54,618 nucleotides of DNA from a virus (Duplodnaviria > Caudoviricetes): positions 1-54,618 of IMG/VR virus record IMGVR_UViG_3300027790_000003. One strand, written 5' to 3'. The translations under genes were made by a program, and so were the position numbers. Under the pieces are notes generated by a model. It saw nothing but the letters and a program-made list of their open reading frames with translations, made no database searches and was not told the DNA's origin. Below are positions 1 to 54,618 of this stretch, in pieces. Positions within the stretch are counted from its first letter, which is position 1. The number at the start of each line of letters is the position of its first letter.

Positions 1-127
1 CCGTAGATTGGCAGACTCCAGATCGGCACCCTGTAGATTGGCAAACCGCAGGTCGGCATCCCGCAGATCGGCAAACCGCAGAACGGCACCCCGCAGATTG
101 GCAGACTCCAGATCGGCATTACTTAGA
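1..127. repeat. Terminal direct repeat (copy 1), assembly overlap indicating a circular contig
   Basis: Identical to 54492-54618; 127 nt is a typical assembler k-mer length. Confidence 0.95.
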
Positions 128-315
128 TTGTTACCCCACAGCTTAGCATTACTTAGATCGGCAGCCTTTAGATCGGCATTACTTAGATCGATAGACTCCA
201 GATCGGCAGCCCTTAGATCGGCAGCCCATTCTAGTTCTTTACGCCTATGCGCCTTCACATAGGCGTTCCAGCTTTCTGACCCTTTCCTAATCTCGTTGTA
301 ATGTTCTTGGTGCAT
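1..315 (-). CDS. Pentapeptide-repeat protein, N-terminal part (continues across the junction into 54491..54000; 268 aa total)
   Basis: ATG at 315 gives MHQEHYNEIRKGSESWNAYVKAHRRKELEWAADLRAADLESIDLSNADL..., A(D/N)Lxx repeats, open to position 1; missed by the ORF track. Confidence 0.9.
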   Translation of the reverse strand, partial: MHQEHYNEIRKGSESWNAYVKAHRRKELEWAADLRAADLESIDLSNADLKAADLSNAKLWGNNLSNADLESANLRGAVLRFADLRDADLRFANLQGADLESANLR

Positions 316-323
316 CCTTACTC

Positions 324-533
324 TCACTTCGTTAAGAATCTCTCTTCTCGTGCTTGCCGCTCATATCTCGTTTCGAGGGCTAAGCCCTGCCGGATTAACG
401 TCTTCCAGGTCGTTAGACCCTTCTTCACACAAGTGTGTGCGCGGCGATAATGTTTCCGGCAGAGCCCCCTACTGTAAACGAGCCCGTCGCATTTCTTAGG
501 TCGTTGCCTAAGACACTTGGCACTCGTTGTCAT
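324..533 (-). CDS. Small Cys/His zinc-finger-like protein
   Basis: C-x7-C...RGLC-x2-HY motif; packed in the minus-strand operon. Confidence 0.65.
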   Translation of the reverse strand: MTTSAKCLRQRPKKCDGLVYSRGLCRKHYRRAHTCVKKGLTTWKTLIRQGLALETRYERQAREERFLTK

Positions 534-535
534 GG

Positions 536-880
536 CTACACCTGGACCGGTAGTCCGTTCGACCGATTGGTCATTCCCATCTCCATCTGCGTCTCCTCGG
601 TTGACTCTTTGACCTTCCGAGGCTTCTTGCCCCCGTTGATCGCTCGAGCTTTCGCGATGGACCTCTCCGTCGTCGAGAGGATGTCAACCACGACGTCCGC
701 CGAGTCAACGAGATGTTCACCAATGGCCTCAGCACACTCGAGCGCATGTTCAGGATCCGTAATGTTTTCTTGCAGTTCCTCCAAGATGAGGATCGCGAAC
801 TCGTGACCCTTCGCCGCGTCGAGCTTGTCGAAGACCTTTCCGTCGCTCGTCTTAAACGAGCTTGTGCGCTCGATACTCAT
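536..880 (-). CDS. Hypothetical phage protein
   Basis: FKTSDGKVF N-terminal motif common in phage proteins; tight operon spacing. Confidence 0.7.
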   Translation of the reverse strand: MSIERTSSFKTSDGKVFDKLDAAKGHEFAILILEELQENITDPEHALECAEAIGEHLVDSADVVVDILSTTERSIAKARAINGGKKPRKVKESTEETQMEMGMTNRSNGLPVQV

Positions 881-881
881 C

Positions 882-1442
882 TTAGTATGCCTCCCCGGCT
901 CGATCGGTCTTCGCCTTCGGCTTCTCCACCGAGAACTTGAACTTCTGATCGATGATCGGTGTCCCGTCCTCCCGGCTCTTCCCGGCGTTCTTGGTCGAGA
1001 AAGAGATGTAGATCTCCTTACCGATCAGCTTGGGGATCGTCCGAATCAAGGTGGTGACCTTCGGGTCCTCATCAATGAGACCGCAATCCTTCAACAGTCT
1101 CGCGACCGCTCTTCCATCGATCTCACAGGAACGTTTCCGTTTGTCCGACGAGGGGATAAGTGACCAAGGCCATCGAGGGCTCCAACTATGCCCCGGCGCT
1201 AGAGGATTCCCCTTCGTGTCCTCCACCTCTTCGAGGAACTCGAAGACAGGGGTAGCGGCGAAACCGTCATCAGTCCCTCCTTCACCTCCACAAAGGATGC
1301 TGGCGATCTTCGCCTTCACGGTGACATTGTTGAACTGTGGGATCGTCGTTGCGACTACCACGTCCTCGTTTTTGTCGATTAGGCCCGCCGCCTTCTCGAA
1401 TGCTTCTGTGTCTACTGCGTTACTTACTGGTGCTTCACTCAT
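882..1442 (-). CDS. Putative single-stranded DNA-binding protein
   Basis: Acidic 186-aa protein directly downstream of exonuclease and AAA ATPase (Exo-Sak4-SSB synteny); function inferred from position. Confidence 0.45.
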   Translation of the reverse strand: MSEAPVSNAVDTEAFEKAAGLIDKNEDVVVATTIPQFNNVTVKAKIASILCGGEGGTDDGFAATPVFEFLEEVEDTKGNPLAPGHSWSPRWPWSLIPSSDKRKRSCEIDGRAVARLLKDCGLIDEDPKVTTLIRTIPKLIGKEIYISFSTKNAGKSREDGTPIIDQKFKFSVEKPKAKTDRAGEAY

Positions 1443-1489
1443 ATGTATGTGTTTGTTGTTTCGTTTTGTTGTTTCCGAGCAAACGCGCT

Positions 1490-2290
1490 CTAGAAATTCT
1501 TGTAAACCTCGTCGAAAGCCACTTTGACCTCGCCGGTCTCCTTATCGATCCACGAGAAAGGTATCCGTTGACCCTCGAGCCGAGGAACCCGGTTCCCGGC
1601 GAAAGTCCCTTCGTTCGCGGAGCAGAAGCTCAGGTAATTGATCCCGTCAGATCCCCGATACAGGTAGCCAATAGCATCCGCGAACCCTGCGGAAATCTCC
1701 CGCACCTTCCCGGTGAGTGCGAGATCTTGAATCTGAACCTCTTTTGAGTTCTTCTCGATATACTTGTCCCTCATGCTCGCGAAGAAGATATTGTATTTCG
1801 AGCCCCCTAGAGCCGAGTTCCAGATCGCTTTGAACTTCTGTCTCAAATAGAGATACCCGCTCCCCTTCGGCAATTCGAGAACGCTATCCCCCTCGAAGTT
1901 CTTCCCCTGGACGGTGTCCTTATAATGCGCGGTAGCCCAACGCTCGGCCCACTCCTCAAGATTGTCGAGCTTGTCGTGAATAATGAAGTCAAACCGAGGT
2001 GTCTCTTCACGTCCGAGTTCCTCGCAAAGCTCGCGGATATACTGGATTCGGGAGATCTTCTCCTTGTTGCTTCTATTCAGCTCGGTGACCTTCTTGATCA
2101 CGTCGACCCGAAGCCCTTCTTGGCAACCGCCCCCGCTTTCGTAGTCGAGCCACAAGGCCCGCTTCTCCCGAGTGATCCAAGCCGCAATAGCGCTCTTCCC
2201 GATCTTGTAATTCCCGTAGATTAGTAGGGTCTTCGGATTGTCGACTCCTCCTTCTTCAATCCCGGTTGGTAAGCTATCGAGTAGGCTCAT
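1490..2290 (-). CDS. AAA-family P-loop ATPase (Sak4-like recombinase)
   Basis: LLIYGNYKIGKS Walker A, LDYESG, FIIHD Walker B, ADAIGYL. Confidence 0.85.
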   Translation of the reverse strand: MSLLDSLPTGIEEGGVDNPKTLLIYGNYKIGKSAIAAWITREKRALWLDYESGGGCQEGLRVDVIKKVTELNRSNKEKISRIQYIRELCEELGREETPRFDFIIHDKLDNLEEWAERWATAHYKDTVQGKNFEGDSVLELPKGSGYLYLRQKFKAIWNSALGGSKYNIFFASMRDKYIEKNSKEVQIQDLALTGKVREISAGFADAIGYLYRGSDGINYLSFCSANEGTFAGNRVPRLEGQRIPFSWIDKETGEVKVAFDEVYKNF

Positions 2291-2562
2291 TCGTTCTCCC
2301 CTCCGTTGCCGAGGCCCGGTGTATTCTCGACGATGTCGAGAAATTCTTGTGTTGTCATTTCGGAAGCGAGACTCGCTAAAGCTCCGAGGCCTCGGACGCG
2401 CTGGTTCGCCATGATAGCCTCTGTAAGATCATCGGAATCGACATCTGACTCATAAAACTTTACGAGATCGTGGATCTCAGTCGCAAAGACAGCCGTGAGT
2501 TTCTGGATAACCTTTTCGAGACTTCTGATACGCTCTTCGTGGTCGGTTTCGTTTAGTTTCAT
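2287..2562 (-). CDS. Hypothetical protein
   Basis: 91-aa ORF with ATGA overlap to the ATPase gene; promoter immediately upstream. Confidence 0.7.
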   Translation of the reverse strand: MKLNETDHEERIRSLEKVIQKLTAVFATEIHDLVKFYESDVDSDDLTEAIMANQRVRGLGALASLASEMTTQEFLDIVENTPGLGNGGENE

Positions 2563-2568
2563 ATTTTA

Positions 2569-2597
2569 ACCTTAGTCTACTTTGTCACCGTTGTCAA
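2569..2597 (-). promoter_or_regulatory. Sigma70-like promoter, probably leaderless
   Basis: TTGACA-17nt-TAAGGT, ending 6 nt before ATG 2562. Confidence 0.7.
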
Positions 2598-3550
2598 ACA
2601 GTGGTCTGTTTGTCCTTGAAGCTCTGCGTTCCAAGCCACTTGAGCTTGTCCTCATCCTTGTCGTTGTCACACACATCGTAATAGGGACACCGTGTCGGCC
2701 ATACGCATGAGCGGGGAGCGCCCGTCATCGCGGCGTGGTCCTCTTTGAGGCAATTCTCGAGGAAATCCCTCGATACGTTTAGCACATCATCACACTGCCG
2801 TTCAATCTCCAGGTCCGAATAGGTTAGATTGAACCTCTCGAAGACCTCCCGAGGGAGACTCTTAGGGGTGACTCGCGAAAGAGGCTTCCGGCAGACGATT
2901 AGATCGACAACAACATCGCGGATCTTCTGGCGGTAGACCTCCGAGAAAAGCCAACAGTAAAGCTTGAACTGCACGCTCATCTTATACTCGTAAAACTTAT
3001 GCTCAGTCCGGTCACTCTTCGAGGTCTTTGTGTCCTTGACACACAAGTTGCCGGTGTCGCGGTCTCGCCATATCCCGTCCGCGATCCCTTGCACGCGGAT
3101 CGTGACCTCGCGTTCGTCGAGGGTGCCTCGCCAAAGCACGACCTTCCCTAGCTCGCGGACCTCCCGCACTTCAGAGCCGACTGTCTCGAAGCGGGTATTG
3201 TCGTCGGCGTAATGTTGAGCGTAGAGCCCTGCGAGTTCTTTCGCTCGACCGCTATGACGGTATTCCTCATCGGGGAGGTCGAACTTGGCATACTCCGCCT
3301 CGATATAATTCTCGATCTCCGAGAGTAACTCTTTCGGATCCTTATCGAAGCCTCGTTGCCGGATGTCGAGCGATCCATGAAGGATTCGACCGAATTGCTG
3401 ATCGAAGTTCGAGTAATCGGGGACTCGACGGAAACCGACGTTCCACAAGCCTTTCTGAAAGCACTCTTGGATCGTGCCAAAGCTCGACGGTGAGAGTGTG
3501 AGTGTATCGTTCTCGTAGACTTCTTTGAATGCGTCTTCGCTAGTGATCAT
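2594..3550 (-). CDS. PD-(D/E)XK exonuclease (Cas4/RecB-like)
   Basis: LSPSS, FGRILHG, VGSE, GIADG, KDTKTS, QFKLY motifs and C-terminal C-x5-CPYYDVC. Confidence 0.85.
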   Translation of the reverse strand: MITSEDAFKEVYENDTLTLSPSSFGTIQECFQKGLWNVGFRRVPDYSNFDQQFGRILHGSLDIRQRGFDKDPKELLSEIENYIEAEYAKFDLPDEEYRHSGRAKELAGLYAQHYADDNTRFETVGSEVREVRELGKVVLWRGTLDEREVTIRVQGIADGIWRDRDTGNLCVKDTKTSKSDRTEHKFYEYKMSVQFKLYCWLFSEVYRQKIRDVVVDLIVCRKPLSRVTPKSLPREVFERFNLTYSDLEIERQCDDVLNVSRDFLENCLKEDHAAMTGAPRSCVWPTRCPYYDVCDNDKDEDKLKWLGTQSFKDKQTTV

Positions 3551-3553
3551 AGG

Positions 3554-3691
3554 TTAATCTTCCTCTTTCTGTTTGTGTGTGCGCTTGTAATTGTTCGAGT
3601 TGACTCGATTATCCCGCATCGTCTTGACGTAGTTGATTAGCGGGAGGGGCCTGAGCCTTTTGACAAGGTTCTTGAGATGGTCGTTCTTCAT
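3554..3691 (-). CDS. Small hypothetical protein (45 aa)
   Basis: MKNDHLKNLVKRL... fills the gap with ATGA overlap; below the ORF-track cutoff. Confidence 0.5.
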   Translation of the reverse strand: MKNDHLKNLVKRLRPLPLINYVKTMRDNRVNSNNYKRTHKQKEED

Positions 3692-3975
3692 GATAATAGG
3701 TCTGCGACACCGTCTTCGCGGATGTCCCAATTTGTTGTCGGGAGGGCTTCAATGAGCTGAAAGGTCGCGGGGTAGCAACTCACACAGGTGAGTTGCCTGA
3801 GCAGCTCCTCTGGATCGCTCCAACGAGCAACGAGTTTGTCTGCTGCCTCCGCCATCGCATCCCCGGGCTCATCAGCCCAAGTGAGGATTTCGGTGCCGGA
3901 GCACGCGATATATCGATAGCCTTTCTGGACTTTGACGCCGTAGCTTGTTTCTAGGAACGAGACAGGGAGTTTCAT
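3688..3975 (-). CDS. Hypothetical protein
   Basis: Probable start MKLPVSF at 3975, ATGA overlap with the upstream gene. Confidence 0.6.
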   Translation of the reverse strand: MKLPVSFLETSYGVKVQKGYRYIACSGTEILTWADEPGDAMAEAADKLVARWSDPEELLRQLTCVSCYPATFQLIEALPTTNWDIREDGVADLLS

Positions 3976-4208
3976 GGTCGATTTCCTCCGAAGTAACACA
4001 ATTCTTCTAGGAAGTGGACAAGCTCGGGGAGGGTTCCCCTGATTGGTTTTTTAATCTTGTGCCCCGCCAGGAGGTAAACACCTGAGTGTTCTTTATGAAG
4101 CCACGCGAGAGGGTGATAACCCGCCCACGCGGTAAACCATACGGGTGTAACAGGCCAGCGTTCGAGGTATAGGGTTTTGTTTTGTCGTTTCATATATTTA
4201 TCATTCAT
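3972..4208 (-). CDS. Hypothetical protein
   Basis: 78-aa ORF overlapping both neighbours. Confidence 0.55.
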   Translation of the reverse strand: MNDKYMKRQNKTLYLERWPVTPVWFTAWAGYHPLAWLHKEHSGVYLLAGHKIKKPIRGTLPELVHFLEELCYFGGNRP

Positions 4209-5046
4209 CCGTTCCGCAAAACAGTCCGCAAGATATCGAGGGTTCGGTCTTGTAGCGGCCCGCAGCCGGATCTAATTCGTCGAGGAATACCCGAATCCGT
4301 TCACCCTTAACGTATTTCTTGTTGATAGCTGCATTCAACTCTCTCTCAATCTTTGCCATACGAGCAAAAACCTCTGGGAAATCTACTCGAATTTTGTTCC
4401 AATAGCCTGATTGACCTTTAACACATCCGATGCAATTGTTGTTGCGGTAGCCTAGTTTATACATAGCGGGCAATTCGATACCCGCTTGCCTCAGCGTCTC
4501 AAAGCACCTGTCTTTGGTGTAACCCCTCTCGATAAGGGGACAACAGATAGTTCGTTCGGGGTTCTGGTGACGAAAACGAGAGAGTCTCTTGTGCTCGTCA
4601 TCGGTGTAGCCAAACACTTCACGGTCTTTAAACCAACGAATAAACTCCTCCGCAACCCGACGTTTAAGTTCGGACGTGCATCGAGCACCCCCTACTCCGA
4701 CAAGCCACCGCGTTTTGTCAAATACATCATAGATGTCCTTGTATTTCGTTGACCGAAGAATCTTAATCTCTTGCCCGAACCATACCTGACAATCGGACAG
4801 GAAACGCTTGTTGTCCTCGTGTTCGGCCCCGGTGTCTTGATAGCAAACGACGCAGTTGTCGTAAGTATCGAGAGCAAGCTTGGTGGCGACCGCACTTGCG
4901 GCACCGCAAGAGAACCAGCAAACTGTTCTATCTAATTTACGCCCAGGTCCTCTCGAGATTACGCCGCTTGAAGGGTTATCATCGTCAAGCCTTTCTCGCG
5001 TGAGGATTTCGTCTTTTGGATTAGGATCGTCGTCTTCAAATCTCAT
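4201..5046 (-). CDS. Phosphoadenosine-phosphosulfate reductase family (PP-loop) protein
   Basis: VCWFSCGAASAVA, EHEDN.RF, ARCTSELK, YRNNNCIGCVKG, C-terminal CGLFC. Confidence 0.85.
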   Translation of the reverse strand: MRFEDDDPNPKDEILTRERLDDDNPSSGVISRGPGRKLDRTVCWFSCGAASAVATKLALDTYDNCVVCYQDTGAEHEDNKRFLSDCQVWFGQEIKILRSTKYKDIYDVFDKTRWLVGVGGARCTSELKRRVAEEFIRWFKDREVFGYTDDEHKRLSRFRHQNPERTICCPLIERGYTKDRCFETLRQAGIELPAMYKLGYRNNNCIGCVKGQSGYWNKIRVDFPEVFARMAKIERELNAAINKKYVKGERIRVFLDELDPAAGRYKTEPSISCGLFCGTDE

Positions 5047-5062
5047 AATAGCCTACGTTGTA

Positions 5063-5091
5063 ACTTTAGTCTCCTTTGTAACCCGTGTCAA
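5063..5091 (-). promoter_or_regulatory. Sigma70-like promoter
   Basis: TTGACA-17nt-TAAAGT; near-copy of the 2569-2597 promoter. Confidence 0.7.
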
Positions 5092-5122
5092 GCGGGGAGG
5101 GGTCGGACCTCCGCCTCTTGAT

Positions 5123-5338
5123 TTACTTCCGTGCCTGTTTGGCGTTATCTTGGATACGCTCCTGGAGGATCCCGATGAAAGCCTCACGGGCGACGGGTGA
5201 GGGCGGTGTTTGAGTTTTCGCGAGCCAATTCTTGACGGTGCTCAAGGAAACTCCGAGGGCTTTCGAAGTCTCTTCTTGCGTCCAGCTAGTAAGAGGCTGG
5301 AGCCGTTTGAGTTCCTTGTGGAAGGTTGTTTCTGTCAT
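5123..5338 (-). CDS. Cro/C1-type helix-turn-helix regulator
   Basis: WTQEETSKALGVSLSTVKNW...P; start reassigned to MTETT at 5338. Confidence 0.8.
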   Translation of the reverse strand: MTETTFHKELKRLQPLTSWTQEETSKALGVSLSTVKNWLAKTQTPPSPVAREAFIGILQERIQDNAKQARK

Positions 5339-5463
5339 TGCGTTAATTCGTTGATGATTACCATGATGAGAAGGCCCGTGTGGATCGCGATCATGCCGAA
5401 GCAGATCAAAACGAAGCCCGTCAAGTCGGTTGGTTGGTTGTCGTTGTCGTTGTCGTTTTTCAT
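5335..5463 (-). CDS. Small membrane protein (42 aa)
   Basis: MKNDNDNDNQPTDLTGFVLICFGMIAIHTGLLIMVII; ATGA overlaps at both ends. Confidence 0.55.
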   Translation of the reverse strand: MKNDNDNDNQPTDLTGFVLICFGMIAIHTGLLIMVIINELTQ

Positions 5464-5645
5464 AGGTCGTAGCAGTCACGGCAAATGCCCTTACGTTTTC
5501 CAAAAGTCCTCACGAAACGCTCAATCGAGAGCTGTTCACCGCACTCAACACAATGGGTAAGGTAGACACCGGGAGCTTGTGGCGGCTCTGTGCGTTGACG
5601 TTGTAAAGACTTCTCCTGCTTGGGTGATGATTTCATCGCGTTCAT
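5460..5645 (-). CDS. Small zinc-finger protein
   Basis: CVEC...CRDC pairs. Confidence 0.6.
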   Translation of the reverse strand: MNAMKSSPKQEKSLQRQRTEPPQAPGVYLTHCVECGEQLSIERFVRTFGKRKGICRDCYDL

Positions 5646-6058
5646 TATTCAAAAGGGTCGCATAGGTCGACTTCGAGTTCTTCGAGCACATTACCGTCAA
5701 GGTCTTCAGGAGGACGGCACCAGATGCAGAGACCTTCGAAGCATTTTCCGGCAGTCACGATCGTTTCTCCGTAACCGAAGAGATCTTGCGCGAAGTCGGC
5801 GTCGACTATGAAGAAGCGGGTGCATTCGACGCGGCGGACGGGTAGCGAGAACGCTTCACAGGCTTCTTGAGGATCGTCGTAGGTTTCCTCGTAGCCCGGG
5901 AGGCTCCATGACGACAGCCCGTATTCAGCCCCGGCCTTTTCGAGGGCTTCCTCATAGAAATACCGCCAACGTCCACTCTCGTGAACTTTGAGCGGTCCCG
6001 ATTGAACGAGCGGGGTAATGTCTACGACGTCTTGGTAGCGTTTTCTGTTAGGTTTCAT
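5645..6058 (-). CDS. Hypothetical early protein
   Basis: Probable start MKPNRK at 6058; acidic globular ORF. Confidence 0.65.
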   Translation of the reverse strand: MKPNRKRYQDVVDITPLVQSGPLKVHESGRWRYFYEEALEKAGAEYGLSSWSLPGYEETYDDPQEACEAFSLPVRRVECTRFFIVDADFAQDLFGYGETIVTAGKCFEGLCIWCRPPEDLDGNVLEELEVDLCDPFE

Positions 6059-6107
6059 AGGTTTGCAATGTAGTTTCAAAGTCCCTGAATGTAGTTTTCG
6101 AAGTCCT

Positions 6108-6473
6108 CTACACTTTGAGGGCTCGACGCCAAGCATTGGCGGCGTTTGACTGGTTGCCGAGTAAGACTAGGGCAAGAGTGTCCATCCTATCGCGTAATGA
6201 CTCATCAGCCAAGAACGGGTAACCCCAAAGATTGCCATTTGAACGATGAAATTTAACGAGATCCCATAGAAGGCGGGAAGGAGAATCGTAACCTCCTGGG
6301 GGGCGTGTGCGGCGCCATTGTCCATTGCGAGCGCTTAGACAATTGGCGATAGCGGTAACTGCTTCTGTTCGGTCGGGTGTTTTGACGTTTCCGGCAGCGT
6401 GTAGTTTCTCGAGAGAGGGCTCGATAACGTGCATAATTGCCTCTAGGGCAAGGGCGTGCTTATTTGATTTCAT
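6108..6473 (-). CDS. Hypothetical early protein
   Basis: 121-aa ORF preceded by the A/C-rich leader motif. Confidence 0.7.
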   Translation of the reverse strand: MKSNKHALALEAIMHVIEPSLEKLHAAGNVKTPDRTEAVTAIANCLSARNGQWRRTRPPGGYDSPSRLLWDLVKFHRSNGNLWGYPFLADESLRDRMDTLALVLLGNQSNAANAWRRALKV

Positions 6474-6509
6474 GTTTGTCCTTCGTTGTGTCGGCGTGAT
6501 TGCCGAGAG

Positions 6510-6531
6510 GGTAGCCGAGCTTTCGGCTACC
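6510..6531. other. Perfect 9-bp intergenic hairpin (processing site or terminator)
   Basis: GGTAGCCGA-GCTT-TCGGCTACC; a second hairpin lies at 6491-6506. Confidence 0.5.
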
Positions 6532-6542
6532 GTGCTCGATCA

Positions 6543-7235
6543 TCATGCGTTACCTGTGGCAGCAAGGGCGGACTTGGCTTGATAGCCATGGACCGCGATT
6601 GCGATATTTTTCGCGCCTCGTTTGCTCGTTCCGCAGCACAGGCGGCATTGGTCGCAAGTCACGCCGCGCTCTGATGGGCACCAGATTTCATCCGCTGGCA
6701 AAGTTGAACCAGCGGCGCGAGTCGTAAACGTGCGTAGTCCGAGTTTTTTAGCTTTGTCGGCGTTACTAGGTTCGCAGGATGCCATTAGATATTTACCGTA
6801 TCGTTTAGCGCGAGCGGTAGACATTAAATGCCAGTCGTGGAAGTAGCCTGTCCAAGCCTTCGCGGCCTTGACGACTCTTTCGAGTTTGGCGAACGGTAGC
6901 AATGACGGGTTGCCATACGCGCCGAGACGAACGAAGCGTCCGGCGAACAGGGCGGCGTAGTCGGTCAATGCGGCGCGAGGCCGCTTACCGTTCCAGTAGG
7001 CTTTCTGAACAGCGGTTACTGTGCGTGCATTGACGTAGCAGCCTTGATTTGACGCGAGGGGGCAACCACGGCAAACGGTCTTTGCGTCACGCCCGGAGCG
7101 ACGGGCGTCACCGCAACGAGTTGTCTTGTCGACTATCCAGACTTGAGAAGCGCGGCCGTCAGAAGATATTTTGCGGTTGGTGGTACCAGTGGTGGCAATA
7201 ACGGCGAGGGTTTTTGTTTCGTGTAGGGTTTTCAT
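6543..7235 (-). CDS. Gp88-like / radical-SAM-like Fe-S protein
   Basis: CRGCPLASNQGCY, VRLGAYGNP, GYFHDW, CP...CDQCRLC; start reassigned to MKTLHE at 7235. Confidence 0.7.
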   Translation of the reverse strand: MKTLHETKTLAVIATTGTTNRKISSDGRASQVWIVDKTTRCGDARRSGRDAKTVCRGCPLASNQGCYVNARTVTAVQKAYWNGKRPRAALTDYAALFAGRFVRLGAYGNPSLLPFAKLERVVKAAKAWTGYFHDWHLMSTARAKRYGKYLMASCEPSNADKAKKLGLRTFTTRAAGSTLPADEIWCPSERGVTCDQCRLCCGTSKRGAKNIAIAVHGYQAKSALAATGNA

Positions 7236-7258
7236 TCTACAGGGCTTCGGGTTTTGGT

Positions 7259-7555
7259 CTACCTTAGTGCGGGATGATTTTTGTTGACTGCGTAAATATG
7301 ACAGTGTGCGCCTTTGATCCTCCTGATTGACGCGATCGATTCCCGGCAACGCAACGCGCGAATATTGCTAATGTCCCCTCGACGTTTCACCCATCTGGCG
7401 ACTTGTGCCCTATCTCGCTCTCGGCAGGCCCAAAAAGCGTAGGAGGCGCCACCTTCGGCTTTGCCCCAGCCTGACAGGAAGCTATCATAGCCTCCTATCA
7501 GGATCGTGTGAGTTTCGGTCTGTTCAGGTGTGCGGTCGTCTTGTATTTCGTTCAT
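7259..7555 (-). CDS. Hypothetical early protein, first gene of the leftward operon
   Basis: Start MNEIQDD at 7555; DSFLSGWGKAEGG motif. Confidence 0.7.
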   Translation of the reverse strand: MNEIQDDRTPEQTETHTILIGGYDSFLSGWGKAEGGASYAFWACRERDRAQVARWVKRRGDISNIRALRCRESIASIRRIKGAHCHIYAVNKNHPALR

Positions 7556-7595
7556 GTGTTTGTCTTTCTGTTGTGGTTTTCGGGTCTGTGGGTAA

Positions 7596-7624
7596 AAACT
7601 ACGCTGAATTGGGTAGTTTGTCAA
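7596..7624 (-). promoter_or_regulatory. Early leftward sigma70-like promoter
   Basis: TTGACA-17nt-TAGTTT at the divergence point of the two arms. Confidence 0.65.
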
Positions 7625-7759
7625 CCCGCTAGATGTGGGGGTAAGGGGGGTGAGAGGGCACAAGATGTGGTGTTTTGGCTTGATCGAGCGGGGTAAGGGG
7701 TGCATCCTAGGGGGCATGTTGGACGCAGACGGACGCAAAATGGATGCGGGGAGGACGCA

Positions 7760-8314
7760 ATGGGTGCGACGGTAGCGCATGGCGACGAGACCCGGGCAAG
7801 GGCTGCGGAGTTGTATCAGGTCGATGGATTAGGGCCAAAAGCTATTAGTGAGCGGCTTGGTGTGCCACACCGGACTGTAGCAAGCTGGCGTAGGCGTGAC
7901 GGGTGGGTGAGAGATAAGGCCGCGGTCGCGGATGCGCTCAGAGAGGCGGGGCGGTTGACGGCTAAGGAGATTGCGGAGCGGCGCATGGCGGAGGCGGAGG
8001 CCGCGGTTGGGCGCACTATTAGTGATTGCGGGAGGTTGAGGGCTTTGGTATTAGCGCCACTAATGAGGGGTGAGGGCGAGATCGAGGTGAGCGAGACGAG
8101 GCAGATTGTCCAGTCGTATCGCGATCTTGTGAGCATCGAGCGACAAGCGTTTGGGCTCGACGAGAGAGCAGCCTCGACCCCGGCAACGCTGGTCAATATC
8201 TCGCTCGGAGGGGCGACGACGGGCGGTCCGATCGGGCAAGGCGTGGCGGCGCAAGCGATCGACGTGGTCGCGGCGGACAGTAGCGATACTGAGCACGGTG
8301 CCGAGCGCGAGTAG
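7760..8314 (+). CDS. terS: Terminase small subunit
   Basis: N-terminal HTH (ISERLGVPHRTVASWRRRDGW), IERQAFGLD motif, upstream of TerL; GGAGG before ATG 7760. Confidence 0.8.
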   Translation: MGATVAHGDETRARAAELYQVDGLGPKAISERLGVPHRTVASWRRRDGWVRDKAAVADALREAGRLTAKEIAERRMAEAEAAVGRTISDCGRLRALVLAPLMRGEGEIEVSETRQIVQSYRDLVSIERQAFGLDERAASTPATLVNISLGGATTGGPIGQGVAAQAIDVVAADSSDTEHGAERE

Positions 8315-8529
8315 TCGGGCGACGGGCGCCATACTTGCGAGACACGAGGGCGCCGATAGCCGCGCTACGAGGGGCGATGACGCGGTCGCGGTCGCGGTGC
8401 GAAGTAAGCATGCTTTTTCGGCTGCGGCGAGTTCGCGGCGGGGGCGGTTCCTTTTCGGGGGTCGCTTTATATAGATACCCACCTCGCATAAAACCTAAAA
8501 TCCCGCAACCCTTAGAAGTAGCTAGGCGC

Positions 8530-8558
8530 TTGCGTCCCCGCCCTACTTGTGCTATACT
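8530..8558 (+). promoter_or_regulatory. Sigma70-like promoter, leaderless
   Basis: TTGCGT-17nt-(TGc)TATACT, 5 nt before ATG 8564. Confidence 0.7.
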
Positions 8559-8563
8559 ACCCC

Positions 8564-8776
8564 ATGACCCTCGAAGCCCAGATCCCCTGTCCCCACTGCG
8601 GGCAACCCGAGCACCTCACCTGGCTCCCGTCATCCGTCAACCTCACCGAACCTTTCAAGATCTCGACCGTCCTCGAGTGCGAGAGCTGCGAACTCGCCTA
8701 CGCGCTTTTCTTCGAGCGACGCCCCAACGGGCTCTACATTCACCGAACCAGGAAACCAGAAGACCTCGTTGAATGA
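8564..8776 (+). CDS. Small zinc-ribbon protein
   Basis: CPHC...CESC. Confidence 0.65.
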   Translation: MTLEAQIPCPHCGQPEHLTWLPSSVNLTEPFKISTVLECESCELAYALFFERRPNGLYIHRTRKPEDLVE

Positions 8777-8781
8777 GCGAG

Positions 8782-8811
8782 TTGGCGCGAGCGCCCCACC
8801 TATGCTACCTT
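8782..8811 (+). promoter_or_regulatory. Sigma70-like promoter, leaderless
   Basis: TTGGCG-18nt-(TGc)TACCTT, 5 nt before ATG 8817. Confidence 0.5.
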
Positions 8812-8816
8812 ATAGC

Positions 8817-9047
8817 ATGAGCGAACCGAATATCGTCACCCTCTACGCGAACGAGTTGTTCCATGCCTCGACCGAGTTCCGGAAAGTCCCCCTCGAGGAA
8901 GTGCCCGGCCTCTACGAAGCGGCGTTCCTTCTGCGGAGTAGCGGGAAGCGACGGGAGGGCGAGACCGACGAAGACCTCGAGAGCCGATTACGGAGTAGCC
9001 TGGAGCTAGAGTTGCTGAGGCACGTGAGCGGGGAGTTCCGAGCATGA
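8817..9047 (+). CDS. Hypothetical protein
   Basis: Start MSEPNI at 8817; RREGETDEDL..RL motif. Confidence 0.6.
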   Translation: MSEPNIVTLYANELFHASTEFRKVPLEEVPGLYEAAFLLRSSGKRREGETDEDLESRLRSSLELELLRHVSGEFRA

Positions 9048-9367
9048 CGGCTTGGCGAGGCGAGGGCAATCCAGTGCGGGACAGTGAAGTGCGAACTATG
9101 AAGATGACGAAGTTGACGGACAGTGAAGTGGCGGTGCTAGGATCGAGGGGTTTCGACCTAGTTGGGAGGAAGCAACTAGCGCGTGTGGGTGCGATGTGGA
9201 CACAGGGAGTTTGGATGCGAAGCAGCGGGGAGCTTGAGCTAGGGGCCACGAAGTTCGAGGTCTTGCTAGCGGGGCCACGGGGCTTGGTGGTGAGGAAAGA
9301 AGATGCTCCGCACTTGGTGTTGTGGGAAGACTTGAAGGTTTACGGAAGGGGAGAGGTAACGTTATGA
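9044..9367 (+). CDS. Hypothetical protein
   Basis: ATGA overlap with the previous gene. Confidence 0.55.
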   Translation: MTAWRGEGNPVRDSEVRTMKMTKLTDSEVAVLGSRGFDLVGRKQLARVGAMWTQGVWMRSSGELELGATKFEVLLAGPRGLVVRKEDAPHLVLWEDLKVYGRGEVTL

Positions 9368-9496
9368 AACCTCCCTCCCGTCCGTAGGGGGTGTGGGGGG
9401 AACCACGTGTAGACTCTTAAGGTAGTCCAAGCTGACCCTTCCGTCAATCCAGAAACCAACCCGTGTGAGAACGAGCTTCCTGTAAGGTAGCACGGG

Positions 9497-9525
9497 TTGC
9501 GGGGTGCGTCAAGTGCTGGTAGGCT
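9497..9525 (+). promoter_or_regulatory. Sigma70-like promoter for terL, leaderless
   Basis: TTGCGG-17nt-(TGg)TAGGCT, 6 nt before ATG 9532. Confidence 0.6.
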
Positions 9526-9531
9526 TGGGGG

Positions 9532-11451
9532 ATGAGCGAAAAAGTGAGAGAGGGCGAAGCGAGAGTGCTCGTCGACGGGAAGAAGGCGACACACTACATT
9601 TACCCGTATGACGTGAGGAGCACGTTGGAGTTGCCGACGTGGAGGATTGAACTAGAGGCATTCAAGAACGCGCCGTATGAAGGGAGTCTGAGCAAGTTCG
9701 AGCACTTGAAGAACGTGATCGGGTGTCTTTGGCCCGACATGGTGAGCGAGAAGTTCTGGAACCCGTGGCTGGAGCGGTGCTTACGGGCGTTCACGAATGA
9801 GGAGCACAAGGTTGTGCGGCATGGGGTAACGACCAGGACGATAGTCCTGTCGGGGTGTGCAGCGGTGGGGAAGACGTTTAGTGCGGGGCTCTACACGGTG
9901 GTGTGGTGGCTCGCGAGTCCGGCGAACTCGTTGGCGTATTTCACGAGCACGAGCAAGGACATGGTGCGGAAGCGGATCTGGCCGATCATTCAGAAGTTCT
10001 CGAAGGAGGGGGTGGTGAATCGGGTTACGGGGGAAGTGGGGGCTTTCGGGGGGCACATGGTGAACAGCAAACCGGCGCTTCAGATGGTCAAGGGGGACGA
10101 CAAGCATTCGATAAGTGCGTTGGCGGTGGCGAGTGGGGAGACGACGAGTGCGGTGGCGAAGTTGAGTGGGCAGCATGAGGAGAGGATTCTGCTCGTGATT
10201 GACGAGGGGCAGGCTACGCCGGAGGCGATTTACGAGACGATCCCGAATCTACGGAAGGGTTGTCGGGATTTGACGATAATCATCATCGAGAATCCGATCG
10301 GGAGGTTGACGCCGAGCGGGAGGGCGAGTGAGCCCGAGGGGGGCTGGGGGAGTGTGGGCCTGGAAGATGACGGGTGGGCGACGAAGGGGGTGCCGGAGTG
10401 GCAGCTCGATAAGGGGGTTTGTGTGCGGTTCGACGGGCGGGATAGCCCGAACGTGAAGCGAGCGGAGGAAGCGGGGATTACAGGCGAAGACAGTAAGAGG
10501 AGCGACGAGTGGCTTGATCCGTGGCCGTTCATCTTTACGTATGGGGACTGGGTGGCGGCGAATCATCCGGATAGGGTGAACACCCTGTCTTACTGGACTC
10601 AGGATCGGGGGATTCAAGCGCCGGAGGGGACGCTCAACACGGTGATGAGTGAGCAGATGGTGATGAGGCATGAGGGGTTTGGGGAGTTCGATTTCTACAG
10701 TAAGAAGACCCCGGTGGCGGCGCTGGATCCGGCGTTCGGGGGTGATCGGTGTGTGCTGAGGTTCGGGGAGGTGGGGGACGTGCTGGAGGATAGCGGTGTG
10801 GGGGCCTTCGGGGGAAGGGAGGGGGTTCAGTTAAGGGAAAGCGTGGAGCTGAAGATAGATCCGTCGAGCGAGGTGGAGATCGAGGGGCAGATAGCGGAGC
10901 AGGTGAAGGTGGAGTGTCAGAAGCGGGGGGTGTTGGTGGAGGACTTTGCGTTGGATGCGACGGGGACGGGGCGGGGTGTTGCGTATGCGTTGAGTCAGAT
11001 CTGGGGGAGCGGGTTCCACAAGGTGGAGTTCGGGGGAGCGCCGAGTGAGATTGTGATGGACGAGGAGGGGAGGTTGCCGAGGGAGTTGTTCGATAGGAGG
11101 GTGACGGAGTTGTGGTTCATGGTGGTAGACTTCCTGAAGAGCGGGATGCTGAGGGGGCTGGATGCGAGGAGCGTGAGGGAGTTTTGCTCTAGGGAGTATA
11201 GCATGTTGGGGAAGAAGTATAAGCTGGAGACGAAGAAGGAGATGAAGGCGAAGACGGGGTATTCGCCAGATGAAGCGGACGCGGTGGCGGTGTTGATAGA
11301 TCTGGTGAGGAGCAAGCTCAATGTGGTGCCGAGGACGAAGAAGGTGGCGGCGAAGGAGCAAGAGGATCTGGTGAGACGGGTGAGGGAGGAGGGGGAGCTG
11401 GAGGTTTACGGGGATGAGAGCGGGGGTTGGGGCGAGGAGAGTTTTTGGTAA
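9532..11451 (+). CDS. terL: Terminase large subunit
   Basis: Walker A GCAAVGKT, Walker B LLVIDE, RNase H-like LDPAFGGD, DATGTG, SPDEAD. Confidence 0.93.
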   Translation: MSEKVREGEARVLVDGKKATHYIYPYDVRSTLELPTWRIELEAFKNAPYEGSLSKFEHLKNVIGCLWPDMVSEKFWNPWLERCLRAFTNEEHKVVRHGVTTRTIVLSGCAAVGKTFSAGLYTVVWWLASPANSLAYFTSTSKDMVRKRIWPIIQKFSKEGVVNRVTGEVGAFGGHMVNSKPALQMVKGDDKHSISALAVASGETTSAVAKLSGQHEERILLVIDEGQATPEAIYETIPNLRKGCRDLTIIIIENPIGRLTPSGRASEPEGGWGSVGLEDDGWATKGVPEWQLDKGVCVRFDGRDSPNVKRAEEAGITGEDSKRSDEWLDPWPFIFTYGDWVAANHPDRVNTLSYWTQDRGIQAPEGTLNTVMSEQMVMRHEGFGEFDFYSKKTPVAALDPAFGGDRCVLRFGEVGDVLEDSGVGAFGGREGVQLRESVELKIDPSSEVEIEGQIAEQVKVECQKRGVLVEDFALDATGTGRGVAYALSQIWGSGFHKVEFGGAPSEIVMDEEGRLPRELFDRRVTELWFMVVDFLKSGMLRGLDARSVREFCSREYSMLGKKYKLETKKEMKAKTGYSPDEADAVAVLIDLVRSKLNVVPRTKKVAAKEQEDLVRRVREEGELEVYGDESGGWGEESFW

Positions 11452-11854
11452 TGACGAGCGAAGCGAGACAGTGACGAGTGACAAGGGGGTGACGGGGGTT
11501 TTGAGGGGTCGGCACGTCGTTTCGTCAAGCTATTAGCGGGTTTCGTGGGCCTTAGTGAAGATGTGTAGATGTTTTTACTAAAAAGCTAAGAAATGAGAAG
11601 AGGTATGTGTACACACGTATAAAAGGGGTCGATTTGATGTGCATCATCTACACTCAGGCACTTTAGCCGCTCGTAGCAAGGGTTTGCTGGGTGTGCAGAC
11701 GCAAAAAGAGCCTACACTTTTCGGCTGGGCATCGTCATTTTGAGTGAACATGAGCGAAATCATCGTAACTAAGGTTTTGAGAGCGGGAGGGGCACGAAAA
11801 GCAAGCGGGGCGGGGTTATGAGGTGGGGCGAGGGGGGCGTGGTGATCATAGTTA

Positions 11855-11882
11855 TTGACTTGTCATAGTTTGGAGTTATCTT
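11855..11882 (+). promoter_or_regulatory. Sigma70-like promoter for the helicase gene with a repeated TCATAGTT box
   Basis: TTGACT-16nt-TATCTT; TCATAGTT at 11846 and 11863. Confidence 0.5.
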
Positions 11883-11926
11883 GAAACGGTCTCGAGCGAT
11901 GAGCGTGAGGGACGGGAAAGACGAAG

Positions 11927-13246
11927 ATGAGTATTTTAACAGATTTCAAAGCCTACTTTAACCCGAACGATCATATGTTTTGGGTGATGACGAACGGGGA
12001 ATGGAGCCCGAGGAGTCGGCAGATGTTCCTCGATATGTTGCAGGGGGATCCGCTGATGAGGGAGTGCAAACAAGTCTATCCGACGAAGGCGAGCGCGGTG
12101 AAGGCGATGTGCCAGGTGATGCGGGAGAGCAAAATCGACGGGGTTTGCCGGTTGAGCGGGTATCGGGCGGGGATGCACGAGATCAACGGGAGGCGGATCA
12201 TGGTGCCGACCGAGCCGAGGAAGTTGTGGGCCAAGAAGGGGGCGTTCCCGTTTTTGACAGCGTATTTCGATGCTGTGTGCAGGGAGATGCCCGAGCAGAG
12301 GGACGTGCTCTGGAGTTGGATGAAGCTGGCTTTTACGAAGTGGAGTAAGGGGGATCATAGCCCCTTGCAGATGATGATCCTAGTGGGTCCGAGTGGGACG
12401 GGCAAGAGTCTTTTTCAGGAGATCTGTAAGAGGCTCCTGGGAGGGACGATTGCGGATCCGTATGACTTCTTGATCGGGCGGACGGAGTTCAACCTAGAAC
12501 TGGCGGAGAACGCACTGTTGAGTTTTGAGGACAGGCCGAGCTTTGATATGAAGAAGCAGAGGATGTTCTTTGATCGGGTGAAGAACCTGTTGATGAGCCG
12601 GGATCAGAGAGTGAGGGGCTTGTATCGGGATGGGTTTATGGCCGATCCGATTAGGTTCTTGATGGCGAGTATTAACGCACAAGCGCACAACTACTCGATG
12701 GTGCCGCCGAGGGAGAACGGGTATGAGGACAAGTTCGTGTTCACGTATTTCAGTAACACGGGCTTTCCGCTGAGGGGTTGGGAGAGGATGAGCGAGAAGG
12801 AGTTCTTCGATAAAGTGATGACGGAGGAGTTACCGGGGTTGGCGCACTTCCTGGTGAATGAGTATGAGATACCTGAGTGGTTGCTTACGCGGGTGGGGAA
12901 AGGGGATAAGGTTTGTGGAAGGTATGGGATGGACTCGTGGTGGCATCCGGACATTGCGGCGATCTCGAGCGAGGGGAGCGATTGTGCGAGGTTGGTGGGG
13001 GTGTTGGAGGCGCTGTTGGAGAGTAAGGGGGCGAAGGAGCCTCTGAAGGTGAGTGCGAGGGCTTTGGCGGACATGTTGAAGGAGATGGACGTGGATGGGG
13101 CCTATGAGTTGGGGGATGACGCGAAGAAGTTGGGGTATAAGTTGAGGGATGCGGCGTTAAACTTCCCGAAAGTGGTCCAGAAAGGGGGCCGGGGGAACAA
13201 AGGGGTTATCTGGATGATCAAAAACGAGAATATGACGGTAGTTTAA
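11927..13246 (+). CDS. SF3-like P-loop helicase (primase-helicase family, DUF5906-like)
   Basis: ILVGPSGTGKS, TEFN..L, LLSFED; no primase catalytic motifs recognised. Confidence 0.8.
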   Translation: MSILTDFKAYFNPNDHMFWVMTNGEWSPRSRQMFLDMLQGDPLMRECKQVYPTKASAVKAMCQVMRESKIDGVCRLSGYRAGMHEINGRRIMVPTEPRKLWAKKGAFPFLTAYFDAVCREMPEQRDVLWSWMKLAFTKWSKGDHSPLQMMILVGPSGTGKSLFQEICKRLLGGTIADPYDFLIGRTEFNLELAENALLSFEDRPSFDMKKQRMFFDRVKNLLMSRDQRVRGLYRDGFMADPIRFLMASINAQAHNYSMVPPRENGYEDKFVFTYFSNTGFPLRGWERMSEKEFFDKVMTEELPGLAHFLVNEYEIPEWLLTRVGKGDKVCGRYGMDSWWHPDIAAISSEGSDCARLVGVLEALLESKGAKEPLKVSARALADMLKEMDVDGAYELGDDAKKLGYKLRDAALNFPKVVQKGGRGNKGVIWMIKNENMTVV

Positions 13247-13257
13247 TAAGGAGGTGT

Positions 13258-14076
13258 ATGAATGAGTTGGCTTTATTCGCAGGCGCTGGTGGAGGGATAC
13301 TTGGAGGGAAATTGCTCGGGTGGCGAACAGTGTGCGCCGTCGAAATCGAACCCTACTGTCGACGAATACTTTGTGATCGACAGGACGACGGAACCTTCGA
13401 CCCGTTCCCGATTTGGGACGACATCAAAACCTTTGACGGCAGACCGTGGAGAGGGATTGTTGACGTGGTTTCGGGAGGATTTCCGTGTCAGGACATCAGT
13501 GCCGCTGGAAAAGGAAGGGGGATCAAAGGGAGTAGGTCCGGATTATGGACAGAGATGGCTAGAGTTATCTGGGAGTGCCAGCCAGAGTTCGTCTTCATCG
13601 AAAACTCCCCGCTCCTTCGCAGTAGAGGACTTAATGTCGTTCTCCAAGATCTCATGGAAATGGGGTATGATGCAAAATGGGGAGTGCTCGGAGCACACCA
13701 TGTCGGAGCCCCTCATAAACGGGACCGGATATGGATTGTGGCCAACTCCCAGGGCGAACGATGCGGAGAAGCGGGGGAGAATCGATCAGGAGAACCCGAG
13801 AAACGGTCTTCCCGCTATGGTTCTGAAATTTCCGACGCCTCGTTGCCACGACGCAAAATCGATGGGGCCGAGCGAACAACGCAGAAACAACCCTTACCTA
13901 GCAGCGATAATACAAAACTCGGATGGTGGGACGTTGAACCCGAATTGGGTCGAGTGGCTGATGGGGTGGCCAATCGGTCACACAGACTTAAAGCCATTGG
14001 CAACGGACAGGTTCCGGCAGTGGCAGCAGCAGCATGGAGAATTTTGACTCAGAAATTGGATTTGAAGCAGGTTTGA
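13258..14076 (+). CDS. DNA (cytosine-5) methyltransferase, alpha/large polypeptide
   Basis: Motifs I FAGAGG, IV GFPCQ, VI ENSP, VIII HKRDRIW, X AIGNGQVP; motif IX absent from this frame. Confidence 0.92.
   Translation: MNELALFAGAGGGILGGKLLGWRTVCAVEIEPYCRRILCDRQDDGTFDPFPIWDDIKTFDGRPWRGIVDVVSGGFPCQDISAAGKGRGIKGSRSGLWTEMARVIWECQPEFVFIENSPLLRSRGLNVVLQDLMEMGYDAKWGVLGAHHVGAPHKRDRIWIVANSQGERCGEAGENRSGEPEKRSSRYGSEISDASLPRRKIDGAERTTQKQPLPSSDNTKLGWWDVEPELGRVADGVANRSHRLKAIGNGQVPAVAAAAWRILTQKLDLKQV
13262..14047 (+). CDS. Nested +1-frame ORF, putative beta subunit of the C5 methyltransferase
   Basis: 261 open codons; WPTP repeats and LNPNWVEWLMGWP (motif IX-like); TAAGGAGGT SD 6 nt upstream. Confidence 0.7.
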   Translation: MSWLYSQALVEGYLEGNCSGGEQCAPSKSNPTVDEYFVIDRTTEPSTRSRFGTTSKPLTADRGEGLLTWFREDFRVRTSVPLEKEGGSKGVGPDYGQRWLELSGSASQSSSSSKTPRSFAVEDLMSFSKISWKWGMMQNGECSEHTMSEPLINGTGYGLWPTPRANDAEKRGRIDQENPRNGLPAMVLKFPTPRCHDAKSMGPSEQRRNNPYLAAIIQNSDGGTLNPNWVEWLMGWPIGHTDLKPLATDRFRQWQQQHGEF

Positions 14077-14189
14077 CGTGAATTCAGTGCTCGGTGCTTG
14101 CTTTAAGTGCGGAGAAGTGCGACTTTTAGCGTTGTAGACCTTGATTAAGAGGTGAGATTGGGGTCAGGGGACCTGAATGTAGCGAAAAT

Positions 14190-14666
14190 ATGAAGCGGAC
14201 GAAGCAGATCGATGATGCAAGGGAGATTGTGCTCCCTTTCCAGGTTGACGGGAAGCAGGCGTGGACGACGGCGGGGTCTAAGCGGATGCACGGGGCTGAG
14301 AAGGAGGAGCTGAGTTCGAATATTCGGAGGCAGCAGTTGAAGGGGAACGTGCAGAAGCATGTGGAAGCTGTGATGAGTAACGCGCAGAAGTTTGTGCAAG
14401 CGACTATGTTCCAGATTGCGCCTGAGAAGGTGAGGATCGCGATGGCGAGGTGTGAGGGGAATGCGGCGAGCGAGGAGCAGATGTCTCTAATCGAGAGTTG
14501 GATTAACGAGATGCAGTTCGTGGCGAAGCAGGACGGGTTGACGACGGTTGTGAAGAGTAAGGGGAAGGTGTTGGGGGAGATGACCGCGAAGATGGACGGG
14601 ATTTTGAAGGGGCCGGTGGAAGAGGAGTTGAAGAGGCTCTTCGCGGAGGATGAGTTGGGCGAATAG
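14190..14666 (+). CDS. Hypothetical protein
   Basis: 158-aa ORF with the G-rich codon usage of its neighbours. Confidence 0.7.
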   Translation: MKRTKQIDDAREIVLPFQVDGKQAWTTAGSKRMHGAEKEELSSNIRRQQLKGNVQKHVEAVMSNAQKFVQATMFQIAPEKVRIAMARCEGNAASEEQMSLIESWINEMQFVAKQDGLTTVVKSKGKVLGEMTAKMDGILKGPVEEELKRLFAEDELGE

Positions 14667-14683
14667 ATGGGTGGAGCGAGGCT

Positions 14684-15310
14684 ATGAGGTTCTTTCCGAA
14701 TAAGACGAATAATCCACCGGGGGGTTGGCGGTTTACGGTCGAGGAGACGGGGGCGACGTTGAGGGGGACGAGTTTGGGGGAGGTTATGGTAGCGGTAAAG
14801 AAGCACTGGGAGGTCAACGGGATTGAGCCTATCGAGGATTTAGAGAGGGAGATTGAGAGACGGATTTGTGAGGAGGTTCCGGAGTATTGCGGGGCGAAGG
14901 GGATGGAGATCAAGCCGGTGCCGAAGAATCGGGGGCGGACGATCCACGAGGTGATTACGGGGACGAAGACCATCGGGATGTGGTTGGCGAAGAGGGCGAT
15001 GGGCGGGGGGAACGTGAGTGTTGAGGTGGCGGAGCGAAGGGCGAGCGTTTGTGTGGGGTGTGTGGAGAACACGGAGCCTACGGGGTGCTCGAGTTGTAAC
15101 AAGGCGGCGAGTAGTCAGGTGCTAGATAAGCTGGTGCCGTTCCGGACGAGTAAGGATGCGGCGTTGAAGAGTTGTCGGGTTTGTGGCTGCTGGCTTAGTG
15201 CGAAGATTGCTTGCCAATTAGACATCATCCGCAACAACATGCCGGATTACGTTAAGAAAGAGTTGCCTGATCACTGCTGGGTGAAGACTGAGCAGGTGAG
15301 TGATGAGTGA
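14684..15310 (+). CDS. Cys-rich zinc-binding phage protein
   Basis: PPGGWRF, CVGC, CSSC, CRVCGC, HCW. Confidence 0.75.
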   Translation: MRFFPNKTNNPPGGWRFTVEETGATLRGTSLGEVMVAVKKHWEVNGIEPIEDLEREIERRICEEVPEYCGAKGMEIKPVPKNRGRTIHEVITGTKTIGMWLAKRAMGGGNVSVEVAERRASVCVGCVENTEPTGCSSCNKAASSQVLDKLVPFRTSKDAALKSCRVCGCWLSAKIACQLDIIRNNMPDYVKKELPDHCWVKTEQVSDE

Positions 15311-15488
15311 GATGTTCAAGATTCGACAAGAGTTGTTCGTAGATTACGAGAACGAAGAACTTCGAGTCGAAATGAAGAGAATGACAGAGACGTTCTCCAA
15401 GTGGAGTTTAGATACGAGGGACGCGTTGATAAGACGAGGTTTAATTAACCTAGGGTGGACACCTCCCAAAGCTGAACGAAAAGACTGA
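15300..15488 (+). CDS. Hypothetical protein
   Basis: LINLGWTPP motif; overlaps the upstream stop. Confidence 0.55.
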   Translation: MMSEMFKIRQELFVDYENEELRVEMKRMTETFSKWSLDTRDALIRRGLINLGWTPPKAERKD

Positions 15489-15498
15489 GAAGGCGGGG

Positions 15499-15759
15499 AT
15501 GAGTGAGACGAGTGTTTGTGAGAAAAATCCTTGTCGCGTGTGTGATCGAGGTCTCGAGGAGGGTCAAGAGAGCTTTTACCAAGAGACGCTGAGAGGTATG
15601 TTGAACACGACTCTTTCAAATTTCGAAGGCGATACACGAAAACCTTTGACGCCATTGCAGAAAGAGATGCTGCGAGGTAAAATCGATTACCTCTCGAGAA
15701 TGGTTGAGGATTACTTGAAAGAAGAGTCGAAAAAGACTGAGAAGGCGAGGATCTCATAA
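15499..15759 (+). CDS. Hypothetical protein bracketed by 22-bp direct repeats
   Basis: 86-aa ORF; repeats at 15479-15500 and 15731-15752. Confidence 0.55.
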   Translation: MSETSVCEKNPCRVCDRGLEEGQESFYQETLRGMLNTTLSNFEGDTRKPLTPLQKEMLRGKIDYLSRMVEDYLKEESKKTEKARIS

Positions 15760-15776
15760 TATGAGCGGAGCGAATA

Positions 15777-18101
15777 ATGCCTGATAGTGAACAATTGATA
15801 AAGAACGGGAAGCCCCAGAAGCCGAGGATCGAGACTGCGTCGCAGGCTCAGACGTGGTTTGGGCTTTGGGAACAAGCGGCTGAAGGCCGTTTGGCGAAGG
15901 CGGCGGTTATCGAGGGGATGTTTAACGGGAATCCGCCTTATAGACGGGATTTGAGGGCGAAGGATGGGCAGAACTGGAGGGCGAATTTCAACACACTGGA
16001 GGGGGCGAGCCGGAAGGATGCGGCGAAGACTCCGTTCTATGACCTTTTTAACTCGTCGAAGCACTTCTTTGAGGTGACGACGAAGGTGGATAATCCGGAA
16101 GGGTTGGACGCTGTGAAGGCGGGGCGGGTGATGAGCGAGGTCTTCGATGAGGTCTTGAAGGAGTGGAAGGACTTTCGGTCGAACGTGAATACGATGCTGG
16201 AGGACTTCATCAAGTTCAATAAGGGATTTCTTTGGTGGAGGCGGGATGACTCGTGGCGGTTTCAGCGGTTGCCGTGGCATCGGGTTTACTTTCCTGACGG
16301 GACGGGGGTTGATACGGATGAGTGGGATATGTTCGGGATCAGGCATACCTTCTCGGTGGAGCGGATGTGGAATGCGGTGAGGGATCGGGAGAGGGCTGAG
16401 GCTGCGGGATGGAACGTGGATGCGGTGATGAGGGCGATCAATAAGGCTGTGCCGGATTGGGATACAGAGGATCCGTTGGAGATTCAAAGACGGCTTAACG
16501 AGACGGTGGTGAGTCCGACCGCGATGGCGAATACGGTGCAAGCCGTGAGCGTTTACTGGAAGGAGTTGGACGGGAAGTGGTGCCGGATGATGGTGCCCTA
16601 CTTTAATGAGGAGAGGACGAGTCCGAGTGGGAAGCCTACGAGTCGGTTGGAGAGGGCGATGCATGAGTTGCCGAAGGCCGAAGAAGAGGTGCCGGGAGAT
16701 GAGTGGTTGTTCAAGCGGGACGGGATTACGGAGGACGTGTGCGAGTTGATGGCTTGCTTCTTCTTTGAGGTGAATGAGGGGAGTGTGAACGCGCTTGAGG
16801 GGCTTGGGAAGAAGATCGTGAGTATGGTGCAGGTGAATGACCGGATCGCGAATCGGATTGCGGATAACACGATGTTGAGGCAATCGATTATCTTGCAGCA
16901 GCAGACCGGGAGCAGTGTTGTGAAGAGTGGGTTGGTGCATCAGGGGAACGGGGTGACGGTGATTCCGCCGGGGATGCAAGCGGTGACGGGGGCCTTGGTG
17001 GGTGATATTGAAGCTGGGTTGGCAGTGACGCAGGACTTCAATAGGCGGATGGACGTGAACACGGGGGTGTATCGACCTCAGTTCGAGAAACAGAAGGGGA
17101 ACCCCGAGAGTGCAACGGCAGCTAGTATAAGGTTCAATCAAAGCACGGTTTTGTCAAGTAGTGCCGTGGATCGGTTTCTGGATCAGTTGGATTGGTTCGG
17201 GAAGGAGTTGTGGCGGCGGATGAACCTGGAGATGCTGAACCCTAAGAGCGTGGACCCAGGGGTGAAGAGTGCGATTGACTTCCAGAAAAGGTTGAGGGAA
17301 AGGGGTGTGAGTAAAAAGCAGGTTGAGGACTCGCTGAAGCGGAAGACGACGAGGGCTATGAGGGCTATCGGGAATGGGAGTATGACGCAGAGGCAGCAGG
17401 CGATTGGGGCTTTGGCGCCACTGGTGGGGCAGATGGGGCAGAGGGGGCTCGAGAACTACCAGGACGATTACGTGAGTGCTTACGTGGGGACCGAGAAGGT
17501 GAGTCGGTATTTTCCGTTCAACGATCGGGCGAAGGTGCCGACGAATGACGATTGGCAAGCGACGAGTGAGAATAACGATATGCAGCAAGGTGCGCCTCCT
17601 TTGCTGGCGGAGGGGCAGAACAGTGAGGTTCACGCGGCGAGGCATCTGGAGACGGGCTTTGCGGCGGTCGAGGCTGTGGAGCAGGGGGCTGATCCTACGA
17701 GTGCGGTGGCGTTCTTGGAGATCGCGATTCCGCATATTCAAGAGCATATCGGGTTGATCGGGCGCGAGGAGGTGCGGAAGGAGGCTGAGGCCGCGTTGAA
17801 GCAGCTTGAGAGTGGTCAAGGGATGGTCATTGCGAGGGCTGAGGAGTTGCAGGGACAGCGGGAGCAGCAGGAGCAGTTGACGTTCGAGCAAGGGTTGAAG
17901 CAGCAGGAGACTCAGGCGAAGCTTGAGGAGAGGGGCTTGAAGTTGGAGCAGCAGATGCAGCAGAAGAACATGAAGTTCGAGCAGGACGCTGAGATAAGCA
18001 GGGCGAGGACGCTGAACGAGATTCAGACGAAGAATGTGCTGACCGCGAATCAGGTTGCGAATGAAAACCGAAAACGAAGAAGCTCGGAAAAGGCTTCTTA
18101 A
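15777..18101 (+). CDS. Portal protein
   Basis: 774 aa, helical with Q/E-rich C-terminal coiled coil, SATAA motif; first large gene of the head module. Confidence 0.8.
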   Translation: MPDSEQLIKNGKPQKPRIETASQAQTWFGLWEQAAEGRLAKAAVIEGMFNGNPPYRRDLRAKDGQNWRANFNTLEGASRKDAAKTPFYDLFNSSKHFFEVTTKVDNPEGLDAVKAGRVMSEVFDEVLKEWKDFRSNVNTMLEDFIKFNKGFLWWRRDDSWRFQRLPWHRVYFPDGTGVDTDEWDMFGIRHTFSVERMWNAVRDRERAEAAGWNVDAVMRAINKAVPDWDTEDPLEIQRRLNETVVSPTAMANTVQAVSVYWKELDGKWCRMMVPYFNEERTSPSGKPTSRLERAMHELPKAEEEVPGDEWLFKRDGITEDVCELMACFFFEVNEGSVNALEGLGKKIVSMVQVNDRIANRIADNTMLRQSIILQQQTGSSVVKSGLVHQGNGVTVIPPGMQAVTGALVGDIEAGLAVTQDFNRRMDVNTGVYRPQFEKQKGNPESATAASIRFNQSTVLSSSAVDRFLDQLDWFGKELWRRMNLEMLNPKSVDPGVKSAIDFQKRLRERGVSKKQVEDSLKRKTTRAMRAIGNGSMTQRQQAIGALAPLVGQMGQRGLENYQDDYVSAYVGTEKVSRYFPFNDRAKVPTNDDWQATSENNDMQQGAPPLLAEGQNSEVHAARHLETGFAAVEAVEQGADPTSAVAFLEIAIPHIQEHIGLIGREEVRKEAEAALKQLESGQGMVIARAEELQGQREQQEQLTFEQGLKQQETQAKLEERGLKLEQQMQQKNMKFEQDAEISRARTLNEIQTKNVLTANQVANENRKRRSSEKAS

Positions 18102-18207
18102 CGAGATCGAGGAGTTGCTGAGTGGCGAGGAGAGTGAGGCTAACGGTGTTCGGGTTGAGAAACTGATAGAGCGATTGGAGAGACTAGATGAAAGATCCGA
18201 GGGATAA
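18061..18207 (+). CDS. Small coiled-coil protein (48 aa)
   Basis: MKTENEEARKRLLNEIEELL...; fills the gap after portal. Confidence 0.4.
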   Translation: MKTENEEARKRLLNEIEELLSGEESEANGVRVEKLIERLERLDERSEG

Positions 18208-18364
18208 GGAGTTTCGGAGTAAGGCGGACTTGTATGCCTATGACAATCGGAGTAGGGGTGCGGGGAAGGGTGATAGGATTCCTGGGTTTAAACCGGGAGA
18301 GTATTACGGGAGAGAGATTGAGAGAATCTTCAAACATAAGAAGGTGAAGCGGTATGGCGGCTAA
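18188..18364 (+). CDS. Small basic protein (58 aa)
   Basis: GAGKGDRIP...ERIF motif seen in small phage proteins; below the ORF-track cutoff. Confidence 0.55.
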   Translation: MKDPRDKEFRSKADLYAYDNRSRGAGKGDRIPGFKPGEYYGREIERIFKHKKVKRYGG

Positions 18365-18686
18365 GAGGACGAAGAAGATCGATAAGCATTTGGCGTTGGA
18401 TGGGATTGAGTTGGAGGCGTGGCGAAGAGAGCCGACGCTGTTGAAGTGGGCGCAAAATCATCGCTACTTCAAGTTACTTGTGACGGTGATGGTGAAAGAG
18501 AGGAAGCGGGTTATTGGGGATGACCCGACGGTGACGGAGAACCGGAAGCTCGGGAGAGTGGAGGGTTATGAGGAGGCGATTAACGTGCTACTGGAGATGT
18601 CCAGGAGTATGCCGAAGGAGCCGGAAGTGGATGAGACGATGACTTACAACTCGGAGGAGACTTTAGAGGAAAGTTTGATAGACTAA
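18354..18686 (+). CDS. Hypothetical head-region protein
   Basis: GRVEGYEEAINVL; conserved position between portal and scaffold. Confidence 0.7.
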   Translation: MAAKRTKKIDKHLALDGIELEAWRREPTLLKWAQNHRYFKLLVTVMVKERKRVIGDDPTVTENRKLGRVEGYEEAINVLLEMSRSMPKEPEVDETMTYNSEETLEESLID

Positions 18687-18689
18687 ATT

Positions 18690-19871
18690 ATGAGTGACGA
18701 GACAAGTGTTACAAGTGGAGAGGCCATCTCGCGTGTAGAGCGCGTGGGAGGTGAGGTTGAAGCTAAGTTTGACGTGGGGGCTTTCGAGAAAGCGAGGGCT
18801 GAGGACGATGCGGGGAAGGTGAAGCCTCAGAGTGAGGACGTTCAAAGTGAGAAATCTGTTGCTGATGCAACCGCTACCGAAGGGAAGAAGGAAGGGGAGG
18901 AGGATTCAAGGGTAAATGAGTCTTCCTCCCCTTCGAGTGCTCCGATGAACCCTTTCGAGAAGAATCCTACGAAGGCGGCGCAATGGAAGGAGATGAAGAC
19001 GAAGCACGCGAATGAGGTGGCGGCTTTGCAGAAGCAATTGGTTGAGTTGCAAGAGGCTCAGGGGAAGGGGTCAGAAGAGCTTGCGAAGGAGAGGGATGAG
19101 TATCGGAATAGGTTGCGAGAGGTTGCGCTTGAGCGGGATCCGGAGTTCAACCGGAAGTATGAAGTTCAGATGGAGAGCGCGATTGAGGGGGCGAGGCAGG
19201 CGGCGGGAGCCAAGGGAGATGAGCTTGCGAGTTTGTTGAAGGGGCCTGGTGGGCCTTGGCGGGATCAGAAAGTTAACGAGTTGCTCGGGGAGGTTGACGA
19301 TATGTCGAAGGTGAGGCTGATGGGGGCTTTGCAGACCTTGTCGACGATTGAGTTTCAGAAGCAGAGTGAGATACAAGCGAGCTTGTCGAACTGGGATCGG
19401 CAGCAAGAGGAGCTGAGTGTGATGAGTCAGCAACAGCAGGCGGAGACCCAGAGGCAATACGAGGAGATCTTCGAGAAGAAGTTAGGGGAGCTGCAAGGGG
19501 ATGGGAAGCTGGGGAATTGGCTGTTTAAGCAGATTGAGGGGAACGAGGAACACAACAAGTCTGTGGCTCAAAGTGTTGACGAGGCGAAGATCATCATGCG
19601 GGGTCAGATGACGCCGGAGAAAGCTGTGGAGATTGCATTGAATCAAGGCGCGTATCCGAGGTTGGTGAGCGCATTCAACGATGTGGTCGCGGAGCGTGAT
19701 GCGTTGCATGAGAAGCTGAACGAGTTGCAGGAAGCACAGCCGGGGATCGGGTCGCCGGGGATTACGAAGGACGGGGGGACGAACATGAAAGTGGGAGATC
19801 CTCAGTATGCCCAGTATTTGGCGAATGGGATTGCGGCAGCGCAGGCACAGGATCGAGCCGGGAAGATGTAG
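18690..19871 (+). CDS. Capsid scaffolding protein
   Basis: Acidic disordered N-terminus, long coiled coils, head-module position. Confidence 0.7.
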   Translation: MSDETSVTSGEAISRVERVGGEVEAKFDVGAFEKARAEDDAGKVKPQSEDVQSEKSVADATATEGKKEGEEDSRVNESSSPSSAPMNPFEKNPTKAAQWKEMKTKHANEVAALQKQLVELQEAQGKGSEELAKERDEYRNRLREVALERDPEFNRKYEVQMESAIEGARQAAGAKGDELASLLKGPGGPWRDQKVNELLGEVDDMSKVRLMGALQTLSTIEFQKQSEIQASLSNWDRQQEELSVMSQQQQAETQRQYEEIFEKKLGELQGDGKLGNWLFKQIEGNEEHNKSVAQSVDEAKIIMRGQMTPEKAVEIALNQGAYPRLVSAFNDVVAERDALHEKLNELQEAQPGIGSPGITKDGGTNMKVGDPQYAQYLANGIAAAQAQDRAGKM

Positions 19872-21535
19872 TGGAATTGCTTGTTGTCGTGCCGCTCTCA
19901 GCGAGGAATGAGAGCTTGTTCGAAACAAACCTCGACTTGGTGAAGCACCTTGACCCGAAGGGGACGGGGTTCTCGATGTTGATCACGCATGACGGGGAGG
20001 TGAGGATCTCGGAGCTTGCGAAGAAGGCGAGAGAGAGCTTCGTGAGTGTCTTCACGATGAAGAGGAACTCAATAGCGGGGGTGAAGGAATATCCGGTGGG
20101 GGAGAATCGGGTGTGGCAGCAAAGCGCGAGGTATGTTGAGGCGAACTTCGCGAAGAGTTATAAGGGGTGGTTCTGGTGGGAACAGGATGCGTGTCCTTTG
20201 AGAAGTGGGTGGCTGAAGACAATTAAGAAGGTTTGGCAAGAAGGGGGGAAGCCTTTCTGCGGGTATGTCTACAGGGGGCCTACGGTAAGTCCTTTTATGG
20301 ATCGGTGTGGTGTTTGGCCTACGCATGTGACGAGGTTTCTGCAAGGGGGGACTTTGTATGTGACGAATGCGCCGTTCGATAGAATCGCGGGGCTAGAGGC
20401 GTTGCCTAATACGTGTGAGAGTAACTACGTGTTGACAACGCAGAGTGATACGTTTCGGTTAAGTAAGATCGAGCAACGATACCCTGACGCGGTTTTGCTG
20501 CGAGGGTGTCACGGGATGGTTCAGGAGGTGTTGCAAGGGAAGAGGGAAGTGAGTGATGTCGATGAGGCTATTGCGAAGAACTTCTATCCGAGTTATCTGG
20601 AGCAGACGGAGTGGGATTGCGGGATGTTCGCGTTTCCGTTTTTAGAGAACGGGTGTTACTTTAATCCTGGGCTCGCGAGGGTGAGGGGGAAGTTGCAGCT
20701 TTTTACGAGGCAGTTTCAATATGGGGTCGGGAGGATTGAAGGTGAGCAGACGACGGACAAGAAGAGTCGGCTTGTGGTGTGGGAGATCGATGAGAGGACG
20801 ATGAGTGTGAAGAGCACTAATATGATTCCCGTTGAGCCGAAGAGGCATGTGAATGAGCAGTGGGAGGATCCTAGAGCGATTGTGCATGATGGTGAGGTCT
20901 ATGTGGGGTTTGCTACTTGGGTGAGAACGAAGGATTGGAAGATACGGCAGGCATTGACAAAGTTGGATTGGGATTTGGAAAAGTTTGACGTGATCGTTGA
21001 GCCGGAGTTCGGGGGAAATCATCCGAGGCCCGAGGCGGCGAGTGGGCATGAGAAGAATTGGCAGTGGTTTGTGCATGATGGGCTGTGGCACTGTGTGTAT
21101 TCACCTTCGCCTCAAATGGTGTTTCGACTTGACGAGCGGTTGAGGGTTCAGAGGCATTGGAAAGGGAAGCACCGGATGAAGTGGGACTTCGGGGATATCC
21201 GAGGGGGGTCGCCGCCGGTGAGGTTGAACGATGACGAGTATTTGAGTTTCTTCCATTCGGCTTTGCAGTGGAGGGGGCCGAAGAGAAGGTATTACATGGG
21301 GGCTTACACGTTCGAGGCGAAAGCGCCGTTTGAAGTGAAGCGGATGACGAGTGTGCCGCTGTTGGTGGGGAGCGAGAGAGATTTCAGGGCCTGGGAAAGT
21401 CCGTTGGTGATCTTCCCCGAGGGGCATGTTTACGAGGAGGGGGTGCATCTGGTGACGTTCGGGGTGAACGACGAGCAGTGTGGGTGGATCAAGATTCCGA
21501 ATAAGGACTTAATGAAGAGATTGGAACGAGTATGA
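19871..21535 (+). CDS. Two-domain carbohydrate enzyme: GT-A-like N-domain plus five-bladed beta-propeller (GH130/GT91-like)
   Basis: N-domain WFWWEQDACP; C-domain FNPG, WEDPR, EKNWQWF, IRGGSP, FFHS, VIFPEG, FGVND. Confidence 0.7.
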   Translation: MELLVVVPLSARNESLFETNLDLVKHLDPKGTGFSMLITHDGEVRISELAKKARESFVSVFTMKRNSIAGVKEYPVGENRVWQQSARYVEANFAKSYKGWFWWEQDACPLRSGWLKTIKKVWQEGGKPFCGYVYRGPTVSPFMDRCGVWPTHVTRFLQGGTLYVTNAPFDRIAGLEALPNTCESNYVLTTQSDTFRLSKIEQRYPDAVLLRGCHGMVQEVLQGKREVSDVDEAIAKNFYPSYLEQTEWDCGMFAFPFLENGCYFNPGLARVRGKLQLFTRQFQYGVGRIEGEQTTDKKSRLVVWEIDERTMSVKSTNMIPVEPKRHVNEQWEDPRAIVHDGEVYVGFATWVRTKDWKIRQALTKLDWDLEKFDVIVEPEFGGNHPRPEAASGHEKNWQWFVHDGLWHCVYSPSPQMVFRLDERLRVQRHWKGKHRMKWDFGDIRGGSPPVRLNDDEYLSFFHSALQWRGPKRRYYMGAYTFEAKAPFEVKRMTSVPLLVGSERDFRAWESPLVIFPEGHVYEEGVHLVTFGVNDEQCGWIKIPNKDLMKRLERV

Positions 21536-21765
21536 AGTATTTCTGGTTGATTGCGACAACGCCTGTTCGGGTTGAGGAGAGGAACGCGATAGTGATGGCT
21601 CCTTGTGAAGAGGTGGCAGTAGAGGCTGTTAATTTGGGGAGTGATTCGATCTGGGCGGGGTATGTGTCGGTGAGGGAGATACATGAGGAGTTTGTGGACG
21701 GAGGACTTGATCGAGAGATTGTGCCTCATTCGGATAAAGCGAGTAAGATACTAGAGTTGTTTTAA
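21532..21765 (+). CDS. Hypothetical protein
   Basis: 77-aa ORF coupled by ATGA overlap. Confidence 0.55.
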   Translation: MKYFWLIATTPVRVEERNAIVMAPCEEVAVEAVNLGSDSIWAGYVSVREIHEEFVDGGLDREIVPHSDKASKILELF

Positions 21766-21766
21766 T

Positions 21767-22471
21767 ATGAGAGTCGAAGAGGAGTTACCGAAGATGCTTT
21801 GTATCGTGTTGCCGGAAGAGCCGTGGAAGAAGCAACAAGCTGAGAAGCACTTTTTGAAAGAGGGCCTGGATGTGCTGTTTGTGGATGGCATCTACGGGCC
21901 TGTGGTTGGGCTGAGACCTACGAACCCTTTCGAGGATGATGAGCAAGGGCGGGGGAAGTATATCCATGCGAGTCAAGTAGGTTGCTACTTGAGTCACCTG
22001 GTGGCACTGAGGACGGCGTTAGCCTTTGAGTGGGACGAGTTCATTATCTGCGAGGATGATGTGAAGTTTTTGCCGGGGTTCTCGGAGAAGTGGCGGCAGT
22101 TGAGGGGGAGGTTGCCGGAGGACGCGGAAGTGGTGCAACTCGAGTATTACTTCGGGGGCGATGGGTTGGGCGGTGATTACAATCCGGAGAGGACAGGGGA
22201 GTTGCATAAGGTTGCGGAGGGTTTGGCGAGGACGGATAAGTATCCCTATTGCACCGCGTGCATCTGGTGGAAGAGGAGCGCGGCGAAGAAGGCGATTGAA
22301 CTGTTGAAGCCGATCGATAAGCCGTTTGATACGTCGTTGATGATGAAGGTCTATCCCTTCGTGAGTCACTACTTGGCTTGGCCCTACCTGGCTAGTCAGA
22401 AGACGAGGATCAGTGAGTGGGCTTCGACGGTGGGGGATGCCCCGAAGGCGGAAAGCGAGCAACAGAATTGA
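21767..22471 (+). CDS. Glycosyltransferase family 25-like
   Basis: FVDGIYG, GCYLSHL, ICEDDV, CTAC, PFD. Confidence 0.85.
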   Translation: MRVEEELPKMLCIVLPEEPWKKQQAEKHFLKEGLDVLFVDGIYGPVVGLRPTNPFEDDEQGRGKYIHASQVGCYLSHLVALRTALAFEWDEFIICEDDVKFLPGFSEKWRQLRGRLPEDAEVVQLEYYFGGDGLGGDYNPERTGELHKVAEGLARTDKYPYCTACIWWKRSAAKKAIELLKPIDKPFDTSLMMKVYPFVSHYLAWPYLASQKTRISEWASTVGDAPKAESEQQN

Positions 22472-23109
22472 TACCCGAGGAGTGGACATCTCATTTGATC
22501 TCGACGAGGTTCTCGGCGGGGTTGGACAAAACGCATGAGCACCTGGATGAAAGGGAGGTGAGGTTCAAACTTTTCTACGGGCTCGATCACGAGGTGTCAG
22601 GGATCTGCCATACCCTGCATCCGTATGATCTGGATGATCATGCTACGCATCGGCATTTGTTGCCGAAAACGATCAACATTCATCTCTCGCACTACATGCT
22701 GTGGGCGGCGTTGAATGTGTTGTCGGAGACGCCTTACACGGGGCATCTGATCATGGAGCAAGACGTGAGATTTGAGGAGGACTGGGCTGAGAGCTTGGGA
22801 GCCGTGCTGGAGTTTCTGCCGGATGATTGGGATCTCCTTTACCTGGGGTCTTGCAACTGTCGGCATTTTGCGGGACCTGACTCGTTGCTGGGTGGGGGGC
22901 TTTATAGTGTGCCTTCCGCGAGTTGTCTTCACGCGTATGTGGTAAGGGGGAAGGCATTGCCGGTGTTGCTTGAGAGGTGTGAGAGGGTGTGGGCGCCGAT
23001 CGATCTTTCGATGCACCAGGACAGGTCGAGGAGGGGGACGAGAGCTTTGAATAGTTACGCGGTGTTTCCGAGGTTGGCAACGCAGTTGGACACGAGGATA
23101 CCTGAATAA
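22468..23109 (+). CDS. Glycosyltransferase family 25-like (paralogue)
   Basis: LSHYMLW, MEQDVRF, LPDDWDLLYLG, CLHAY, APID; probable TTG start overlapping the previous TGA. Confidence 0.8.
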   Translation: MIPEEWTSHLISTRFSAGLDKTHEHLDEREVRFKLFYGLDHEVSGICHTLHPYDLDDHATHRHLLPKTINIHLSHYMLWAALNVLSETPYTGHLIMEQDVRFEEDWAESLGAVLEFLPDDWDLLYLGSCNCRHFAGPDSLLGGGLYSVPSASCLHAYVVRGKALPVLLERCERVWAPIDLSMHQDRSRRGTRALNSYAVFPRLATQLDTRIPE

Positions 23110-23112
23110 CCT

Positions 23113-24201
23113 ATGCTTCCTTTAACGTTTGCTGTGACGCTTGCTGATTGGTCCGAGAACCAGGATATGCTGCGTATGATGTTGGCCTCCTTGAAGCGGC
23201 AGACAAGGAAGGACTTTAACGTCATCTTGGTGGATCATCATTACCAAGCGAGGAAAGGGGCTGTAAGAGAGTTAAGGGGTGAGTGCGACTTTGAAGTTCT
23301 GCACATGCCACATTTCCCTGCTCCTCATGTGGCGAAGCGTTACATGGATTGCTCGGTGTTCAATGCAGGCTGGGTGATGAGTGAGGCAGAGAGATGTGTG
23401 CGATTCTCGGAATGGCGTTTTCTTAAATCGGATTTCGTGGCGACGTTGCTAGCTGAGAAGGCTGAAGCTTTCGTAGATTTCTACTTTCACGAGATACCGG
23501 AGGGTGCTGACGTTTGGGATAGGGAGAGGGCACGGATTAAATGGGAGAACGTAGGGGATTACCCTGAGAAGTTTGAGCTATTCTTCAGGACACCGAGTAA
23601 CTGCTTTGCCAATAATGCTTTGTCTAGGGAGCTTTGGTTGGATGTGAATGGTTTCAACGAGGTTTCGTTCAACTTCTTTCATTGGGAGGACATCGATTAT
23701 GACGCTAGGTGCGGTCATGCGGGTTACTCGGGTAAACGTATCCCGAATCAGATGTTTCGAATTCACCACCAATACGGGAGTCTACAGAACAGGGCTAAGA
23801 GGGAGATGGAACTACCTTTCAAGAGTCTGTGTGCGAGGTGTGAGGCTACGCATAGTAAGGCCGTGAATGAGATAGGCGCTGTCTCTCATCCGCAATGGGT
23901 GGAGTGTTTCTCGAAACGTGAGGGAGGTATGGGTAAGGTAGAGCAGAACGGGAAAACCTGGATGGTGTGTGAGGATTGCAATTTCATCTTCCCCGCGCTG
24001 CCTGATGACGACATAGTCGCTTATGCGAGTGAGGATAAGCATTACAAGAGATCTCCGATTAACGTATCGGGATCGGGGAGGAATCTGAGGCGTTTGAGCG
24101 ATGACTTGAAAGGTAAGAGGTGGGAGGAGAAGATCGAGATCTTCAATGCTTCGTGGACAAACCCGAGATACTTGGAGGAGGATGTTGAGTATGGACTATG
24201 A
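23113..24201 (+). CDS. GT-A glycosyltransferase (GT2/GT7 C-terminal-like)
   Basis: SLKRQT..DFNVILVD, FNAG, VNGFNE, WEDIDY, IHHQY. Confidence 0.8.
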   Translation: MLPLTFAVTLADWSENQDMLRMMLASLKRQTRKDFNVILVDHHYQARKGAVRELRGECDFEVLHMPHFPAPHVAKRYMDCSVFNAGWVMSEAERCVRFSEWRFLKSDFVATLLAEKAEAFVDFYFHEIPEGADVWDRERARIKWENVGDYPEKFELFFRTPSNCFANNALSRELWLDVNGFNEVSFNFFHWEDIDYDARCGHAGYSGKRIPNQMFRIHHQYGSLQNRAKREMELPFKSLCARCEATHSKAVNEIGAVSHPQWVECFSKREGGMGKVEQNGKTWMVCEDCNFIFPALPDDDIVAYASEDKHYKRSPINVSGSGRNLRRLSDDLKGKRWEEKIEIFNASWTNPRYLEEDVEYGL

Positions 24202-24781
24202 GGCTTGCCACAACGCTTTCAAAGGGAACGAGGAGTTATGTGAGGCAGTTCTGAAGTTCAGTGATATTAGCTACTTTCTTCCGATACTCTACTTCGAGGT
24301 TCTGATGAGAGGCGAGACGACGTCTATTGAGAATGTGGTGGAACTAGGTTCACGGGAGGGGGAATCTTCTGTTGCGCTTTTCTCTGCCATTTGCGAGTTG
24401 AATCGTTGTTACGGTTACAACGGGGTCTTCACTTCGGTGGATATCGACGCTGCCTGCGAAGAGGCTTTGAAGGAGCGGCTTGGGAGAGTAGGGGAGAGGG
24501 GTTGTTGGCGTCATATCGTGGGCGACTCGATCGAAGTTAGATGGACAGAGCCGATTGACTTCCTGCTCATTGATACGTCACACGAGGAGGAGCAGACGAG
24601 GAAGGAACTGGAGAAGTGGAGTCCGTTCATCAAACCTTCGGGGACGATCTGGCTGCATGATACGAAGAGCACTGAGGGCGTTAGGAGAGCCGCGCTCGCT
24701 TGGTTGGAGAAGCAGGGTGCTGGTTGGGAATGGTTCGAGGCTCCTACATATGCAGGTCTGGGATGGTTGAGGAGATTATGA
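24191..24781 (+). CDS. Class I SAM-dependent methyltransferase (Methyltransf_24-like)
   Basis: VVELGSREGES, SVDID, GDS, IDFLLIDTSH, IWLHD. Confidence 0.85.
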   Translation: MDYEACHNAFKGNEELCEAVLKFSDISYFLPILYFEVLMRGETTSIENVVELGSREGESSVALFSAICELNRCYGYNGVFTSVDIDAACEEALKERLGRVGERGCWRHIVGDSIEVRWTEPIDFLLIDTSHEEEQTRKELEKWSPFIKPSGTIWLHDTKSTEGVRRAALAWLEKQGAGWEWFEAPTYAGLGWLRRL

Positions 24782-25764
24782 TCACGATCGCTTACATGAC
24801 GAATCGGAAGGTTTGCCACATTCGCTGGTTCCTCGATTCGCTGAAGAGGGAGCTGGACGGTTCAGATGAGGAGGTCCAACTCGTTGTGGTGGACTTCTAC
24901 AAAGGTTTGCGAGAGCTTGATCTTCGTGATGATCTAGCTGTCACTCACGTTAAACCAAAACCGTGCGTTTGGCAAGGGGAGTATCGACTAACATCAAGGG
25001 ATTATTTTGCGGCAGCTAACGCGAGGAATACGGCTGTGTGTGTGGCGAAGGGGGACTACCTAGTGTGTGTCGATGATCTGAGTGTCTTGGTGCCCGGGTG
25101 GCTCAAAGAGGTGGAGAGGGCTAGGGCTGAGGGCTGGGTAGCTTGCGGGAGTTACGGGAAGGTCAAGGAGTTGAGGGTGAGTGAGGGCAGGATACGAGGT
25201 TTTAAGGGACTGGATGAGGAGGCTTTGAGTAAGGCTTTACCGGGGGATGTGGGGAGGGTTATTCTGGAGGGGATGGAGAAGGGGTTTTCTGGCGGGGTGG
25301 ACTCGAGGTTGAAGAAGATCACTCATTGGGATCCTTTGAGATGTGATGGAGGTTGGGCCTTCGGGTGTAGCTTCGGGGCTCCTTTGAATGCGATCTTGCA
25401 GGTGAATGGTTGGGACGAGGATAACGATTCTATGGGCGGCGAGGATTATGCGATGGGGATTATGTTGGTGGCGCAAGGGTTTAAGCTTCACTACATCCCG
25501 AGGATGATGACACTCGAGAGTGAAGAGGATCATGGGAACGAGGAGCCTTTTCTGCGTATTATCAAAGAACTGAAGGGGAAGCCTGATGCCTCGCATGTCA
25601 TGCTGAATTGGCTGAGGACAGGGCGAAGGAAGAAGAGTTTGAACTACATGGGGTCAGGGGGATTGAGAGGTTTGCGGGATTTGGTGCTTTCGACGGGGAA
25701 GTTTCCGGTGATCAAGATACCGCAACACGATTGGAGAGACGGGCAACCTTTGAGAGAGATGTGA
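24778..25764 (+). CDS. GT-A glycosyltransferase
   Basis: VVVD, ARNTA, CVDDL (DxD), VNGWDE, GGEDY; start MITIAY with ATGA overlap. Confidence 0.85.
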   Translation: MITIAYMTNRKVCHIRWFLDSLKRELDGSDEEVQLVVVDFYKGLRELDLRDDLAVTHVKPKPCVWQGEYRLTSRDYFAAANARNTAVCVAKGDYLVCVDDLSVLVPGWLKEVERARAEGWVACGSYGKVKELRVSEGRIRGFKGLDEEALSKALPGDVGRVILEGMEKGFSGGVDSRLKKITHWDPLRCDGGWAFGCSFGAPLNAILQVNGWDEDNDSMGGEDYAMGIMLVAQGFKLHYIPRMMTLESEEDHGNEEPFLRIIKELKGKPDASHVMLNWLRTGRRKKSLNYMGSGGLRGLRDLVLSTGKFPVIKIPQHDWRDGQPLREM

Positions 25765-25768
25765 GATT

Positions 25769-26416
25769 ATGACAGCGTTGAGTGAGAAATTAGAGCATTA
25801 CGTGAACACTTTCATGCCGACCATTCACGGTTGGTGTGATCCTTTCAAGGCGAGGGACATTATAAAAACGGTGCTCGAGGACAAGCCGGTGATCTCAGTT
25901 GAGATTGGGGTCTTCGCTGGTAGATCGTTGTTTGCGGTGGGTGCCGCACTAGAGGAGATTGGGGCGAATGGGCAGGTTTACGGGATAGATCCTTGGAGTT
26001 CGGAGGCGTGCGGGCAAGGTTACGAGAAGGATGATCCGAACAAGGAGTGGTGGGATAGCGTGAATATGGGAGCTATTGAGCGGAGCGTTTATGACGTAAG
26101 GTCTTACTTGAACCTGACGCACAGGGTGCAACTTCTGAAAGCCAAAGCGGTGAGTGCTTACCCTAGATTTCAAGAGTGGCACAAGAAAGACTCTCCTATC
26201 GATTTTCTCCACATAGACGGGAATCATTCGGAGGAGACTTCAAGTGCTGACGTGGAGCTTTATCTGCCTTTGGTGCGAAGTGGGGCTACCGTGTTCATGG
26301 ACGATACGAACTGGGAGTCGACGAAGAAGGCTCAAAGAATGCTGCTCGAGTTTTGCGAGGAGCCGAGGATTGAGGAGAGTGAGTCGCATTGCTATGGAGT
26401 TTACAAGAAGAAGTAG
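25769..26416 (+). CDS. Class I SAM-dependent methyltransferase (Methyltransf_24-like)
   Basis: VEIGVFAGRS, YGIDPW, IDFLHIDGNHS, VFMDD. Confidence 0.9.
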   Translation: MTALSEKLEHYVNTFMPTIHGWCDPFKARDIIKTVLEDKPVISVEIGVFAGRSLFAVGAALEEIGANGQVYGIDPWSSEACGQGYEKDDPNKEWWDSVNMGAIERSVYDVRSYLNLTHRVQLLKAKAVSAYPRFQEWHKKDSPIDFLHIDGNHSEETSSADVELYLPLVRSGATVFMDDTNWESTKKAQRMLLEFCEEPRIEESESHCYGVYKKK

Positions 26417-26651
26417 CGAGACGTTCTTGCTTGTTGTGTTGGCGTTCGTGGTAGGTTTTCTATTCTCGATGATCCTGACGGCTTTAAGCTCTTCCTCTTT
26501 GACAGCGGAGGCGGAGAAGCGGACGGAGAGCTACCGGCAGGCATACATGCACGTTATGACTGAGCTAGAGATGATGAGAGAGACCTTGAAGATGACGGAG
26601 ATCTATGCCGAGAGTCTGAAGAAGAAGAAAGCGAAGGACAGTAGCCCATGA
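26394..26651 (+). CDS. Small membrane-anchored coiled-coil protein
   Basis: Start MEFTRR at 26394; TM segment FLLVVLAFVVGFLFSMIL followed by a charged helix. Confidence 0.55.
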   Translation: MEFTRRSSETFLLVVLAFVVGFLFSMILTALSSSSLTAEAEKRTESYRQAYMHVMTELEMMRETLKMTEIYAESLKKKKAKDSSP

Positions 26652-27157
26652 AGAGTTATAGTCAAGTGGGTCAGGATTTGTGGGCTCTCGAGAACGTGAA
26701 GGAGAGTCGGACGTATCTCGATGTGGGTGCGAGTCAGGCGATCTTTCACAATAACACCTACCTGCTCGATTTGAAGGGCTGGGAGGGTCAATGCTTCGAC
26801 AAGGACGAGGAGCACCGGGAGGAGCATGAAAGGATGCGGACCAGTGAGTTCTTCGTGTGTGACGGACTGAGCTATGACTGGGGGACTCATTTTGAAGGGT
26901 TTGCCACGAAGAGCTTGGGTTACCTGTCGCTGGATTGCGATGAGGATTCGACGGGGGTTATGGAGAGGATTCTGGGCTATGTGCGCTTTGAGGCGATTAC
27001 GGTGGAGCATGATGCTTACCTGCACGGAAATAAGTATCGAGGAGAACAGAGGAGGTTTTTGCGGGACCGGGGATATGTGTTAAGTCACATGGACGTGAAG
27101 TGCGAGCATGGGGGGTTTGAGGATTGGTGGTTGACACGTCCCGAACTTGTGCGATAA
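26648..27157 (+). CDS. FkbM-like (Methyltransf_21) methyltransferase
   Basis: YSQVGQD, YLDVGA, NNTYLL, YLSLDCD, ITVEHD, EDWW. Confidence 0.85.
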   Translation: MKSYSQVGQDLWALENVKESRTYLDVGASQAIFHNNTYLLDLKGWEGQCFDKDEEHREEHERMRTSEFFVCDGLSYDWGTHFEGFATKSLGYLSLDCDEDSTGVMERILGYVRFEAITVEHDAYLHGNKYRGEQRRFLRDRGYVLSHMDVKCEHGGFEDWWLTRPELVR

Positions 27158-27158
27158 T
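27131..27158 (+). promoter_or_regulatory. Promoter for the major capsid gene
   Basis: TTGACA-16nt-(TGc)GATAAT. Confidence 0.7.
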
Positions 27159-27163
27159 CGAGT

Positions 27164-27337
27164 GGTCGGATTACTATGGGCCAGGCTCTGCCCGTCGCAA
27201 GACAAAGAGCTATTCCGTCGAGTGTTAACTCACTTTACCAGGTCGGAATAGTCCCGTTGACCGGGGACAAACAGGAGACACGGACGAGTCGCGAGTGCGA
27301 TTCGAGTAGCTGTGTCTCGTAAACTTAACTGTTTGTC
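27164..27337 (+). ncRNA. Structured 5' leader RNA of the capsid gene
   Basis: Multi-stem junction with GCAA tetraloop plus a three-stem rod ending 3 nt before the ATG. Confidence 0.6.
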
Positions 27338-27340
27338 AGT

Positions 27341-28546
27341 ATGTCTTGCGAAGCTGTAACTAATTTCGTGCATAACGAGACCGGAAGGTTCGTTGTGCCT
27401 ATCATGCAGAGGCGCGTTTTTCAGCGTAGTCTCTGGTTAAACATCATCCGCCGTGGCGAGTGGCTTAATGGAATGGGCCCGTCACTCAACGTTCTCTTCT
27501 ACGAGCGTAGTGCTCCCACTGAGGCGGATCCGACATGGACAAATATCCATCCAAGCGGCGTAATCCCTGACGGGGCTGCTGGTGGTAGCTGTCTGCCTCC
27601 CTCTGAGAAGATCCCAATCGCCTCGACCACGAGAAGCTTTTCGCTCGAGCGGATTGCGAGAGAAGGTCCTGATATCTGTAACATCGATATCATGCCTGCC
27701 TTCGACTTGCAGAACCAGCTTGAGAGCGTTGCCGGGATTCTGGGCGATTACTCGCGGATCTTGTGGGAAATCAAATATCGACACGAGTATTTCCGCTTGT
27801 GTCAAACCAAGGTCGTTGTTGACGACTGTGCGAGCGGGGCTACGAGTTCTGATACGTTGGCAACGACGTATCCTTCGGCTTGTCCTACACAACCTCTTCA
27901 TATGGCGATTGTCCGCTACCACTTCATCGAGCAAATGCGTGATGGGGCGGGAGCTGACGCTTTGCTGAGGGGTGCCGGCGGTTCGCCGCTGGGCATCATG
28001 ATCGTCTCGAACGAGACACGAGGGAACATCATCCGGCAGAATGGCGATATCCGAGAAGATATCCGCGAGAGTAACATGAACAACCTGCTCGTGCGAGCGT
28101 TTGGTGTTTCACACTCTTACGGGGACATCGCATGGTTGGCTGATCCGTATCCTCGTCGTTTCTCTTGCTCGGGTGGCACGTTCACCGAGATCCCGGCCTT
28201 CGCGTTGGGTAGCAATGCTACACGAGGACAAGAAGCTGTCGTCAATCCTACGTGGAAGACGGCGGCGGATGAAGAGTCCTTCTTGTTCGATCCCGAGGTG
28301 ATGGAGTCTCTGATTCCTCGTCCTCCGACTGCACCACATCCGAACTTCCAGTTCGATCCTGTGAACTTCACGGGCGCTGTGACGTTGAAGAACATCATCG
28401 ATCGAACCTGTAACCCTGATGGGACTGTGATCTATCACCGTCTCCAGTTGGGTCATGCAGGTAAACCGAAAGAGACTTGGCGCGGAGTGGCGTTTGTCCA
28501 CAATCGTTGTGATCCAATGGGCTGCACTCTCGTCTGCGCCTCCTAA
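27341..28546 (+). CDS. Major capsid protein
   Basis: 401 aa, own strong promoter, distinct high-expression codon usage, position between scaffold and tail genes. Confidence 0.8.
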   Translation: MSCEAVTNFVHNETGRFVVPIMQRRVFQRSLWLNIIRRGEWLNGMGPSLNVLFYERSAPTEADPTWTNIHPSGVIPDGAAGGSCLPPSEKIPIASTTRSFSLERIAREGPDICNIDIMPAFDLQNQLESVAGILGDYSRILWEIKYRHEYFRLCQTKVVVDDCASGATSSDTLATTYPSACPTQPLHMAIVRYHFIEQMRDGAGADALLRGAGGSPLGIMIVSNETRGNIIRQNGDIREDIRESNMNNLLVRAFGVSHSYGDIAWLADPYPRRFSCSGGTFTEIPAFALGSNATRGQEAVVNPTWKTAADEESFLFDPEVMESLIPRPPTAPHPNFQFDPVNFTGAVTLKNIIDRTCNPDGTVIYHRLQLGHAGKPKETWRGVAFVHNRCDPMGCTLVCAS

Positions 28547-28571
28547 CCTGAACAGATAAGGAGAAACGAAT

Positions 28572-28970
28572 ATGAGTGTAGCAGTAGATGCAACGCAACG
28601 TGACGGGAGTATTCTAAATACTTCCGCCGCAACCGCGAATCAGGTTATCACGACCACCACGACTGTCGATGATCAGGCTTATGCCATCGTCGCTCGGGTT
28701 TACGGGGTGTCGACTGATAACTTCGACGAGGCTTTTTTCTATGAGATGAAAGCCTGTTTCTTGAACGATGGCGGGACGCTCGCACAGGTGGGTGCTACCG
28801 CAACAACGGTGAATATCGAGACTGTGAATGCCACTCCTTCGCTAGCTGCGACAGGGAGCAACATCGAGGTTCGGATTACACCGGCTGATTCGACTCCCAT
28901 TACGTGGCGAGCCGACATCGAGATTCAAGCGATCCAGCAGTATATCGCCAATGGCGGTTACGCTAAGTAA
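28572..28970 (+). CDS. Putative capsid decoration / virion protein
   Basis: Beta-rich Thr/Ala protein co-transcribed with MCP before the terminator. Confidence 0.55.
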   Translation: MSVAVDATQRDGSILNTSAATANQVITTTTTVDDQAYAIVARVYGVSTDNFDEAFFYEMKACFLNDGGTLAQVGATATTVNIETVNATPSLAATGSNIEVRITPADSTPITWRADIEIQAIQQYIANGGYAK

Positions 28971-28980
28971 CAATCAACCG

Positions 28981-29010
28981 GGGAGGGTAACCTCCCCCTT
29001 TTAACTTTTT
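28981..29010 (+). terminator. Rho-independent terminator
   Basis: GGGAGG-GTAA-CCTCCC followed by CTTTTAACTTTTT. Confidence 0.75.
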
Positions 29011-29442
29011 ATGGCAACATTCAATAACGCGGCTCTTCTCGCTCTAGGTGGGCGAATGAACCAATCTAACGTCTCCGCTTACAACAAGGACGACGTGATG
29101 AAACTGACGCTGCAAGCGTTGGGCGAACTAGAGTTAACTGCTTCGACTTCTTCCGCTCTAGCAACGTTGTCATCTTCGGATACTTCACAGACACTTACCG
29201 TGGATGCTACCGCTGGAGGGGTTCAGCTCTCGGCTTTCTCTGCTGATACGACACAGGTGTATGTATCGGTTCAAGATCAAGCGGTAAGGGTAACCTTCGA
29301 CGGGTCGGCACCGACTACGTCTCATGGGCATACGCTCGAAGTAGGTTATCAAGAGCTTTGGTCGAAAGACCTCGCTACTGCCGCCAAGTTCATACGCGAT
29401 AACGGCACGGACGGACAAGTCCACGCCTCACCCTTAAAGTAA
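29011..29442 (+). CDS. Virion structural protein
   Basis: VRVTFDGSAPT..HG motif typical of small phage structural proteins. Confidence 0.65.
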   Translation: MATFNNAALLALGGRMNQSNVSAYNKDDVMKLTLQALGELELTASTSSALATLSSSDTSQTLTVDATAGGVQLSAFSADTTQVYVSVQDQAVRVTFDGSAPTTSHGHTLEVGYQELWSKDLATAAKFIRDNGTDGQVHASPLK

Positions 29443-29443
29443 T

Positions 29444-32137
29444 ATGCCTTTAACTCGATCAGGAACTTCCGTTAGGGAGTATAAAATTCCCTCTTTCTAC
29501 GAGGCGAGCAACGAAACTCAAGTCAAACAGATCCCCCGCCCTGTCGATAAGTCGCACGCCATCATCGGCACGGCAGACGACGGGAGAATCTACAAGTTCG
29601 ACGCAACTAGTTCGGCTGCTGATGATGGATACGAAGTGCTCCAGGCTAACGACACTACCTGGAGTGGTCGCTGGTTGTTGACCGCTTTCGGTGGTGCCGC
29701 GAGCGGTGCGGGGAGTGGTATCTACAATGTCAAGAGCTTTGGGGCTGTTGGTGATGGAATCACGGATGACAGCACAGCTATTCAAGCTGCCGTCGACGAA
29801 GCAACTGCTGCCGGTAACGGAGGTATTGTGTTCTTCCCGCTCGGGACTTACAGCATCGAAACCACCATTGACCTCGCGGAGGGTATCCGGATGCAAGGGG
29901 TTGTGGCTCTGGACACTTCAACGGCTGATCACGGTTCTGTGATTGACAACGAAACCGGAGGAGTGGCCTTCAAGGCTTTGCTGGGAGGGGGCTCGCTTGA
30001 TCGCACGGCTGTTTCGATCGAGCATCTAAGATTCACAGAGGGCACTGCCACAGGCGGCACATACGCTGTCCAGCTTGCAAGTGTCGTGAACGGCTACGTT
30101 CAAGATTGCTCGTTCAGCGGGCATAACAATGGTGCGATTCTACTCGATAACTGTATCGGGTTGGACATTGATCGGATCTCCATCACGAGTGCCGATAATG
30201 CGGGTATCTTGACCTCAAACGCCAACTCTAGTATCCGGATTCGCAATAGTTACTTTGCGGTTGCAGGTAGTGGTGATGGGGCTGTCCAGTTTGGGAGCGG
30301 GGCTGTTGAAGACATCACCATTGAGGATAATCAGTTCACCGCGAACAACGGGAAGGGGGTCTACTTTACGAGTGGCGCTGGGATCACAGCCAAGGCGATT
30401 CGCATTCTCAACAACCTCTTCGAAAACAACGATGGGGCAAGTTCGGCGGACGAGGATCTCTATTTCAAAAGGACTACTTCGACTGTCTACACCGGCTGTT
30501 TGATCTCGGGCAATAGGTTCACTAGCTCGGGAACCGGATATGCGATGCGCTTTGAGGGACTTCAAAGTTCGTCTATCCGAGACAATACAGCCTCTAATGC
30601 TACCCCTGTCAGCTTGTCGTTGGATGCGAACTCGCAAGACAACTTGATCGAGGCGAACACCTTCGCAGGCTCTTACAGCGACTCCGGCACGAACAACGAG
30701 CGGGTTGACTCCACCAACGAGTTCGTGGGGCTACAAACAAAAGACTTTGTCAACGACCGGACGAATGCACGGCAAGCGGCGAATGGGGAATACTTTGACG
30801 GGGCGTCCTCACTTCTGAGCTGTGGCGATAGTGCATCGTTATCTTTTGGAGATTCTACAAACGACAGTCCCTTTTCGTTGACTGCGATCATCCGTCCAGA
30901 TTCGCTATCTTCTGACTTTGAAATCGTTGCGAAAGCCAACGCCAACTTCTCGTTTGAATATCGGTTTTGGGTCGATAACTCAGACAACAAGCTGAGGTTC
31001 GTTACCTATGATAATGCGGTGGGCGTCTACATCGGCGTGGTGGGGTCGACAGCGTTGGTGGAAGGCCAAACCTACCACGTTGCAGCGACCTACGATGGCG
31101 ACGCAACGGGATACACAGATTTTAAGATTTACGTCAATGGCGTTGCGGAAACTGTCGCGGATAATTCAGCGGGCGTTTATACAGCGATGCACGACACAAC
31201 GACGCCGTTGCAGATTGGATACTCTAAACCTTCCGCAAATAGTTACTCGGAGGGCGTCATCCATAGCGGTCTTGTTTACGCCCGTGAATTGACTGCGGCT
31301 CAAGTGCTCGCGTTATCGGAAAATGGGAACACTCCCGAAACAGACGACCAATGGGCAGACAATACTACGCAGACCAGCGGCACGTTGACTGTGGGACAGA
31401 AATATCGAATTGATACCTACGTAAGCGCAGATGACTTTACGAACGTCGGGGCAGGATCTAACGCTACCGGGGTCGAGTTCGTAGCGACCGGAACAACGCC
31501 AACAACCTACTCCAACGGGTCCACCCTTAGAACTATCGGGTGTGTGGTTGCTCTACTCCCAGAAAACATCCGCTCCTCAAACGGAGATTGGAAAGACGCC
31601 AGTTCGAATGACCTAGACGCAACTGCAACCTCAGTATCAGTCCTTCGCAAACCAGCTCCGCAAATGGCGCACGCTCCGAGTGATTCCGCCTCGGACATCA
31701 TTGAGGAGATCACCGCAGGGGACGGTGCGACCGTGCTGCATCGTCGACACGGTAACGGGGTGGTCAAGAATGGCGTCATCGCGTTTCAGCGGACGGCAGG
31801 TCACGGCTACGACGAGATTATCCAGACTGGAGCCATTGCTGACAATGCGACTTGGGTGTTGAATGATAACATTCTTGGCTCGCAGGTTCGCGGGTTCATC
31901 ACAGTCACTAACTCTCAAGGGGCGGGTCTCCAATGCGCGATCGTCGCATTGCAGGGGACGAACGGTGCTCCGGTATTGGTCTCTGATCCCTTTTCAACTT
32001 GGAGCATCACAGCTACCACAGCGTCAAAGATCAACATCTATACGGATGCTGGAAACAGCAACAAAACGACCATCGAAAACAAGACGGGCGGAACGATCAA
32101 TCTCACTATCCGAGTTCAATCCTACTATTTAGCGTAA
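29444..32137 (+). CDS. Tail spike with pectate-lyase-like beta-helix and LamG/ConA domain
   Basis: YNVKSFGAVGDGITDDSTAIQAA, FFPLGTY, beta-helix repeats; FDG...YHVAATYDG...IYVNG...LTAAQV. Confidence 0.88.
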   Translation: MPLTRSGTSVREYKIPSFYEASNETQVKQIPRPVDKSHAIIGTADDGRIYKFDATSSAADDGYEVLQANDTTWSGRWLLTAFGGAASGAGSGIYNVKSFGAVGDGITDDSTAIQAAVDEATAAGNGGIVFFPLGTYSIETTIDLAEGIRMQGVVALDTSTADHGSVIDNETGGVAFKALLGGGSLDRTAVSIEHLRFTEGTATGGTYAVQLASVVNGYVQDCSFSGHNNGAILLDNCIGLDIDRISITSADNAGILTSNANSSIRIRNSYFAVAGSGDGAVQFGSGAVEDITIEDNQFTANNGKGVYFTSGAGITAKAIRILNNLFENNDGASSADEDLYFKRTTSTVYTGCLISGNRFTSSGTGYAMRFEGLQSSSIRDNTASNATPVSLSLDANSQDNLIEANTFAGSYSDSGTNNERVDSTNEFVGLQTKDFVNDRTNARQAANGEYFDGASSLLSCGDSASLSFGDSTNDSPFSLTAIIRPDSLSSDFEIVAKANANFSFEYRFWVDNSDNKLRFVTYDNAVGVYIGVVGSTALVEGQTYHVAATYDGDATGYTDFKIYVNGVAETVADNSAGVYTAMHDTTTPLQIGYSKPSANSYSEGVIHSGLVYARELTAAQVLALSENGNTPETDDQWADNTTQTSGTLTVGQKYRIDTYVSADDFTNVGAGSNATGVEFVATGTTPTTYSNGSTLRTIGCVVALLPENIRSSNGDWKDASSNDLDATATSVSVLRKPAPQMAHAPSDSASDIIEEITAGDGATVLHRRHGNGVVKNGVIAFQRTAGHGYDEIIQTGAIADNATWVLNDNILGSQVRGFITVTNSQGAGLQCAIVALQGTNGAPVLVSDPFSTWSITATTASKINIYTDAGNSNKTTIENKTGGTINLTIRVQSYYLA

Positions 32138-32157
32138 ACTTAAACACAAGGAAAATC

Positions 32158-32466
32158 ATGACTACTCCCTACGGGGCTGTTGCCCTTTCAGAAGATATCC
32201 GAAACACACGAGCGCAGCTCAAGGAGCTTGCGGACGTTGCCCAGCAAGGCGTGGCTCTCGCTGACACTGTCTTGGGGCCAGAAAATCTAGGGTTCAGAAT
32301 CGCCAAAGGGGAAGCACCCAAGGAAAAAGAGATTGCTCCGTTGCAAGCCCAATTCGCAAGACTCAAGGCAAAACTCGATGCCCTGAACTCGGCTATTGAA
32401 GTCAAGACGGTCAAGGATTACACGAAACTTGCCTCCGCTGAAGCTGCTACACCAATAAAGCTTTAA
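32158..32466 (+). CDS. Hypothetical coiled-coil protein (possible spike chaperone)
   Basis: Start MTTPYG at 32158; directly after the spike. Confidence 0.55.
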   Translation: MTTPYGAVALSEDIRNTRAQLKELADVAQQGVALADTVLGPENLGFRIAKGEAPKEKEIAPLQAQFARLKAKLDALNSAIEVKTVKDYTKLASAEAATPIKL

Positions 32467-32505
32467 CAGTGAAGCCACACTACTCAGACTGGGCACAACT
32501 GTATT

Positions 32506-33735
32506 ATGGCTAGCACACTTCCATCGGTCTCGGACTGTTGCTCTCCCTGCAACGGTGAGGTAACAACGCAAGTCCCTGGGCCTACTGGGGCCTCGGGGTC
32601 TAATGGGTCCAACGGCACCGATGGAACTAACGCCTTTACTACCTTGACGGCACAATACACGATGCCCGCCGAAGGTGCGAGCAGTAGTGCGACTGTGGCG
32701 GACTCCGAGTGGATGTCTGCGGGGATGGTCGTCTACGTCGAGAATCTGGGTCACATGCAGGTGGCGGCAGTCACGTCATCACCGTTCACTTCTGTCTCTC
32801 TAACGAATCTTGAAGATACCGCTACCTCGGCTTACACTTCGAACTCGGCACCAGGCACGATAGCGGCAACGAGTTCAAAGATTTCTCCAGCAGGTTTACA
32901 AGGCCCAGATGGTGATACGGCAGGAAATGCTCCTGACTCAGCTAGCTACATCACGGTGAACGCTGAAGCGTCTCTCTCGGGAGAGTCTGCGGTCTCCGCT
33001 ATGGCAGCACCCGGGGCAGGAACTTATGGGGATGTGCTCGAGGATCAATCGGGCACGATGGTCAAAAGGGCTATCGGGGTTGCTCACGAGAACTCGGTCA
33101 CGGTCGATGACGCAGCGGGCTTGACTACGGGGTTAGTCGTAACGGCTACCGCGAACGGGATAGAGACGCCGACGGCAGCTACCGCTAGGACAGCCTTGGG
33201 GCTTGGGTCTGCCGCTACAGCATCTACGGGAGCAGCGAACGGGAATGTGGTTCTGGTCGATGACGCCGGGGGACTCTCGAATGGGAGAATAGCTTTCGCG
33301 ACAGCTTCGGGGATCGAGTCGAAGACTTCGGCTAATGAAACTACTGCGATTGTTCTAGCAGGGGGTTATGGGTTGCTCGGGGAGTCATTGGGTGTGGATC
33401 TTGACAACGGAGGCACTGTCCCTGCGGACGTGGCTACGATCACGATGCCAGGGGGACGTTACCGGATCGATAAAATCACTTGGCAGGGCTCATCGGCGGC
33501 TATCGGGACTGCTGCTGTAGGTATCTACACAGGGGCAGGTGCAACGGGGGACACGTTAGTGACTCCGGCAGCGATAACTCTACCCACTGTGAACGATTAT
33601 GAGGATGCGACGAATAACGCAGCGACGATAGGGGCCAAGGTTTATACCGTTACTACGATCTATGTCCGTCTGACGACTGCCGAGGGAGCGGCGGACACGG
33701 CGAATGTTCACGTTTATGGTTGGAGGTATTCATGA
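32506..33735 (+). CDS. Tail fibre-like protein with short collagen-like segment
   Basis: GPTGASGSNGSNGTDG, ARTALGLG motif, Ala/Thr/Gly-rich. Confidence 0.7.
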   Translation: MASTLPSVSDCCSPCNGEVTTQVPGPTGASGSNGSNGTDGTNAFTTLTAQYTMPAEGASSSATVADSEWMSAGMVVYVENLGHMQVAAVTSSPFTSVSLTNLEDTATSAYTSNSAPGTIAATSSKISPAGLQGPDGDTAGNAPDSASYITVNAEASLSGESAVSAMAAPGAGTYGDVLEDQSGTMVKRAIGVAHENSVTVDDAAGLTTGLVVTATANGIETPTAATARTALGLGSAATASTGAANGNVVLVDDAGGLSNGRIAFATASGIESKTSANETTAIVLAGGYGLLGESLGVDLDNGGTVPADVATITMPGGRYRIDKITWQGSSAAIGTAAVGIYTGAGATGDTLVTPAAITLPTVNDYEDATNNAATIGAKVYTVTTIYVRLTTAEGAADTANVHVYGWRYS

Positions 33736-33738
33736 TTT

Positions 33739-33999
33739 ATGAGCGACGAAGAAGTCAAAGAGTTGAAAGAAACTCTCAACGAGATCAAACGTTTGCAAAA
33801 CGATCAAGGCAGGAAGCTCCACGATTTAACCGTAGCTATAACAGGGGATGATAGCAAAGGTTTAGAAGGTGTCGTTCAACGCCAAAAGAGTCAGGGTCAA
33901 AGGATAAAGATAATCGAGTGGTTAGGGAGCGGAGTGTTGATCTTCCTCATCATCTCGAACGAGATGTTTAGAACATTGTTCGTGACGTTATTGAAATGA
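33739..33999 (+). CDS. Holin-like membrane protein
   Basis: Coiled coil, GDDSKGLEG motif, C-terminal TM segment. Confidence 0.5.
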   Translation: MSDEEVKELKETLNEIKRLQNDQGRKLHDLTVAITGDDSKGLEGVVQRQKSQGQRIKIIEWLGSGVLIFLIISNEMFRTLFVTLLK

Positions 34000-34475
34000 A
34001 AAAGTTCCTCGCAATTCTACTGGTTCTCGGTTTCACAGGCTGTATGTCCTCGATGCTTCCTCAGAAGCGCACCGAGAGTGTTCAAGCTACTGAGAGTATC
34101 GCGAACGCGCAGAACTTGATGATTGAGAAGGTCACAACGAGTGGGATGGGGGCGGATGGACAACCTTTTCACGAGGAGCTTAAGCTCTCTCACGACTCTT
34201 CTTCGAACGCTGGAGCGCGGGAGGATGTCTCTTCTAAGATCTCGATCCCTGTTATGGTTTCGATCTTCATCGGTTGCCTAGGTCTCGTTCTCTTGATGGG
34301 TATGTGGATTCTCTTCTCGAAGTTCTCGAATCTCGGGCGTGCTGCCGATAACGGTTTGGCTACTCTCGCACGGAGTATTCAAACGATGGCAGCTACGGTG
34401 CCGGATCCGACGGTGAAGGCTCAACTACTCGGGCTATTAAGTGAGGCAGAGAAGCAAAGAGGTAAGCTGAAGTGA
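33996..34475 (+). CDS. Lipoprotein with internal TM helix (u-spanin-like)
   Basis: MKKFLAILLVLGFTG|C lipobox; TM segment IPVMVSIFIGCLGLVLLMGMWILF. Confidence 0.55.
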   Translation: MKKFLAILLVLGFTGCMSSMLPQKRTESVQATESIANAQNLMIEKVTTSGMGADGQPFHEELKLSHDSSSNAGAREDVSSKISIPVMVSIFIGCLGLVLLMGMWILFSKFSNLGRAADNGLATLARSIQTMAATVPDPTVKAQLLGLLSEAEKQRGKLK

Positions 34476-36304
34476 GCATCGCTGATCAGTTCGGTTCCTA
34501 TGCAGGCTTCAACATCGTAAGACGAGGAGTCAACACCTCGCTTGCGTCAGAGGCTATCCCGGCTGATCAACTCGCATGGATGGTGAACGGGACTACTCGG
34601 AATGGGTATCCTCAGTGTCGCCCGGGCTGGAAGCAGCGAGTGCTTAGATTTTTAGATGAGGACGGGGCTGTTGATACGGCGGTTCGAGACGCTTTCGAAG
34701 ACGGGTGCTGGCAAGGCGCTCACCCTTACACCGATACAAGAGGTGCGACCTCGATCATCGTATCGATCTCGGGGCGGATCTTCCGTCTTGACCTCGACTC
34801 ATATGAGGTTACCGACCTCTCGACATCGTCGGGAGAGACGAACCCCTCGAATCTGAACAAGGTTTGGATGGTCCAAGCGGAGGAGTTCTTGATCGTTCAA
34901 GACGGCTCCTCTGTGCCGCTTATCTACAACGGGGCGAGCTTACGTCGAGCGGAACCTAGGTCAACGACGGGGAGTGACGAGGTTCCGGTGGGCACTGTGA
35001 TGGCTTACAACAAGGGCCGTCTGTGGGTGGCATTGCCCGATGGGAAATCTTTTGTGGCCGGAGACCTCACTTACTCGGTGACGGGTCAGACGAAGGACTT
35101 GCTCTCGTTCACGGAGAACAACTTCCTCAACGGGGGAGGGGCCTTCACTGTGGGCGAGGATGCCGGTAAGATCGTGGCGATGAGATCGGTGGCAATTCAG
35201 GACACGACGACAGGTCAAGGACCGCTTCAGGTATTCACTACCAAAGGGGTTCTCTCGGTGGACGCGCCGTTCGATCGCGATCAGTGGCAGAACTTACGTT
35301 CGCCTATTCAAACAATCTCCATTCTCGGAGCAGGGGCAGTATCGCAGAACTCGACTGTGAATGTCAACGGGGATATCTGGTTCAGATCAGCCGATGGAGT
35401 TCGCTCCTTCTCGATAGCGAGACGCGACCACGGGACTTGGGTGAACACAGCCCTCTCCTCGGAGGTTGACCGTATCCTCGAGCGGGATAACGCGCACGCT
35501 CTTCAGTTCGGGAGCGCGGTGCTCTTCGATAATAGGCTTTTACAGCTCGCGGCGCCTTACCGTTATACGGATTCGAGCGGGGTTGAGCATGGTTATGTCC
35601 ATCAGGGTCTCGTGGCACTAGACTTTCACCCTGTGTCGAGCATGTTCGAGCGGGGTCGGCCTCAGTGGGAGGGTGTCTGGACAGGGCTGAACATGCTCCA
35701 AGCGGTTTACCATCAAGACGCTGATCGCTGTCTGATCTTTACCCTCGATACCTCGAGCGATGATATCCAACTGTGGGAGTTGTCGAAGGAGGACAAGTTT
35801 GACTCGGAGGATAACGCCATCGAGTGGGTGGTCGAGACTCCCTCGTATCGGTTTAACGACGACGGGTGGAGCTTGAAGAAGCTAAGGACGGCTTCGATCT
35901 GGTATGACCGGTTGACGGGGCAGGTGGACTTCGTGACGAAGTTTCGACCGGATAACGAGCCGGTGTGGCAAGCTCATCACTCTTGGCAGGAGCAGGCGAC
36001 CTACAAGGATTGCAATCTTGTTCCGTGTAATACCCCCTCTAACTACCGGGAGCAGTATCGCTCGAGGGTTCGGTTGCCTGAGTTTACAGGGGATTGCGAC
36101 ACGGTGACGCTGAAACCTTACGCGAATGGGTATACTTTCTCGATGCGGATCGAGATTACAGGTTTCGCGAGGATCAAACGGTTGCGTTTAGAGGGCATGG
36201 AGATTCCAGAGGATTACAGCGGGGCTTGCCCGCCTGCGGCAGTGTCCGCGACGTCGGTCACAGGGTGCCCAGAAGACGATTTTAGTTACACAACCACCAC
36301 GTAA
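34472..36304 (+). CDS. Podovirus tail nozzle / DNA stabilization protein
   Basis: 610-aa beta-propeller-like sequence (RLWVA, GDIWFRS.DG, LSSEV), tail-module position. Confidence 0.7.
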   Translation: MSIADQFGSYAGFNIVRRGVNTSLASEAIPADQLAWMVNGTTRNGYPQCRPGWKQRVLRFLDEDGAVDTAVRDAFEDGCWQGAHPYTDTRGATSIIVSISGRIFRLDLDSYEVTDLSTSSGETNPSNLNKVWMVQAEEFLIVQDGSSVPLIYNGASLRRAEPRSTTGSDEVPVGTVMAYNKGRLWVALPDGKSFVAGDLTYSVTGQTKDLLSFTENNFLNGGGAFTVGEDAGKIVAMRSVAIQDTTTGQGPLQVFTTKGVLSVDAPFDRDQWQNLRSPIQTISILGAGAVSQNSTVNVNGDIWFRSADGVRSFSIARRDHGTWVNTALSSEVDRILERDNAHALQFGSAVLFDNRLLQLAAPYRYTDSSGVEHGYVHQGLVALDFHPVSSMFERGRPQWEGVWTGLNMLQAVYHQDADRCLIFTLDTSSDDIQLWELSKEDKFDSEDNAIEWVVETPSYRFNDDGWSLKKLRTASIWYDRLTGQVDFVTKFRPDNEPVWQAHHSWQEQATYKDCNLVPCNTPSNYREQYRSRVRLPEFTGDCDTVTLKPYANGYTFSMRIEITGFARIKRLRLEGMEIPEDYSGACPPAAVSATSVTGCPEDDFSYTTTT

Positions 36305-36305
36305 T

Positions 36306-37052
36306 ATGGCAGTAGCAACTCTCAAGATCATACCGGGGACGCTCCCTACGGGCTATTGCTGGCCTACTGACCCGCAGACCTACAACAACGATATCCTCTC
36401 GAGGGCAGTTGTCAACTTTGAGTCCTCGTCGTTTACGGTGGTCATCGTGTCGAGCGCACAACCGGCGGCAACGGATCGAGATAAGCTTTGGCTCGATACT
36501 GACAATGATCGTATTTACAGATGGGATGGAGGGGCCTGGATACATCGACATCCTTACGAGGCGAACGGGAAGGTTCGGTTGTGGTATGCGGGAACCCTTA
36601 CGGAGCTTTTGACCTTCGACGGAGGTGCGTCGGGGACCGTTGGAGCGTCGAGCGGGCCTATGTGGGAAGAGGATACGACTTACCAAGGGCGATTTCCGCT
36701 CCATGCGGGGGCGCTTCCTACGAGTGCTACTGTGATCGGGAAAGGGGATACGGGAGGAGTTGACCAGGTTACTTTGGCCTCGAATCAGCTTCCGGATCAT
36801 ACGCATCTCGGTAAGGCTTATGTGCGAATCTCGGGCGGGAACCAACCGAACGACCCTTCAGGGTTGACGGATGACGGGTTTCACGAGAACTCGGGGCACA
36901 CTCATGGCTCGTCGGCAACGTCTTTCGATGTGATCGGGGTGCAAACGACGAGTCTGGAAGGGACATCTGGAGAAGCTTTTGACTCGCTTAATCCGTATAA
37001 AGCGGGATACTGGATCAAGAGAACGGGACGATTGAACTACAAGGGATCGTAA
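36306..37052 (+). CDS. Tail-associated protein with collar-like C-terminal domain
   Basis: GRFPL...TGG...TL..NQLPDHTH...LNPY...WIKRT. Confidence 0.7.
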   Translation: MAVATLKIIPGTLPTGYCWPTDPQTYNNDILSRAVVNFESSSFTVVIVSSAQPAATDRDKLWLDTDNDRIYRWDGGAWIHRHPYEANGKVRLWYAGTLTELLTFDGGASGTVGASSGPMWEEDTTYQGRFPLHAGALPTSATVIGKGDTGGVDQVTLASNQLPDHTHLGKAYVRISGGNQPNDPSGLTDDGFHENSGHTHGSSATSFDVIGVQTTSLEGTSGEAFDSLNPYKAGYWIKRTGRLNYKGS

Positions 37053-38306
37053 ATGAGTTTCCTGACGCTAGGCGAAGCGAAGTCGACAGTCGCAAGAGCA
37101 CTCGGTATGTGCTCGACGGATTCCCGTGTCGCTGACCATATCAACGAAGCGCAAGAGCGTCTGTTGAACCGTCCTAATCAGTCAGTCGGAGGGCTCGCGA
37201 GGTATCGATTCTGTATCAACGATAGTTGTATCGTGCTTCCGAGGCAGATCCGCACTGTGGAGAGCTTCGCGGTTTGTAATACCCCGGGCATCGTTCGCCC
37301 AATCTGGCATGAGTTTCTAGGGAACGGGACTTATCTCTATGACGGGGATAAGTCGATTGGGCGTGAGTTGCTGGATCATGGGAGGGTGGCGACATTCAAC
37401 TCCGTGGCGAGCGGGAAAAGCATCACCTCAATTGCGATTACGGCAGGGGGTAGTGGGTATACGTCTGCACCGACGGTGACTTTCACGAATGACTCTACCG
37501 ACACGACAGGTAATGGGGTTACGGGAACGGCTGTCCTGACAGGGGATGCGGTTACTTCGGTGACGATTACGAACTCGGGTTCGGGTTACACCACGGCGCC
37601 TACGATCTCGTTCTCGGGAGGAGGGGGCACAGGAGCTACCGCGACGGCGAGTATCGGGTATAACCGCAAGATTCGGGCTCTCTCGAGCACGGCTGCGGAT
37701 GATGCTGGGAAAATCGTGACCGTCATGGGCTACGATGAGAACGCTCAGTGGATCCGGACAGAGGTTGCAGGGACTTGGATCGACGGTGAGCAATTAACTT
37801 TAGCAGCGACTGCTGTAAACTCGACAAACACTTTCACGAAGGTAACGAGGGTAGTGAAAGAGGTGACTGACGGTCGAGTAGATATGTGGACTTGGGATTC
37901 AACAGCGTCGATAGAGCAGAGGCAGATAGCGGCTTACGAGCCGAGTGAGACTTTGCCGACGTATCGAAGAATGCTTTTCCCGGGTCTATCGAATTACGGG
38001 GCGTGCGCGGCGTCTACCTCCTCGTGTGAGAACAAATCTCTCACTGTTCTTGCAAGGCTTCGCCACGTTCCCGTATCGGTAGACAACGATTTTCTCGTGA
38101 TCGATAACTTAGCTGCGATCAAACTAATGTGCATGGCGATACAGAGAGAAGACCAGAACAGGATACGGGAGGCGGAAGCCTTCGAAGGGAAAGCACTCCG
38201 CGAGATCGAGGGGGAACTCTCAGCGCATCTTGGCGACGGAGTAAAATTCGATATCAAACACGTAGACGGGGGCTCCGGAGGAATGGAAGTCTTTAACCCA
38301 ATTTAG
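37053..38306 (+). CDS. Head-tail adaptor / tail tubular protein with inserted GSGYT-repeat domain
   Basis: HINEAQERLL N-terminus, helical C-terminus, two GSGYT.APT repeats. Confidence 0.65.
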   Translation: MSFLTLGEAKSTVARALGMCSTDSRVADHINEAQERLLNRPNQSVGGLARYRFCINDSCIVLPRQIRTVESFAVCNTPGIVRPIWHEFLGNGTYLYDGDKSIGRELLDHGRVATFNSVASGKSITSIAITAGGSGYTSAPTVTFTNDSTDTTGNGVTGTAVLTGDAVTSVTITNSGSGYTTAPTISFSGGGGTGATATASIGYNRKIRALSSTAADDAGKIVTVMGYDENAQWIRTEVAGTWIDGEQLTLAATAVNSTNTFTKVTRVVKEVTDGRVDMWTWDSTASIEQRQIAAYEPSETLPTYRRMLFPGLSNYGACAASTSSCENKSLTVLARLRHVPVSVDNDFLVIDNLAAIKLMCMAIQREDQNRIREAEAFEGKALREIEGELSAHLGDGVKFDIKHVDGGSGGMEVFNPI

Positions 38307-38308
38307 TT

Positions 38309-39118
38309 ATGCCGATAGGATTAGGTGCAGGACTTGCGATGTCAGCGGTAGGCTCTATAGGAGGCTCTGTGCTCGGAGGTCTCATAGGTGGCGGTAGCAA
38401 GCCCAAAGTCCCGAAGTTTCATGCAGTGGACGCGGGCGAGCAACAAACGCAGACCATCGAGGATAACCGGCAGAGCTTAGCCTCCCTGGAGGCTCTCGGA
38501 CGGGAGGTCAACGCGTTGCAGATCAGGAACCAACGAGCCGCGTTAGATGCTGGCTTGCCCGGGCAGTTTGCTCAAGCAAGTTCGAATGTATCGGCGTTGC
38601 TTAGAGGCGAGATTCCGACCGATGTATCACAACAAGTTCGACGAGCTTCAACGGCACGTAGCTTCGCGGGAGGCTTTCAAGGCGCGGGACTTAGCTCGAA
38701 CTTGACCGCGAGGGATCTCGGGTTGACGTCGCTTGGGTTGCAGCAGACAGGTTTCCAGCAATTCGGGGCTCTAGCTCAACTGATCAACCCCAACCCGTTT
38801 AACGTGCAAACGATGTTCTTCTCTCCTCAGCAACGTTTGCAACATGCGACGAATGAGCGGAATGCCCGTTTCCAACGTGATCTCATGGCGGCTGGGGTGA
38901 AAGCTGCCCCTTCACCCATGCAAGCGGCGATAGGCCGGGGCGTGAGCGCCTTCGGGCAAACGGTAGGTCAATTTGGGGCTCTCGCAGCAGGACAAGCGTT
39001 TATGAAACAGAGCGTTCAAGCCTCTAATGTTCCTACCCTTTCTAAGAACAATGTTCAAGGAGGCTTCCCTAACACAGGGCAACCAGGTAGTGGGGGCTTG
39101 ATGGGGATGTTCGCATAA
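38309..39118 (+). CDS. Internal virion (ejection) protein
   Basis: Gly/Ala-rich hydrophobic N-terminus, Gln-rich body. Confidence 0.65.
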   Translation: MPIGLGAGLAMSAVGSIGGSVLGGLIGGGSKPKVPKFHAVDAGEQQTQTIEDNRQSLASLEALGREVNALQIRNQRAALDAGLPGQFAQASSNVSALLRGEIPTDVSQQVRRASTARSFAGGFQGAGLSSNLTARDLGLTSLGLQQTGFQQFGALAQLINPNPFNVQTMFFSPQQRLQHATNERNARFQRDLMAAGVKAAPSPMQAAIGRGVSAFGQTVGQFGALAAGQAFMKQSVQASNVPTLSKNNVQGGFPNTGQPGSGGLMGMFA

Positions 39119-39126
39119 GGTTAGGT

Positions 39127-40359
39127 ATGGCAGATCCAGTAGCACAGATTTTTCAACAGGCTCAGTTCGCGACAGGGGGCCAAGGTTTCGGAGACTTCTT
39201 TGCGAGAGGCGTGCAGATAGCCCAGCAGGATCGTCAACTCGATCAAGCGGATAGACGACTTAATCTGGAAGAGGAGCAGACTAGGCTAGCTAACATATCA
39301 ACTGCTCTGAAAGTTAAAGCGGGAGAAGCGTCGCAACTGGCTCAATTGGCGATGCAAGAACAGGACGTGATTGCTAATCAACGTATTGCTCAATGGTATA
39401 ACTCCGGCTCGCCCGTGGATCAGATCGATGAGGTGATGCAATCGACCTATGGCACATCGGAAGATAACCCGGTGCGTGATCAATTTATTAAGAGAGCGGA
39501 CGCGCTCATGACTCTGCAAGATAGAGTGAAAGAGAGGGCTCAGATCACATCCGAGGAGAGAGCTGCACGTCCCACTTTAGAGCAGCAGCAGTTGGCTCGT
39601 CAAAGGATCATAGACTTGGTTGGTCCTGCCGCTAAGCTATCAGTGGACGCCGAAGGGAACGTGACAGGCTCAACGCCTACAGGGCGTAATATCACAACTA
39701 GGATAAACCCGGACGGTACTGTTGAGGTTATTGAGACATCGGGTGCCGGGGAAAGCTCTGGACTGTCTGCGGCAGGGATTAACAAGGTTGAGGAGGGTCT
39801 AGGGGCTGCTACGGACGTAGCGGTGATGGGAGCTAACATGATCAACATGGCTGATCCCTCGACGATAGGGCCAGGGGGTCTAGTCTCTAGGATACTTGAG
39901 CGTTTGGGGGTAAATGATCCTGGGGCAGCTTCGGACTTGGCTACGCAACTGCCGCTTTTTCGAGCTAAAATTGTTCCTCAGTTGAAGTCGGATAGCAACA
40001 TAGCTGAACCTGAACGAGCGGGACTCACAAGAGAGCTTGAACTCAACTTCATCGACAACCCGAAGAGATATAAACGTGCAATGGCTAGAACGTCTCGTCT
40101 GTTGGTCGAGAGTGCGAAACGTAAAGCGCAACGTGCAGGTTTGAGTATTCCCGATAGCTTGAAGGTGGATCAACTTGACGTCTCCTTGTTGACTCCTAGG
40201 GAGATCATGGAGAGGTTTCATTCGGGTGGTTTTGGGAAGATAGCAACAGATGAAGCGACTCTCAAACGTCAGGTCCAAAGGGTCAACGAATTGATGAATC
40301 AATCGTCCTTTAAGGACAGCGAGGGGTCTGTGTTAAACTTCTTGAAGAAAGACTCATAA
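39127..40359 (+). CDS. Internal virion (ejection) protein
   Basis: Helical, Q/E/R-rich; second of three large terminal late genes. Confidence 0.6.
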   Translation: MADPVAQIFQQAQFATGGQGFGDFFARGVQIAQQDRQLDQADRRLNLEEEQTRLANISTALKVKAGEASQLAQLAMQEQDVIANQRIAQWYNSGSPVDQIDEVMQSTYGTSEDNPVRDQFIKRADALMTLQDRVKERAQITSEERAARPTLEQQQLARQRIIDLVGPAAKLSVDAEGNVTGSTPTGRNITTRINPDGTVEVIETSGAGESSGLSAAGINKVEEGLGAATDVAVMGANMINMADPSTIGPGGLVSRILERLGVNDPGAASDLATQLPLFRAKIVPQLKSDSNIAEPERAGLTRELELNFIDNPKRYKRAMARTSRLLVESAKRKAQRAGLSIPDSLKVDQLDVSLLTPREIMERFHSGGFGKIATDEATLKRQVQRVNELMNQSSFKDSEGSVLNFLKKDS

Positions 40360-40362
40360 TCG

Positions 40363-43326
40363 ATGCCCGACTTTACCTCACAGATAATGGAAGGTATCGA
40401 GACCGCTGCTCGAACCGAGAGTCTCCCGGTAGACATTGATCTCACACCTGATCGACCTCTAGCTTTTATCGAGGATGATCCTAGGCTCGCTGCGGATACG
40501 ACCGTAAACTTCTTGTCTAGGCATTCTCGACGTGATGAGGAAGGTGCGTTCATACCCCTTGACACGGAAACAGGAGTCGATTTTCTCACACGTTCTAAGG
40601 TAGGTCTCACAGACAACGAGGAGAGGCAGCAGGAACTCCTACAACAAGCTTTTAAAGGGTCTGTCGTCGAACCCATCGAAGGAGGCAACTTCATTATTAG
40701 AGGGGTCAAGGATCCTGAGACCGGCGCTCAGAAGGATCTTCTATTCGATGAACGTTCGATGTCGTCAGGGGATATCGCCGATCTGTCGAAAGCCTTACTA
40801 GGCACAGGGGCAGCTTTCGCGGCACTCGCAGCACTTCCTGCCACCGCGACGGCCACAACGGGCATGGGTATTGCGGCGACGATAGCCCGGTTAGGGGTTA
40901 TGGCTACTGCGTCTACAGGTGCCGCGAAGTCAGCAGAGGCTTTAGGGGAAGCCTCTACGGTGCTGGGCACAGGAGGTGGGCTGGAAGAACTTAGAGATGT
41001 CGGGAAACAGTCCTTGAAAGAACTCCCAGGGGAAGGTCTCTTCGATTTAGGTCTAGGTCTACTTCCGCTAGGGATGGGCCGCATGGTGGATAGAGCTGTA
41101 ACGGGTGGCAGAGGGTTCGTTCAAACTCAAGGCATCGAGGCGATAGGTAGGATCAAACAAAAAACAGGCATCACGATACCTTTATCCGTGGGGGAATCTA
41201 CGGGACGCCCTTTCATACTGAGAGCTGAGGGCATAACAGAGAAGACACCTGTAGGCGGCGGAATGCGGAACGTTTTCGTAGCTAGGCAGGAGCAGGCGAT
41301 ACGTGACGTAGAAAGGTATCTGCTAGGAGGTGAGGGTTTACCCCGTTTACAGGACGTGAACGCAAGAGCTTTGAGGTTGCTTCAAGAGCACACGAATTTG
41401 ACCGACGAGAGGCTTTTGGCTGAGACTTTGGCGAACGTTAAAGCGGGTTCTGACTTCATTAAGAATCAGATTATGAGGTCGACTCCTTTGGCTCGTGTCT
41501 CTGTTGGAAAGCAGGCGACGGGGGAAGTGACCAGAGGGGCTTTAAGAGCTTCTCATGCAGCATTTCGAGCTAGAGCCGAGAAACTTTACGAGCCTATCCT
41601 GAGAGTTGATCCGAAGTTTAACGTAGCACCTATCAAGAAGCAGGTCGCAGAGATTAGGAAACAGTTCACTAAATCGACTATCCCAGAATCTAAGAAGATA
41701 GTAGATACTGGAATGGTAGGGGAACGTGGTGAAGCGATCACCAAGGAAGTCATTGAAGGAGGAGGGCGGGAACCTATTCCAGAGTTTATCCCTTCAGGTT
41801 TGAGTCGGACGCTACAAGGCTTCGACAAACTGGACGATGAAATACCTCTCTCGGAACTAAGAAATCTCAGAACACAGATTAACGATGCGTTAAGTGACGG
41901 TCAAATACTTGATGACGTTCCCAGTAAACGCTTGAAGGAGCTGGCAAGCTCCATCACGAGAGCCATCGAAGAAGGTGTTGACGCATTGCCCTCAGATAGT
42001 TTGAAGTTCAACCTAGAGAGAGCGAATAGTTTCTACCGGAACAATATTGAACGCTTTCAGGTAAAGGGTGTTAATGAGCTGCTTGCTACCTCCACACAAA
42101 AGAAGATCGGGCCTTTCCGCGTAGTGAATGAGGCGAGTCAAGACCCTGATCAGTATTTCCGATTGAAGGAGGCTCTCACCTCCGAGATGAAGGACCTTGA
42201 GAACCCTGAAGTCAGGCTCGCAGGATTAGCGGCTTTCGACACTTTAAAACGCTCCATCCTCGACACCCTAACGGGTAACGCGCTCGCTGGGTCGAATGTG
42301 ATGAACGTCAAACGCTTCGCGGAATTGTTCTCGGGCCTCGAAGCGGAGATGGCAGATGACCTTCTAGGTAAAGGTTCTCAAGGGCTATTGAACGAAGCTC
42401 TAAGCCGAGGTTTGATAGACGAGAATGTGCCTATCGAAATGGCCTTGAAAGCTTTGCGAAAACCGGGAGCGACAGCCGACAGTTTAGAGCGAATGGTCAA
42501 GGCTTCTAAGAAGGAAAGCAGGATCTACAAAAACTCGATCGTTCAACGCTTAGTCAAAGGGAACATCGACGAAGGTAATGTTCGTGACTTCATACGTTCT
42601 GACGAATTCGTCGATAAATACCTCGACATCGGTAGCTTGGACGAAGTCGAAGAAGTCATGAGCATCATCAAACTAGATCCAGATCTCTATGAGGATGTTC
42701 AACGGCGCACGATCCACAAGATCTTTTTGGACGCCGCCAGAACCGTCCAACCTGAAGATACCCTACGTTCTCTCGATGCTGAACCCGAGAAGGTTCTTAA
42801 GTCTATCGGCATAGCGAAGATACTAGGCGACGAAAACACTCGTAACAAGCTCTCTAAGGTAATTGAGCCAGAGGCTATGTCTATCCTGGGTGATCTCGCA
42901 AGAGTTGCCTCGATGAGAGAGCAAAAGGATAAAGCTACCGATGCTGTTGGAGGCTTAGTCGCTGGAGGGCTTATGGCCGATATCATGACACTTAGCCCTA
43001 AGAGCTTCGGTAAGCACATAGGTTACGGTGTAGCAGCGGCCATATTGTCCAACCCTGTGACGAGAGCTATTGCTACGCGTGCAGGCAAAGGGGACAGAAC
43101 TAAAATGGTGCAAGCAATGCTGATAGCTTCCCCTGTTCTACGAAGTCTCTTGATAGACGAGACTCCCGATGTGGCCACCTCATTAGGTATTATGGTAGGT
43201 GATTCAGTCGGTTTAAACGCACCTTCACCGGATGAAGGAGGCTTCGTCGAAGAAGACTTCACCGCTCAGATACTCTCAGGTCTACCCTCTCTCGAGGAAC
43301 CGACAGGGGAAGCTGTTGCACCTTAG
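40363..43326 (+). CDS. Large internal virion (ejection) protein
   Basis: 987 aa with Ala/Gly-rich hydrophobic segments; last late gene. Confidence 0.65.
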   Translation: MPDFTSQIMEGIETAARTESLPVDIDLTPDRPLAFIEDDPRLAADTTVNFLSRHSRRDEEGAFIPLDTETGVDFLTRSKVGLTDNEERQQELLQQAFKGSVVEPIEGGNFIIRGVKDPETGAQKDLLFDERSMSSGDIADLSKALLGTGAAFAALAALPATATATTGMGIAATIARLGVMATASTGAAKSAEALGEASTVLGTGGGLEELRDVGKQSLKELPGEGLFDLGLGLLPLGMGRMVDRAVTGGRGFVQTQGIEAIGRIKQKTGITIPLSVGESTGRPFILRAEGITEKTPVGGGMRNVFVARQEQAIRDVERYLLGGEGLPRLQDVNARALRLLQEHTNLTDERLLAETLANVKAGSDFIKNQIMRSTPLARVSVGKQATGEVTRGALRASHAAFRARAEKLYEPILRVDPKFNVAPIKKQVAEIRKQFTKSTIPESKKIVDTGMVGERGEAITKEVIEGGGREPIPEFIPSGLSRTLQGFDKLDDEIPLSELRNLRTQINDALSDGQILDDVPSKRLKELASSITRAIEEGVDALPSDSLKFNLERANSFYRNNIERFQVKGVNELLATSTQKKIGPFRVVNEASQDPDQYFRLKEALTSEMKDLENPEVRLAGLAAFDTLKRSILDTLTGNALAGSNVMNVKRFAELFSGLEAEMADDLLGKGSQGLLNEALSRGLIDENVPIEMALKALRKPGATADSLERMVKASKKESRIYKNSIVQRLVKGNIDEGNVRDFIRSDEFVDKYLDIGSLDEVEEVMSIIKLDPDLYEDVQRRTIHKIFLDAARTVQPEDTLRSLDAEPEKVLKSIGIAKILGDENTRNKLSKVIEPEAMSILGDLARVASMREQKDKATDAVGGLVAGGLMADIMTLSPKSFGKHIGYGVAAAILSNPVTRAIATRAGKGDRTKMVQAMLIASPVLRSLLIDETPDVATSLGIMVGDSVGLNAPSPDEGGFVEEDFTAQILSGLPSLEEPTGEAVAP

Positions 43327-43327
43327 T

Positions 43328-44563
43328 TTACCAGAGTAGGTCGCCGGTCCGGAAGATCCCTCGTTCCTCTTTAGCCGTAGCTGAAAGACTTGCGTGGGAA
43401 TTGTCCTCGATTGGCGGTGAGTAGACACCTGCGTAAGCAACGTCAGTTGCCCCTTTCCCAGCGTAGATTGCAACATCACATTTGCCGGTGATTTGTGACA
43501 TATCGAGGCTCAGAGCGCCTAGGTGCATCACTCCGACATGACAGTCATACACATAGTTCTCGGTTCGACTCCTCTCGGATTGCATGAAGACTCCCACTTT
43601 GAAGTTACGAACGATGCAATTGGTGATCGAAGAGTGCTCTTGTATCTTACCTACTGTTGTTTCCTCGCTGACGACGCTCCCATAGGGTGTTCTCAACGTG
43701 CGTTGCCCGGGTAGTGTGTGCTCACCTATACCCACTCGAGGGTCATCAGAGAAAACCCCTGACACCGATATGTTCTCGATAGCGTATTCCGTCAAGTGAC
43801 CTACCACAAGGATGCCTGAGCATCTACCTCCTGACACGGTCAACGAAAGATCTTTCACGACAGTCCCCTCTCTCCCAGTGGATGTGTTGTTATGATGATA
43901 GGTGCCTTGTCCACACAGAACGATACCTGGGTTGCTGTCACGCGAGAGTTTGTCGCTAGAGCCATGGAGTCGTTCGGAAGGAGTCTCTCGAAAGTCAACG
44001 TGAAGCTTGGTGAGATGTCTGCCTTGTCCTTTGAGTGTAATTCCAGGAGGCACGAAGAGAGTCGTCATCGCTTTAAGTTCACCTGCAGGTAGCACGATGC
44101 TGCCCAGACCGTTCTCTTCTTTGATGATGTGGTTGACGATCTCTTGAAACCTCGCCGTGATATCACGACCATTCTTGTAGCTCTTCGCGAGTTCGGGATC
44201 GAGCCCTGCAAGAAAGTGATACTCCCCTGAAAAATTGCAATCGACCTTCCCTTGAACCAGCTTGGCCTGAGAATCAAGTAACTTATCCTTCTTCAAGTTC
44301 AGGTCTCTAAGTCCTCGCTTCAGTTCCTCGAGACCCTCTTCCATGTCGGAGAGGTCAGGTTGAGGACCGGCATCACGAGGGAAAGCCGAAGGCGCGACCG
44401 TGGAGTGTCCCTCTGGGATAGCTTCTCGTTGCTCGAGTGCCACGATGCGCTTCTCCAGATCTTTCTTGGCGGCTTCGAGTAAGGCGATTGAGCCCCGTGT
44501 CTGAAACAAATCGTCGGGGACTTCGATCTCGGAAGGGAGTGCTATGTTGATAGGTAGCTTCAT
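43328..44563 (-). CDS. Right-handed beta-helix (pectate-lyase-like) protein with N-terminal coiled coil
   Basis: DITARFQ...IVLPAG...VPPGITLKGQG, VVKDLSL; start reassigned to MKLPIN at 44563. Confidence 0.7.
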   Translation of the reverse strand: MKLPINIALPSEIEVPDDLFQTRGSIALLEAAKKDLEKRIVALEQREAIPEGHSTVAPSAFPRDAGPQPDLSDMEEGLEELKRGLRDLNLKKDKLLDSQAKLVQGKVDCNFSGEYHFLAGLDPELAKSYKNGRDITARFQEIVNHIIKEENGLGSIVLPAGELKAMTTLFVPPGITLKGQGRHLTKLHVDFRETPSERLHGSSDKLSRDSNPGIVLCGQGTYHHNNTSTGREGTVVKDLSLTVSGGRCSGILVVGHLTEYAIENISVSGVFSDDPRVGIGEHTLPGQRTLRTPYGSVVSEETTVGKIQEHSSITNCIVRNFKVGVFMQSERSRTENYVYDCHVGVMHLGALSLDMSQITGKCDVAIYAGKGATDVAYAGVYSPPIEDNSHASLSATAKEERGIFRTGDLLW

Positions 44564-44806
44564 AATGATTTTTGGATTGAAAGTGAGACCGAGGTGTTTC
44601 GCCTGAACCCGTCGATGGGCTAGACACCTCGGTCTTGTGTAACGTTGTATGAGGATTCGATCCGCAACTATCCAATTACGGACTCCTCTGTTTTTTGTAA
44701 TGAACTCTGACGGGTAAAGTTTCAAGATACTCGAGGTGTTTCATAGGAGGGACAAACAATAAAAAACCTCCGTTACAGGATCTCCCTGCACACCATGCCC
44801 CGAGTA

Positions 44807-44893
44807 TCAAAACCAATAACGGATAACGTAAGCGATAGTGAGCCATACAAGGACTACAGTGGTGAACGCATCTAATGTCTCGTCTCTTGTCAT
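44807..44893 (-). CDS. Small membrane peptide (28 aa)
   Basis: MTRDETLDAFTTVVLVWLTIAYVIRYWF; ATGA overlap with the polymerase stop. Confidence 0.4.
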   Translation of the reverse strand: MTRDETLDAFTTVVLVWLTIAYVIRYWF

Positions 44894-47800
44894 ATCAGCA
44901 CCTCGTCTTCCATGCCCCAATCGGAGCCTATCGTGCCCTCGGCAGGTATCTCGATCAACTGACCAGCGATCTCCACCTTGTTCTTGAAATACTTCTTGAT
45001 CGCGACTTTCGCCCAAGCTTCATCCTCATCTCGAGCTTGAGCTAGCAGCGAATCATGGACACATAGGATAGGCTCAAGACGCATCTCGCCGTCCTCTCTC
45101 ACGTTCTCTTCGTCGAACCATAGATTGAAGAGTGCCAGCTTGGTGAAATAGGTTGTGAAGAACTGAGGCATACTCGAGAGGGCCTCCTTCAATGTTGAGT
45201 TGTTAGCCTGCTTAACACCCTGACGCCACTCGGCCTTCCGCCCTTGGAACAATCGACGGTGCCCAACACCAGTATCGAGCCACCCTTGGTTAAGCAGGGC
45301 GTCACTCACATGGTTCTGCCACTTCTTCACGCCCTCCCAGCGGGAGAAGAACGCTTTCTGGAGTGCCTCGACATCCTTCTTCTTGAGGGTGAGAGGTGAT
45401 GCCGAAGCCAGCTCCAGAGGTAGCGTGTGGAGGGAGTGTTTGAGGACTGTCTCGGTCATAACCTTCCAGCCCATTCCATAACTAGAGTTCCCGGTAATAC
45501 TGATCTTGCCGTTATGTCTGACCATGAAGAAACCTGTCGAGGTGACAGGACAGTAAACCTTATGATCACGTTTAGCACTCTCTGAGAACTCGTAGAGAGA
45601 ATCTAAATCCGCGTAGCTTCGAGAGTTAAACTTAATCGAATGCACTGTCGACCCGTAACCACTCGTTCTTACATCATTCCAAGTGTAGCTTCGCATCACT
45701 AGTTTACTCACCGTGGCTAACCAATCCAAGTGCTCTCTGTTAACCGCAGAGACCTCAAAAGAGTTAACATCTGTCCGATGACCGTCCCAATGAGCATGTT
45801 CCGTCAAAAATAACTCCAACGATTGGACGTTCCACGTCAGTAGATACGCACCTGCCTGTTTGTAAGGGTGCCACGTTTGAGCCACATCACCTTTCGTCGC
45901 AATGGTTGTCGTGCCGTCCTTGTTAAGCGTTATCCTGTAAGGTATATTCGCCTCGCGTAGCAGTTCTTGAATTCTCAAGATCTTACGTTGTTTCTTGAAA
46001 TGCCAAACCACCTGCTTGTGACTTATCGTTCCGTCTGCTTGGAACGCGGCGATGAGTTGAACATGCTCCTTCTCTTTACCTCCAGTGTAACAGCTCGACA
46101 TCGGCAAGGAAGCACCTTTGAATCCGTGCAACTCTTCCGCAGTCTTATGTTTTGCGTTCCCATTTGTGGTGTAAGGCAGTGTATGACAAGGTGTAACGAT
46201 TTGCGATAAACTATTCCCTCTCAACCGATACATTTTCCCCTTGTGTTCGCCTTGGTAAACGTCTTCTGGCACTTCGAAAGAACTGAATCTCGTATGCAGA
46301 TCGTAGATCATGATAGGAGTCCCTATCTGATACTCATCCAACCTTACCCAACCCCCCGGCGTAAGAACCTCATGATCACCCGTCACGCACCCATGCACCG
46401 CGGCTTTACAGGCAGGGTAGAGCCACTTAGGCATCTCGCCCGCTAGCTCTTTCAAGGAGCGTTTGATCTCGTCCCTCGTCATGCCTTGCACTTTCTCGGG
46501 TCCAAGATGAACGATGAGGGACAGAATCTTGGCAGGTTTGAGACCTGCTTCAAGGTCATGTAGCATCGTGGCATCCCCTAACCTAGCACACTCCGCTGCA
46601 ACTGTCCAGTTGTCCGCACCCTCGAGGTCGAACTGATAGAGAGACCTACCAGGGTCTGCGACACAGACCCTCCGCAAATCCTTGTTCAAAGCCTGACGGT
46701 TCATCCCGGTCCCGGTCGGAGTCTTGCTCTCAGCCATTCTCCCCGTCTCCTTCACGAGAGAGATCGAAGCCCTGGCTCGTTGATCCTCGTCAAGCTTCAC
46801 ATTCAAGTCACTCGAGATCTTCCGAAGTCTGCGAATCTGTAGGCACCACAAGGCCCTCACGTCCTCCGTCTTCGCGTAGAGCTTAGCAAGAGCTTGCATA
46901 CTCGACACGACCTTCTTCCCGGGGTAATTCGTAGTCCCCTCACCCGCTACGCGCCGCACGCGGTCCTTCTCTTCTTCGAAGGAGAACTGTCCTCGATCAT
47001 TGACGAGCACCCGGGGCAATTCGCAGACAGTATAGAGAAACGTCTGGGCATCTCCGTCCTGTTGCGTAGACCCTACGTTCACCGCGACGCCTAACGCTTG
47101 ACTCAGCTTCCCGAGTAGTGCCTCGCTCACGCCATCTTTACGGATCTCCGCGATCAACTTCTTAACTTCGATCCAGTCTTCTCGCTTTGACTTGAGTATG
47201 AACTCCTCGCACTCACTCAGGCGGGCAGGCTCCGCGTCAACGAGCTTCTCCTTCGTGACTGGCATAGGCAGATAGCGAAGTCCCTCGAGCTTCTCATCGA
47301 GCACCCCACTGAGAATCTCTGCTACCTCTGGATGCTCTAGTGTTAGCTTCCCGCCGCGCACCCACCTCTTCCCGTTGTGCTTCATGGGTTGCCATCTCTC
47401 GAGGGTCACGGTGGCTTTCTTCTTCATCTTCTTCGAGCAGAAGTTCTTCTTCACAATCTCGAGAACGTCCTCGAAGTCATTCTTCTTAGTCTCACAGTTA
47501 AAGGTAATCCCGCTCTCCACATCGATTAAGCGTTGAAGCTTCGCGATCTCGTCGTTGGCTCTGTTCTGCTCGGCCTTAGCTCTTCCTACGTCGAAGAGGA
47601 TCCCTCGCAACATCATGTAGAGGACGGGGCCCGCTTGTAGATCCATGTTGAAACGATAATGTTTCTTTTGCTGTTCTGTCATCCTAGCTTGCTGCTTCTC
47701 CCAGCACTCGTAGGTAACGGCAGCATCGACACCGTTGTATTCCCAGAAAGCTTCATCATCCGCAAACTTCAAACTTCCCTTGCTCTTCTCCGGCTTGTAG

Positions 47801-48822
47801 TAAGGCTCATTTGTCAGGATCGAAGCCTGCGTGCTAAGGCCTTTCTTCATCTCAGGGTAAAGTTCCCACCAACCTAGGAGGGTGTCCTCCGTGTAGCCTT
47901 GAACGCAGATTCCGAGCCCAAACGCCAGAGCGTGGAAATCGTAAGATCCGTTTTGCGCGATCATATGAATTCGTTCATCCTCGACTACGTAACGGATATG
48001 CTCCCAAGCCACATACTCATCTTCCTCACTCCAATAGTTCGAGCCGTCATTGTGTGCAAAGGGCACGACGTAAGCCTTGTCGGCACTCTGAGAAAAGGAG
48101 ACGGCAGTGATATTGTTCATCCAACCCTCGATATCGAGAGAGCAGTAAGTCCAATTCGCGTGAATCTCCTTCAGCTTCTCCGCAACCTCTTCCCGAGTTC
48201 GAAGGACGACAACATCTCTTTTCGGCAGCACGAGTTCTCGCGTCTTGCTCTCGGCCTTAAGCTTCTCCATATCGAACTGGAAATACATCTGCTCGCTAAA
48301 GTCCCTCAGAATCGTCTTCGGATGGAACGTTGCGAGACACTTCTGCCCCGGCCTGAATGTGCTCTCGAAGAGCGTGCCTCTCCAATGGTGGATACTCAAC
48401 TTGGCAAAGCCCCACGGATCCACGTTCCCCCTCTTCATGACGTGCAAAGCTTCATTACCTAGACAGAGCACGATAGTCGGATCGAACTTCTCCAAGTCCT
48501 CTTCGAGATGAGCTAAACCACATTGAATCTCATTGTCCTCCCAATTCAAGTCCTCGAACAATCCACTCGCAGGGCGCACCCACGAAACATTACAGAGGAG
48601 GCATTGCGATCTAACGAGCCCCACTTTACCTAAACCCGATTCAAGAAGCTTCCCGGTCTCACCTATGAACAGCTTGCCATACCAATCCTCATCCTTACTC
48701 GGAAGATCCCCGACTATCGCGATCCTCGTCTCCCCGGTCGGCTCGATCATCGGCCACTCATTCGGCAATGGCCCCCCGAACTTCCTCTTCCCGCTCGAGG
48801 GGACTATCTCATCATCACTCAT
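44890..48822 (-). CDS. polA: Family A DNA polymerase with N-terminal UDG-like domain, 3'-5' exonuclease and intein
   Basis: UDG-like IVGDLP, FIG.TG, TFHP; Exo LDIE, QNGSYD, YNGVD; ETGR; motif A DLEGAD; motif B KAAVHG|SSYG; motif C VHDS. Confidence 0.93.
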   Translation of the reverse strand: MSDDEIVPSSGKRKFGGPLPNEWPMIEPTGETRIAIVGDLPSKDEDWYGKLFIGETGKLLESGLGKVGLVRSQCLLCNVSWVRPASGLFEDLNWEDNEIQCGLAHLEEDLEKFDPTIVLCLGNEALHVMKRGNVDPWGFAKLSIHHWRGTLFESTFRPGQKCLATFHPKTILRDFSEQMYFQFDMEKLKAESKTRELVLPKRDVVVLRTREEVAEKLKEIHANWTYCSLDIEGWMNNITAVSFSQSADKAYVVPFAHNDGSNYWSEEDEYVAWEHIRYVVEDERIHMIAQNGSYDFHALAFGLGICVQGYTEDTLLGWWELYPEMKKGLSTQASILTNEPYYKPEKSKGSLKFADDEAFWEYNGVDAAVTYECWEKQQARMTEQQKKHYRFNMDLQAGPVLYMMLRGILFDVGRAKAEQNRANDEIAKLQRLIDVESGITFNCETKKNDFEDVLEIVKKNFCSKKMKKKATVTLERWQPMKHNGKRWVRGGKLTLEHPEVAEILSGVLDEKLEGLRYLPMPVTKEKLVDAEPARLSECEEFILKSKREDWIEVKKLIAEIRKDGVSEALLGKLSQALGVAVNVGSTQQDGDAQTFLYTVCELPRVLVNDRGQFSFEEEKDRVRRVAGEGTTNYPGKKVVSSMQALAKLYAKTEDVRALWCLQIRRLRKISSDLNVKLDEDQRARASISLVKETGRMAESKTPTGTGMNRQALNKDLRRVCVADPGRSLYQFDLEGADNWTVAAECARLGDATMLHDLEAGLKPAKILSLIVHLGPEKVQGMTRDEIKRSLKELAGEMPKWLYPACKAAVHGCVTGDHEVLTPGGWVRLDEYQIGTPIMIYDLHTRFSSFEVPEDVYQGEHKGKMYRLRGNSLSQIVTPCHTLPYTTNGNAKHKTAEELHGFKGASLPMSSCYTGGKEKEHVQLIAAFQADGTISHKQVVWHFKKQRKILRIQELLREANIPYRITLNKDGTTTIATKGDVAQTWHPYKQAGAYLLTWNVQSLELFLTEHAHWDGHRTDVNSFEVSAVNREHLDWLATVSKLVMRSYTWNDVRTSGYGSTVHSIKFNSRSYADLDSLYEFSESAKRDHKVYCPVTSTGFFMVRHNGKISITGNSSYGMGWKVMTETVLKHSLHTLPLELASASPLTLKKKDVEALQKAFFSRWEGVKKWQNHVSDALLNQGWLDTGVGHRRLFQGRKAEWRQGVKQANNSTLKEALSSMPQFFTTYFTKLALFNLWFDEENVREDGEMRLEPILCVHDSLLAQARDEDEAWAKVAIKKYFKNKVEIAGQLIEIPAEGTIGSDWGMEDEVLI
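45487..46389 (-). mobile_element. Intein (301 aa) with LAGLIDADG-like homing endonuclease
   Basis: Starts CVTGDHEVLTPGGW; block B VTPCH; IAAFQADG and HAHWDG; ends VYCP...RHNGKISITGN with Ser at +1. Confidence 0.92.
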
Positions 48823-48848
48823 AGCTTAATCCTGTTGTCCCAAGTTCT

Positions 48849-50003
48849 TCATGTCCCAAAAGGCGGCTTGGCGCCCTTCTTAAAGTTTCCGATGTCCCGG
48901 GGGAACCGCCATTGACTATCAACGACAGCCGACGCCCCGTTGTAGTGGTCTTTAACCCTGCTCCAATCGTTGAGATACAGGTGAGGCTCTGAACCACTAA
49001 CGATGCAACCTAGATCGAGATCGAGAAACTGATTCCCGAACGCCATCACATCCGATCCACCAACGATCAACCCAGCTTGCCCGTCTACCTGGATCGGCTC
49101 ACCTAGCTTGGTGCCGAGGATGTTATTGCAAGTGATCCGGACCTTCCGACAGTTGTTGAGCACAATGCCAGCGTGAGTGTAGAGCATTGTGTTGTTGTGA
49201 ATGTTGACGTTCAAGCCGCCCGTGAGATTCATGGCACTGGAGCCACCCTCAAATTGACAATCCTCAATAGTGACTTCTTTGAGCGTGTGTCCCTGGTTCC
49301 TTCGAGCCGTGATTTGACCAAACTTTGTCTCTAGCTCAACGGCGTTGAAGTGGTCAATCATTGGAGTCTTCCGGCTTCCCACTCCTGAGAAGTGGCAGTT
49401 CGAGATTTTGAAATTCGAACAATCCCCGAGAAGTATGATTGGCGACGATGCGTTGCGAGCGAATTTGATCCCGGCGACCCCCCCTGAGATCATCTGAAAC
49501 GTGCCTTCCGATGTTCGAATATTCCCGACAACTTGCAGTTGAGCATGGCCCCGAAGCATAAGCTTTGATCCACCGTGGATGACGCCCCCACCAGCACCAA
49601 GCAGCGGCACACACTGCGGCAATTCAATCGGTTTCTCGATTCGCAGTGTGCAAGGAGGCAAGACAACAGGAATCCCGACAGCAGCAGAGCTTGCCCCCCA
49701 CGCTCGCGAATCCCCTTGGAATATCGGGTAGTTAATACCGACTTCAGGCTCCCATTCTTTGTATTGCTTCATGACCCACCACCAAGACTTATCGATTGCG
49801 GCCTGGACATACTCTGAAGCGTCAATCTTTCCTGTGGCTATCTCGATCTCTTTATCCGGTGGGAACTCGTTAGCCACATTTATAGGGTTGCCGAAGCCTC
49901 TCGGACGCGGTTGCTCGCTTGGCTTGTCTTCACTGGAGACTGGCTGAATTGATCCGGCCCACTCTTGCCCAGTTTTCTCGTCTGTTCCTTGTAGTGTTAT
50001 CAT
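48849..50003 (-). CDS. Right-handed beta-helix (pectate-lyase-like) protein
   Basis: DASEYVQAAID, VVLPP..LRIEKPIEL, ISNCHF, IEDCQF, NIHNN repeats. Confidence 0.8.
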   Translation of the reverse strand: MITLQGTDEKTGQEWAGSIQPVSSEDKPSEQPRPRGFGNPINVANEFPPDKEIEIATGKIDASEYVQAAIDKSWWWVMKQYKEWEPEVGINYPIFQGDSRAWGASSAAVGIPVVLPPCTLRIEKPIELPQCVPLLGAGGGVIHGGSKLMLRGHAQLQVVGNIRTSEGTFQMISGGVAGIKFARNASSPIILLGDCSNFKISNCHFSGVGSRKTPMIDHFNAVELETKFGQITARRNQGHTLKEVTIEDCQFEGGSSAMNLTGGLNVNIHNNTMLYTHAGIVLNNCRKVRITCNNILGTKLGEPIQVDGQAGLIVGGSDVMAFGNQFLDLDLGCIVSGSEPHLYLNDWSRVKDHYNGASAVVDSQWRFPRDIGNFKKGAKPPFGT

Positions 50004-50004
50004 C

Positions 50005-50289
50005 TTAATCGTTCGTCATGTCAGTGTTTTTAGCAACGGCAGCAACGATCTCGTTCGCACAGGTGTCGCAGACGATACGCTCTTTGTCGTCCATCCCGTG
50101 CTGGTCGACGTCCCAAAAACTAACCCAATCATGCGGGTCGGCTCCTGGAATCGTTACATTGCACGCCTTGGCACACAGGTCACAGGTAACTTTTTCGAGT
50201 TTAGTTCTCATCTCACTTTGCTCTCTATAAATGGCCTCCCTGGCCTTGTTGTTTTGTTCGATCTGTTCTGGTGTTGGGGCTTGGTTCAT
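50005..50289 (-). CDS. Zinc-finger protein
   Basis: TCDLC...VCDTC. Confidence 0.65.
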   Translation of the reverse strand: MNQAPTPEQIEQNNKAREAIYREQSEMRTKLEKVTCDLCAKACNVTIPGADPHDWVSFWDVDQHGMDDKERIVCDTCANEIVAAVAKNTDMTND

Positions 50290-50307
50290 GCACTCGCGTT
50301 AAATTGC

Positions 50308-50404
50308 TGACCAGGGCGGGAAACGAGCCCGCAATACCCTGCCGGGACTTATACACCTCAAACACGTTCGTTGAGGTAGGCGTTAGCTTCGCACTCTCCT
50401 AGCC
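50308..50404 (-). ncRNA. tRNA-like RNA or degenerate tRNA
   Basis: 7-bp acceptor GGCTAGG/CCTGGTC next to T-arm GCGGG-CTCGTTT-CCCGC, enlarged anticodon-position hairpin, variable hairpin; no CCA. Confidence 0.5.
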
Positions 50405-50415
50405 GTCCTAAAGGT

Positions 50416-50877
50416 TTAATTCCACCGATCCCCTTTCAATCTACTCAATAGCCTCACTGCCTTGTATGCCCCTCGGCGCAACCATCGCGGCTTAACGCCC
50501 TGTTCCCGCATGATGCGAAAAAAGAGCTTGTCGGCTTCGCGGCGGGTGAATTGTTGACCATCTAACAAGCGAGCCCAATACCGCGTCCAGCCAGTCACTT
50601 CAAACTTCTGAACGACAACTCGCCCCTCAACGGAATGCAACCAATCATGCACTAACGGAGCCAGCTTCCCGAATCTCCCCCGGTCTGCAATCCATCGCAA
50701 CCAGAACGGGACCGATGCGCCGTCGGACTGGAAGCCGTCAGGAATCGTAAAGCGATACCAATCTCCTTCGAACTCCCAGTAGAAGTCGTAGTCGTCATCT
50801 AACTGCCATTGCGTGCCGCCGTTGGGGACGTTGACGTTGACGAGGATGAGTTTAGGGTCTGCGTTTTCAAAAGTCAT
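50416..50877 (-). CDS. DUF1353 family protein
   Basis: IPDGFQSDGASVP, LVHDWL, TRREADKLF, YKAVR; probable start MTFEN. Confidence 0.85.
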   Translation of the reverse strand: MTFENADPKLILVNVNVPNGGTQWQLDDDYDFYWEFEGDWYRFTIPDGFQSDGASVPFWLRWIADRGRFGKLAPLVHDWLHSVEGRVVVQKFEVTGWTRYWARLLDGQQFTRREADKLFFRIMREQGVKPRWLRRGAYKAVRLLSRLKGDRWN

Positions 50878-50915
50878 GGTGCTTCTTTGAGTTTGCTTTG
50901 GCCAAGTATGTGGTG

Positions 50916-51065
50916 TCATTTTCTTCGAAGCTGTTCGCAAAGATCTAGCCAAAGAGCAATCTGCAGGCTCCACAAAGCTGTATAAGCCCATGCGTCGCTT
51001 CTTAAATAGGCTGCTAGAGCGCCCGCTAGACAGGCTAAATTAAAGACAACGTCTTTTGATTTCAT
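50916..51065 (-). CDS. Small membrane protein (49 aa)
   Basis: MKSKDVVFNLACLAGALAAYL...; below the ORF-track cutoff. Confidence 0.4.
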   Translation of the reverse strand: MKSKDVVFNLACLAGALAAYLRSDAWAYTALWSLQIALWLDLCEQLRRK

Positions 51066-51132
51066 TCAGCTTCTTTCAGGTTCTCAAGCAAATACCAAGC
51101 CCAATACTCCTCAAACGCTTTGTCTATCTCGC

Positions 51133-51291
51133 TCATCTCTTGATCTTCCGTTGAAACATTTTTCCGATACCGCAACCAAACTCCGCAAACGACCATCCAA
51201 TAATCCATAGGGAAACGAGAACAAATGTCGCACGCTTACCCGTGTTACCTTCAGAAACCCAATCCAATAAGTATATAAACGCCTCGCTCAT
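51133..51291 (-). CDS. Small membrane protein (52 aa)
   Basis: MSEAFIYLLDW...FVLVSLWIIGWSF; ATGA overlap. Confidence 0.45.
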   Translation of the reverse strand: MSEAFIYLLDWVSEGNTGKRATFVLVSLWIIGWSFAEFGCGIGKMFQRKIKR

Positions 51292-51680
51292 CCTTTTATC
51301 TCCTCAACCTGTTTGCCACAATCCGGGCAATAATTCGGCTTATCTACACAGAGCCCGTGCACGTGGGGATTCGACAGATAAGGCATCCCGTCAGGGTTCT
51401 GGTGTCTAACCCACCGACACCGCCCCGCTAGGCGGTTGTGAAGGGCGGCAACCTCTTCTTCTGGGCTTCCCGGCATAGGCCGAAAGTGAGTCACTGACAG
51501 CAGCGCAAGATTATCCTTACCCTTGCAAGGATCTGGTCTGACGCTTAACCAGACACCGTCGCCAATGCAGTAACCTTCATGCGAATCATGCTTTCGTTCT
51601 CCCTCTAATACGCCCCATACGATGTAAGGCACTAGGAGGTTTGGGCGGTTGTTTTCGTCGACTTTAATCCAGTTTTTCAC
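51288..51680 (-). CDS. DUF551-like protein with C-terminal zinc ribbon
   Basis: NWIKV...P, VTHFRPMP, NYCPDCG; GTG start at 51680. Confidence 0.65.
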   Translation of the reverse strand: MKNWIKVDENNRPNLLVPYIVWGVLEGERKHDSHEGYCIGDGVWLSVRPDPCKGKDNLALLSVTHFRPMPGSPEEEVAALHNRLAGRCRWVRHQNPDGMPYLSNPHVHGLCVDKPNYCPDCGKQVEEIKG

Positions 51681-51786
51681 CTTCCACCTTTCCTTTCCCT
51701 TTGCATTTAGGGCACTCCAGCATGAACCAAGCAACGAGCACCTCACCGCTACCCCCACACTCTCCACACTGTTTGGTTATTGCCAT
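51664..51786 (-). CDS. DnaJ-type zinc-finger miniprotein (40 aa)
   Basis: CGECGGSG...CPKCKGKG. Confidence 0.6.
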   Translation of the reverse strand: MAITKQCGECGGSGEVLVAWFMLECPKCKGKGKVEGEKLD

Positions 51787-52184
51787 CATTCAATCACCTC
51801 GAAGTAATAGGGGTGACAATTGAGCTCTAAACCAGCAAACTTTGGTGAGTCATCATCAAAGATCACTTGAAAGTTTGCCGAATCGTTATTGCTAACAATT
51901 GTCCCAATTCCTCCCTCTGTTCTGACTCTTGTCCCAATCCCGAGCTCGGGCAACCCTCGATACCTTGCTGTGCGTTTGAACTGCTCGTCAGTTCTAGCCG
52001 TCTCCCCTTGTCGAAGCTCTGAAACCTTTCGAACCCGAACATCAATGAACCTTAAGTCAGGGCAGCAATCGATCATGTCTCGCCAATATTTCTTCTTCGC
52101 CTTCCCTCGTGTAGAAGCAAAGAGCCTCGTAGAAATCTCAGGACTGTTTTTCAAGTAGGCCTCGTATTCTGCAATCATTCTCAA
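51786..52184 (-). CDS. Hypothetical phage protein
   Basis: FASTRGKAK, ANFQVIFD, NCHP motifs. Confidence 0.7.
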   Translation of the reverse strand: MRMIAEYEAYLKNSPEISTRLFASTRGKAKKKYWRDMIDCCPDLRFIDVRVRKVSELRQGETARTDEQFKRTARYRGLPELGIGTRVRTEGGIGTIVSNNDSANFQVIFDDDSPKFAGLELNCHPYYFEVIE

Positions 52185-52275
52185 TTCCTTCCTTCCAGTT
52201 TCTTCAACGTCGCAAGCGCCATGTGTGGCGATCCGTATTCAAGCATCCCGACGACTTCAACGATCGCCGCCTGAA

Positions 52276-52563
52276 TCATACGCTCATTCTCTCTGAGTGA
52301 TTCGCCTGTATCGTTCGTTGCTTTGCTCTCGCAATTTTCTTCCTAACGTCCCGACTCAGTCCGCTAGCGTCTGGTCGATTAGGCAAAGAGTAAGTCCCAG
52401 GATTCGGAGCAGGGCGAAGGACGATTTCTTTCGGCTCATCGGGTTGAATGGACTGCCCCTCCGCCATCAGCGCAGCAGCAGCAGCAGCAGCAGCGACGGA
52501 TGCCGTTTTCTGGTTTAGGTTTACTTTCACACTTCCTCCGCAGTTATTTTGACTTTCACGCAT
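52276..52563 (-). CDS. Hypothetical protein with poly-Ala tract
   Basis: ORF in the early operon; GCT/GCA repeat. Confidence 0.45.
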   Translation of the reverse strand: MRESQNNCGGSVKVNLNQKTASVAAAAAAAALMAEGQSIQPDEPKEIVLRPAPNPGTYSLPNRPDASGLSRDVRKKIARAKQRTIQANHSERMSV

Positions 52564-52622
52564 CGGTATCCCCTGCTTCTGCTAGTGTCATTCCTTTGCT
52601 CTCCTTAATGCTGCTGTTGCTG

Positions 52623-52856
52623 CTATAAGCTTCTGCTCTTACTCCTGCTCTTACTCCTGCTCCCGCTCCAGTCCCCGCTCCCTCGCCCACTCCAGATCCA
52701 GCTCCCATACCAGCCCCGGCTCCAACCCCCACTCCAGCTTCTGCTCCAGTTCCCACTCCAGCTCCGGCTCCAGCTCTTGCTCCAGCCTCCACTCCGACAC
52801 CAATTCCGGCTCTGAGAGGTGTCAATCCCCCTCCTTAATACCGCTACCGTTGTCAT
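52623..52856 (-). CDS. Ser/Arg/Trp-repeat low-complexity protein
   Basis: SRSWSRSWSG repeats; ATGA overlap with the upstream gene. Confidence 0.6.
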   Translation of the reverse strand: MTTVAVLRRGIDTSQSRNWCRSGGWSKSWSRSWSGNWSRSWSGGWSRGWYGSWIWSGRGSGDWSGSRSKSRSKSRSL

Positions 52857-53209
52857 TTTAACGGCTTTGATACTGACGGCAGAGCCTTCAACTGAACGGC
52901 ATCTACCAAAGCACCTCGCCCGACGATCACATCGGCATCGCGAGGAAACATTTCGACCTCACTAAAAGCGTCTTCACCGGACTTGTCCCACTGCTCCCCG
53001 AACCGGCCTGTGTCGGCAACCCATGCCGCATCGGTAATCACAATCTCAGTTGAGTAGACCGCCTTGATCCGTCCAACGTCAATGTGCGTGACCGTCCGCA
53101 GCATATAAGGCTTCCCGATTTCAAACGGGTGTTCGTTGCTTTGACGGGTAGCACCAAACAAGTTCGCTAGTTCTAGGGCTTCTCCAATTGTTAGTTCGTC
53201 TATTTTCAT
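52853..53209 (-). CDS. Conserved phage protein (small beta-barrel-like)
   Basis: IGKPYMLRTVT...DAAWVADTGRF; A/C-rich leader. Confidence 0.75.
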   Translation of the reverse strand: MKIDELTIGEALELANLFGATRQSNEHPFEIGKPYMLRTVTHIDVGRIKAVYSTEIVITDAAWVADTGRFGEQWDKSGEDAFSEVEMFPRDADVIVGRGALVDAVQLKALPSVSKPLK

Positions 53210-53235
53210 TTTAGTTTTCTTTCTGTTGTGTGTGT

Positions 53236-53562
53236 CTAAGCTTCGAAGTGTTTAACAATCTCGCACCACAGTTCACTTGGGCCCAGATCGCACTTAAAGG
53301 CAACGTCGTCGAACCATTCCCAGTCCTCCTCGCTCAACTTCCTCGGCACACTGACCGTTGACTGGGTGTCGGTGGGATAAGTGATTTCGGCGTAATGGGT
53401 AATGGCGGCCTGTTCCATTACTGCCCCGTTACCGGCGTTGCGGAATAGCCCCCTATTGAAAAAAGCCTTGCACCAACCCGTGCCTCTAAATTCCACCAAA
53501 ACATCGTCGCTAGTCTTCGGCCACGTCTCCGGCCTGTCTTTGTCGAATTTGACCCAGTTCAC
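53236..53562 (-). CDS. DUF551-like hypothetical protein
   Basis: NWVKF...P...ITHYAEI. Confidence 0.6.
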   Translation of the reverse strand: MNWVKFDKDRPETWPKTSDDVLVEFRGTGWCKAFFNRGLFRNAGNGAVMEQAAITHYAEITYPTDTQSTVSVPRKLSEEDWEWFDDVAFKCDLGPSELWCEIVKHFEA

Positions 53563-53765
53563 TTTGATCCCTCCCCCAGCTCCTCGATCAGTGCGTCAGC
53601 TGTATGGGCTGCCCATTCGGCTAATTGTGAATCACTTATGTTGGATGAGTCGCCACTAGACAGAATCCCCACCATCGCCTGCGCCGCGAAGTATTCGCGT
53701 TTGGTTATGCCACACCTTCCCTGCTGGTCGCCACACGGGAACGCTGGTTTGTTTGCTATGCTCAT
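53559..53765 (-). CDS. Conserved small phage protein
   Basis: PAFP...GITKREYFAAQAM...ADALI. Confidence 0.75.
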   Translation of the reverse strand: MSIANKPAFPCGDQQGRCGITKREYFAAQAMVGILSSGDSSNISDSQLAEWAAHTADALIEELGEGSK

Positions 53766-53808
53766 TGCTTTTTCTCTCCTTCTCTTGGGTCTTGGTAGCG
53801 GTGCCGCC

Positions 53809-54003
53809 TCATTTCAGGACCTCAATGACTATGAAGTCTTTCTTAGCCTCCTCTTTAATACGTGCGTTGATCTTAGGGTCAACTAGTTGGTGCGTCATAA
53901 CTGGGTGGCCTAACTTCTCCTCAATGTAGGCATGTAAGTCGCTGAAACCCCCTATCAATTTACCTGTATAGGCTGACACAATCGCTGCTTCTCGCTTTGT
54001 CAT
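53809..54003 (-). CDS. Conserved small phage protein
   Basis: MTKREAAIVSAYTG...LGHPVMTH. Confidence 0.7.
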   Translation of the reverse strand: MTKREAAIVSAYTGKLIGGFSDLHAYIEEKLGHPVMTHQLVDPKINARIKEEAKKDFIVIEVLK

Positions 54004-54618
54004 CCTACACCCCCACCCGGTAGATACTTCTTCAGACCCTCTAATGCCGTTTCGTTGTCCTCATAAAACAGGTGTGCCAGTTCCGGCACCAACAACCGCC
54101 CCGCTGTGTCGGGGGACGTTTTGGATTCCAGTTCCCTCCCACCGAGGGTTAGTGTAATCGCCCAACCCGCTACGCAGTGACAGGTTTCGCAAGTGTGCCA
54201 ATCGCCCATATTTAGGCCGTCTGTTTTGTGAGCCGCGATTGCGATCTGATGGAGTAGATCTTTCGGGCGGTCGGGGATGTCTGAGAAATTGGCCCCCTCC
54301 AGATTGGCACGCCGTAGATTGGCACGCCGTAGATTGGCAAACCGTAGATTGGCAGACTCCAGATCGGCACCCTCCAGATCGGCACCCCGCAGAACGGCAC
54401 CCCGCAGATTGGCATCCCATAGATTGGCAAACCGTAGATTGGCAAACCGCAGGTCGGCATCCCGCAGATTGGCAGACTCCAGATCGGCACGCCGTAGATT
54501 GGCAGACTCCAGATCGGCACCCTGTAGATTGGCAAACCGCAGGTCGGCATCCCGCAGATCGGCAAACCGCAGAACGGCACCCCGCAGATTGGCAGACTCC
54601 AGATCGGCATTACTTAGA
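54000..54618 (-). CDS. Pentapeptide-repeat protein, C-terminal part
   Basis: ADLES/ANLRF repeats run in frame into ...GLNMGDWHTCETCHCVAGW; joins 315..1. Confidence 0.88.
   Translation of the reverse strand, partial: LSNADLESANLRGAVLRFADLRDADLRFANLQGADLESANLRRADLESANLRDADLRFANLRFANLWDANLRGAVLRGADLEGADLESANLRFANLRRANLRRANLEGANFSDIPDRPKDLLHQIAIAAHKTDGLNMGDWHTCETCHCVAGWAITLTLGGRELESKTSPDTAGRLLVPELAHLFYEDNETALEGLKKYLPGGGVG
54492..54618. repeat. Terminal direct repeat (copy 2)
   Basis: Identical to 1-127. Confidence 0.95.

Follow-up and report, generated by a model that had tools for sequence, protein, structure and literature searches.

The window analysed here (the whole 54,618-nt stretch of DNA, from an uncultured phage) carries, between a promoter and a major capsid protein gene, a stretch of ~175 nt identified by folding and comparative analysis as a folded, multi-helix RNA. 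The promoter was called by sequence match to sigma-70-type hexamers with -35 and -10 boxes at 16-18 nt spacing, and extends from TTGACA, beginning at 27131, to TG-n-GATAAT, ending at 27158. The stop codon of the upstream ORF (27155-57) lies inside this promoter, whose position predicts an RNA start at about 27164-66. Promoter-like sites are not in excess over the region as a whole (4 vs 4.3 +/- 2.2 expected). Long leaders behind a TTGAC box are found family-wide: of 56 upstream stretches from relatives, 48 carry TTGAC at -245..-165 (4.1 +/- 1.8 in shuffles); in relatives, the -35 box alone is well kept and the -10 boxes are weak. A 48-codon ORF inside the leader (27176-27322) was considered and rejected: it is not kept, being cut off by a stop after 10 codons in the 93% clade and lacking an ATG in the 82% clade.

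The first gene behind the promoter, with its ATG at 27341, encodes a product without a match in Pfam or PHROG. Its AF2 model (pLDDT 72.1, pTM 0.71) yielded 236 Foldseek matches in the PDB at E <= 0.001, the matches listed being phage capsids, with the N4 capsid as the best one (9e99_A, 2e-10), and a BFVD structure search agrees with a phage capsid. As judged from this model, the product is an HK97-fold capsid protein. No Shine-Dalgarno motif was found before the capsid gene, which is not special because many other genes of the same phage likewise lack one. A terminator-like hairpin lies 3' of the gene (28980-97), and the leader heads a 16-kb run of + strand structural genes. The family is large (165 capsid relatives, sampled in marine, soil and groundwater habitats) and wholly uncultured: searches with blastn and tblastn against 50,697 phage records gave no match, and the only genome matches were two MAG contigs labelled Dehalococcoidales and Verrucomicrobia, which are probably binned phage DNA.

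Table 1. Features of the capsid-gene leader and its flanks (positions in the window; motifs of the first-pass annotation are marked FP)
Feature	Position	Strand	Remarks
Sigma-70-type promoter	27131..27158	+	TTGACA, 16-nt spacer, TG-n-GATAAT; 11/12 consensus positions plus TG
GGTCG/TGACC	27164-68 / 27258-62	+	FP
ATGGG/CCCGT	27176-80 / 27253-57	+	FP
PK1, first pseudoknot-type unit	27178..27211	+	S1 + S2
PK1 S1 GGGC/GCCC	27178-81 / 27190-93	+	invariant in near clade
PK1 S2 (GCTCT/AGAGC extended)	27184-89 / 27206-11	+	covariation
GCTCT/AGAGC	27185-89 / 27206-10	+	FP
GTC-GCAA-GAC	27194-203	+	FP
Mini hairpin GUC-GCAA-GAC	27194..27204	+	specific to the window's clade
P3 hairpin TATTCCG/CGGAATA	27211..27250	+	inner hairpin 27220-27231; clade-specific
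TATTCCG/CGGAATA	27211-17 / 27244-50	+	FP
PK2	27241..27268	+	S1 + S2
PK2 S1 GGTC/GACC	27241-44 / 27259-62	+	
PK2 S2 GTCCC/GGGAC	27251-55 / 27264-68	+	
Rod	27266..27337	+	base, middle, apex; MFE + covariation
Rod base GACAAACAG/CTGTTTGTC	27266-74 / 27329-37	+	FP
Rod middle GAGACACGG/CTGTGTCTC	27275-83 / 27310-18	+	FP
Rod apex CGAGTCGC/GCGATTCG	27285-92 / 27297-304	+	FP
Rod apex hairpin, loop GAGU 27293-96	27285-27304	+	RNGU tetraloop
Major capsid protein gene	27341..28546	+	401 aa, HK97 fold (modelled)

The first-pass annotation had proposed a highly structured leader RNA, and every motif that it listed was read directly in the sequence at the position given (Table 1). The + strand of 27160-27345 folds at -68.6 kcal/mol (z -2.96, 1 of 200 shuffles as good) and the 3' domain (27239-27343) reaches z -3.74 (1 of 200), so that both the leader and its 3' half fold better than shuffled controls, contrary to one of the two conditions named for refuting that proposal. 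Structure at the RNA level on the + strand, also claimed there, agrees with the poorer folding of the - strand (-57.3, z -2.18, 3 of 200 shuffles as good) and with a tally of G.U pairs in the near-relative alignment (~39 of 436 pair cells).

Conservation was assessed on a sequence-only MAFFT alignment (A3) of nine near relatives, which represent only four sequence types and hence few independent covariation events. Across its 436 pair cells, 83.9% are paired, compared with 32.6-44.0% when partners are slid by 1-3 columns; 14 pairs change on both sides (2-7 when slid), and the covariation score of 0.249 (0.04-0.10 when slid) was reached by 0 of 500 shuffles. A conserved RNA structure with compensating changes is thus borne out, in a revised architecture. 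The helices GGTCG/TGACC and ATGGG/CCCGT, initially thought to close a junction, are not kept: their outer pairs become A.C in the 93% clade, and further pairs are lost in the 82% clade. Bases of both helices take part in the family-recurrent pairings GGGC/GCCC, GGTC/GACC and GTCCC/GGGAC, and belong to two pseudoknot-type units, PK1 and PK2. At larger distances, RNAalifold predicted 3 pairs only among six distant-clade leaders, and the proposed structure applied to that alignment was paired at 77.3% (28-50% when slid), a modest result matched by 12-15 of 500 shuffles. Leader length, the promoter box, an RNGU-loop hairpin and the rod are kept down to 42-48% capsid identity.

Within PK1, all S2 cells of the near relatives are paired (100%) and 4 of the 6 pairs change on both sides; a distant clade, read from its sequences, has GGCTC/GAGCC and CGCTC/GAGCG in the same arrangement. 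The mini hairpin that follows has an alternative, in which 27195-27204 pairs with 27342-27351, that is, with the UG of the AUG and codons 2-4. The MFE structure of 27164-27355 takes this long-range pairing (duplex energy -16.6, z -2.7), and one of its pairs is G-C in the window, G.U in relative L001 and A-U in relative L002. As a family-wide trait, the same start-codon pairing was rejected, with 2 of 51 leaders reaching z <= -2.5. GNRA hairpins are not enriched (14 of 49 leaders vs 12.1 +/- 2.9), and GCAA hairpins are marginally so (8 of 49 leaders vs 2.8, maximum 8). P3 has 80% of cells paired and two pairs changing on both sides among near relatives, is missing from the 82% clade, and overlaps both the PK2 5' strand (GGTC) and PK2 loop 1.

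A PK2-like arrangement can be placed in 24 diverse leaders, in which both stems differ in sequence and loops 1, 2 and 3 vary in sequence and length. These placements were made by eye from candidate lists and chosen by complementarity, automatic best-parsing having given many spurious parses, while MAFFT alignments of the PK2 core put the stems one column out of register and were therefore not used for pair counts. In parses chosen in this way, the helix sequences change jointly across lineages. By our own geometric reasoning, S1 and S2 may be unable to coexist as a classical H-type knot because loop 3 is only 0-3 nt, which may force the two stems to alternate; the nested MFE forms S1 and the closed rod, not S2. 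A single-sequence pseudoknot search, which lacked power, gave the window a score of 9.0, with a null of 8.4 (p 0.49), and reached p <= 0.05 in 7 of 56 leaders, short knots being not unusual relative to shuffles, and its top candidate differs from the adopted PK2 placement in several leaders. A covariance model (R2) was built from nine relatives, two of which (L021 and L019) are of the near clade. Its top match in the whole window (54.6 kb, both strands) is PK2 (27238-27276, 12.8 bits, E 0.31), and in 97.5 kb its best two matches outside the seed are the PK2 units of the window and of L001; R2 scores the window weakly (E 0.3-0.6), and of its 21 matches 8 fall elsewhere. Another model (R1) gave 12 matches and missed the window under default filters, and found its PK2 at E 9.3 with filters off.

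The rod, built of helices of 9, 9 and 8 bp (26 bp), forms a long imperfect duplex whose 3' end lies 3 nt upstream of the capsid ATG. Two of its helices (numbered 9 and 10) have 100% and 85% of cells paired among near relatives, with one and four changes on both sides, respectively. Hairpins with an RNGU loop occur at -65..-40 in 17 of 49 leaders (0.78 +/- 0.88 in shuffles) and those with a GUGU loop in 11 of 49 (0.09 in shuffles), the RNGU loop being kept while the stems vary. GAC at 27266-68 belongs both to the rod base and to the 3' arm of PK2. Counted across leaders at a score of >= 17, with 7 near-duplicates dropped, a PK2 whose 3' arm also serves in a rod base ending <=9 nt from the ATG is found in 8 of 49, compared with 0.39 +/- 0.58 in shuffles (maximum 2 in 100). 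That the leader pairs up the region next to the AUG, as the first-pass annotation had it, is upheld by the folding model, in which 27329-37 has an unpaired probability <= 0.01 and opening 27326-27343 is calculated to cost 14.2 kcal/mol (-78.4 vs -64.2). In our own reading of the dot-brackets for the 3' domains of 12 diverse leaders, the MFE of 10 pairs bases <=7 nt from the start codon to a strand containing or following the PK2 3' half, the rod 3' strand ending at -1 to -7 in 10 of the 12 folds. These 3' domains reach z <= -2.5 in 8 of the 12; some relatives' 3' domains fold no better than shuffles (L049, z -0.41; L046, z -0.87), and the MFE of L072 pairs its ribosome-binding site with the PK2 loop.

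This is a real phage leader RNA, the mechanism of which we infer as follows. Control of the translation of the capsid message is its most likely role, and the best reading, to which we give a probability of about one half, is that of a two-state translational switch or operator acting in cis on the capsid mRNA, because the rod base and the PK2 3' arm share bases. Transcription from the host-type promoter would produce a 5' untranslated leader that forms PK1 and PK2, and then the rod with its conserved RNGU apex tetraloop. A central strand (27259-27274), made up of the PK2 3' half and the A-rich bases that follow, has two competing partners: upstream, GGTC and GTCCC, with which it would form PK2, and downstream, a U-rich stretch ending 3 nt before the AUG, with which it would form the rod base. 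A closed rod base would mask the initiation region, a masking to which 27195-204 would add in the window's clade by pairing with the start codon and codons 2-4, and PK2 holding the central strand would leave that region free. The balance between the two states in vivo may be set by a factor, probably a protein, able to recognise either the knot or the loop of the conserved hairpin, or alternatively by the order of folding during transcription, and would determine the amount or timing of capsid synthesis. The A-U-rich rod base might open easily, which counts against a switch. A strongly masked start also fits oddly with the very high expression needed for a capsid gene.

A rather improbable alternative is that the leader serves as an mRNA stabiliser and/or a processing signal: its 5' structures would shield an abundant capsid message from 5'-end-dependent decay, or RNase III would cut the 26-bp rod, trimming the leader, unmasking the start and leaving a stable end. 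Precedents exist for both: ompA-type stabilisers for the former, and the RNase III sites of T7 and of the lambda N leader for the latter. The rod, with its 9 + 9 + 8 bp, surpasses the irregular duplex of at least ~20 bp looked for in such a site, structure starts within ~15 nt of the predicted 5' end, and the capsid gene comes first after the promoter, followed by the terminator-like hairpin at 28980-97. However, a stabiliser alone leaves unexplained both the way the rod 3' strand tracks the AUG (-1 to -7 in 10 of 12 folds) and the covariation between the central strand and its upstream competitors, and the conserved RNGU loop is not known to be a determinant for bacterial RNase III.

The overlap of a pseudoknot-type 3' arm with the start-masking strand (8 of 49 leaders vs 0.39 in shuffles, score >= 17) is also the layout of the preQ1-I/II, SAM-II and SAM-V switches, and would suit a small-molecule riboswitch whose pseudoknot aptamer(s) bind a ligand that frees or masks the start codon. 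We consider this very unlikely, as no Rfam riboswitch model matches at E <= 10, PK2 loops 1-3 vary freely in the 24 parsed leaders, unlike ligand pockets, and the regulated gene encodes a capsid protein without a metabolic link. There is similarly little to recommend an element acting on transcription, either a polymerase-modifying RNA (HK022 put-like) or an attenuator of read-through into the late structural operon: the position of the leader directly behind a conserved promoter box and at the head of the 16-kb structural gene run, with a terminator-like hairpin 1.6 kb downstream, would fit such an element, but terminator-like hairpins with a T-run are missing from the leader, Rfam has no match to the window, and co-varying pairing that reaches 1-7 nt from the AUG would be needless for a polymerase-directed element. 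Finally, that the leader has no function of its own, as a chance spacer fold or an element acting as DNA, for instance a palindrome bound by a protein, is scarcely credible, since the moderate single-sequence z (-2.96) and a - strand that also folds somewhat better than shuffles (z -2.18) are outweighed by compensating changes and G.U pairs specific to the + strand and by the persistence of the leader's length, the promoter box, the RNGU hairpin and the rod in relatives with as little as 42-48% capsid identity.

Returning to the two-state reading, a tentative and somewhat unlikely extension would make this leader the first known example of a novel class of late-gene riboregulators in phages, in which two tandem pseudoknot units and a rod form a two-state switch on the capsid message and a dedicated factor reads the conserved C-(G/A)NGU-G hairpin. 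That factor would be a protein of the phage, or else capsid or scaffold protein not yet assembled. Such a riboregulator would couple capsid synthesis to the state of infection or assembly. Beyond promoters and terminators, little is known about how tailed phages set a very high and properly timed capsid output, and a conserved 175-nt multi-helix leader with competing start-codon pairings would add a layer of post-transcriptional control. It would also put forward a defined RNA for probing, a hairpin that might bind a protein and an addition to RNA family catalogues, and the promoter-plus-leader unit could mark the start of the late operon when such metagenomic phages are annotated.

The Rfam check suggested with the original proposal found no Rfam 15 family matching the leader: an E-value scan of 26500-28000 returned 6 weak matches, all below the gathering score and none inside 27131-27343, and at gathering there were 0 matches in the whole window and 0 in 20 related loci. 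Among the papers listed on capsid-leader pseudoknots and on GUGU tetraloops, none describes this leader element. On this coverage, the leader appears to be undescribed. A comparative screen of IMG/VR intergenic regions is reported to have found candidate structured RNAs (csRNAs) named "DNAVirus_X" directly upstream of phage genes, five motifs preceding the major capsid protein family PHA00201 (PMC10690425). Unlike these csRNAs, described there as 29-151 nt long and tied to proteins with known domains (PMC10690425), the leader studied here precedes a capsid gene without a known domain.

Among individually characterised leaders, that of the T4/T2 gene 32 mRNA contains a pseudoknot reported as an autogenous translational operator (PMC535899), and is reported to have no Rfam model (PMC10690425). 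Both are phage mRNA leaders, with a pseudoknot in gene 32 and pseudoknot-type units in the capsid leader upstream of the initiation region; the knot serves translational control in gene 32, as the units would here, and neither RNA is in Rfam. Knot and start of gene 32 are separated by an unstructured A/U-rich tract, and the regulated protein binds nucleic acid. The capsid leader instead has a rod in that interval, two knot-type units and a capsid product, which set it apart from an operator of the gene 32 kind. With preQ1-I/II, SAM-II and SAM-V it shares small knot-type units whose 3' strand also belongs to an element controlling access to the start; it differs from them in the lack of a model match, in its unconserved loops and in the absence of a metabolic gene context, and its knot, once formed, would expose the start instead of hiding it. 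The rod resembles the RNase III hairpins of T7 early and late mRNAs and of the lambda N leader in being a long, irregular duplex (~26 bp) placed in the leader of a phage mRNA, directly ahead of a strongly expressed gene, but the capsid leader has in addition a conserved tetraloop and upstream competitor strands, and its cleavage is putative. Two-state phage leaders are exemplified by the alternative structures of the lambda cIII mRNA and by the activation of mom translation by Com in phage Mu, where a small phage protein binds a hairpin beside a masked start and translation is activated. The capsid leader has no sequence or structural homology to either, is far larger, and its binding protein is hypothetical; by analogy, what it would share with them is that mutually exclusive pairings decide whether the start region opens.

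The virus record is complete, at 54,618 bp with direct terminal repeats, and the stretch under study is a 183-nt gap between ORF 26648-27157 and ORF 27341-28546, where direct reading of the sequence located every motif named in the first-pass annotation at the position assigned to it. Searches with the 401-aa product of the downstream ORF found neither a Pfam nor a PHROG match, and none of 50,697 deposited phage genomes holds a relative. Its AlphaFold2 model (28 homologues as input; pLDDT 72.1, pTM 0.71) gave 236 Foldseek matches in the PDB at E <= 0.001, those listed being phage capsids (N4 capsid best, 2e-10; HK97 itself also present), and a BFVD search agreed; judged by these matches to a predicted structure, the label "capsid gene" holds. 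Database searches yielded 165 relatives of the protein at E <= 0.001, none annotated beyond "hypothetical". Cys3, Cys84, Cys113 and the C-terminal C390 and C399 are invariant in the protein alignment (A2, 28 homologues); they are candidate disulfide-forming or metal-binding residues of the capsid.

Around this locus, the transferase-like ORFs upstream of the leader could modify virion proteins or DNA sugars. Plus-strand GC skew is extreme (+0.3 to +0.47) over the terminase-to-transferase genes (window 10000-27300) and about 0 from roughly 28 kb (window 27300-44000), just past the start of the capsid leader and gene, with genes still on the plus strand. ARAGORN called a tRNA-Arg(TCT) at 29207-29288 (+), within ORF 29011-29442; no tRNA reached the Rfam gathering score in the window, so this call is probably a false positive.

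Features of the capsid leader and its genomic surroundings
Feature	Position	Strand	Details
Sigma70-type promoter-like site	27131 to 27158	+	TTGACA 27131, 16 nt, TG-n-GATAAT; predicted from consensus
PK1	27178 / 27190	+	GGGC / GCCC, interleaved with 27184-89 / 27206-11
PK2	27241 / 27259	+	GGTC / GACC (S1, strands a and a'), interleaved with GTCCC 27251 / GGGAC 27264 (S2, strands X and Y)
Rod base, window	27266-74 / 27329-37		5' strand GACAAACAG; partner before ATG CTGTTTGTC; partner end -4
Rod base, L013			5' strand AAGACAAAA; partner before ATG TTTTGTCTT; partner end -1
Rod base, L003			5' strand GGCAAATAGT; partner before ATG ACTATTTGTT; partner end -6
Rod base, L035			5' strand GGAGACAAAACC; partner before ATG GGTTTTGTTTTT; partner end -1
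Large terminase	9532-11451		in window genome
Glycosyltransferase-like and Methyltransf_24-like ORFs	21767-27157	+	in a run, directly upstream of capsid leader
Tailspike gene			just downstream
UDG-superfamily domain + 3'-5' exonuclease + family A DNA polymerase (PolA) fusion	44890-48822	-	one 1310-aa ORF

The promoter-like site agrees with the consensus at 11 of 12 positions and ranks first within 7 kb, with such sites in the region showing no excess over chance (4 versus 4.3 +/- 2.2 expected). No phage RNA polymerase was found among the ORFs scanned in the window, which fits a host-type promoter. A G+C-rich hairpin with a T-run at 28980-28997, beyond the next ORF after the capsid gene, could be a terminator separating capsid from tail transcripts. 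Near relatives of the 82% clade (L003 2790-2830; also L021, L022 and L095) carry a terminator-like hairpin and T-run immediately upstream of the leader's TTGACA box, which supports the leader beginning its own transcription unit.

DNA of the relatives was taken from 3 + 12 + 78 + 2 loci. At 69 of them the start was preceded by 250 nt or more, and these supplied 56 distinct upstream sequences. Since a long non-coding gap ahead of the capsid gene is general among them (by a rough stop-to-stop estimate), and since TTGAC occurs at -245 to -165 in 48 of the 56 (4.1 +/- 1.8 in shuffles), sequence comparison makes a leader of about 140-210 nt, preceded by a conserved -35 box, a family-wide trait that extends to members with 40-48% capsid identity. 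TTGACA persists as the -35 box throughout the family, but the relatives' -10 boxes are weak (TAGGCT, TACGGT, TACCCC and similar), the window's own GATAAT being the exception; the capsid promoter of most members may depend on an activator or a different sigma factor. Two contigs with the capsid gene and leader (L095, L096) were binned into MAGs labelled Dehalococcoidales and Verrucomicrobia; they are probably phage DNA swept into bins and give no basis for a host name.

Plus-strand RNA of 27160-27345 folds at -68.6 kcal/mol (z -2.96, equalled by 1 of 200 shuffles), the minus strand folds more weakly (-57.3, z -2.18), and the 3' half alone (27239-27343) reaches z -3.74. The leader thus folds better than shuffled controls, contrary to the outcome that the first-pass annotation had named as counting against it. 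A MAFFT alignment of nine near-clade leaders (A3) comprised the window plus four sequences from the 93% clade, three from the 82% clade and one from the 83% clade; on it, RNAalifold found GCTCT/AGAGC again together with the rod, the hairpin that follows PK2, and 7 of the 26 pairs showed changes on both sides. Our fuller structure (54 pairs, 436 cells) was paired in 83.9% of cells as drawn versus 32.6-44.0% with partners slid by 1-3 columns, had 14 pairs changing on both sides versus 2-7, and scored 0.249 for covariation versus 0.04-0.10, a score reached by 0 of 500 shuffles. Helix support was strongest for GCTCT/AGAGC, where 4 of 6 pairs are compensatory, for the rod middle, where 4 of 9 are, and for the rod base, where pairing is 100%. 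At the rod apex, the arms CGAGUCGC/GCGAUUCG become CUUUAGC/GCUAGAG in relatives with the hairpin retained, a complete change of sequence that makes MAFFT misalign the hairpin. G.U pairs make up about 39 cells and would read A.C on the opposite strand. The compensating changes, G.U cells and shuffles bear out the proposed structured RNA on the plus strand, with the nine sequences representing four sequence types and hence few independent events.

The helices originally proposed to close a junction do not survive in relatives: in the 93% clade both G27164-C27262 and A27176-U27257 turn into A.C, and further pairs fail in the 82% clade (in an indel-containing alignment, with sequences also read directly). 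Their bases instead join two pseudoknot-type units, PK1 and PK2, whose pairings recur across the family. Sought as strand a, loop 1, strand X, loop 2, a', loop 3 and Y, PK2 could be placed in 24 of 56 distinct leaders (from candidate lists, chosen by complementarity), with loop 1 of 4-8 nt in 23 and of 13-17 nt in L019; about 15 further leaders fit with a longer loop 1, several carrying an inserted hairpin there. Variants of S1 include GGTC/GACC, AGACC/GGTCT, GGCC/GGCC, GGGTC/GACCC, CGGGCC/GGCCCG, ACGGA/TCCGT and GGGC/GCCC, and those of S2 GTCCC/GGGAC, GTCTC/GAGGC, GTCTT/AAGAC, GCCG/CGGC, GGGAAA/TTTCCC and GCTCT/AGAGC. Tested sequence by sequence, short knots of this kind in the leaders were not unusual against shuffles and the parses were picked by complementarity, so the weight falls on recurrence at the same place rather than on any one parse. 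Covariance models built from six (R1) and then nine relatives (R2, whose seeds include the near-clade L021 and L019) lend the arrangement independent support. Searched with filters off over 97.5 kb, R2 gave as its two best non-seed matches the window's PK2 (E 0.56) and that of L001, a relative's locus (E 0.68), with two more at the homologous place (L029, L046) and eight elsewhere; over both strands of the whole window, its top match was 27238-27276, correctly aligned (12.8 bits, E 0.31).

The PK2 3' arm and the A-rich bases after it also form the 5' strand of the rod base, which pairs with a U-rich stretch immediately ahead of the ATG. A composite of PK2 and a contiguous rod base reusing that arm, ending at most 9 nt from the ATG, occurred at score >= 17 in 8 of 49 leaders (shuffles: 0.39 +/- 0.58, at most 2 in 100) and at score >= 18 in 7 (0.11), with a small excess at the loosest setting (16 versus 8.05). 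We folded the 3' domains of 12 diverse leaders and read the dot-brackets by eye: in the MFE of 10, bases at most 7 nt from the start pair with the strand containing or following the PK2 3' half, and in 9 the nested MFE combines a:a' with a closed rod and leaves X unpaired, the rod reaching at most 7 nt from the start in 7 of these 9 (window, L003, L019, L013, L010, L049, L035). The ribosome-binding motif GGAG of L072 is paired with the PK2 loop in its MFE. Eight of the 12 have z <= -2.5, the exceptions being L049, L046, L059 and L074. Folding thus predicts the pairing-up of the initiation region that had been proposed: in the window, forcing open 27326-27343 costs 14.2 kcal/mol and forcing S2 costs 6.5. 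An extra pairing of UCGCAAGACA (27195-204) with UGUCUUGCGA (27342-351) occurs in the window's own clade, where one pair goes from G-C (window) to G.U (L001) to A-U (L002), and was not seen in the rest of the family.

Of the 49 leaders left after dropping near-duplicates, 17 have an RNGU-tetraloop hairpin (stem of 4 bp or more) 40-65 nt ahead of the ATG (0.78 +/- 0.88 in shuffles, maximum 4 in 300), and the GUGU loop alone occurs in 11 of the 49 (0.09 in shuffles). The stems are all different, the closing pair is mostly C-G, and the window's apex, CGAGUCGC-GAGU-GCGAUUCG at -48, is one such element. A constant loop on varying stems suggests an element recognised by a protein or by another RNA.

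We give about even odds (roughly 0.5) to the leader acting in cis to control translation of the capsid mRNA. One central strand (a'-Y-A-rich) is able to pair with either the upstream strands a and X or the initiation region, the logic of a two-state translational regulator. In order of transcription the upstream partners would emerge first, leaving the start of a fresh transcript open; the closed rod would be the thermodynamic end state, and a factor on the RNGU hairpin or knot could lock either state. The alternation, its direction and the factor are what we infer from this arrangement. Against this reading, masking the start would be surprising for the protein that is most abundant in the virion, the rod base consists largely of A-U pairs, and many of the phage's genes have a weak Shine-Dalgarno motif or none. 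With 0-3 nt, loop 3 of PK2 may also not allow a true H-type knot, in which case the "knots" may be alternative hairpin pairs. The same conserved structure could instead be a stabiliser or RNase III site, which we consider unlikely. With loops unconserved and no metabolic context, a metabolite riboswitch is improbable, as is, to a like degree, a polymerase-directed antiterminator or attenuator. A leader without function, set beside the covariation across the near clade, is the least credible reading.

The Rfam scan proposed at the outset returned no Rfam 15 match in the region at E <= 10, nor any in the whole window or 20 related loci. A 2023 IMG/VR screen listed 8,495 candidate structured RNAs, five of them upstream of a capsid family that is delimited by a known domain (PMC10690425); in the literature searched, no description of the capsid leader element was found, and a piece of it may be among those candidates. 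We conclude that the leader is a real, conserved plus-strand RNA of the capsid gene, with an architecture richer than first described and a mechanism that is plausible but unproven. Closest by working principle (see in part PMC535899, PMC3014915 and PMC7038950) are the T4 gene 32 leader pseudoknot, translational pseudoknot riboswitches, the two-state leaders of lambda cIII and Mu mom, and RNase III hairpins. On the features compared, the capsid leader is probably a member of none of these; its family is undescribed in the sources searched, and in kind it belongs with the cis-acting mRNA leaders of phages.
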